From assembly GCA_052055015.1 (NCBI GenBank), contig JBQJIT010000069.1: a DNA stretch of 35,952 nucleotides; one strand, written 5' to 3'. Below the pieces are notes generated by a model. It did no database searches and was not told the DNA's origin. It was given only the letters and a program-made list of their open reading frames with translations. This stretch comes from Malassezia furfur (lineage: Eukaryota). The translations under genes and the position numbers were made by a program. Below, one piece after another: positions 1 through 35,952 of this stretch (positions are counted from its first letter, which is position 1; each line of letters opens with the position of its first letter).

Positions 1-666
1 TGCCGTGGGACGCCGAGGTGCGTGCGCACATCGCCGCGGCGCTCCACGCGCACCTGCAGAGCCGGTGGCTCGCGGTCGCGACCGACGAGGTGGGCAGTGT
101 GCTGGTGCAGGACCTGTTGCGCAGCGGCCTTGTCGGCGCGTCGAGTGCGTGCGTCGCGGAGCTGTTGGCGCACTTTGTCGAGTGCGTGTGTGACCAGTAC
201 GGGGTGTGGGTGATCCAGCACCTTGCCGAGCACGGCGGCCGCGACGTGCAGGACCACGTCGCGCAGTTGTTGCTGCGCCATGCCGCTACCGTGTGCCTAT
301 CGCCGTTCGGTGCGAAAGCCGTGCAGGTCATCCTGCGCGTGAGCGACGCATCGGTAAGCGTGGCGCTCGCCGAGCGGCTGTGCGCGCCGGCGGGACCGGC
401 GTCGGCGCCCGGTGCGCGCCCGCTGCTGGTGGACGTGGCGCTGACGCAGCAGGGCCTGCCGATCCTTGCCCAGGTACGTAGTGCCGCCTGACGCAGCTCT
501 TGACCACGACGGGATCGCGGCGTTATGACCTGCTACACACGGTGCGCAAGTACACGATGGCGCTCAAGAGCAACAAGAGTGGGCTGCGCGTCTTCCAGCT
601 GTGCGGTGCGCACGTCACTAACACGCAGAGCGTGCGCGGGCGTTTACGGGGTATGAGCATAGTTAG
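1..666 (+). CDS. Pumilio/PUF-repeat-like protein, 3' part (copy A, 5' end outside window)
   Basis: PUF-like repeats (VATDEVGSVLVQDLL, CVCDQYGVWVIQHLAE, CLSPFGAKAVQVIL). Introns 474-496 and 606-628 (23 nt each) restore the frame to ...LCERARAFTGYEHS* (TAG 664-666). Matches the full copy at 20324-21860. Confidence 0.7.
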
Positions 667-672
667 GTATCA

Positions 673-1557
673 TCACTGCTTCAGCGATTCGCGCAGCAGC
701 TTGCGCAGCACCTGCGCACGTCCTCGCGCGGCGTCGACACAGTGCTCGAGCAGCGCGTGGTTGTGCAGCTGGGCATGGGCGGCGAGGGCGTTGCCCGCGT
801 GCCGCACAAAAAAGACGTCGGCGTCGTCGTCCGCCTCGGCGATGCCAATGTGCGTCGTGCCGGCGGTGAGGGAGCCCTCAAATGCGGTGACGTCGGCGAG
901 CAGGTACGTGGCATCCACGAGCCCAAACGTCGCGAGCACAGGCAGGTATGCGAGTGCGAGCTTCTCGGTGCGCTCGCGTGTGCACACGCACGCCGACGCG
1001 TCATCGCACCGCAGCACGCGCGGCAGCCGCGCATTGGCAAGCGCGGCGACGGCCGCGAGCGCTGCGGCGTCGAGCACGTTGCCGTCCTCGCTGACCACGA
1101 CGAGGTCCACATACACGCACCACACCGCGACGCCCGGCTCAATGCACAGCGACTCGCGCGGAAGCGCGCGCGACTCGTCCAAGAAGCGCTGGAGGTAGTG
1201 TGCGAGCGCCTGTGCCTCGTCGCCCGGCGGACCCGCACGGTACTGCGGCGAGCACAGCGGAGAGAGGTCGATGGTTGGCACGACGAAGCCCTCGTGTGGG
1301 CGATCATGGTGCGGCTCGGCGACGTGGGCCTGGACCGCGGCCGTGACCATGGTGCCCGTGCCGAAGCGGACGAGCGCGCTGCCATGCGCCTGCGTCAGGA
1401 TGCCCGTCGCGAGGGACACGGGCCGGAACTCGTTGAGGGCGCGCCCGTCCTCGCGGACCTGCTCTTCGAGGTGCCTGCGCAGGAAATCGACCGGGTATAG
1501 CTTCTTGTAGATGGCCGTCTGCACGTCGGCATCCGCCGCATCGCTCGCTGCTGCCAT
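673..1557 (-). CDS. RRP43: Exosome RNase PH-like subunit Rrp43/EXOSC8 (copy A)
   Basis: YPVDFLRRHLEEQVREDGR..FRPV, GSALVRFG, SLCIEPGVAVWCVYVDL..EDGNVLDAA motifs. First ATG at 1557, no introns, 294 aa. Confidence 0.85.
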   Translation of the reverse strand: MAAASDAADADVQTAIYKKLYPVDFLRRHLEEQVREDGRALNEFRPVSLATGILTQAHGSALVRFGTGTMVTAAVQAHVAEPHHDRPHEGFVVPTIDLSPLCSPQYRAGPPGDEAQALAHYLQRFLDESRALPRESLCIEPGVAVWCVYVDLVVVSEDGNVLDAAALAAVAALANARLPRVLRCDDASACVCTRERTEKLALAYLPVLATFGLVDATYLLADVTAFEGSLTAGTTHIGIAEADDDADVFFVRHAGNALAAHAQLHNHALLEHCVDAARGRAQVLRKLLRESLKQ

Positions 1558-1576
1558 CGTTGCGAAAACGAAGCTG

Positions 1577-1587
1577 GCTGACTCAGC
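1577..1587. promoter_or_regulatory. TGACTCA (Gcn4/AP-1-type bZIP site) in the 43-bp head-to-head RRP43/ERG8 gap
   Basis: gctgactcagc is retained exactly in the mirror copy at 19403-19413. Function is inferred only. Confidence 0.35.
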
Positions 1588-1600
1588 GACGCACGCGGCC

Positions 1601-3431
1601 ATGACCACGACCGTGTCGGCGCCGGGCAAGGTGCTCGCCGCGGGCGGCTACCTCGTGCTCGACCCTGCGTACTTTGGCGTGGTGTTTGCTACGGATGCAC
1701 GGTTCTACACGAGCGTTGCGACGCGTGCTGCGCGTGCTGGCGCCGCGCCGTTCATCCGTGTGCGCTCGCCGCAGTTCGACGCGGCCGAGTGGGTGTATGC
1801 GGTGCAGCTGCCTGCGGACGACGACGCGACGCGCACCGAAGATGTGCGCCTGGTGCAGACGTACGTGCCGTGCTGACGCAGCGACAACAACGGCCCCAAT
1901 CCGTTTGTGGCCTTTGCCCTGCTGTACACGCTGCAGCTCGGCGTGGAGAAGAACGGCGTGCCGGCGCTGCGCGACGCGCTGCGCGGCGGCATCGATGTCG
2001 TGATTGCGGGCGACAATGACTACTACTCGCACCGAGTCGAGGTGCGTCCTAGGCACTTACCCAGGGCCAAGCACCGACGCTTGCGCAGCTCGACGCGCTT
2101 GAACCGTTCGCCGTGCAGCACTGCACGCTTGGCGACGTGCACAAGACGGGGCTGGGCTCGAGCGCTGCCATGACGACCTCACTGACGGGTGGCATGCTGC
2201 TGCACCTCGGCATCGTCGACGGCGAGCGCGAGGACCACACACTGCCGCTCGCGTCGCTCGGCCTGATCCACAACGCCGCGCAGCTCGCGCACTGTGCTGC
2301 GCAGGGCAAGCTCGGCTCGGGCTTTGACGTGTCGGCGTCCGTGTGGGGCAGTCAGCTGTACCGCCGCTTCAACCCCGAGCTGATCAAGGACGTAATGCGC
2401 GACGAAGTCGGCAGCCGTCTGCTGCGTGCCGGCGAGGCGCCGTCCCACGACGCCCGCCCGCCGGTCCCGCTGCTCCCGCTGCTCGACCCCCACAACCCGG
2501 CGTGGCAGCCGGCACCGCAGGAGACAACCGGCGTGCCAACCGCCGCCGAGGGCCTGCTCGAGCTCACGCGCTCCGCCGACACCGAGGCGCGCGTCGCACG
2601 CCCCGCGCCGCTACAGCTGCCGCCCGGCGTGCGGCTGTGCCTGGCCGATGTGGATGCGGGCTCCAACACGCGCACGATGGTGGGGCAGGTGAGCGCCTTC
2701 CAAAAAAACAAGCCCGAGTGGGGTACGTCGACCGCTTACGCAGCCGCCCAGCTGTTCCGTGTGCTTGGCGCCGCGAACCAGTCGCTCGCCGATGGCCTCC
2801 TGGGCCTGCATGTCGCACATGCGCGTGATGCAGAGGAATATGCCCGTGTCTTAGAGGCGTTTTCGCAGCGCTCGTCGGTCGAGTGGGACGCGTACCGGAA
2901 GGAGCACCCGTCGCTGACGGCCGACATGTTCATCGACGTGCGCAATTCGATGCGGTCCGTGCGAGCGGGCATGCGCGAGCTTGGTACGCGTGCCGCGGCG
3001 CCCGTCGAGCCGATAGAGATGACGCGCCTGATCGACACGACGATCCGCGACGCGCCCGGCATCCTGGGCGGCGGTGTCCCTGGAGGTACGTGTGCGCGCG
3101 AGGCCTACTGACCCCAGCTGGTGGCTACGACGCGCTCTATTTGCTCTTTTTGCATCCCGAGGCACTCGTGCGTCCCGAGGCGCATGTGCCCGCGCCCCGC
3201 GCCGTGTGTGCTGTATGGGAAGCGTACACGGAGCTGAGCGTCGGTCCGCTGCGGTGCGGCGCCGAGTTCCCGCGGCACAGTGATGCGCTCGCCGACGTCC
3301 ACAAGGATGTAGACCCCGCGGTGGTACGCGTCGCACAGGCCCTGTTGCGCACACGCGCGGGCCTCCAGCGCGTAGACGGTGCGTCGGTGCCTGGCCTCGC
3401 GCGCCATCTGCAGTGCCTCGGCGCTGACTAA
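1601..3431 (+). CDS. ERG8: Phosphomevalonate kinase, fungal Erg8 type (copy A)
   Basis: SAPGKVLAAGGYLVLD, KTGLGSSAA, AQGKLGSGFDV and PGAGGYDA (after splicing). Introns 1861-1881, 2042-2064, 2723-2743, 3086-3117. Confidence 0.93.
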
Positions 3432-3461
3432 GCACATCGGACGCCGTGGCTTCTTTTTACG

Positions 3462-5747
3462 ATGGCCGCGGCGTTGGTGCGTGCGGCGTTCCCCTCGTTG
3501 GACGATCCGATTGTAGAGTATCTGGACCATGCCGTCGAGGATGCCGGTGAGGATCCGTCGGTGTCGGTAATGGACGAGGTTGTGCGCCCCATGCTCGAGT
3601 CTGCGGTGCTCAGTGAGCCTGCGACGTCCAAGGCGCGCGAGGCGCTTCCTGGCCTGCTGGAGAAGCTGGGTGCGCTCGTCGCTGAGCGGCAGCCGCTGCA
3701 CGATGCGCAGCGTCAAAAGCTCACGCGCCTTGACAAGGTGATCGACATGCGCGAGGGTGCGCTGAGCTCGACGTCGCGTTACGATGCTGGCGCCGGTTCC
3801 TTCGACCTGGCGTTGGGCCGCAGCGACCGCAAGGGCACGACCGTCGACGTCAAGCGCCTCGAGCGCCAGGAGGCCAAGACGCGCGCCAAGCTCGCTAAGC
3901 GCGAGCAGCGCGACCTGTACCAATCGAGCCGGCTCGTGGAGAACGCCAAGAAGATGGCCAACTACGAAGAAATGTACCTGCAGGTCAACCCCCTCGAGTC
4001 GATCAGCTCCGGTGCGGCCAAGGGCAAGAACAAGGACATTCACTTGCCGAACATCGATGTGAGCTTCGGCAGCAACCGCATTCTGAGCAACGCCGAACTC
4101 ACCATGGCGTACGGCCGTCGTTACGGTCTGATTGGCCGCAACGGTGTGGGCAAAAGTACGCTGTTGCGGCACATGGCGATGCGCGACGTGCCGATCCCCA
4201 CCAATGTCTCGCTGCTGTACGTCGAGCAGGAGATTGTTGGCGACGACACGCCGGCCGTCGAAGCTGTGCTCAAGGCCGACGTCTGGCGCGAGCGGCTGCT
4301 CCAGGAAGAAGCGCGTATCAACGAGCAGCTCCAGGCACTCGAAGACGCGGCGCAGGCCGCCTCGGCCGCGGCACAGGAGGCGGGCCAGGACGGCCTGTCG
4401 CGTGGCTCGGCCGTCGACCTGCCGACGCGCCAGCGCGAGCACGAGCGCGATGAGCTGTCGGCGCGGCTGGGCGACATCCAGGCCAAGCTGGTCGAGATGG
4501 AAGCCGACACGGGCCCGAGTCGTGCTGCGGCGCTGCTCAACGGTCTGGGCATTGTGGGAAGCGACCAGCAGAAGCCCACGAAGCACTTCAGCGGTGGCTG
4601 GCGCATGCGGTTGGCGCTGGCGCGCGCGCTCTTCTGCAAGCCCGACTTGCTCATGCTCGACGAACCGTCGAACATGCTTGACCTGAATGCGATTGCGTGG
4701 CTCGAAGACTACCTCGTTAACGAGTGGAAGGGCACGCTGCTTGTCGTGTCGCACGACCGCGCGTTCCTGAACCAGGTCGCGACCGACATTGTGCACATGC
4801 ACTCGGAGCGTCTCGACTACTACAAGGGCGACTTTGACCAGTTCTACGAGACGCGTGGCGAGCGTCGCCGCAACCAGCTGCGCGAGTACGAGGCGAACAT
4901 GGCCAAGCGGCAGCATCTGCAGGCGTTCATCGACCGCTGGCGCTACAATGCGAACCGCGCGACCCAGGCACAGAGCCGCATCAAGGAACTCGAGCGGCTC
5001 CCTGAGCTCGAGCCGCCCGAGAAGGAGTCCGGCGAGCACTTTACGCTGCCCGAGACGGACAAGCTGAGCCCGCCGCTGCTGCAGCTAGACAATGTCACGT
5101 TTGGGTACACGCGCGACCGGATTCTGCTGCGCCATGTCAACTTTGACGTAACGATGGACAGCCGCATTGCGCTTGTTGGCAGCAACGGCGCGGGCAAGTC
5201 GACGCTGATGAAGCTGCTCATGAACCAGATCACACCGCTCGAGGGTGACGCGAAGCGCAACTCGCGCCTGCGCATCGGCTACTTCTCGCAGCACCACATC
5301 GACCAGCTCGATCTGACGATGAACGCCGTGGCGTTCCTGGCGTCGCGGTTCCCGGGTCGCACCGAGCAGGAGTACCGCCAGCACCTCGGCTCGTTTGGCA
5401 TCACGGGCACCACGGGCCTGCAAAAGATTGCGACGCTTAGTGGTGGCCAAAAGAGCCGTGTGGCCTTTGCGCAGCTGAGCCTGATGAAGCCGCATGTGCT
5501 GCTGCTCGATGAGCCGACCAACCACTTGGACATTGAAGGTCTCGACGCGCTCATCGATGCCATCAACCGCTGGAACGGCGGCGTGATTGTGATCAGCCAC
5601 GACGAGCGCTTCATCAACAGCTGCCTCAAGGAGATGTGGGTGTGCGAGAACGGCACCGTGTACAAGTTCTACGGGAGCGTCTCGGAGTACAAGCGTGTCA
5701 TTGTCGAGTCCAACAAGCGCAAGCTGGAGGAGGCCATGCGTTCATAG
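3462..5747 (+). CDS. GCN20: ABC-F ATPase Gcn20/ABCF3 (copy A), 761 aa
   Basis: Two ABC cassettes (GRNGVGKST, FSGGW, LMLDEP; GSNGAGKST, LSGGQ, LLLDEP), no transmembrane domain, N-terminal extension typical of Gcn20/ABCF3. Confidence 0.9.
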   Translation: MAAALVRAAFPSLDDPIVEYLDHAVEDAGEDPSVSVMDEVVRPMLESAVLSEPATSKAREALPGLLEKLGALVAERQPLHDAQRQKLTRLDKVIDMREGALSSTSRYDAGAGSFDLALGRSDRKGTTVDVKRLERQEAKTRAKLAKREQRDLYQSSRLVENAKKMANYEEMYLQVNPLESISSGAAKGKNKDIHLPNIDVSFGSNRILSNAELTMAYGRRYGLIGRNGVGKSTLLRHMAMRDVPIPTNVSLLYVEQEIVGDDTPAVEAVLKADVWRERLLQEEARINEQLQALEDAAQAASAAAQEAGQDGLSRGSAVDLPTRQREHERDELSARLGDIQAKLVEMEADTGPSRAAALLNGLGIVGSDQQKPTKHFSGGWRMRLALARALFCKPDLLMLDEPSNMLDLNAIAWLEDYLVNEWKGTLLVVSHDRAFLNQVATDIVHMHSERLDYYKGDFDQFYETRGERRRNQLREYEANMAKRQHLQAFIDRWRYNANRATQAQSRIKELERLPELEPPEKESGEHFTLPETDKLSPPLLQLDNVTFGYTRDRILLRHVNFDVTMDSRIALVGSNGAGKSTLMKLLMNQITPLEGDAKRNSRLRIGYFSQHHIDQLDLTMNAVAFLASRFPGRTEQEYRQHLGSFGITGTTGLQKIATLSGGQKSRVAFAQLSLMKPHVLLLDEPTNHLDIEGLDALIDAINRWNGGVIVISHDERFINSCLKEMWVCENGTVYKFYGSVSEYKRVIVESNKRKLEEAMRS

Positions 5748-5754
5748 AGCCTAT

Positions 5755-7495
5755 CTATGCCTGTCTGTAGCGCAGCGCCCGCTGGACCGCCTGTCGCGTC
5801 GCACTGAACGCCGCTTCCACACACGCCTGGCCCACGCCTGGCTGCGCCGCTTCGGCGTCTTCGGCGATGCGCTGCATGCGCACCGGTGCGCGATCGAGCA
5901 CGTCGAGCATTTGCCGCGCCTTGGCCGCGCGTTGCGCCAACGTCTGGGGGGCACTGGCCACGTCACCCGAGGGCGACATTGCCTGCCAAAACTGCTGCAA
6001 AAACTCGTTGGTGGCCGCATGGCATGCGAGCAGCTGCTTGGCAATGTCGGGCGGCAGTTCCTGGATCGCGCTGCCAGGGTGCAACTCTTTCTGCTGCTCC
6101 ATGTTGTCGAGCATTGCGTCGAGCGCCGTGCGCATCGTCGGGCCGGTCGGCTCAAAGTGACGCAAGTCCAGCGTCCACTGCCCGAGCTCGGAGTGGAAGT
6201 GGGCCATGGCCGCATGCACGTCGGGTTGCTGGGTATCTTGTGAGCGCTCCGCATCCTGGCCCGCGTCAAAATAGGCGCGCTGGTTGTGGATCTCGAGTCT
6301 GCGCCCGCTGTGCGTGCGATGCTCGTTCAAGTCGTCCACGACGATCCGGTCGTAGTACGGCACGCCAGCGTGGTCTGTCGGGTACTCTTCGTCGACACCA
6401 CCCGTCTTGCGCCGCACACGCCGTGCATCCTGCTCGGACAATTCGCCGAGCGACGAGCGGAGCAGGCTGCTCGCGTGATTGTTGAAGCGCCGGACCAGCG
6501 GCAGGTTGCGCCGGTCAAAGCCCGCGCGCATGGTCCAGTCCTGTGTATTTCCGGTCTCGCCATGGTCCTCAGCCGTGGACGCAAGGTTGAGCAGCGCATC
6601 GTGAGGGTTGTACGCCGTGCGTGGCTCCAAGCCTGGGTCAGCGACTCGACCTACCGTCGTCTTCCTCCTCCAAGTACTGATCGAAAATGGGGTCGTCGCG
6701 CAGCGTCTGCTCCGATGCGGCCGAGCGCTGCGAGGTACGCAGGCGGTGGTATAGCTTGGACTGAAAGTAGCGCGACCAAAATGCGCCCTCGCTCAGCTTT
6801 TCGGGGACGTTTTCGTTGTAGGCTCGGGTCAGCACCGGGTATTGTTCAAACAGCTCGCGAATGAGCTGCGGAGTGATGTTGATTTTCATCTCGCCCGACT
6901 CACCCTGCGTCGGCCGCGGATCGGCAAGCTGCGCACGGCGGCCCTGACGCTGCTGCATCTTGGCCCGCTCCGAGCGCAGCAGCGCAACGCGCGTGGGGTG
7001 TGTCCAGAAGTCGGCGTCGGAAATCATTCCAGAGCCGACCACTTCCTTATGTAGCGCAAGCAGGCTAGGGTTCGCCAGCAAGACCTGGCCACGCAGGCGC
7101 ACCTCGGATGAAGCATCGGCGCCCGCCGTTGCGCTCGGCGTGTCGCGGCTGCCTTCGGATTGCGTACGTGCGCGAGCAATGGCCGCAGCTAGTCGCTCCT
7201 TAAACTGCTCGCGTGCAGCGACTGCGACGTCCTGCTCTGCATTAAAGGTGAGCATCGCCGCATTTTCGCCGTTGATGGTGTGTCCCTGCTCGGCCTCGAG
7301 TCGAAGCGCGGTTTGGGCCGCGCCAGGTTTGGACACCTTGAGGCCCTTGAGGTGGACGTCGCGCACTTGAAATGCACCAACCGTCGCATTGGCGCTAGAT
7401 GGCTGCCATTTTAAAAGCCCATCAACGCCCAGCACCAGCGTGCCGGGCACTTTCTTGTACGACACGGCGGCGTACAGCGCCGGCGTGTCGGTCAT
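5755..7495 (-). CDS. TFB1: TFIIH p62/Tfb1 subunit (copy A)
   Basis: N-terminal PH-like domain (YKKVPGTL), BSD-type segments (ISDADFW; LFEQYP..AYNENVPEKLSEGAFWSRYFQS), RRFNNHAS. One 22-nt intron at 6633-6654. Confidence 0.88.
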
Positions 7496-7581
7496 CCTGG
7501 TGGTGTGGAGGCCACGTGGCTAGGGTCCCAGGGCGAACATGCTGCTGCAGCCCGGGGCGGGGCCCTTACCTTCCCGCCAAC

Positions 7582-7896
7582 ATGGTGAACATTTCTTTGG
7601 ACCCCGAGACGCGCAACGCGATCATTCCCCAACTCCAGCAGATCGTTGACCACGTTAAGTCTGGTGGCGTGCCTGCCTACGAGAAGGAAGTCAGCCGCCT
7701 GCAGGCTGCCCACGACAAGTTCCACGAGAAGGGTAACACGCCAGGCTCGTTCGAGGACGACCAGCTCTACAAGATCTTCACCCAAATCAACCAGCACGGC
7801 AAAGTGAAGGACAGCGTCGGCACGGTGCAGCACCGCGACGAGCTCCTGAATGCCCTCGAGACCGAGCTGAACCGTCTGCAGGAGCAGCAGCAGTAA
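7582..7896 (+). CDS. Small 104-aa protein, partial paralog of the Cdc37 N-terminal helical region (copy A)
   Basis: Good start context (gccaacATGg), strongly C/G-ending codons, conserved as a 103-aa ORF in the mirror arm. Aligns without gaps to the neighbouring Cdc37 (34/94 identities by hand). Confidence 0.85.
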   Translation: MVNISLDPETRNAIIPQLQQIVDHVKSGGVPAYEKEVSRLQAAHDKFHEKGNTPGSFEDDQLYKIFTQINQHGKVKDSVGTVQHRDELLNALETELNRLQEQQQ

Positions 7897-8118
7897 GCGG
7901 TGTGTGCCTCGAACCGAGCGCCTCGCTACGTAAAATTGTCCGGTAGAGTCCACAGTCTCGTTTGCGAGTTCTGCTCATCCTTTCGCGCCCGGCCACGGGG
8001 CAGTGCCACAGGACCCTTTTGTGGGGGGCTGTTCGGACCCGACCGAAGCTTCGCGCACCAACGTGGCCCGGGCGCATGTACGCCACGTGAGAAGTGGAGG
8101 CGGGTTTCATTGACCACC

Positions 8119-9652
8119 ATGGGGAAGCTCAACTACGCCAAGTGGGACAATCTCGAGTTGTCAGACGATTCGGACATCGAGGTGCATCCGAACGTTGATA
8201 AAAAGTCATTTGTGCGATGGAAGCAACGTGATATTCACGAGAAGCGCGAAATGCGCAAGATTGAGCGATCGCGTCTCGAGGCGGAAGGCCGCACGAACAC
8301 GGACCTGATGCCGGAGCTCGACCGACTGGTACAAGACACGCGCAAAGAAGGTGTACCGTTCTACGAGCGCGAAATGAAACGGTTGCTTGCTGGGCGTGCT
8401 GAGCGTGGCAACAAGGATGGTCCGGATGGCCCTACGCTCGACGACATGCTTCTTTCGCTTCTGCTGCAGATCAACCAAGAAGACGCCGTGAAGTCGAGCG
8501 CTGGTAAGGCGGACCAGGCAGATACGCTGGTCGCCTCACTGGAGAGTCACAAGAAGCGGCTGAAGGAGCGCCAGGATACCATCGAAGCCGAGCTTCGCAC
8601 CATGGACGAAGAAGACCAGCGCAAGATCACCAGCGATTCGCTTCGCGAAGGATGGAGCGGCGGCGTACGTTTGTTTACTGACCCAGCACGTCACCAAGCC
8701 CGATGCGCCGGTGGAAAACCCTAGTAAGAAAAAGCAGACGACCACCACCAAGACGCAACACATCGAGACACTGAACCCCGGCGCGGCGCAGGTCTCGGCG
8801 CCGGCGGCGCCGGCGGCGGCCGACTCGGACGACGAAGAGGCACCGACGGTGACGCCCGTGATGAAGGCGTTTGCGAGCCTGCCCACCGCGCTCAAGAATG
8901 TGCCGCTGTCGGCCACCGGTTTCCCCGAAGGCTTCAACCCTGCAAAAGAGCTCCAACTCGCGCCCTTCGAAGAGGCCTTCCGCTACCTCGGGCAGCACAA
9001 AGAGCTTCTGCATGCGTCGTACGGCACGGCCGATGCGCTGTTGATGCAGGCATTTGAGTCGCAGATGGCTGGCCAAAAAGCGCTCGCGCGGATGTGCACC
9101 GAGAAAGCGCTGCTGGTCCAGTACTGCAACAAGCTGGGTCCTGACGGCGTGAGCCTCTTTTTCAAGCGGTACGTGTGCCTTGCTGACCCTAGGATGATGT
9201 CACCCGACGGCCGTGCAGCCTTTGTATTTCTGAACGACGTGCTTTCGACGTACGCGCGCATTGCGCAACGGGCCGAGGCGCTGGCAACGCAGTACAAAGA
9301 GGGCAGCGAAGGCGCCGAGCAGATCCAGCTCATGGCCGAGGACCCCAGTACGGTGATTTCGTTCGATGTGCCGGACGGCCCGCCGCCGGAGAACATTACG
9401 ATTGAGGGCGAAGGTGCCGAGTCTATGGATGTGAACCAGGTCAAGGCGTGGCTGCAGCGCCGGTGGGAGATTTACCAGAGCTTTGACCCCGACTTCCGTG
9501 CGGCGCTCGAGACCAAGCAGCTTGCGCGCGTCAATGAGGTCCTGGGCGAGATGCCTGTGGAGAAGGCTGAGCGTGTCGTCCAAGAGCTGGACGAAGCGGG
9601 CATCCTCAACTTTAGCTCCACCGAGGTCCGCGACGAGACGGGCCGTACGTAG
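8119..9652 (+). CDS. CDC37: Hsp90 kinase co-chaperone Cdc37 (copy A)
   Basis: Signature N-terminus LNYAKWDNLELSDDSDIEVHPNVDKKSFVRWKQ and C-terminal VNEVLGEMPVEKAE. Introns 8665-8686 and 9169-9192. Confidence 0.95.
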
Positions 9653-9736
9653 TTCGCCCGCGCGCAGCGGTGCGGTCCCACGACGTTCACGTGATTTTTT
9701 CTGTTGTCTTCTTGCGCGGTGCCATCGCTACCGGAG

Positions 9737-10496
9737 ATGTCGGCGGGTGGGCAGGATGACTCGGCGGCGTCGTTCATCGGCGCGCTGATCTCGCTGACCT
9801 CGCGTTCGAACATGCGGTACCAGGGGATCCTGTCCAACATTGACGCGGCCCAAGCGACGCTTGCGCTCGAAAAGGGTACGTACTTGCGCTGCTAACGCCA
9901 GTGCGCTCGTGGGGTACCGAAGGCCGCTGTACCGCCGCTGGGCAGCCGCAGGACGAGGTGCCTGGTAGCGAGAAGGTGTACGACTATATCGTGTTCCGAG
10001 CTGCGGATGTCGTGGATCTGCGCATCGACGATCCGTCCCCAGCACAGCCCGAGACGCCTGCCGCGGAGCCGAGTCCCGCGGCGGTGCCGGCCGCACCCTC
10101 GGTACGTATTGGCCCATGGTGTTTGAGAGGACGAACGCATACGGATGTAAAGTGGATTTCGATCTACGCTGTCCGAGAGCGCTTTTTTCATGTGGATAGT
10201 TCCGCTGCCTTCCTACTGATCTCACCTGCGGCACCCAAGAGCACGTACTGACCGCAGCCGCTTGTCACCCCCGCTCCGACGGCGAGTATGCCACACGAGC
10301 ACGGCGTGCCGTCGCCGATGCCGTATGCCAACATGTATGCGAGCCCGCACATGTACGGCATGCCGCCGCAGGGCTATGGATACAACCCATATGTGCAGAG
10401 TCCGTACAGCGGCATGCCGCCGATGCCGCCGCACGGTGTGCCGTTTGGTGCGCCGCCGCCGCACATGCATGCGTATGCATCGCCCGTCCCGCCGCC
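9737..10496 (+). pseudogene. SCD6: Scd6/Lsm14 5' fragment truncated at the inversion centre (copy A)
   Basis: Lsm14 N-domain FIGALISLTSRSNMRYQGILSNID...VRSWGTEGR...VYDYIVFRAADVVDL, followed by a Pro/Tyr/Met-rich linker. Introns 9876-9901 and 10102-10257. No DFDF/FFD/TFG region. The frame runs into antisense sequence to a stop at 10767. Confidence 0.85.
10118..10226 (+). ncRNA. Intronic box C/D snoRNA, snR52/SNORD83-like (18S Am420 guide), copy A
   Basis: Lies in a 156-nt intron. Guide gctgccttcct (10204-10214) is complementary to 18S AGGAAGGCAGC and is followed by a-CTGA box D (10216-10219). Terminal ggtg/cacc stem. Nearly invariant between arms. Box C is degenerate. Confidence 0.72.
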
Positions 10497-11224
10497 GGCG
10501 GCGCACCGTACGGTACGCCGTGTGGCGGCATCGGCGGCATACCACTATACGGGCTCTGCATGTACGGGTTGTATCCGTAGCCCTGCGGCGGCATCCCGTA
10601 CATGTGCGGGCTCGCATACATGTTTGCATACGGCATCGGCGACGGCACACCGTGCTCATGTGGGGTGCTCGCCAGCGGAGCGGGCGTGGCAAGCGGCTGC
10701 GGTCAGTATGTGCCCTAGCGAGCCTCAAGGTGCGATCAGTAGGAAGGCAGCGGAACTATCCACATGAAAAAAGCGCTCTCGGACAGCGTAGATCGAAATC
10801 CACTTTACATCCGTATGCTTTCGTCCTCTCAAACACCATGGGCCGATACGTACCGAAGGAGCAGCCGGCGCCGTCGCGGGGCTCGGCGCCGCGGCGGCCG
10901 CGGGCGTCTCTGGCTGTGCCGGCGACGGGTCATCGATGCGCAAGTCCACGACGTCCGCAGCACGGAACACAATATAGTCGTACACCTTCTCGCTGCCCGG
11001 CACCTCGTCTTGCGGCTGTCCGGCAGCGGCGCAGCGGCCTTCGGTGCCAAACGAGCGCACTGGCGTCAGCGCATCGGACACGTACCCTTTTCGAGCGCGA
11101 GCGTCGCTTGCGCCGCGTCGATGTTCGACAAGACACCCTGGTACCGCATGTTCGAGCGCGAGGTCAGCGAGATCAGCGCGCCGATGAACGACGCGGCCGA
11201 GTCTTCCTGCCCACCCGCCGACAT
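10497..11224 (-). pseudogene. SCD6: Scd6/Lsm14 5' fragment truncated at the inversion centre (copy B)
   Basis: ATG at 11224 (MSAGGQEDSAASFIGALISL...). Long intron 10697-10853. Ends at GVPYGAPP, then reads antisense of copy A to a stop at 10265. Confidence 0.85.
10729..10837 (-). ncRNA. Intronic box C/D snoRNA, snR52-like, copy B
   Basis: Reverse-complement homolog of 10118-10226 with identical guide and box D. Confidence 0.72.
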
Positions 11225-11318
11225 CTTCGGTAGCGATGGCACCGCGCAAGAAGACACGGACAAAAAAATCACGTGAATATACGCGGGGCGGCGCCGTGCC
11301 AGAGCTGGCTACGTACGG

Positions 11319-12861
11319 CTATGCACGGCCCGTCTCGTCGCGGACCTCGGTGGAGCTAAAGTTGAGGATCCCCGCCTCATCCAGTTCCTGGACAACGCGC
11401 TCGGCTTTCGCGACCGGCATCTCACCCAACACCTCGTTGACGCGCTCGAGTTTCTTGGTCTCGAGCGCGGCACGGAAGTCGGGGTCAAAGCTCTGGTAAA
11501 TGTCCCACCGGCGCTGCAGCCACGCCTTGACCTGGTTCACGTCCATAGACTCGGCACCCTCGCCCTCGATCTTGATGTTCTCAGGCGGCGGTCCATCCGG
11601 TACATCGAACGAAATCACGGTGTTGGGGTCCTCGGCCATGAGCTGGATCTGCTCCGCACCCTCGCCGCCGTCTTTGTATTGCGCCGCCAGCGCCTCGGCA
11701 CGCTGCGCAATGCGCGCGTACGTCGACAGCACATCGTTCAAAAAGACAAACGCAGCACGTCCATCGGGTGACATCATGCTGGGGTCAGCGAAATCCACGT
11801 ACCGCTTGAAAAAGAGGCTCACACCATCGGGGCCGAGTTTGTTGCAGTACTGCACCAGCAGCGCTTTTTCGGTGCACATGCGCGCCAGCGCTTTTTGGCC
11901 CGCCATCTGCGACTCAAACGCCTGCATAAGCAGCGCATCCGCCGTGCCATACGATGCGTGCAGCAGCTCCTTGTGTTGCCCAAGGTAGTGGAACGCCTCT
12001 TGGAAAGGCTCAAGCTTCAGTTCTTTAGCAGGATTGAAGCCCTCGGGGAAACCGGTGGTCGACAGCGGCACGTTCTTGAGTGCCGTCGGAAGACTAGCAA
12101 ATGCCTTCATGACCGGCGTAACCGTCGGCGCGTCTTCATCATCCGACTCCGTCGCCGCCGACGCCTCAGGCGCCGCTGCAGGCGCCGCCTGCACCGCACC
12201 AGGGTTCAGAGTCTCGATGTGCTGCGTCTTGGTGGTCGTAGTCTGCTTCTTTTTCCCTGGGTTCTCGATGGGCGCATCAGGCGTGGAGACATGCTGTGTG
12301 AGTAGGAAAACGTACCCCGCCGCTCCATCCCTCACGAAGCGAATCGCTGGTGATCTTGCGCTGGTCCTCTTCGTCCATCGCGCGTAGCTCGGCTTCAATA
12401 GTAGCCTGGCGCCCCTTTAGCCGCTTCTTGTGGCTTTCCAGTGATGCCACGAGCATTTCTGTCTGGTCAGATTTGCCGACACTCGACTTCACTGCATCTT
12501 CCTGATTGATTTGGAGCAGCAGCGAAAGAAGCATGTCGTCCAGCGTCGGACCGTCTGGACCATCCTTGTTCCCACGCTCTGCACGTCCAGCTAGCAGACG
12601 CTTCACTTCACGCTCATAGAAGGGTACGCCATCCTTGCGCGTGTCCTGCATGAGCCGGTCGAGTTCCGGCATCAAGTCCGTGTTCGTGCGTCCTTCTGCC
12701 TCGAGACGCGAGCGCTCGATCTTGCGCATCTCGCGCTTTTCGTGAATATCGCGCTGCTTCCATCGTACAAACGACTTTTTGTCGACATTGGGATGCACCT
12801 CGATGTCAGAGTCGTCCGACAGCTCAAGGTTGTCCCACTTGGCGTAGTTGAGCTTCCCCAT
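11319..12861 (-). CDS. CDC37: Cdc37 (copy B)
   Basis: Same signature and the same two intron positions as copy A. Intact. Confidence 0.95.
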
Positions 12862-13083
12862 GGTGGTCTATGACACCCGCCTCCACTTTCCACGTGGCGA
12901 ACAGGCGCCCGGGCCACGTACGTGCGCGAAGGTTCGGGCCTGGCCCGATGCACCCCATACAGTCGCGACACGGGCCCGCCTGGACCGCATGCCGGGAATA
13001 GCGCGAGCAAGGCTCACAGGCCAGATGCAAGGACTTTACAGCACAGTCTATTCAGTATGTAGTACCATCACGGTACTAGTTAT

Positions 13084-13395
13084 TTACTGCTGCTCCTGAA
13101 GGCGGTTAAGCTCAGTCTCGAGCGCCTTGAGGAGCTCGTCGCGGTGCTGCGCAGTACCAATGCTCTCCTTGACTTTGCCGTGCTGGTTGATTTGGGTCAG
13201 GATCTTGTAGAGCTGGTCGTCCTCGAACGAGCCCGCCGAGTCACCCTTGTCGTGGTACTTGTCGTGCGCGGCCTGGAGACGGCTGACCTCCTTCTCGTAC
13301 GCAGGTACACCGCCCGACTTGACATGATCAATGATCTGCTGGAGCTGGGGGATGATCGCGCTGCGCGTCTCGGGGTCCAAATCGATGTTCACCAT
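13084..13395 (-). CDS. Small 103-aa Cdc37-N partial paralog (copy B)
   Basis: MVNIDLDPETRSAIIPQLQQIIDHVKSGGVPAYEKEVSRL..., intact, with mostly conservative changes versus copy A. Confidence 0.85.
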   Translation of the reverse strand: MVNIDLDPETRSAIIPQLQQIIDHVKSGGVPAYEKEVSRLQAAHDKYHDKGDSAGSFEDDQLYKILTQINQHGKVKESIGTAQHRDELLKALETELNRLQEQQ

Positions 13396-13483
13396 GTTGG
13401 CGGGAAGGTAGGCTGCCCGACTCCACGCTGCTGCTGCATTCGCCGCACTGTGGCGCTACGCACGTGGCCTCCACACCACCAGG

Positions 13484-15221
13484 ATGACCGACGCGCCGGC
13501 GCTGTACGCCGCCGTGTCGTACAAGAAGGTGCCGGGCACGCTCGTGCTGGGCGCCGACGGCGTCTTGAAATGGCAGCCGTCGAGCACCAATGCGACCGTT
13601 GGTGCATTTCAGGTGCGCGATATCCACCTGAAAGGCCTCAAGGTGTCCAAGCCTGGTGCGGCGCAAACGGCGCTTCGGCTCGAGGCCGAGCAGGGGCACC
13701 CCATCAATGGCGAAAATGCAGCGATGCTAACGTTCAATGCCGAGCAGGATGTCGCCGTGGCATCGCGCGAGCAGTTCAAAGACCGACTCGCCGCGGCCAT
13801 TGCCCGCGCGCGTACACAGACAGAAACCACGCGTGAAACGCCGAGCACGACGCCGGGAGCCGACGCATCCGAGGTGCGCCTGCGTGGTCAGGTGCTGCTG
13901 GCGAACCCCAGCCTGCTTGCCCTGCACAAAGAGGTGGTGGGCTCGGGTACCATTTCTGATGCCGACTTCTGGGCGCACCCCACCCGTGTTGCGCTGCTGC
14001 GGTCCGAGCGCGCCAAGATGCAGCAGCGCCAAGGACGGCGCGCGCAGCTGGCTGACCCGCGGCCGACCCAGGGCGAGTCGGGCGAGATGAAAATCAACAT
14101 CACTCCGCAGCTTATCCGCGAGCTGTTTGAACAATACCCCGTGCTGACCCGTACCTACAACGAAAACGTCCCTGAAAAGCTGAGTGAGAGCGCGTTTTGG
14201 TCGCGCTACTTTCAGTCAAAGTTATACCACCGGCTGCGCACGTCGCAGCGATCCGCGGCATCGGAGCAGACGCTGCGCGACGACCCGATTTTTGACCAGT
14301 ACTTGGAGGAGGAAGACGACGGTAGGTCGTGCCGCTGACCCAGGCTTGGAGCCACGCACGGCGTACAACCCCCACGACGCGCTGCTGAACCTCGAGTCTA
14401 CGGCCGAGGACCACGGCGAGACGGGCAATACACAGGACTGGACGATGCGGGCGGGCTATGACCGGCGCAACCTGCCGCTTGTCCGGCGCTTCAACAACCA
14501 CGCTAGCAGCCTGCTGCGCTCGTCGCTCGGCGAGCTGTCCGAGCAGGACGCACGGCGCGTGCGGCGCAAGACGGGCGGTGTCGACGAAGAGTACCCCACG
14601 GACGACGCAGGGGTGCCGTACTACGACCGCATCGTTGTGGACGATCTGAACGAGCATCAAACGCACAGCGGACGCCGGCTCGAGATCCACAACCAGCGCG
14701 CGTACTTTGATGCGGGCCTGGATGCGCAGCGTGCACAAGATACCCAGCAGCCGGACGTGCATGCGGCGATGGCAAAGTTCCACACCGAGCTTGGGCAGTG
14801 GACGCTGGATCTGCGCAACTTTGAGCCGACAGGCGCAACCATGCGGACGGCCCTGGACGCGATGCTGGACAACATGGAGCAGCAAAAGGAGCTGCACCCT
14901 GGCAACGCGATCCAGGAGCTGCCGCCGGACATTGCCAAGCAGCTGCTCGCGTGCCACGCGGCCACCGACGAGTTTCTGCAGCAGTTCTGGCAGGCGATCT
15001 CGCCGTCGGGCGACATGGCCAGCGCGCCACAGACACTGGCACAGCGTGCGGCCAAGGCGCGGCAAATGCTCGAGGTGCTTAGGCGCGCGCCCGTGCGTAT
15101 GCAGCGCATCGCGGAGGACGCCGAGGCGGCGCAGCCCGGCGTGGGCCATGCCTGTGTCGAGGCGGCGTTTAGTGCAACGCGGCAGGCCGTAGAGCGTGCG
15201 CTGCGCTACGGACAGGCCTAG
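13484..15221 (+). CDS. TFB1: TFIIH p62/Tfb1 (copy B)
   Basis: Homolog of 5755-7495, with a 22-nt intron at 14322-14343. Confidence 0.88.
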
Positions 15222-15231
15222 GTAGAGCACA

Positions 15232-17526
15232 CTACGAACGCGTCGAGCGCATCGCCTCTTCGAGCTGGCGCTTGTTCGACTCGACGATCACGCGCTTGTA
15301 CTCGGAGACGCTGCCGCGGAACTTGTACACGGTGCCGTTCTCGCACACCCACATCTCCTTGAGGCAGCTGTTGATGAAGCGCTCGTCGTGGCTGATCACG
15401 ATCACGCCGCCGTTCCAGCGGTTGATGGCATCGATCAGCGCATCAAGACCCTCAATGTCCAAGTGGTTCGTCGGCTCGTCGAGCAGCAGCACGTGCGGCT
15501 TCATCAGGCTCAGCTGCGCAAAGGCCACGCGGCTCTTTTGACCACCACTGAGCGTCGCAATCTTTTGCAGACCGGTGGTGCCCGTAATGCCGAACGAGCC
15601 GAGGTGCTGGCGGTACTCTTGCTCGGTGCGCCCGGGGAAGCGCGACGCAAGGAACGCCACGGCGTTCATCGTCAAGTCGAGCTGGTCGATGTGGTGCTGC
15701 GAGAAGTAGCCAATGCGCAGGCGCGAGTTGCGCTTCGCATCGCCCTCAAGCGGCGTGATCTGGTTCATGAGCAGCTTCATCAGTGTCGACTTGCCCGCGC
15801 CGTTGCTGCCGACGAGCGCGATGCGGCTGTCCATCGTGACGTCAAAGTTGACGTGGCGCAGCAGAATGCGGTCGCGCGAGTACCCAAACGTGACATTGTC
15901 CAGCTGCAGCAGGGGCGGGCTCAGCTTGTCCGTCTCTGGCAGCGTAAAGTGCTCGCCCGACTCCTTCTCGGGCGGCTCGAGCTCGGGGAGACGCTCGAGC
16001 TCCTTGATGCGGCTCTGCGCCTGCGTCGCGCGGTTCGCATTGTAGCGCCAGCGGTCGATGAACGCCTGGAGGTGCTGCCGCTTCGCCATGTTCGCCTCGT
16101 ACTCGCGCAGCTGGTTGCGGCGGCGCTCACCACGCGTCTCGTAGAACTGGTCAAAGTCGCCCTTGTAGTAGTCGAGGCGCTCCGAGTGCATGTGCACAAT
16201 GTCCGTCGCGACCTGGTTCAGGAACGCACGGTCGTGCGACACGACGAGCAGCGTGCCCTTCCACTCGTTCACAAGGTAGTCTTCGAGCCACGCAATCGCG
16301 TTCAGGTCAAGCATGTTGGACGGCTCATCCAGCATGAGCAGGTCCGGCTTGCAGAACAGCGCACGCGCCAGCGCAAGACGCATGCGCCAGCCACCGCTGA
16401 AGTGCTTCGTGGGCTTCTGCTGGTCGCTCCCAACAATGCCCAGACCGTTGAGCAGCGCCGCAGCACGGCTCGGACCCGTGTCGGCCTCCATCTCGACCAG
16501 CTTGGCCTGGATGTCGCCCAGCCGCGCCGACAGCTCGTCGCGCTCGTGCTCGCGCTGGCGCGTCGGCAGGTCGACGGCCGAGCCACGCGACAGGCCGTCC
16601 TGGCTCGACTCCTGCGCCGCCGCCGAGGCGGCCTGCGCAGCGTCCTCGAGCGCCTGAAGCTGCTCGTTGATGCGCGCCTCCTCCTGGAGCAAGCGCTCGC
16701 GCCAGACGTCGGCCTTGAGCACGGCCTGGACGGCAGGCGTGTCGTCGCCGACAATCTCCTGTTCGACGTACAGCAGCGAGACGTTGGTGGGAATCGGCAC
16801 GTCGCGCATCGCCATGTGCCGCAGCAGCGTACTTTTGCCCACACCGTTGCGGCCAATCAGACCGTAGCGACGACCGTACGCCATGGTGAGCTCGGCGTTG
16901 CTCAGGATGCGGTTGCTGCCGAAGCTCACGTCGATGTTCGGCAGGTGGATGTCCTTGTTCTTGCCCTTGGCCGCACCGGAGCTGATCGACTCGAGCGGGT
17001 TGACCTGCAGGTACATTTCCTCGTAGTTGGCCATCTTCTTGGCGTTTTCCACGAGCCGGCTCGACTGGTACAGATCGCGCTGCTCGCGCTTGGCGAGCTT
17101 GGCACGCGTCTTGGCCTCCTGGCGCTCGAGGCGCTTCACGTCGACCGTCGTGCCCTTGCGGTCGCTGCGGCCGAGCGCAAGGTCAAACGAGCCGGCGCCG
17201 GCGTCGTAGCGCGACGTCGAGCTCAGCGCACCCTCGCGCATGTCAATCACCTTGTCGAGACGCGTAAGTTTCTGGTGCTGCGCATCGTGCAAGGGCTGCC
17301 GCTCCGCGACGAGCGCACCGAGCTTCTCGAGCAGACCCGGAAGCGCCTCGCGCGCCTTGGACGTCGCTGGTTCACTCAGCACCGCAGACTCGAGCATGGG
17401 GCGCACAACCTCGTCCATTACCGACACCGACGGATCCTCGCCGGCATCCTCCACGGCATGGTCCAGATACTCTACAATCGGGTCGTCCAGCGAGGGAAAC
17501 GCCGCACGCACCAGCGCCGCGGCCAT
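15232..17526 (-). CDS. GCN20: Gcn20/ABCF3 (copy B), 764 aa
   Basis: About 99% protein identity to copy A, with a 3-aa C-terminal extension (TRS). Confidence 0.9.
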   Translation of the reverse strand: MAAALVRAAFPSLDDPIVEYLDHAVEDAGEDPSVSVMDEVVRPMLESAVLSEPATSKAREALPGLLEKLGALVAERQPLHDAQHQKLTRLDKVIDMREGALSSTSRYDAGAGSFDLALGRSDRKGTTVDVKRLERQEAKTRAKLAKREQRDLYQSSRLVENAKKMANYEEMYLQVNPLESISSGAAKGKNKDIHLPNIDVSFGSNRILSNAELTMAYGRRYGLIGRNGVGKSTLLRHMAMRDVPIPTNVSLLYVEQEIVGDDTPAVQAVLKADVWRERLLQEEARINEQLQALEDAAQAASAAAQESSQDGLSRGSAVDLPTRQREHERDELSARLGDIQAKLVEMEADTGPSRAAALLNGLGIVGSDQQKPTKHFSGGWRMRLALARALFCKPDLLMLDEPSNMLDLNAIAWLEDYLVNEWKGTLLVVSHDRAFLNQVATDIVHMHSERLDYYKGDFDQFYETRGERRRNQLREYEANMAKRQHLQAFIDRWRYNANRATQAQSRIKELERLPELEPPEKESGEHFTLPETDKLSPPLLQLDNVTFGYSRDRILLRHVNFDVTMDSRIALVGSNGAGKSTLMKLLMNQITPLEGDAKRNSRLRIGYFSQHHIDQLDLTMNAVAFLASRFPGRTEQEYRQHLGSFGITGTTGLQKIATLSGGQKSRVAFAQLSLMKPHVLLLDEPTNHLDIEGLDALIDAINRWNGGVIVISHDERFINSCLKEMWVCENGTVYKFRGSVSEYKRVIVESNKRQLEEAMRSTRS

Positions 17527-17556
17527 CGTAAAAAGAAGCCACGGCGTCGCATATGC

Positions 17557-19389
17557 TTAGTCAGCGCCCAGGCGCCGCAGATGGCGCGCTAGGCCCGGCA
17601 CAGACGCGCCGTCCACGCACTGGAGGCCCGCGCGTGTGCGCAGCAGGGCCTGGGCGACACGCGCCACCGCGGGGTCTACATCGTCGGGCACGTCCGCAGT
17701 CGCGTCACTGTGCCGCGGGTACTGCGCTCCGCACCGCAGCGGGCCGACGCTCAGCTCCGTGTACGCCTCCCACACGGCACATACAGCGCGCGGCGCGGGC
17801 ACATGCGCCTCGGGGTGCACGAGCGCCTCGGGGTGCAAAAAGAGCAGGTAGAGCGCATCGTAGCCGCCCGCTAAGGGTAAGTAAAGCCTCGCTCGCACAC
17901 GCACCTCCAGGGACACCGCCGCCCAGGACGCCGGGTGCGTCGCGGATCGTCGTGTCGATCAGGCGCGTCATTTCCATCGGCTCGACGGGCGCCGAGGCGC
18001 GTGTGCCCAGCTCGCGCATGCCCGCACGCACGGACCGCATCGAGTTGCGCACGTCGATAAACATGTCCGCCGTTAGCGACGGGTGCTCCTTCCGGTACGC
18101 GTCCCACTCGACCGACGAGCGCTGCGCAAACGCCTCGAGTACGTGCGCGTACTCTTCCGGGTCGCGCGCATGCGCAACGTGCAGGCCCAGCAGGCCATCG
18201 GCCAGCGACTGGTTCGCGGCGCCAAGCACGCGGAACAGCTGGGCGGCTGCGTTAGACATCGACATACCCCACTCGGGCTTGGTTTTTTGGAACGCGCTCA
18301 CCTGCCCCACCATGGTGCGCGTGTTGGAGCCCGCATCCACGTCCGCAAGGCACAGCCGCACGCCGGGCGGCAGCTGCAGCGGTGCGGGGCGCGCGACGTG
18401 TGCGTCGGCGTCGGCAGTGCGCGTGAGCTCCAGCAGCCCCTCGGCAGCGGTCGGCACACCACTCGCCCCCTGCGGCGCCGGCTGCCAGTGCGGGTTATGG
18501 GGGTCGAGCAGCGGGAGCAGGGGGACCGGCATGCGTGCGTCGTGCGCCGCCGTCTCGCCGGCGCGCAGCAGGCGGTAGCCGACCTCATCGCGCATCGCGT
18601 CCTTGATCAGTTTGGGATGGAAGCGGCGGTACAGCTGGCTGCCCCACACAGACGCCGACACGTCGAAGCCCGAGCCGAGCTTGCCCTGCGCGGCACAGTG
18701 CGCGAGCTGCGCCGTGTTGTGGATCAGACCGAGTGACGCAAGTGGCAGGGTGTGGTCCTCGCGCTCGCCGTCGACGATGCCAAGGTGCAGCAGCATGCCG
18801 CCCGTGAGCGACGTGGTCATCGCGGCGCTCGACCCGAGCCCCGTCTTGTGCACGTCGCCGAGCGTGCAGTGCTGCTCGGCGAACGGTTCGAGCGCGTCGA
18901 GCTGTGCAAGCGTCGGCGCTTGGCCCTGGGTGAGTGTGGGCAACGCACCTCGACACGGTGCGAGTAGTAGTCGTTGTCGCCCGCAATCACCACGTCGATG
19001 CCGCCACCCAGCGCATCGCGCAGCGCCGACACGCCGCGCTTCTCGATGCCGAGCTGCAGCGTATACAAGAGGGCAAAGGCCACAAAGGGATTCGCGCCGT
19101 TTGCGTCACTGCGTGAGTGCGTCACGTACGTCTGCACCAAGCGCACGTCCTCGGTGCGCGTCGCATCGTCGCCCGCGGGCAGCTGCACCGCGTACACCCA
19201 CTCGGCCGCGTCAAACTGCGGCGAGCGCACGCGGATCGCCGGCACGCTGTCGGGCTGTGCGGCGCGCGTCGCTACGCTCGTGTAAAAGCGTGCATCGGTC
19301 GCAAACACCACGCCAAAGTACGCGGGGTCGAGCACGAGGTAGCCGCCCGCAGCGAGCACCTTGCCCGGCGCCGACACGGTCGTGGTCAT
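17557..19389 (-). CDS. ERG8: Phosphomevalonate kinase (copy B)
   Basis: Same motifs and four intron positions as copy A. First intron at 19109-19129. Confidence 0.93.
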
Positions 19390-19432
19390 CGCGGCGTGCG
19401 TCGCTGAGTCAGCGACCTTCGTTTTCTCGACG

Positions 19433-20317
19433 ATGGCAGCGAGCGGTGCGGCGGACGCCGACGTGCAGACGGCCATCTACAAGAAGCTATACCCCGTCGA
19501 TTTCCTGCGCAGGCACCTTGAGGAGCAGGTCCGCGAGGATGGGCGCGCCCTCGACGAGTTTCGGCCCGTGTCGCTTGCGACGGGCATCCTGACGCAGGCC
19601 AACGGCAGTGCGCTCGTCCGCTTCGGCACGGGCACCATGGTCACCGCCGCGGTCCAGGCGCACATCGCCGAGCCGCACCACGACCGCCCGCACGAGGGCT
19701 TCGTCGTGCCAAGCATCGACCTCTCCCCGCTGTGCTCGCCGCAGTACCGCGCGGGGCCACCGGGCGACGAGGCGCAGGCGCTCGCACACTACCTCCAGCG
19801 CTTCCTGGACGAGTCGCGCGCGCTCCCGCGCGAGTCGCTGTGCATTGAGCCGGGAGTCGCGGTGTGGTGCGTGTACGTGGACCTCGTCGTGGTCAGCGAG
19901 GACGGCAACGTGCTCGATGCCGCGGCGCTCGCGGCCGTCGCCGCGCTCGCCGACGCACGGCTGCCGCGCGTGCTGCGCTGCGACGACGCGTCGGCGTGCG
20001 TGTGCACACGCGAGCGCACGGAAAAGCTCGCACTCGCGTACCTGCCCATGCTTGCAACGTTCGGGCTCGTGGATGCCACCTACCTGCTCGCCGACGTCAC
20101 CGCGTTCGAGGGCTCGCTCACCGCCGCGGCGACGCACATCGGCGTCGCAGACGCCGACGACGCCGACGCCGACGTCTTCTTCGTGCGGCACGCGGGCAAC
20201 GCGCTCGCTGCGCGCCCGCAGCTGCACAACCACGCGCTGCTCGAGCGCTGCATCGACGCGGCGCAGGCACGCGCGCGCGTGCTGCGCAAGCTGCTGCACG
20301 AATCGCTGAAGCAGTGA
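19433..20317 (+). CDS. RRP43: Rrp43/EXOSC8 (copy B)
   Basis: Intact homolog of 673-1557, same length. Confidence 0.85.
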   Translation: MAASGAADADVQTAIYKKLYPVDFLRRHLEEQVREDGRALDEFRPVSLATGILTQANGSALVRFGTGTMVTAAVQAHIAEPHHDRPHEGFVVPSIDLSPLCSPQYRAGPPGDEAQALAHYLQRFLDESRALPRESLCIEPGVAVWCVYVDLVVVSEDGNVLDAAALAAVAALADARLPRVLRCDDASACVCTRERTEKLALAYLPMLATFGLVDATYLLADVTAFEGSLTAAATHIGVADADDADADVFFVRHAGNALAARPQLHNHALLERCIDAAQARARVLRKLLHESLKQ

Positions 20318-20323
20318 TGATAC

Positions 20324-21860
20324 CTAACTATGCTCATACCCCGTAAACGCCCGCGCACGCTCTGCGTGTTAGTGACGTGCGCACCGCACAGCTGGAAGAC
20401 GCGCAGCCCGCTCTTGTTGCTCTTGAGCGCCATCGTGTACTTGCGCACCGTGTGTAGCAGGTCGTAACGCCGCGGTCCCGTCGTGGTCAAGAGCTGCGTC
20501 AGGCAGCACAACGCACCTGAGCGAGAATCGGCAGGCCCTGCTGTGTGAGCGCCACATCCACCAACAGTGGGCGCGCCCCGGCCCCATGCGCCGGCGCCGC
20601 AGGTGCACACAGCCGCTCGGCGAGCGCCATGCCCACAGACGTGTCGCTCACGCGCAGGATGACCTGCACGGCTTTGGCACCATACGGCGATAGGCACACG
20701 GTAGCGACATGACGCAGCAGCAGCTCCGCGACGCGGTCCTGCACGTCGCGGCTGCCGTGCTCGGCGAGGTGCTGGATCACCCACACCCCGTACTGGTCAC
20801 ACACACACTCGACAAAGTGCGTCAACAGCTCCGCGACGCATGCGCTCGACGCACCCACGAGGCCGCTGCGCAGCAGGTCCTGCACCAGCACACTGCCCAC
20901 TTCGTCCGTCGCGACCGCCAGCCACCGGCCCTGGAGGTGTGCTTGGACCGTGGCAGCGATGTGGGCACGCACCTCGGCATCCCACGGCAGCGTCCAGATC
21001 GTCTGCCACACGGGCGCCGCACTGGGGCGCAGCAGCGTCTGGGCCAGAGGCGTCTGCAGCAGCTCGTGCAGCACAGCGTAGCGCACGTCCGTGGCCACCT
21101 CGAGCACGCGCTGCACGACAAGCGCGCCATGGGCGGACAGCGCCAGGATCGCGAACGAGCCCTGCAGACGCCAGGCCAGGCTTGGCTCCCGGCCCAGTGC
21201 GCGGTGCACCACGAACCGGCCGTACGCGTCCGAGGCGAGAGGGATAAGCCGCCGCCGCACCGCCGGCACCACGTCCGGTGCGCGTGTGTCGTCCTTGAGG
21301 CAGTGCTGCAGCGCGATGCACGACGCTCCGTCATGTTGCACCAATACCTGGCGCACGAGCTCGGATGCGTCGACGACATCACGCGGCGGCATCGCCTCGG
21401 GCGGCGGATCGGGGACGCGGATGGCGCGCGCCCAGTCGATGCGCGACGGCGCACCGAACAGCGCACACTGCTCCTCAAACGACGTCCCAATCGTCGTCAT
21501 CTGGCGGTTCTGCAGCACTTTTTCGGGAAACGCATGCACCCCATATGGATGCATGCTGGGTGGAGCGTCGTCCCAAAACGGATTGAACTCGTCGGGCGTC
21601 TCGGCCCCGGAGCGCGGCGGCACGAGCACGCGCGGCACCGCACCGGCCGCTGCATCCTCCTCCAAACTCGCGATGCGTCGCTCCAGCGCAGTGAGACGGC
21701 GCTCCAGGCCCCCGGTACACGCCGACGCCCCTGGCCACGCGCGCGACTGGCTACTAGTGCTCGGCCATGTCGTTGGCGTCGACTCGGTCGCATAGCCACC
21801 GGGCGTCGCCTGCACGTCGAACCGGGGTGAGGGGCTCGGACTGGTGCCCGGGTCCGACAT
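20324..21860 (-). CDS. Pumilio/PUF-repeat-like protein, complete copy
   Basis: Disordered N-terminus with a short coiled coil (LERRLTALERRIASLEED), then about 8 PUF-like repeats (LASDAYGRFVVHRAL, LALSAHGALVVQRVLE, etc.). Two short 3' introns as in copy A. Confidence 0.7.
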
Positions 21861-22052
21861 TGCGTTGCACTACATAGTCTTACCGCCTTGCTATATAGCA
21901 CACGTCCCGCGGCCAGTGCACACCATCAGCCCCCTCCCCAAGGCCTCCGCGTGCGGGCCGAGCCGCAGCACCAACCACGGCGGACGCTTCCGGGCGGGCC
22001 GACCCGCTCGCACGAGCCACGCCTCGCACCTCCACAGCCCCCCGCGCCAAGG

Positions 22053-23372
22053 ATGACGGGGTCTGATCCACGATCACGCGCCAAGCCTGCGCAGCCCCGA
22101 GATCTCCCGCAGCCCGACATTGAAATGGCCTCTGATGTGGGGGTCGAGGAAGAAGACCTCGTTTCCAACGCGTGGGCAGAAGAGACCGAGGGGGAAATCC
22201 ACCTTAGCACGCCGTTCCAGCCGTCGTCGCTCGCGTGGCAGTCGGTGCCGTCACACAACGACGTCCACGCACCGCCGCCCATGTCGGCGCACGCGCGGCG
22301 GCAGCTGTTTGTACGCACGCTCGCGTTCTTGGCCGTGCTGCTGGGCGGCGCCATCCTCGCGCTCGTCGTCACCGTACGACTTGCACTCCCAGTGATTGCC
22401 GAAGAAGACCGCGCCGCGCTTCGGATCCCACGTAACTTTGAGCAGCTCAAGGAACTGAACGACGCCTTGCAGCACTACAGTCATACCCACTTTTTCCGTG
22501 TCATGATCGCCTGGACGGCCATCTACCTCTTGTACGCACCGCACACCTGACCCAGCCTGCAAACCTTCTCGGTTCCCGGCTCGATGTACATGAACATCCT
22601 CGCCGGCGCCATGTGGGGGATGCCAATCTCCGTGCCGTGGGTGTGCGCATGCATCGCGACAGGATCCACGCTATGCTATCTCCTCAGCCGCGCTGCGGGA
22701 CAGTGTCTCCTGCTGCTGCCCCGCTGGGAGCAGCGCGTGCAGTCGTGGCGCACCGTCGTCCAGCAATACGACCAAAATATGCTGTGGTACATGACCCTGC
22801 TTCGGTACGTCTAGCCCACCTTACGCAGAATGATGCCCGTCCCGCCCGACTTTATGCTCAACATCGTCGCGCCTCACCTCGGCATCGACATCGGTCTGTT
22901 TTGGGTGTCGTGCTTCCTGGGCGTGATCTCCATGGTGCTCGTCCACACAGCCATCGGCGAGGAGCTCGGGGATATGACAAGCTCGGCGGATTTCCACGTG
23001 TTCAGCTTCAAGAACGTGCTGATCATGGTGGTTGTCGGTATCGCCATGGTCGTTCCGATCCTCGTAAAGCGATACGTGCAGCCTCCCGAGGACATCGACG
23101 AGACCCAAGGCGCCATTAGCCTCGGCACCGACACACAGCCCTGGCGCGAGCGCATCCACGCTGCGCTGCAGCCACTGCTCGCCCGAATCCATCCACACTG
23201 GCGCCAGCGCGATGCGGGCTTTGCCGAGGTCGCGGAGGACAGCGACGAGGAACTGAGCGATTCGGTGTCGGCGTGGCGCAATATGCCGTCCCCCGAGGCA
23301 GGATCGAACCGCGCACTACAAACCATGCCAGTGTTGACGACGGCGCATGCGTTTGAGGACGATGCAAGCTAA
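22053..23372 (+). CDS. TMEM41/Tvp38 (VTT/DedA, SNARE-associated) membrane protein
   Basis: YLFLQTFSVPGSMYMNILAGAMWG, ATGSTLCYLLS and LLRMMPVPPDFMLNIVAPHLGI after removing introns 22532-22555 and 22805-22828. Start ATG uncertain (22053 or 22125). Confidence 0.82.
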
Positions 23373-23472
23373 GCCGCACATGCATCTACCGTATACCATC
23401 CCCTTCACCTCGCAACCCGATCGGACGACCGGCGTGCAGCGCGGCATAGGACAAAAACGTGCCTGGCTACTT

Positions 23473-24405
23473 CTACTCATTGATCGACGCCTCAGCACTC
23501 GCAGTGGCCGCAAGGCGCGTACGACGACGTTCGGCCTCAGCCTCCTGCTCCGCCTCAATCACCTTGACGACCTCTTCGATTTCGGACAATTCGAGATTCT
23601 GGGTCAGCCCGTGGACACCTACCCTCACTTGACCATAGCCTGTCATGACCGCAATTTCGATGTCTGGTGTGTGAGTCATTGCACGTACTTTTCGCGCCCG
23701 TCTGCACCACCTCCAGCAGGCTCTTGACCGTCAGCTTGATCGTCTCCTCCTGGGACATGCCGCCCTTGTAGTTCTTCTCGAGGAACTCGCGCACGGTCTT
23801 GGACGAGCGGCCAATCGCATTCGCCTTCCACGCAGAGTACATCCCGGATGGCTCGGTCTGGTACAGACGCGGCACGTCATCGTGCGGGTCAAACCCGATG
23901 ATGAGGGTCGAAATGCCAAACGGCCGCATACCGCCCGACTGTGTGTATTTTTGCTGCACGCCAGCAATGTAGCGCGTGATAAAGTCGACCGTAGTTGGGT
24001 CTTCCACCGTCAGCCGGTGCGACTGGCACTCGATCCGTGCCTTGTCAATCAGGATGCGCGCGTCGGCGTTCAGACCCGCAAACGCCAGGCAAATATGGTC
24101 GTCCAGCATCGCCGTCTTACGCACCGTCCGCGGGTCCTGCAGCTGCTGCAGGCTCTTCTTCTCCACCCCCAGCACAACGACATCCTTACCGCGGATGCCT
24201 ACTGCACACGTGCCCTTGCGCACCGCTTCAAGCGCATAGTCGACCTGGAACCTGGGTCAGAAGAAGAGGCACGCACAAATGGCCTGGTGTGAGCGCGCGC
24301 TGAAAAACATACCGTCCGGTGAAAATACGGTGAGCGCTGCACCGCAGGTTAGTACACGTCCACATCGATACGGCACTACGCACCTCGGTCGTACGACCCC
24401 GACAT
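23473..24405 (-). CDS. PRE6: 20S proteasome alpha-4 subunit (Pre6/PSMA7)
   Basis: Spliced N-terminus [66 protein letters not shown]. About five short introns, including a pair around a 7-nt exon (24277-24283). Confidence 0.92.
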
Positions 24406-24589
24406 GGTTGCTAGCGCCAATGCCCCGGCGGCGTCGCTCAACGCGTACGCGCACCGATCACTAAGTGGAAATATGTGCTTATTTCCTATCGTGCGGAAGC
24501 ACCTACGGCGGGGAGCGGCGGACCCTGCGACCCGCGCGCGGTCGTACGAGCGAGCATTTTTGAGGAAACAAGGGGAGCGCAAAACGCGC

Positions 24590-25273
24590 CTAGCTGAGGC
24601 TCATGATCGCGTTGATCAGGTCGCCGTCCGACTCCTTCAGCGCCTTGACGGCCTTCCGGCGGGAGACGGACACCTGCTCCATAACGAGGTCGACGTCCTT
24701 CGAGTCCACACCGGTCTCGTCAATCGGCGCGCTGTCGTCCTCCTCCTCCTCCTCCTGCACCTTCTTCGACGAGGCCAGGTCCGCCGCGTTGAACTGCGGC
24801 TCGGTGCTGGCACCGTCCATACCCTTCTGCTGGGCCTCGGCCTGGAGGAGCTGCTGCGCAGCCTGGGCCTGCGCGAACGCGCTCATGTCCTCGTTCTTCA
24901 CCTCACCGAAGATGATGTACACGTCGGACACCGACGACTTGTACACGTCGGGGTTGCTCACAACGTACAGGTGCTGCGTTAGTTTGCGCGCACCAGAAAT
25001 ACTTACACCACGAGGGCGGCGCAGCGTCACGCGCTTGATGCCAGCCACGCGCTTCAGGCCAATGTTCTGCAGCGTCTTGCGGCTCTTGCGCTCCGCGCGC
25101 GACTGCACACGGTCGGGCACACCGACTTCCGTGTCGTTCTCATCCTGGGGGGCATCCTGGACCTGGATCTAAACGAGCAGAGGCACATTCGCACCATACG
25201 GTCAGCATCCTGAACTGCATCATGAAAAGAAACTCACGTCCTTCACGTCGTCCGTGATCTCCTCAATGGACAT
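24590..25273 (-). CDS. EGD2: Nascent polypeptide-associated complex alpha subunit
   Basis: MSIEEITD start, NAC domain (SRAERKSRK..GLKRVAGIKRVTLRRP..PDVYKS..YIIFGE), UBA-like tail (DVDLVMEQVSVSRRKAVKALKESDGDLINAIMSL). Introns 25169-25237 and 24974-25006. Confidence 0.93.
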
Positions 25274-25374
25274 GGTAGTGCGTTGGGGTAAAGCAACGCC
25301 AGCGACAACGATCGGTGCCGATTCGCGCTTCTTCGCCCATCCACTAAAACTGCACGCCGCAGCCGAAACCGGAT

Positions 25375-25389
25375 CACGTGGACCACGTG
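25375..25389. promoter_or_regulatory. Tandem CACGTG E-boxes in the divergent EGD2/ISA2 promoter
   Basis: CACGTG at 25375-25380 and 25384-25389. The same hexamer recurs near several other start codons. Confidence 0.45.
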
Positions 25390-25433
25390 GCATGGCACGA
25401 CCGTCGGTGGCGAATGTACCTGTCCACCTCACG

Positions 25434-26031
25434 ATGACCGCGGCGCGTCTCAGTATGCGTCGTGCGCTTCGGCTCGCCCAGCCGAGTCGCGGCTTCAGCA
25501 TGCGTACTCTTGTTGGTATGAATCTACCGCGCACAGCACAACAAAGCCCATATACCGCCACACCCTCCCGGGTACCTCGGCTAAGTCCGCTACGGCTGCG
25601 CACCATCTCGACCCTCGTGTCCAAGCCAGAGTACCCCGAAGATGAGTCAGTCCTGGAGGGCGACCCGCCCTTGGTGCACCTCACCAAGCGCGCAATTGCT
25701 AAGATCAAGGCAGTGGCGGAAAGTGACAACGATCCAAAGACGGCGCTGCGCATCATTGTCGAACCCGGAGGCTGTCACGGTTACATGTACAAGTTGGAAA
25801 TTACCAACAAATACGATGACGATGACTTGTACGTTCTGACTGACTAACAACAGCGTTTTCGAAGACAACGGGTCGCGTATTGTCGTGGACAGCTTCTCGC
25901 TCGCACTTGTCCGTGGAAGCACCATTGACTATGTCACAGAGCTGATCGGAAGCCAGTTCGCCATCAAAGACAACCCACAGGCCAAGGGAAGCGGCTGCGG
26001 GTGTGGCGTGAGCTGGGAGCCGATCATCTAA
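25434..26031 (+). CDS. ISA2: Mitochondrial A-type Fe-S cluster assembly protein (Isa2/ISCA2-like)
   Basis: Arg/Ser-rich presequence, LRIIVEPGGCHGYMY, TIDYVTELIGSQF, CGCGVSW. Intron 25829-25853. Start codon uncertain (25392 is also in frame). Confidence 0.82.
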
Positions 26032-26405
26032 TACCACGTTAGGACGCCTTCGAAAATACGCCTCTTCGCCCTACCTTCGGGACCCACGCGTAATGACTGT
26101 CCGTATTCTTTTGGTATAGATGTGTGGTCCGAGCGTCGGAATCGCCGGCGCGGACCCGGCGTAGCTGCCTGCAACTTGTACACTACTACCCTACCGCTCC
26201 GCTCGCTTGGCGCAGCCAATGCACGTGCACTATTTCATCCGTGCGCAGGGATTGTGCATCCCCGGATTCGCCTGCCCAGGGATCCCTGTCGATATCTGGT
26301 TTCTGACTAAAGCATAGGGCTGCTTAGTCACTCGTCGCCCTACCAGTCTGGGGTTTTAGCACCGGCCGGCGTTACGGATCCCTGCGACACTGTTCCATTT
26401 CGGCC

Positions 26406-29400
26406 ATGTCGGCGGAGAATCCAATAAAGGTACGCACCCTTGGTGTCTTGGGAAGCAAAGAATGTCGCTAACAACATGTTACAGTGGTTCAGCCACTGGT
26501 TTCAAAACGTATGTCGCCTTACGCGTCCGTCTTACGTTACAGCTCACCTCCGAGGGCCAACCGGCGCCTCCCAAGGCCTTGGAGGAAAAATATACCATGA
26601 CAGGCCAGACCCTTGGGTTTGGTACTTTTGCCGTCGTGCGCGTATGCGTGCACAAGGAGACCAATACGCGACGTGCCGTGAAGATCATTGCGCGGAAACC
26701 GCTTAGTGCTGGACAGGGGCACGAGGTGAACGTCGAGGTCCTTCCGGCACGGCAGGCGCGCGACGAAATCAAGATTTTGTTGAATTTGCACCATCCGAAC
26801 ATGTACGTCGTGGCGCGTGGGTGTGCTGACTGCCAGCCTCCGGCTTTGGGACGTCTTTGAAACCGAAGAGGCTCTGTTCATGATCACCGATTTGTGTGAG
26901 GGTGGCGAGTTGTTTGACAGCATTGTAAAGCGCGTGAGCTATAACGAGCACGATGCAGGGTTTGTCACACGCGAGATCCTGCGCGGCGTCGTGTATCTCC
27001 ATCAGAACAAGATCGTGCATCGCGACTTGAAGCCAGAAAATATTCTCCTAATGGCCAACAACAGCATTAACCATGTGCGTTGTCCCGCGCTCACCCAGAT
27101 CGTCATCTCCGACTTTGGATTGGCGAAAATTATGCCAGACGAGGGCATGCTGCTCACGGCGTGCGGTTCGCCGCAATACGTTGCACCCGAGGTGCTGCTT
27201 GGCGTGGGCTACAATGGGCTGGTGGATGTGTGGTCGGTGGGTGTGATTGTGTTTGCGCTGCTCTCGGGCTACACCCCATTCTACTCCACCGAGGTCCAGA
27301 CACTCTTTCAGAAGATTATTTCGTTCGATTACAAGTTTGACGAAAAGTACTGGTCGGACAAGAGCGATCTCGCAAAAGACTTTGTGCGGAAATGCCTGTG
27401 CGATCGGAGCCAGCGCATGACGGCGCAGGAGGCGCTTGAGCACCCGTGGATTGCGCAGATCGGCGCCTTGCACGACGACCACGAGCACATTCCACCACTC
27501 AAACGCGCCTTGGACAAGTCGGCGTCGGCCTCCAGGATCGACGATACCGACAATCTGGCCGTCCAGCTCGAGCGCATGGAGGAGATCAAGCGCGTGCGCA
27601 GCCAGCGGAACACAAGCTCGCCGGAGAGCGAGCAGCGCCTGGGTCGATTTTTACGAGACTTCAAAGATGAGCTAGATGGATTCTCGAAACGCACCCCGAC
27701 GCCGTCCGTGGACAAGGGCAAGTCGCGCGAGCAGCCCACGCCGCGGGTGTCGGATGCGGCCAAGCCCGTGCCCGGTAGTTCCAGCAAGGTCGCCAAGAGC
27801 GGCGAATCGCAGCGCGCGCCCCATTCGTACACGCGCCATTATATCCGCGAATCGACCTCTGGTTCGCAGCCGCAAAAGGAGACCAAAACCGCCGAGGTGC
27901 TCAACGAGCTGCTCGAGCACTACCGCACCGCGAAACGCCCCTCCTTCTCGCGTGTGGACCCGAGCATCGAGGTGAAGCCGAATAGCAGCACGACGCTGCA
28001 AAAGGCCGTCAAGATGGTGCCGACGCTGTTCAACCAGGGCCTGTCGATCGGCGGCATCATTGCATCGCACGCCATCTACGGGCCGCCCAAGAAGTCGTGG
28101 GGCGTCGAGATGTCGGTGCTCACCAAGACGATCCGTGAGATCTCCAAGCACACCGACTTGACGACGGTGCCGCTGCTGCAAAAGGTGTTTGACCTCGCAC
28201 GCTTCCTCCCCGTTCCCGAGGACGGCCTGGTGACGCCCGTCACCTTCCGCGTAAAGCGCCGCAACCTCCCGGGCATCCTCGCCGACGACGACGCGAAAGA
28301 GAACGGGAAACGCGAGCTGACCGGCGAGTGGATCGTCGGCAAGCAGACCTGGCGGCGTCTACAGGGCGAGTGGCAGTCGGGCAAGCGCTCGGGCAAGGAG
28401 CGCGTCATCCTCTATATCCACGGCGGCGCCTACTTTGTCATGTCGGCCATCACACACCGGCCGCTGACCATTGCGCTGAGCAAGTACTGCGAATGCCGTG
28501 TGTTCTGCATCAACTACCGCCTCGCGCCCGACTCCATTTTCCCCGGAGCGCTGCTCGACTGCGTCGCTGCGTGGTTCCGCCTGACGGACGACCTACACAT
28601 CCCGCCGGCCAACATTGTGCTCGCGGCCGACAGCGCGGGCGGCGGTCTGGCGATTGCGCTCATGATGTACCTGCGTGACAACAAGTTTGCCATGCCCGGC
28701 GGCGCCATCCTCTTTAGCCCGTGGGTCGACCTGACGCTGTCGTGCGACTCGTGGGAGACGAACAAAGACTTTGACTACCTGCCGCGGCCCAACAACGGCG
28801 ACCACATGCACCCCGTCGCGGCCTACCTGGGCCCCAACTTTGACAAGTACCTCACACACCCGTACGTGAGTCCCTTGTTCGGGGACATGCACGGTCTTCC
28901 ACCGCTCCTGATCCAGACGGGCGATGCAGAGGTGTTGCGCGACGAAAACATCCTGTTCGCCCACAAGTGCACGCTCGCGGGTGTGCCTGTGCGCCACGAG
29001 ATCTACGAGGACTGCGTGCACGTCTTCCAGTTCTTCCTGTTCCTTGACGCGAGCCGCAAGGCGCTCCAGAGCGCACGCCACTTCATGCGCACGGCGCTCG
29101 ACAAGCGGCCCAAGCGCCAGGCGACCAAGGTCACCGAAGACACCCGCGAGCAGCTCAACACCGAGATGAGCGGCGGCATGAACAACGCGCAAGGCCAAAA
29201 GGTGGACTCGACCACGGGCACGCCCTCCGTGCAAGTGGCCACGCCCGAGGAGGAGCACGACCACGTCACACTCAAGAACTACGGACCCACCGACGACGAC
29301 GAAGAGGACTGGGCGCTCGACAGCAACAGCGATACCGACAAGGACGAAGGCGAGATTAATCTGCCGCGCGACCCCTCCTTGCTGGCCGCCAAGAAGGCGG

Positions 29401-29552
29401 AAGGCGCGCCCGACGCCGGCGCAGCCGACGCCGGCGCGTCGCCATCCAAGGCGCCCAAGGACAAAGCGCCACAGGACAGCCAGGCCGAGGCGCCATCCGA
29501 CAGCCAGGCTGCGTCCGACGCGCCGCCCTCGTCCAAGGCCGAGCAGAGCTAG
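26406..29552 (+). CDS. CAMK-group Ser/Thr kinase fused to an HSL-family (abhydrolase_3) lipase/esterase
   Basis: Kinase motifs LGFGTFAVV, AVKII, GGELFD, HRDLKPEN, DFG, ACGSPQYVAPE, DVWSVG, HPW. The same stop-free frame continues to HGGA, NYRLAP, ADSAGGG, SPWVDL, GDAEVLRDE, HVFQ. Four introns in the kinase half, the last at 27075-27098. Confidence 0.85.
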
Positions 29553-29696
29553 GGACAGCAAGACTGCGTCCAGCCCCGTGGGCCCCTGAGCCCTTAGCCG
29601 CGTTCCATAGGCACGAATAGGTGCCCCACCAATCGCTTGCGTTGCCAAGAAAAAAATGAGCAAGCACTATGCTGAAGAGCGCAGGGCGCCGACTAC

Positions 29697-30310
29697 TTAC
29701 TTGGGGATGTCCTGCTCGGGGATCGGCTTCTCACCCGACACAGGGAGCACCGGCTCGTTGTCGTGCAAGTAGCCCTTGCCGTAGAAGGTGAGCACACCCA
29801 CGGCGCTGCCGAGACCGGCACCGCCAAGCATGCCCGTAATGAGACCCACGCGGCGCACTGTGGTAAGCACTCGGCACATACGGAAGAGGGCAGGGAGCGT
29901 CAGCGCACCCACGACACTGCCAATCAGCTGGTAGTCGTCACGACGCGCCTGTAGGTCAGACACCGGAAGAAATTACGTACGCGCACCACGTCCAGACGCG
30001 AGTCGCTCACGCGGCGGGCCAGCACGGCCGGCGAGAGCTGCGAGCCCTCGACCCAGCCACCGGCGCCACCGATCACGGCACCAATCAGCGGGACGGCGAT
30101 GCTGTGTGAGTCGCGGGACCTACTTGTAGCGGGCAAGACCGCGCAGGCGGAACGAGCCCTTGCGAAGCGCGTGCACCAAGTAGGTCGGCGTCGCGGCGAC
30201 GCTGGCAACCTGGGCGCCTGTACATTAGTACACATGCACGTACCAAGCAGGCTGCGGAACGCGATGAGATACGACTGATCTTCTTGGTTGTGAACCGACG
30301 TGAAGGCCAT
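29697..30310 (-). CDS. Small Gly-rich multi-pass membrane protein of unknown function
   Basis: Four GT-AG introns with CTRAC-like branch points give a continuous ~165-aa frame from MAFTSVHNQEDQ to PEQDIPK*, with hydrophobic GxxxG helices (VPLIGAVIGGAGGW, GMLGGAGLGSAVG). Confidence 0.7.
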
Positions 30311-30496
30311 CGTTGCAATCAGGAATTCGCCGCTCGCCGGGGACGGCCTTGCATCGCACGTCCCCCTGCCCAGGTTAATCACGTGCGCGGACTGCGGGGC
30401 CCGGCACGAAGATCGCCCGCAAGCGGCGCGCGCGCAGCATAGCCCGGTTGTGCGCAGCCAGGATGTTGTGGCTATGGAGGGGAAATAGAGGACATA

Positions 30497-30914
30497 CTAC
30501 ACGACAATGAGCTGCGTTAGTGGACGGGTCGGGACAATGTACCTTGCGCATAGCAATAAACACGGTGATCATCAGCGTGAACCTGGAGGGGTTAGGGCCT
30601 GGCACGTACAGGAAGCTCGCATACGCGTTCGACGACAGATCCTTGGAGTCCTTCATGGGCGCATGCGGCTTGATGTTGATGATCTGTGCAACGCCGAGCA
30701 TCACCGCGAGGGACGTCACGTCAGGGAAGGGCGAGATGATCGACATCGACGCAAGCAGACTGCGTCAGCGTAGCGACACCTACGTAATGCCACTCAGGAG
30801 CGTCTCGTACGTGAGGCTCTCGTCCTTGATCCAGGCCACAGGCATCGTCAAGGGACGCACTGCGCCCGCGTTGCGGGGGTCCGTCTTGTCGACACGCCGC
30901 GCCAACGTCGCCAT
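30497..30914 (-). CDS. Asterix/PAT10 (UPF0139)-like small ER membrane protein
   Basis: Three short introns give ~110 aa: MATLARRVDKTDPRNAGAVRP..., three hydrophobic segments, ending MRKLIVV*. The N-terminal DPR motif and topology resemble Asterix. Confidence 0.55.
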
Positions 30915-30976
30915 GGTGGGTGGAGGAGTGCTGACGTAAACCGTGGCCGCCGCACGGCCGCTCGACGTGCACGACG

Positions 30977-33900
30977 ATGCTGGCGTACCCCGCGCGGTTG
31001 CTCTTCGGCGAAGACACCGCCAAGCATGTGTTCAAAACGTCCAAGGAGAGCGGTATTCCGCGCCTGTATAGCGAGCGGCACATCGCCGCCGCCGATCACC
31101 GGTACTGGGTGCAGTTCACCACGGTGTTCGACTCGGCGGAAGACATGTGCGCGACGCTCACCGTCCCGGAGCTACGGCGCGCCGCCGATGAGGCACCGGA
31201 GAACATTGTGACCCTCGTTGAGGTGCTCACGCTGCACCTCGAGAGTCTGGTGGACGACACAAACTTTGCGCCTGTGCCGCCGTACAACCCCGGCGGATTC
31301 AGCGCGTTGTTCGCGAGCACCGCGCCGCCGCGGCCCGTCGATGCGCGCAACCGCGTGCGCGAGGCACTCAACTGCTGCCGTGTGCTGATGCGCGTCGTCC
31401 CCGTGATTTACGAAAGCACGCCTCGGAAACGCGAGGACAGCGACATTGAAGACCTCGAGCAGCGCACGCTGTGGACGCCGCTGCCGCGCACGCGTTTCCT
31501 GCGCAACGAGCGCGGCCGGCCGTCGCCCACCAAGGAGGCGCCCGAGGAGGAGGCAGACGGCAAGGCAAACGACCAATTCATCATCTCGGACGGCGACGAG
31601 GGCGACCTGTCGATGCAGGACCCCCTCGCGGCCACAGCGTCGGGGCGCGGCGCCGACGGCGCGAGCGAGCAGGTGATGACGGGCCACGCGCTCCTCAACA
31701 CGCTGCTGGACCTGCTCTTCCACTCGGGCTTCACGATGCCGTGGACCGACGAACAGCTCAACTCGACGACGAGCAACGACATCAGCCGCGTGCACTTTAC
31801 CATTTGGGAGTCGGGCATTGGGTGCACCGTCGACCTGCAAGGCACCACGTCGCGGCACCTCGACCACCGCATCGAGGTGCTCCGCCTGCTCGTTGCGCTG
31901 CTGTCCAAGCCCATCTACACGGCGCCCGACGAGCCGCGCGCGGGGCAGCAAAACGCGCGCGAGTACGTCGCGTGTGCGCTCGAGCGCCCCGTGGTGCTGT
32001 CGTTCCTGTGCAGCCTGCTCAACACGGTGGCCAACTACAGCCAGGGCGACCACTGGATGCCGCTCACGTCGGCGGCCGACCCGCAGCGCGACGCGCTCAC
32101 CTCGCTGTGCCTCCAGACGCTCTGTGTGCTGCTCACCTACGAGCCGCCGGACACGAGCGGGCTGGGCGGCGCCGAGCAGCGCAACCTGTTCCTGTTCTAC
32201 ATGACGAAGCTGTACCGTGTGAGCGACTTTGCGTTCCTCGCGACCGGCACCGCCAAAATGTTCCAGCTCGCCATGGCACACACGCGCGGGCCGTTTGAGC
32301 TGGGCGCGGCGTCGGGCAGCCTGTTTGCCAAGGCGTGCGAAGAGCACGTCTCCGAGATCCTCGTGATCCTCTGGCTCCTGCTGCGCCACAACGCGCACTT
32401 CCGCAACTACATCGTCGGCAACCGCCAGCTGAGCCTCGACATGCTTTCGTGGCTGCTGTACGTCGCGCTCACCAACAAGGACGCGCCGCCGTCCTTGGCA
32501 CAGGCCCAGCTCGCCCTGTTTGTGCTGCAGGACCTCACGAGCGACCGCACCTTCTGCGTGCACCTCACGAGCCTGCAGAGCGCCGCGGACCTCACCGTGC
32601 CGGCGCGCCTCTTGCGACCGTCGGGCACGGTCGCGATGGACGCGCTGATCGAGAGCGTGTTTCTGCTGCTCACACGCAGCGCAGGGCTCATGGCGCCCAT
32701 GTACACGGCGCTGCTGCTCATCCTCGACAACACCGCACCGTTCTGGCGCAATCTCTCGCTGTCGTCCGCCGCGCGCCTCGAGCAGATGCTGCTGCAGCTC
32801 GCTTCGCCGCGGTTCCTGCTCGCCAGCGAGCACCACCCGCAGCTCATCGCGATCCTGCTCGACGCATTCACGCGCATGGTGCGTGACCAGTTTACCACGA
32901 ACGCCAACGTCGTGTACATCCTCGTGCGCGCTGCGCCGGTCATCGAGCGGCTCCAGGCACAGACGTTCCCAGAGGCACTCGAGTACGTCCACAAGCAGCG
33001 CGAGCGCGCGCGCGGTGAGGCAGCCCAGGCCGACACGGCCAAGCAGCTACCGAGCGTGCCGTCCGAGACTCCGGCGCACGCCGACGCGCGCAGCGAGGCG
33101 GAAACGGCGCCGACCGACAGCACAGACAGCCCAGCGGGCGCGCCGGCCAAGACCGAGGCAGCGAGCAAAGAGCCAGACGCGCCTGTGCCCACGGCGTCTG
33201 AGCCACTCGGCGTGGACGAACGCGATGCGCCGAGCAGCGGTGATGCAGGGCCGCTCAGCACCGAGCAGCACGACGCGCCCAGCACCGATGCGGGGGTAGA
33301 GCCGCACGAAGCGCCGGGCCAAAAGGCAGCAGCGCCCGAGGCGACGCCCGCCCAGCAGGCCGTAGCGCCCGAGGCGACGCCCGCCGCTCAGACCGACGCG
33401 CCTGAAGCAACGTCCGCCCAGCAGGCAGCAGCCTCCGAGACGACGCCCGCCGCCAAGGCCGACGCGCCCAAAGCGGCGCCCGCCCAGCCGGCAGCAGCAC
33501 CCAAGGAGGCCACGGCCACGGCGGCCCCCGGCGCTGCATCCGCCGCGGCGGCCCCGTCGAGCGACGCCGCAGCGACGCCCAATGCCGCCCTCGAGGAGAT
33601 CGCACGCATGGTCGGCAAGAACGGATTCGTGCCGACCGCCGCATGGTTCGACGCATGGCACCGTGCGCTGGATGTACGCACGCTTCGTGCCGTGCTCGAT
33701 GACCTGGTGCCGCGCGTGAATGCATTCTGTGCCCAGCCGGAAGTGACGAACAGCAACAACCCCCACGACCGCGTGCTGGCGTTCCTGCGCGAGCAAAAGC
33801 CCGCCGAGGCGGCGCTGCAGCCGACCGAGCTCTGTACGTCGAGCGCGTACTCACCCAGTGGCGCACCCGTTCATGTGGACGGCACAGAGCAGCATGTGGC

Positions 33901-34187
33901 TCGCAAGCTACGTATTCGGCCTCGTATTCCTGTCGGGACTCCGCGTGTACGTAACCCAGCACTGACGCAGGGGGCTCTTTACCGAAACCCACGCGAAGCT
34001 CTTCGAGATCCGCTACGAGGCGCCGCGCGAGACGACGGGCAGCCGTGTCCTGGACGCGATGGCGTCCATCACCTCGGGGCTCCTGGCGCAGGTGCCCATG
34101 CTCGGCGGCGGGGAGCGTGCGGCGGCACCGTCTACGCAGACCGACACACACGGTACGCCGCCCACGACGCAACCCACAAAACCGTGA
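30977..34187 (+). CDS. HID1: HID1/Ecm30 family Golgi protein
   Basis: REALNCCRVLMRVVPVIYE, DLLFHSGFT, IWESGIG, RIEVLRLL, GFVPTAAWFDAW. After two 3' introns (starting 33835 and 33947) the frame gives HPFMW...LFTETHAKLFEI, stop TGA 34185-34187. Confidence 0.82.
33326..33511 (+). repeat. Coding minisatellite, ~5.5 x 33 bp (11-aa AxAPEATPAxQ units) inside HID1
   Basis: Units include gcagcagcgcccgaggcgacgcccgcccagcag, gccgtagcgcccgaggcgacgcccgccgctcag and accgacgcgcctgaagcaacgtccgcccagcag. Confidence 0.8.
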
Positions 34188-35613
34188 GGCCTGCCGCCGA
34201 GAGGGTGTCACGCAGGATGCGCTGCTGCCGTAGCTCGGTGCGCCGCGCCGTCGCATAGCCCATGTTCGAAAAGGTCACCATCTCGTACAGGCTCTTCCAC
34301 GCGCCAGCAGGCAGCGTGCGCGACAGCACGCCGTCAAGCCACTTGCGCAGCTGGTAGTCGCGGCGGACGACCTTGCTGCGCATCTCGGTGTAGTTCTCCT
34401 GCGCGAGCAACTGGATCGCACGCACGTCGGCAGAGCGCCGCGCCGTGTAGTTCTGCAGCGCCGCGCCTTTGGCATCGGGCAGCTTGCCGTGCGCCGCGAG
34501 CGCCGCGTCCAGCTCCTCGAAAAAGATGCGCACGTCCTCGAGGCCGCAGTTGAGGCCCTGCCCGTAGAACGGCACCATGCCGTGCGCCGCATCGCCCAGA
34601 AACACGACCGACGACCCCGCGTGCATCGGCGAGCACTGCACGCTCCCGAGCGAGCTCGGCGTGCGCGACGTGAGGTGCTCGACCAGCTCATCCTCGTCCA
34701 TCACCGCGAGCGCGTCGGGGAAGTTGGCGCGGAAAAAGGCAAGCACAGACGCCTTGTCCCGGCAGTGCTCGGCAAACACGCGGAACGGCGCAAACAGCGT
34801 CGAGGTAAACGACCCGTCGACGTTCGGCAGCGCAATCAGCATGTAGTCGTGCCGCGGCCAGATGTGCAGGCACGACACAGACAGCTGCCACGCGGGCGAC
34901 GCGGTGTCGGACGGGCCCGGCGGCACACGCAGCTCGACGTAGCCCGAGTCGATGTACTCTTGCACGGTGTTGATGCGCGCGAGCGGCGCGATCCGCGTCC
35001 GCACCGCCGAGTGCACGCCGTCGCACGCGGCCACAAGCGCATAGGTGGCACTGGCGTCAGCACACGGCATACGTACCTCACCGGATCCATGCGGTCGGGC
35101 ACACGGAACACGAGCTGGACCTCGCCGTCGTCCCGCGCACGGTGCACATGCACGAGCGTGTGCTGAAAGTAGAGGTGCACATGGGGGTGATCGGCGGCCT
35201 TCTGGAGCAGCATCCAGTTCAGCTTGGCGCGCTCAAACGAGTAGATGCACTGCGTCAGCATTCGCACCTACCTCGCCCTTGGTGCTGTACGGCTGCCGGT
35301 CGAGATGGACGTGGCCGTCGGCGTCGGTGACGTGGATCATGCGCGCCGACATCGGCACCGCCTCGGACAGCACCTTGTCGGCGATCGACGGGTGCCGCTG
35401 GTCGCCCTCGCCGCCCACGGCACGCAGCGCCGTAATGCCGCGCACGGACACGGCCAGGTTGATGCTCCGCTGCGTCGCCGTGGGCTGCTTCGTGAACGCC
35501 GACTCGGGCTGGCTCTCGTACAGCGCCACATCAAAGCCACGCTCCGCAAACCCGATCGCCGTCAAGCAGCCTACGGGGCCTGCGCCCACCACCGCAACCG
35601 TGTGAGGCGCCAT
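34132..35613 (-). CDS. BNA4: Kynurenine 3-monooxygenase
   Basis: VAVVGAGPVG FAD motif, RSINLAVSVRG, ACDGVHSAVR, LHIWPR..MLIALPN, LGDAAHGMVPFYGQGLNCGLED, NYTEMRSKV, LYEMVTFS, C-terminal hydrophobic anchor. Two short introns. Confidence 0.92.
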
Positions 35614-35690
35614 GCTCGCGTCGCTACTCAGGGAGCTAGGACGGGCGTACCGGGAATACCTCCACTCGACCGAAATGCGCCCATTTCCAA

Positions 35691-35952
35691 CTACAAATCG
35701 ATTAACAGCGGCTCGTCACGCTCGGCGGACGAGCGTGCGCCGGACGGATGCGCAGATGCGTGGGAGTCGGCATATACAGAGGGGGTCGTAGGCTCCGCAT
35801 ATGCGCGGGGGGTATCGTGTACGCGGTCCGACCCTGCAGGGTTCGGCGGCGCGCTGGGGACGTGCGTCGGTGCGGACGGCAGCATCGACAGCGCCGGGGC
35901 CGACGCGTGCGCGGATGGCGTCGGCGCAGCGTGCGTCAGCGCCGAGGGCGCG
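35691..35952 (-). CDS. 3' end of a probable ESCRT-0 Vps27/HRS-like protein (partial)
   Basis: Open frame from the window end, Pro/Ala/Ser-rich, with two PSAP motifs and a terminal LLIDL clathrin-box-like motif. Confidence 0.45.
   Translation of the reverse strand, partial: APSALTHAAPTPSAHASAPALSMLPSAPTHVPSAPPNPAGSDRVHDTPRAYAEPTTPSVYADSHASAHPSGARSSAERDEPLLIDL

Follow-up and report, generated by a model that had tools for sequence, protein, structure and literature searches.

Introduction

MicroProteins, such as the ID and LITTLE ZIPPER proteins, are defined by binding their parent protein or its partners through a retained domain. The vertebrate protein Cdc37L1/Harc is a full-length paralogue of the co-chaperone Cdc37 that retains the Hsp90-binding middle and C-terminal domains. 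An N-terminal fragment of yeast Cdc37, described by Lee et al. in 2002, is reportedly sufficient for viability, and this fragment is said to include the kinase-binding extreme N terminus. We know of no function or partner assigned to the tip of the Cdc37 N-domain. Malassezia furfur is commonly found on skin as a commensal and occasionally acts as a pathogen, and its Hsp90-dependent signalling is of interest.

The window analysed here is a stretch of 35,952 nucleotides of M. furfur DNA (GenBank assembly GCA_052055015.1, contig JBQJIT010000069.1, one strand). A first-pass annotation made from the sequence alone had noted a small open reading frame (ORF) directly upstream of CDC37 and had proposed that it is an old partial tandem duplicate of that gene, kept under selection. 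We refer to this ORF and its product as mini-Cdc37. Full-text searches of the literature on Cdc37 with Malassezia, on microproteins, or on partial duplication in fungi gave no description of its relation to Cdc37, and bioRxiv 10.1101/2025.06.24.660996 is silent on it in the main text.

Results

The window contains a long inverted repeat with arms at positions 1 to ~10477 and ~10477 to 20989, which are 84 to 92% complementary in gapless blocks. In arm 1, a TFB1-like gene on the minus strand is followed on the plus strand by mini-Cdc37, CDC37, and an SCD6/LSM14-like gene that begins at 9737 (Table 1). The two flanking genes, which we take to be TFB1 (TFIIH p62-like) and SCD6 (LSM14-like), were named by reading their translations rather than by a family search. 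The arm 1 mini-Cdc37 differs by one residue from the M. furfur CBS9595_000026 protein, and the arm 1 CDC37 matches CBS9595 Cdc37 with zero mismatches by tblastn. The arm 2 mini-Cdc37 is identical to protein P0010 and differs from the CBS14141 GLX27_004001 protein at 2 of 103 residues. The excerpted text of PMC9040865 gives an overall similarity of 89% between the P1 (CBS9595) and P2 (CBS14141) lineages of M. furfur, consistent with the identities between the arms of the window. Since arm 1 resembles CBS9595 and arm 2 resembles CBS14141, the intact reading frame in both arms amounts to conservation across two diverged lineages.

Table 1. Positions of mini-Cdc37 and neighbouring features in the window
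Feature	Position	Strand	Remarks
TFB1/TFIIH p62-like gene, exon 1	6638..7495	-	Divergent, upstream of mini-Cdc37
TFB1-to-mini-Cdc37 region, 86 bp, divergent	7496..7581		CACGTG at 7513-7518; start context the same in both arms
mini-Cdc37 coding sequence, arm 1	7582..7896	+	ATG at 7582, TAA at 7894-7896, 104 aa
Spacer 3' of mini-Cdc37 stop, presumed 3' UTR/terminator	7897..8036	+	Free of constraint; 2-9 of 20 identical per block, arm versus arm (gapless)
CDC37-proximal conserved region	8037..8118	+	15-18 of 20 identical per block, arm versus arm; second CACGTG at 8084-8089
CDC37, arm 1	8119..9652	+	Exon 1 at 8119-8664; short intron from 8665
Parental segment within CDC37 exon 1, codons 50-153	8266..8577	+	Collinear with the entire mini-Cdc37
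CDC37, arm 2	11319..12861	-	Mirror of arm 1 CDC37
mini-Cdc37 coding sequence, arm 2	13084..13395	-	Intact, 103 aa plus stop

An upstream in-frame ATG (7399) is present in arm 1 only, and the start MV(N/K) is common to all mini-Cdc37 orthologues. The predicted protein is acidic (pI 5.3 to 5.5), hydrophilic, and 11.6 to 11.9 kDa, with no hydrophobic stretch visible by eye at its N terminus. The sequence CACGTG occurs 13 times in the window versus 23.7 expected; arm 1 holds only three copies, each close upstream of one gene (mini-Cdc37, CDC37, or SCD6), and arm 2 retains all of them.

BLASTP against CDC37 exon 1 aligned residues 10 to 103 of mini-Cdc37 with residues 59 to 152 of Cdc37 without gaps (34/94 identical, 49/94 positives, E value of 7e-15), reproducing exactly the hand count given in the first-pass annotation. 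MAFFT extended this relation to the entire protein, with residues 1 to 104 collinear with Cdc37 residues ~50 to 153. The Smith-Waterman score of the pair was 157, compared to a mean of 32.8 (standard deviation, 5.0; maximum, 64) after shuffling, and none of 2000 shuffles reached 157 (z of 25). Shuffling the Cdc37 segment in place of mini-Cdc37 had the same outcome, and the M. psittaci and M. yamatoensis mini-Cdc37/Cdc37 pairs gave shuffle z values of 18 to 23. These sequence comparisons show that mini-Cdc37 shares descent with a segment of Cdc37.

A hidden Markov model (HMM) built from four mini-Cdc37 proteins gave 121 domain rows at an E value of ≤10 over the 120 Cdc37 proteins fetched, and among the best 60 of these 121 rows the main match was the homologous N-domain segment in 58 of 58 proteins. 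The highest-scoring Cdc37 proteins were those of M. furfur (56.0 bits), M. psittaci (46.7), P0022 (46.0), and M. yamatoensis (44.7), and most named Ustilaginales Cdc37s scored ~30 to 34 bits. Cdc37 exon 1 matched the Pfam family CDC37_N (PF03234) with 130.9 bits and an E value of 7e-38, and full-length Cdc37 relatives carry PF08565 and PF08564. Mini-Cdc37 gave no match to CDC37_N, CDC37_M, or CDC37_C at an E value of ≤1, and the CDC37_M and CDC37_C domains are absent from the 104-aa protein by Pfam. The SDD (CK2 serine) and HPN motifs are also absent, and the alignment begins only at Cdc37 residue ~50, in agreement with the earlier claim that the small protein lacks the CK2 site, the HPN motif, and the middle domain. 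Weak Pfam matches of mini-Cdc37 (YwqH-like, with an E value of 6e-4 and 20.5 bits versus a cut-off of 33.7; CART; Rad50 hook) fell below the cut-off and covered the last helix only, and we took them as coiled-coil noise.

Between the two arms, mini-Cdc37 differs at 42 nucleotides, which fall at codon positions 1, 2, and 3 in the ratio 7/4/31, and dN/dS is 0.095 at a dS of 0.63. Five neighbouring coding segments had arm-to-arm dN/dS values of 0.017 to 0.076. The copy in arm 2 is intact, as had been claimed, and the reading frame is under purifying selection. In the 222-nucleotide spacer between mini-Cdc37 and CDC37, the first ~140 nucleotides show chance-level gapless identity between the arms, and the last ~82 nucleotides ahead of the CDC37 start are 75 to 90% identical. 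The codon bias asserted in the first-pass annotation received moderate support: the G+C content at third codon positions (GC3) is 0.84 in mini-Cdc37 versus 0.69 in CDC37 exon 1, yet three further long ORFs in the window, themselves only putative genes, reach 0.83 to 0.85. Mini-Cdc37 is a genuine protein-coding gene.

For expression, we used the DESeq2-normalised counts for M. furfur CBS14141 in Dataset S3 of PMC10410736, which are per-gene values for the CBS14141 allele and are not length normalised. Protein P0009 is the protein named GLX27_004001, the CBS14141 mini-Cdc37. In the part of the dataset that holds this gene, its counts in the wild-type samples WT_I, WT_II, and WT_III were 8422, 6621, and 7686, compared to 634, 459, and 468 for GLX27_004000 and 2057, 1946, and 1382 for GLX27_004002. 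In WT_I, 14 of the 187 rows in part 22 of 25 lay above mini-Cdc37. The mini-Cdc37 coding sequence in CBS14141 is only 312 nucleotides long, and with such high counts over so short a coding sequence and no length normalisation, most mini-Cdc37 RNA cannot belong to a CDC37 or TFB1 transcript. On the per-gene counts in this part of the dataset, the CBS14141 allele is strongly transcribed, at a level of its own. The first-pass annotation had named three refuting outcomes, namely, that shuffling shows the similarity not to be significant, that the ORF is not transcribed, or that it is spliced into CDC37 as an upstream exon. All three checks favoured the gene: the shuffle scores are significant, the counts of 6621 to 8422 document transcription, and because they are several-fold above those of each neighbour, service as an upstream CDC37 exon cannot be the main role of the ORF.

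We searched 1.84 billion representative proteins (50% identity) with phmmer at an E value of ≤0.001 and obtained one match, a 102-aa protein of M. psittaci with 60% identity. Word-indexed searches with mini-Cdc37 and a profile of six mini-Cdc37s found three 90%-identity clusters among 5.8 billion, with 15 member sequences; two of these clusters are from M. furfur, and one is common to M. psittaci and M. yamatoensis. In all three species mini-Cdc37 adjoins CDC37, with consecutive GenBank accessions on the same contig (KAI3628954/55, WFD44507/08, and WFD00442/43), and every mini-Cdc37 record is named "hypothetical protein." The protein searches returned no mini-Cdc37 named for M. brasiliensis, a species whose distance to the furfur P1 lineage is reported, in the excerpted text of PMC10410736, to be smaller than that between P1 and P2. 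For M. brasiliensis, M. japonica, M. obtusa, and M. vespertilionis, the distribution given here is that of the protein searches.

A scan of metagenome contigs provided 80 CDC37 loci. Two of these (L001 and L002) lie on Malassezia-like contigs with an exon 1 identity of 65%, and the L002 exon 1 is 89.6% identical to M. caprae Cdc37. Both contigs keep the order TFB1(-), CDC37(+), SCD6(+), but the distance from TFB1 residue 6 to the CDC37 start is 285 nucleotides in L001 and 118 in L002 versus 623 in the window. The gap between TFB1 and CDC37 is only ~105 bp in one of the two contigs and ~270 bp in the other, and tblastn with the mini-Cdc37s found nothing in this region of either contig. An empty site within the same gene order argues that mini-Cdc37 is an insertion into an old divergent promoter region between TFB1 and CDC37. 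None of the 80 metagenomic loci held a second, separate copy of the CDC37 segment; a double match at L056 was ruled out as a partial CDC37 duplicate because it represents two exons of a single gene.

In a maximum-likelihood tree of the homologous segment (43 rows, 104 columns), the mini-Cdc37s grouped together in a single clade (100/100), whose stem measures 3.4 changes per site and which is nested within the clade of Ustilaginomycotina Cdc37s (97/93). Their position within Ustilaginomycotina is an open polytomy, so that synteny and distribution, and not this tree, are the basis for dating the gene. We also considered gene conversion between mini-Cdc37 and CDC37. The M. psittaci and M. yamatoensis mini-Cdc37s scored 42.0 and 43.1 bits against their own Cdc37s versus 47.4 and 50.1 bits against M. 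furfur Cdc37, and being no nearer to their own Cdc37s, they argue for a single origin and no gene conversion.

These results support the identification of mini-Cdc37 as a partial tandem duplicate of CDC37. As judged from synteny and the proteins surveyed, the gene is a lineage-restricted insertion, derived by partial tandem duplication of CDC37 exon 1, and it was, on the same basis, already present in the ancestor shared by the M. furfur complex and M. yamatoensis/M. psittaci. The duplication and the purifying selection proposed in the first-pass annotation are upheld by the homology, the dN/dS of 0.095, the position in three species, the empty site in two contigs, and the expression. The word "old" needs qualification, since the gene is older than the divergence of M. 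yamatoensis/M. psittaci from the M. furfur complex, yet the search of 1.84 billion representative proteins turned it up in no other group.

AlphaFold2 modelled Cdc37 residues 1 to 182 (59-row alignment, pLDDT of 79.9) with helices at 28-77, 79-96, 107-119, 122-126, and 133-168. The mean pLDDT of ten-residue blocks over residues 41 to 160 was 88 to 96, save for the 91-110 loop at 78 to 80. The predicted N-domain is a long hairpin formed by helices 28-77 and 133-168, whose far end bears helices 79-96, 107-119, and 122-126. The mini-Cdc37 model (pLDDT of 86.6, pTM of 0.77) has helices at 8-48, 57-70, 73-77, and 84-103, in the same order of elements as the Cdc37 segment; 55 of the 60 rows in its alignment are Cdc37s, so the shared fold is partly by construction. 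The prediction for mini-Cdc37 is thus a four-helix bundle that reproduces the distal tip of the hairpin in the Cdc37 N-domain.

Solved chains of human Cdc37 match fungal Cdc37 in sequence over residues 4 to 74 only. Foldseek with the Cdc37 1-182 model found no match in the PDB at an E value of ≤0.001, with human 5fwk_E ranking third at an E value of 0.5. A wide VIA-align search with the mini-Cdc37 model gave a best Z of 7.0 (Cmr5, eIF2B, and similar helical bundles), under the level that the tool treats as meaningful for helical bundles, and gave no functional lead. In the ESM Atlas, the best feature score for mini-Cdc37 was 0.77, to an unnamed bacterial cluster, which was not informative. A complex prediction for full-length Cdc37 (P0019) with mini-Cdc37, run without controls, returned "no answer" with a score of 0.00, which weighs neither way on binding.

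We took the 39 columns in which conservation among 33 Ustilaginomycotina Cdc37s reaches 80% or more and compared them with the same columns in four mini-Cdc37s. Twelve of the 13 conserved hydrophobic columns are still hydrophobic in all four mini-Cdc37s, and 6 of the 26 conserved polar, Gly, or Pro columns are kept in all four. The mini-Cdc37s share 57 invariant columns, 36 of which differ from the Cdc37 majority, and they have invariant motifs of their own, GGVPAYEKEVSRLQA and QHRDEL. The (R/K)EVSRL helix is kept, as KEVSRL in the mini-Cdc37s and REVSRL in Cdc37. The Cdc37 tip is very strongly conserved across basidiomycete Cdc37s, and its Ustilaginomycotina signature, RGNKDGPxGPT..DD..LSLLLQI, is not found in the mini-Cdc37s, in which the RGNKDGPxGPT loop is replaced by [FY]H[ED]KG[ND]xxGS[FW].

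Discussion

We propose that the part of CDC37 exon 1 encoding residues ~50 to 153 was duplicated in tandem and that the duplicated piece came to sit between TFB1 and CDC37, probably in the ancestor that M. yamatoensis/M. psittaci share with the M. furfur complex. A burst of divergence, which left 36% identity to the parent, was then followed by purifying selection. The product is an acidic 11.8-kDa protein, predicted to be a helical bundle that is the counterpart of the distal tip of the Cdc37 N-domain hairpin; this tip is an elaboration of the N-domain, unmatched by sequence in any solved (human) Cdc37 structure. Mini-Cdc37 would work as a free, abundant binding module, rather than as a kinase co-chaperone, and its partner would be new or retained only in part. 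Taken as a whole, this account of a strongly transcribed, lineage-restricted protein gene that arose from CDC37 exon 1 and encodes a tip bundle serving as a binding module is, in our judgment, very probably correct.

For the mechanism, the hydrophobic core and EVSRL have been kept, residues 1 to 49, the middle domain, and the RGNKDGPxGPT loop have been lost, and surface motifs peculiar to the mini-Cdc37s have been fixed. From this pattern we infer that a binding module, rather than a kinase co-chaperone, is the most likely function. The same pattern of residues retained and lost makes a simple decoy of the Cdc37 tip less likely than a repurposed helical bundle, the alternative that the first-pass annotation had offered.

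A microProtein-type decoy is nevertheless the alternative suggested by the shape of the gene, since mini-Cdc37 is a single-domain fragment adjoining its multi-domain parent. The free tip would compete with Cdc37 for binders of this fungal-specific tip or dock on Cdc37 or Hsp90, tuning kinase chaperoning by its abundance. It retains the best-conserved tip helix (KEVSRL versus REVSRL), and because both families share this EVSRL portion of the tip surface, there is scope for competition with Cdc37. However, the preservation of only 6 of 26 conserved polar, Gly, or Pro tip columns in all four mini-Cdc37s and the replaced RGNKDGPxGPT loop speak against it, and the stem of 3.4 changes per site indicates that constraints changed after the duplication. 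It also counts against a decoy that, to our knowledge, the Cdc37 N-domain is not a dimerisation surface. The read counts speak for a decoy: in the part of Dataset S3 used here, mini-Cdc37 exceeds GLX27_004002 ~4- to 5-fold and GLX27_004000 ~15-fold, and one of these two genes is CDC37. Overall, we consider a decoy unlikely. A specific form of competition, in which mini-Cdc37 might bind the natural partner of the tip via the EVSRL helix and titrate that partner from Cdc37, seems quite unlikely. If it did occur, it would be a dosage-type control of kinase chaperoning in these skin yeasts that is known in no other organism, and it would offer a handle for learning the role of the Cdc37 tip.

The arrangement of the two genes raises the further possibility that mini-Cdc37 is not independent at all but belongs to the CDC37 transcript as an upstream exon, a read-through extension, or a regulatory upstream ORF. 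In both arms CDC37 lies in frame with mini-Cdc37, the two being separated by exactly 222 nucleotides; in arm 1 a single TAA is the sole stop between them, and a GTAAGC overlaps the mini-Cdc37 stop codon. Yet the arm 2 spacer has three further in-frame stops, and the position of the mini-Cdc37 stop varies within only 1 to 2 codons across four lineages. The first ~140 nucleotides of the spacer are without constraint, and the last ~82 nucleotides, which have a CACGTG of their own, are conserved like a promoter. The dN/dS of 0.095 indicates that the peptide sequence itself matters, and in the part of Dataset S3 that holds these genes the mini-Cdc37 count is 4 to 15 times that of either neighbour, even though its coding sequence is ~5 times shorter than that of CDC37. 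A dependence on the CDC37 transcript is therefore highly improbable. Nor does the gene look like a decaying relic or an annotation artefact lacking a function of its own, as might be suspected of an ORF that belongs to no Pfam family, is called hypothetical in every record, and in two records derives from ab initio Augustus predictions, according to the excerpted text of PMC9040865. It is intact in both arms, in M. furfur CBS9595 and CBS14141, in M. psittaci, and in M. yamatoensis, with 57 invariant columns. The 7/4/31 distribution over codon positions, the dN/dS of 0.095 at a dS of 0.63, and the high expression in the part of PMC10410736, Dataset S3, described above make a relic or artefact extremely improbable.

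In mini-Cdc37, a fragment of an older gene has clearly become a gene in its own right. The birth of a gene from an internal piece of an essential co-chaperone is clean and datable here, with each stage visible: the empty site, the insertion, a burst of divergence, and constraint thereafter. A free, highly expressed copy of the tip is also an experimental handle on the Cdc37 tip that leaves the essential CDC37 gene untouched.

Comparison with the closest described systems places mini-Cdc37 apart from each of them. Like a microProtein, it is small and single domain (104 aa), derives from a larger multi-domain protein, and is without the effector parts; unlike the microProteins, it is only a candidate binder of its parent or of the parent's partners, and most of the conserved surface positions have changed. 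It shares with the Cdc37 N-domain (PF03234; human 2NCA and 5FWK) a homology to fungal residues ~50 to 153 and the same predicted helix order, but it lacks residues 1 to 49 with the CK2 serine and HPN, a CDC37_N match at an E value of ≤1, and the RGNKDGPxGPT loop. The sequence match of the human Cdc37 structures stops at fungal residue 74, and the copied part is without a solved counterpart found by sequence. The yeast fragment of Lee et al. is an isolated fungal Cdc37 N-domain that reportedly can act alone, but mini-Cdc37 begins only at residue 50. Cdc37L1/Harc resembles mini-Cdc37 in being a Cdc37 paralogue that is short of part of the parental function, and in what was kept the two are opposites, mini-Cdc37 being a 104-aa piece of the N-domain only.

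Start contexts and spacer of the partial CDC37 copy

The start context of the 104-amino-acid partial CDC37 copy (CCAACATGGTGAA) matches that of CDC37 itself (CCACCATGGGGAA) at 11 of 13 positions. The match would fit a duplication that spanned the CDC37 start and was followed by loss of codons about 4 to 49, and it could also come from a common Kozak-like consensus. The partial copy and CDC37 share a reading frame in both arms of the inverted repeat. The spacer between them is exactly 222 nt in each arm, with no gapless alignment over its first 140 nt. A TAA is the sole stop separating the two open reading frames in arm 1, and arm 2 has three additional stops.

Features of the partial CDC37 copy and the surrounding inverted repeat (window coordinates)
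Feature	Arm 1 or whole feature	Arm 2
Long inverted repeat	1-20989	
Centre of the inverted repeat	about 10462-10492	
Start context, partial copy	7571-7589	
Start context, CDC37	8108-8126	
Region from partial-copy stop to CDC37	7894-8118	12862-13086
CACGTG (mirrored)	7513, 8084, 9688	13461, 12891, 11270

CACGTG boxes

CACGTG is rarer than expected in the window (13 copies versus 23.7 expected). The three arm 1 boxes stand one per gene, 28 to 63 nt 5' of the starts of three consecutive genes, the partial copy, CDC37 and the SCD6/LSM14-like gene, and all three are kept in arm 2. In L001 and L002, two Malassezia-like metagenome contigs that lack the partial copy, a single CACGTG occurs within the 400 nt read 5' of each CDC37 start, a stretch that includes the TFB1-CDC37 spacer. 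CACGTG is likely a bHLH-type promoter element. At the site where the partial copy is inserted, the box is present twice.

Inverted repeat and allele arrangement

The arms are at least 10.5 kb each, a length that may be exceeded since the repeat reaches the left window edge, and they are 84 to 92% identical. For each gene checked, a P1-like and a P2-like allele (resembling the M. furfur lineages of CBS9595 and CBS14141, respectively) are divided between the arms. The repeat centre falls within the Pro/Met/Tyr-rich portion of the SCD6/LSM14-like gene, and both copies of that gene therefore lack the 3' part. The repeat could be a genuine head-to-head rearrangement, with both lineages in one genome; alternatively, the assembler could have joined the arms at low-complexity sequence. 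A 104-amino-acid variant of the partial copy (protein P0005), encoded on a 567-nt ENA contig, has the arm 2 (P2-like) sequence over its first ~75 residues and that of arm 1 (P1-like) over the remainder. Two origins would account for it: a recombinant allele, or chimeric assembly of short reads from a sample in which both lineages were present.

First intron of CDC37

CDC37 intron 1 (8665-8698) has two candidate acceptors. The CBS9595 protein model restarts coding at 8699 (34-nt intron), leaving out HVTK, and the M. brasiliensis model restarts at 8687 (22-nt intron). The CBS9595 Cdc37 model is probably four residues too short; the 8687 acceptor brings back a GHV(S/T)K motif that is present in the consensus of other Malassezia Cdc37 proteins.

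What the first reader, a model, noticed from the sequence alone, without database searches (positions are those of the whole stretch)
26406..29552. CaMK-type protein kinase fused in one frame to an HSL-family lipase/esterase
Seen: a complete kinase domain (Gly loop, AVK, HRD, DFG, APE intact) runs without a stop through a Ser/Pro/Lys-rich linker into an alpha/beta hydrolase with the HGGA oxyanion motif, ADSAG nucleophile elbow (Ala replaces the usual first Gly), acid in EVLRDE and His in HVFQ. No obvious intron signal interrupts the linker. Established: fungal Cmk1/2-type kinases and Say1/HSL-type esterases are normally separate proteins, and mammalian HSL is phosphoregulated in trans. Inference: a cis-linked kinase-lipase could tie Ca2+/phospho-signalling to lipid hydrolysis, which would be notable in a lipid-dependent yeast.
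Basis: partly seen in the sequence, partly recalled or inferred. Interest (0 to 1): 0.8.

Follow-up and report, generated by a model that had tools for sequence, protein, structure and literature searches.

The report
Kinase fused to a lipid esterase
This yeast gene really does encode one long protein joining a signalling kinase to a fat-splitting type of esterase, but the fusion is shared by a whole group of smut and skin fungi rather than being special to this yeast.

Summary
A four-exon gene (26406-29552, + strand; 3024 nt, 1007 aa) encodes a CaMKI-like Ser/Thr kinase, a ~135-aa variable linker and an HSL-family (Abhydrolase_3) esterase in one frame. The linker behaves as coding sequence. 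Its GC3 is 0.82, against 0.58-0.60 in the flanks, and only 113 of 20000 shuffles are stop-free. In a related lineage its dN/dS is 0.30.

The fusion is not peculiar to this yeast. Of the 120 best database hits, 68 carry both domains, from Malassezia, Ustilaginomycetes and Exobasidiomycetes. Other basidiomycetes have the esterase alone. Tilletia has both halves as separate genes, probably after a secondary split.

The basic CaMKI-type regulatory helix is kept in 20 of 20 non-Malassezia orthologs but lost in 6 of 6 Malassezia and in the window, so a Ca2+/calmodulin link is doubtful here. Four Malassezia clusters have lost the catalytic Asp, yet the domain remains under purifying selection.

No RNA data, structure prediction or complex prediction was available. 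Eight literature searches, five aimed at the fusion, found no description of it. Verdict: a real, conserved, uncharacterised architecture of moderate interest.

The parts
26406..26429 (+). Exon 1 (ATG; MSAENPIK)
   Evidence: Read. The N-terminus matches the M. brasiliensis model MSASENP. The joined CDS stays in frame.
26430..26484 (+). Intron 1 (55 nt, GTACGC...TACAG)
26485..26508 (+). Exon 2 (WFSHWFQN), a micro-exon carrying the conserved AFRSWF-type N-terminal motif
   Evidence: The motif WFSHWF / AFRSWF is present in M. yamatoensis and in the smut orthologs.
26509..26542 (+). Intron 2 (34 nt, GTATGT...TTACAG)
26543..26802 (+). Exon 3: kinase N-lobe, with Gly loop GFGTFA at 26615-26632 and the AVK lysine at 26681-26683
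   Evidence: Pkinase, profile positions 3-59
26803..26836 (+). Intron 3 (34 nt, GTACGT..GCTGAC..CAG), which splits an Ile codon
   Evidence: The joined reading HHPN-I-LRLWDV matches the orthologs.
26837..29552 (+). Exon 4: the rest of the kinase, the linker, the esterase, the tail and the stop codon (29550-29552)
26838..27452 (+). Kinase C-terminal part: HRD 27018-27026, DFG 27111-27119, activation-loop Thr 27156-27158, ending at HPWI
   Evidence: Pfam. The best solved relatives are CaMK1D and CaMK1, E 5e-55.
27453..27623 (+). Post-kinase segment, at the position of the CaMKI autoinhibitory/CaM-binding helix but degenerate here (net charge -2)
27624..27857 (+). Variable Ser/Thr/Pro/Lys-rich linker (31% S+T+P, 21% K+R)
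   Evidence: No Pfam family, even at E up to 10.
27858..28169 (+). Conserved N-terminal extension of the esterase module (LNELLEHY..SRVDP..VPTLFNQGLSIGG..YGPPKKSWGVEMS). It is also present in the stand-alone basidiomycete esterases.
   Evidence: It lies upstream of the part that aligns to solved esterases (Est2 chain 5-309 aligns from query residue 91).
28170..29117 (+). HSL-family (family IV) alpha/beta-hydrolase, cap plus core
   Evidence: Pfam Abhydrolase_3, 154 bits against a cut-off of 25. Solved relatives at E 3e-46 to 3e-43.
28419..28430 (+). Oxyanion motif HGGA
   Evidence: Aligns to HGGG 74-77 of EstD11 (PMC7905190 passages)
28626..28640 (+). Nucleophile elbow ADSAG, with the Ser at 28632-28634
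   Evidence: The Ser aligns to EstD11 Ser144. ADSAG occurs in 24 of 26 fused orthologs and GDSAG in 2 of 26.
28929..28931 (+). Catalytic acid, Glu (the E of DAEVLRDE)
   Evidence: Aligns to EstD11 Glu238. Invariant in 26 of 26.
29019..29021 (+). Catalytic His (in VHVFQ)
   Evidence: Aligns to EstD11 His268. Invariant in 26 of 26.
29118..29549 (+). Acidic, Ser/Pro-rich C-terminal tail (22% D+E) with no family match

Best explanation
The locus encodes one 1007-residue cytosolic or peripheral protein. It has an N-terminal CaMKI-like Ser/Thr kinase, a degenerate post-kinase segment, a disordered-looking Ser/Pro/Lys-rich linker, and a C-terminal serine esterase of the HSL family (triad Ser702-Glu801-His831, oxyanion HGGA). 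The esterase module carries a fungal-specific N-terminal extension.

Shown:
- The two halves are one continuous coding frame.
- The fusion arose once and is kept throughout Ustilaginomycotina.
- Both halves keep their catalytic residues in this species.
- The linker is under purifying selection in a related lineage.

Inferred:
- The two activities are functionally coupled (Rosetta-stone logic). The kinase domain most likely acts as a built-in regulator of the esterase, by phosphorylating the linker or the esterase N-terminal extension in cis or in trans between molecules, and/or by an allosteric, non-catalytic contact. This would parallel the way mammalian HSL is switched by separate kinases.
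- In the smuts the switch is probably Ca2+/calmodulin-operated, because the CaMKI-type regulatory helix is retained.
- In Malassezia, this window included, that helix has decayed. The kinase is then probably calmodulin-independent and governed, if at all, by its conserved activation-loop threonine.
For: One frame: 922 codons stop-to-stop, and a spliced CDS of 3024 nt with a single terminal stop.

The linker is coding: GC3 0.82 against 0.58-0.60 in the flanks, and 113 of 20000 shuffles stop-free.

Conservation: 68 of the 120 best hits carry Pkinase plus Abhydrolase_3. In metagenome DNA, 4 of 4 complete loci have one stop-free frame of 910-925 codons from kinase to esterase, and 2 of 2 truncated loci stay open to the contig end. 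The same neighbours flank the gene: the Fe-S gene upstream in 6 of 6 loci and Hid1 downstream in 4 of 4.

Selection, L002 against L003: dN/dS is 0.30 in the linker (24 non-synonymous and 21 synonymous differences, Fisher p 2e-4), 0.19 in the kinase-like domain and 0.036 in the esterase.

Single origin: among the best 150 representatives of 1.84 billion proteins, the only fused forms are 5 clusters of this lineage. Sixteen long multi-stretch hits checked by Pfam were tandem kinases without Abhydrolase_3.

Separate halves exist. Tilletia has a stand-alone kinase (433-445 aa, 51-53% identity) and a stand-alone esterase, with locus tags 446-1035 apart.

Catalytic residues: the kinase K, HRD, DFG and APE, and the esterase HGG, Ser, Glu and His, are invariant in 26 of 26 aligned fused orthologs. 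The triad was mapped onto EstD11 Ser144/Glu238/His268.

Kinase type: the best solved matches are CaMK1D, CaMK1 and CaMK1G, at E 5e-55 to 4e-53.

Regulatory helix: a Sporisorium ortholog aligns to CaMK1D through the regulatory segment. The helix is basic in 20 of 20 non-Malassezia orthologs and lost in 6 of 6 Malassezia.

Curated model: the M. sympodialis record SHO78107.1 (P0249, 934 aa) is a single model with Pkinase 35-297 and Abhydrolase_3 603-810. Its name follows the naming rule of the RNA-seq-, peptide- and manually curated annotation in PMC5389616 (passages). That the record comes from that annotation is my inference.
Against: No transcript or protein evidence for this organism could be obtained.

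Cis-regulation is pure inference. No phosphosite is known. A scan for conserved R/K-x-x-S/T sites gave only four columns, three of them inside the folded esterase module.

In four Malassezia clusters the HRD Asp is replaced: P0021 (HMN), P0022 (NLN), P0023 (HMN) and P0026 (HTN, 542 member sequences). DFG becomes DFC, DFF and DFY in P0021, P0023 and P0026, but is retained in P0022. Kinase catalysis is therefore dispensable in part of the genus.

Kinase branches in Malassezia are long, up to 2.38 changes per column, while esterase branches are short.

Tilletia shows that each half can live alone. One NCBI model (M. obtusa, P0243) annotates the esterase alone, starting at the internal Met.

Confidence: 0.6

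Rival explanations
1. The locus yields separate products as well as, or instead of, the fusion. These would be a kinase-only isoform (early polyadenylation) and/or an esterase-only isoform from an internal start such as the ATG at 28014, so that the two enzymes mostly act as independent proteins.
For: The M. obtusa NCBI model P0243 (496 aa) starts at the equivalent internal Met, MKAVPTLFNQG. Tilletia keeps the two halves as separate genes. The linker is the least conserved part, at 9-76% identity to the window.
Against: There is no in-frame stop between the domains in the window or in 6 of 6 metagenome loci. The linker has coding GC3 and dN/dS 0.30. A protein starting at 28014 would lack the block LNELLEHY..SRVDP, which is conserved in fused and stand-alone esterases alike, so P0243 looks like a truncated model. 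The M. sympodialis record whose name follows the curated annotation's rule is a single fused model.
Confidence: 0.15
2. In Malassezia, this species included, the kinase domain no longer works as a kinase in any way that matters. It persists as a structural, pseudokinase-like module that positions, stabilises or allosterically gates the esterase, and the intact motifs here are a not-yet-decayed remnant.
For: The regulatory helix is lost in 6 of 6 Malassezia. The HRD Asp is replaced in four clusters, and DFG is DFA in a fifth (P0063). Even so, the kinase-like domain stays under purifying selection, with dN/dS 0.19-0.22. Malassezia kinase branches are long.
Against: The window protein and its closest relatives (P0003, P0004, P0005, P0006) keep Lys, HRD, DFG, APE and the activation-loop Thr. 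The window kinase is 92% identical to M. brasiliensis over 205 residues, against 70-76% in the linker. That pattern indicates constraint on the catalytic domain.
Confidence: 0.2
3. The fusion is an artefact: two neighbouring genes merged by an assembly or sequencing error, or by gene-prediction habit.
For: Gene models in this genus do get merged. The NCBI models of M. vespertilionis and M. caprae wrongly join the upstream Fe-S gene to this kinase.
Against: Continuity is seen in raw ORFs, not only in gene models. It holds in the window, in an independent 98%-identical assembly (P0003), in 6 of 6 metagenome loci and in 68 clusters spanning three fungal classes.
Confidence: 0.02

Closest known systems
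Calcium/calmodulin-dependent protein kinase I (CaMKI; human CaMK1, CaMK1D and CaMK1G; yeast Cmk1/Cmk2 are placed in the same family from memory)
   Same: The kinase domain is closest to CaMK1D/CaMK1 among solved structures, at E 5e-55. The catalytic Lys, HRD, DFG, APE and the activation-loop Thr (LLTACGSPQY against MSTACGTPGY) are all present. In smut orthologs the CaMKI regulatory segment also aligns: RKLRKAVTAVEAVNHLQRLH against KWRQAFNATAVVRHMRKLH.
   Different: It is fused to an esterase. In the window and in 6 of 6 Malassezia the basic regulatory helix is lost. An 8-residue insert precedes DFG in the window, M. brasiliensis and M. yamatoensis. Some Malassezia lineages are predicted pseudokinases.
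Bacterial/metagenomic family IV (HSL-family) esterases such as EstD11 (PDB 7at0/7at3), Est8 and EstE5-type enzymes
   Same: Abhydrolase_3 fold family, an HGG oxyanion motif, D-S-A-G around the nucleophile, and a Ser-Glu-His triad that aligns residue for residue with EstD11 Ser144/Glu238/His268.
   Different: It is eukaryotic and part of a 1007-aa protein. About 100 extra conserved residues lie ahead of the cap. The first Gly of GDSAG is Ala, and the oxyanion motif is HGGA rather than HGGG. The substrate is unknown.
Mammalian hormone-sensitive lipase (LIPE) and its control by protein kinases
   Same: The catalytic superfamily is the same (HSL family). The idea of lipase control by Ser/Thr kinases is established for HSL: PKA sites Ser563/Ser660 and the AMPK site Ser565 (PMC8698496 passage). 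Phosphorylation by CaMKII is recalled from memory and was not checked.
   Different: In HSL the kinases are separate proteins, whereas here the kinase is in the same polypeptide. No HSL_N domain was found, and no regulatory-module insertion appears in the alignment. This is not an ortholog of LIPE.
Stand-alone basidiomycete esterases of the same family (e.g. Coprinopsis, Rhodotorula and Mixia records named esterase or acetyl-hydrolase) and the split Tilletia pair
   Same: The same esterase module, including the N-terminal extension, at 42-51% identity over the full-length alignment A2. They form the outgroup and sister lineages in the trees.
   Different: They have no kinase and carry canonical GDSAG (6 of 6 outgroup sequences). 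They also keep a C-terminal SHPD...T.V(W/Y) motif that Malassezia has lost. None of them appears to be characterised.

Membership tests
CaMKI-type protein kinase | Catalytic domain most similar to CaMKI among kinases | tested here: met
   The top PDB hits are CaMK1D, CaMK1 and CaMK1G (E 4.8e-55 to 3.8e-53), followed by CaMKIV (5.8e-50).
CaMKI-type protein kinase | Intact catalytic residues (VAIK Lys, HRD Asp, DFG, APE) | tested here: met
   AVK 61-63, HRD 164-166, DFG 195-197 and APE 219-221. These are invariant in 26 of 26 aligned fused orthologs, but lost in other Malassezia clusters that were not in that alignment.
CaMKI-type protein kinase | Activation-loop Thr at the CaMKK site (Thr177 of CaMKI; numbering recalled) | tested here: met
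   LLTACGSPQYVAPEV aligns to MSTACGTPGYVAPEV of CaMK1D.
CaMKI-type protein kinase | Basic amphipathic autoinhibitory/calmodulin-binding helix after the kinase domain | tested here: not met
   The alignment of the window protein to CaMK1D ends at the kinase domain. The window segment has net charge -2 (counted by hand). Six of 6 Malassezia are at 0 to -4, against +3 to +6 in 20 of 20 other fused orthologs. The feature is met in Sporisorium.
CaMKI-type protein kinase | Activity dependent on Ca2+/calmodulin | not testable with these tools
   Needs a biochemical assay.
HSL family / family IV esterases (Pfam Abhydrolase_3) | Profile match above the curated threshold | tested here: met
   PF07859 at 154.4 bits against a cut-off of 25, covering profile positions 1-209 of 210.
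HSL family / family IV esterases (Pfam Abhydrolase_3) | HGG(G) oxyanion-hole motif upstream of the nucleophile | tested here: met
   HGGA at 28419-28430 aligns to HGGG 74-77 of EstD11. HGGA occurs in 25 of 26 fused orthologs.
HSL family / family IV esterases (Pfam Abhydrolase_3) | GxSxG nucleophile elbow (GDSAG or GTSAG subfamily) | tested here: inconclusive
   The Ser aligns to EstD11 Ser144 and D-S-A-G is kept, but the first Gly is Ala (ADSAG). This holds in 24 of 26 fused orthologs. The outgroups have GDSAG in 6 of 6. Whether AxSxG is compatible with full activity here is untested.
HSL family / family IV esterases (Pfam Abhydrolase_3) | Acid and His completing the triad at the positions seen in solved members | tested here: met
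   Glu (28929-28931) and His (29019-29021) align to EstD11 Glu238 and His268.
Mammalian hormone-sensitive lipase (LIPE) ortholog | HSL N-terminal domain and a phosphorylated regulatory module inserted in the catalytic domain | tested here: not met
   No other Pfam family turned up at E up to 0.01 on the whole protein, or at E up to 10 on the 240 residues ahead of the esterase. The alignment to ~300-aa bacterial esterases is continuous, with no large insert.
Say1/Mug180 steryl acetyl hydrolase (PF10340) | Full-length match to the family profile | tested here: inconclusive
   45.9 bits exceeds the cut-off of 21, but the match covers only profile positions 119-239 of 374. It lies under the far stronger Abhydrolase_3 match. 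I read it as a clan-level resemblance, not orthology.
Composite (Rosetta-stone) gene | The two halves occur as separate genes in other genomes and as one ORF here | tested here: met
   There is one ORF here and in 68 clusters. The halves are separate in Tilletia, with kinase P0123-P0126 and esterase P0070-P0076. Other basidiomycetes have the esterase alone.
Composite (Rosetta-stone) gene | A single mRNA and a single polypeptide | not testable with these tools
The only indirect support is the curated-style single M. sympodialis model.

The most novel reading that the evidence does not exclude
The kinase(-like) domain is a dedicated, built-in switch of an intracellular lipid esterase, which would be the first lipase-type enzyme known to carry its own regulatory kinase. 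On this reading the ancestral Ustilaginomycotina protein coupled Ca2+/calmodulin directly to ester hydrolysis. Malassezia then rewired the switch, losing the calmodulin helix in the whole genus and kinase catalysis in some lineages, so that the domain now gates the esterase allosterically. The rewiring might be tied to the genus's dependence on external lipids.
Probability: 0.25. Interest if true: 0.75.

Novelty: new variant of a known kind. Interest (0 to 1): 0.55.

Why it matters
A fusion kept in every sampled class of a fungal subphylum, and split again in one genus, is strong comparative evidence that a CaMKI-type kinase and an HSL-family esterase work together. In animals, lipase control by kinases acts in trans. 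Here the pairing is hard-wired, which gives a compact system for studying how phosphorylation or a kinase fold controls an alpha/beta-hydrolase.

Nature has also provided a graded series for experiments: a calmodulin-type form in the smuts, a helix-less but catalytically intact form in this window, and pseudokinase forms in other Malassezia.

For Malassezia biology it points to an uncharacterised intracellular esterase whose catalytic core is far more conserved than the kinase it is fused to. The esterase is 75-99% identical across the subphylum, against 55-92% for the kinase.

It also flags annotation errors in public records, both merged and truncated models.

Tried and rejected
No whole genome is held, so paralogs in the same genome could not be searched.

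No fold search was possible.

The ESM Atlas search gave only generic kinase clusters at scores of 0.84-0.85, which is uninformative. The search of earlier findings returned nothing.

Literature: five searches aimed at the fusion found no paper describing a kinase-esterase fusion in these fungi. Three further searches fetched background papers. In the fungal kinome paper PMC2838846, the words hydrolase, lipase and esterase do not occur in the main text, and its supplement (a RAR file) could not be read, so an entry there cannot be excluded. The U. maydis Lip3 paper does not mention a kinase. The one held supplement of PMC5389616 does not list the gene.

Rejected ideas:
- An intron in the linker. 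The only pattern match, 28135-28346, lies in conserved protein sequence.
- A transmembrane anchor. The highest 19-residue hydropathy, 1.74, falls in the kinase and esterase cores.
- Independent fusions elsewhere in life. Sixteen of 16 long multi-stretch hits were tandem kinases.
- Conserved CaMK-type phosphosites as evidence. Only four columns passed, mostly inside folded regions.

Direction of the Tilletia split: the kinase tree nests Tilletia among fused forms (a 99/99 clade of 10 rows), and a larger quick esterase tree agrees (SH-aLRT 94). However, the careful esterase tree is a polytomy, and the AU test does not reject monophyly of the fused kinases (p 0.09, group named after seeing the tree). 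Secondary fission is therefore favoured, not shown.

Rows left out of the kinase tree: P0001 (lacks the N-lobe) and the chimeric models P0009 and P0019.


Full report
**1. What is in the sequence**

The window is GC-rich fungal DNA (56-71% GC). Its closest named relative is Malassezia brasiliensis, at 89% protein identity over the query.

The finding's coordinates are right. ATG 26406 opens a + strand gene that ends with a stop at 29550-29552. They lie at 26430-26484 (55 nt), 26509-26542 (34 nt) and 26803-26836 (34 nt) (read; splice sites printed). Joining the four exons by coordinates gives 3024 nt, which is 1007 codons plus one terminal stop. Exon 4 (26837-29552) carries two thirds of the kinase, the linker, the esterase and the tail. 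Its stop-to-stop frame is 922 codons.

Pfam finds Pkinase (E 6.5e-53) and Abhydrolase_3 (E 4.6e-45) on the exon-4 product, and the kinase N-lobe on exon 3.

**2. Is the junction real coding sequence?**

Four lines of evidence say yes.

(a) Chance. Only 113 of 20000 shuffles of the 561-nt linker stay stop-free, and the two other + frames of the real linker hold 2 and 3 stops.

(b) Composition. GC at third codon positions is 0.82 in the linker. It is 0.71 in the kinase part of exon 4 and 0.89 in the esterase, against 0.58-0.60 at any position of the flanking intergenic DNA (sliding profile).

(c) No intron. A pattern scan of 27350-28150 found a single candidate (28135-28346), and it lies inside protein sequence conserved in every relative.

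(d) Comparative DNA. A scan of metagenome contigs returned six related loci. All four complete ones have one stop-free frame of 910-925 codons running from kinase to esterase. The two truncated ones stay open to the contig end. The neighbours are the same as in the window: the Fe-S gene upstream in 6 of 6 loci and Hid1 downstream in 4 of 4.

Between two of these loci (L002 and L003) the linker has 24 non-synonymous and 21 synonymous differences. That gives dN/dS 0.30 and Fisher p 2e-4, so the linker is translated and constrained. L003 and L005 give the same linker numbers against L002 and may represent one lineage.

A sequencing error hiding a stop is excluded by an independent 98%-identical assembly (P0003) and by M. 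brasiliensis.

I could not obtain RNA reads.

**3. How widespread is it?**

Of the 120 best hits to the exon-4 product, 68 carry both domains, 7 are Tilletia esterases and 45 are esterases of other basidiomycetes. The named fused proteins come from three classes:
- Malassezia: brasiliensis, yamatoensis, vespertilionis, caprae, cuniculi and sp. CBS 17886, plus pachydermatis and sympodialis.
- Ustilaginomycetes: Ustilago, Sporisorium, Moesziomyces, Pseudozyma, Melanopsichium, Thecaphora, Testicularia and Kalmanozyma.
- Exobasidiomycetes: Exobasidium, Meira, Jaminaea, Ceraceosorus, Tilletiaria and Pseudomicrostroma.

Public names already say "related to calmodulin-dependent protein kinase" or "serine/threonine protein kinase/acetyl esterase/lipase".

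An exhaustive HMMER pass over 1.84 billion representatives found fused forms only in 5 clusters of this lineage among the best 150. Sixteen long multi-stretch hits that might have been other fusions were all tandem kinases. The architecture therefore appears to have arisen once.

**4. Tilletia**

Tilletia species have a stand-alone kinase of 433-445 aa (51-53% identity, the top four hits). It still carries the post-kinase regulatory segment (print-out). They also have a stand-alone esterase of about 1040-1110 aa. Locus tags in three assemblies are 446, 617 and 1035 apart, so the two genes are not neighbours.

In the kinase tree the Tilletia kinases nest inside a 99/99 clade with fused Exobasidiomycete kinases. 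A larger quick esterase tree also nests Tilletia, at SH-aLRT 94. NCBI taxonomy places Tilletiales and Georgefischeriales in the same class.

Against this, the careful esterase tree is a polytomy, and the AU test does not reject monophyly of the fused kinases (p 0.09). A secondary split in Tilletia is therefore favoured but not proven. Either way the pair behaves as a Rosetta-stone gene.

**5. The kinase half**

Among solved structures it is closest to CaMK1D, CaMK1 and CaMK1G (E about 5e-55). It keeps the catalytic Lys, HRD, DFG, APE and the activation-loop Thr.

In a Sporisorium ortholog the alignment to CaMK1D continues through the autoinhibitory/calmodulin-binding segment. That helix (consensus RKLRKAVTAVEAVNHLQRLH) is basic, with net charge +3 to +6, in 20 of 20 non-Malassezia fused orthologs. 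It is unrecognisable in 6 of 6 Malassezia, with net charge 0 to -4. The window's own segment counts -2, by hand. The window's alignment to CaMK1D stops at the end of the kinase domain.

Four Malassezia clusters go further and have replaced the HRD aspartate: P0021 (HMN), P0022 (NLN), P0023 (HMN) and P0026 (HTN; 542 member sequences). Three of them have also changed DFG, to DFC, DFF and DFY respectively, while P0022 keeps DFG. The Gly loop in P0021, P0023 and P0026 reads GFD(A/T)FS. A fifth cluster, P0063, has DFA.

These predicted pseudokinases keep the frame open, keep every esterase motif, and evolve under purifying selection (dN/dS 0.19-0.22).

The window and its nearest relatives (P0003-P0006) retain all the catalytic motifs.

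**6. The esterase half**

The best solved relatives are family IV/HSL-family esterases, at E 3e-46 to 3e-43. The published EstD11 triad Ser144/Glu238/His268 and oxyanion HGGG 74-77 (PMC7905190, passages read) align to four window features:
- Ser at 28632-28634
- Glu at 28929-28931
- His at 29019-29021
- HGGA at 28419-28430

All four are invariant in 26 of 26 fused orthologs.

The first Gly of GDSAG is Ala in 24 of 26 fused orthologs and in Tilletia. Six of 6 outgroup esterases keep GDSAG.

About 100 conserved residues precede the part that aligns to solved enzymes. This block is shared with the stand-alone basidiomycete esterases. A product starting at the internal ATG 28014, as in the M. obtusa model P0243, would lack a conserved part and is probably a truncated annotation.

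The linker and the tail match no Pfam family. No segment is hydrophobic enough for a membrane span.

The esterase is the most conserved part of the protein, at 75-99% identity to the window. The kinase is at 55-92% and the linker at 9-76%.

**7. How it most likely works**

Shown: one coding frame, a single origin, long retention, catalytic competence of both halves by sequence in this species, and a constrained linker.

Inferred: functional coupling, with the kinase domain acting as a built-in regulator of the esterase. It could work by phosphorylation of the linker or the esterase extension, and/or by a non-catalytic contact, which the pseudokinase lineages require. The analogy is mammalian HSL, which is switched in trans by PKA and AMPK (PMC8698496 passage; CaMKII is recalled only).

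In the smuts a Ca2+/calmodulin input is plausible. In Malassezia, this window included, it is not supported.

The substrate, the cellular location and the direction of regulation are all unknown.

**8. Comparison, novelty and limits**

The protein is a CaMKI-like kinase by catalytic domain, but it fails the regulatory-helix criterion. It is a family IV esterase with a variant elbow. It is not an ortholog of LIPE or Say1.

Five full-text searches aimed at the fusion and look-ups in two papers found no description of it. One kinome supplement was unreadable.

The M. sympodialis record SHO78107.1 is a single fused 934-aa model. Its name follows the rule of the RNA-seq/peptide/manual annotation of PMC5389616. 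I could not see gene-level evidence for it.

I rate it a new variant of known kinds: real, conserved and uncharacterised, and of moderate rather than high interest. It is neither unique to the lipid-dependent yeast nor, here, visibly tied to Ca2+.

Noticed in passing
window 1-20989: A giant diverged palindrome. The arms 1-10461 and 10493-20989 are 84-94% complementary in 13 ungapped blocks, the longest being 2628 nt at 92%. The centre is near 10477 with a 31-nt spacer. The left arm runs off the window start, so the true size is unknown. Long ungapped blocks with 8-16% substitutions argue against a raw-read fold-back artefact. Still open are a real inverted segmental duplication or head-to-head joined homeologous copies.
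   Followed up: partly
window 10119-10227 (+) and 10728-10836 (-): Two matches to the C/D-box snoRNA family Z13/snr52 (52.7 and 53.7 bits; gathering score 47), one in each arm of the palindrome.
   Followed up: no
window 29733-30920, minus strand: The 1.4-kb 'gap' between the fusion gene and the Hid1 gene holds a conserved multi-exon gene on the opposite strand. tblastx to four related loci gives E 1e-48 to 1e-57. The matching blocks lie at about 29733-29858, 29883-29960, 29975-30121, 30126-30221, 30603-30761 and 30810-30920. Codon-like GC periodicity is seen there too. No Pfam family matched any block.
   Followed up: partly
window 25173-25847 (+) and 30977-34258 (+): These are the neighbouring genes. 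Upstream is an Fe-S cluster biosynthesis (HesB/ISA-like) gene, with a weak Pfam score of 22.5 bits, below the cut-off of 26.3. Downstream is a Hid1/Dymeclin-family gene (E 6e-107). Both neighbours are conserved in the related loci.
   Followed up: partly
public protein records P0009 (M. vespertilionis), P0019 (M. caprae), P0243 (M. obtusa): These look like annotation errors in relatives. Two NCBI models merge the upstream Fe-S gene with the kinase. One model annotates only the esterase, starting from an internal Met and lacking a conserved N-terminal block.
   Followed up: partly
proteins P0066 and P0424, labelled Adiantum nelumboides (a fern): Two different fused kinase-esterase proteins sit in a fern assembly, on contigs of 103 kb and 1.2 Mb. 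P0066 falls among Exobasidiomycete sequences in the esterase tree, and P0424 shares a 90% cluster with a sequence next to Meira. They are probably fungal contigs in the plant assembly.
   Followed up: partly
C-terminal ends of orthologs (alignments A1 and A2): A conserved C-terminal motif (SHPD..L...(F/W)......T.V(W/Y)) is present in stand-alone basidiomycete esterases, in Tilletia and in the smut fused proteins. It is missing from all the Malassezia proteins, whose tails end earlier.
   Followed up: no
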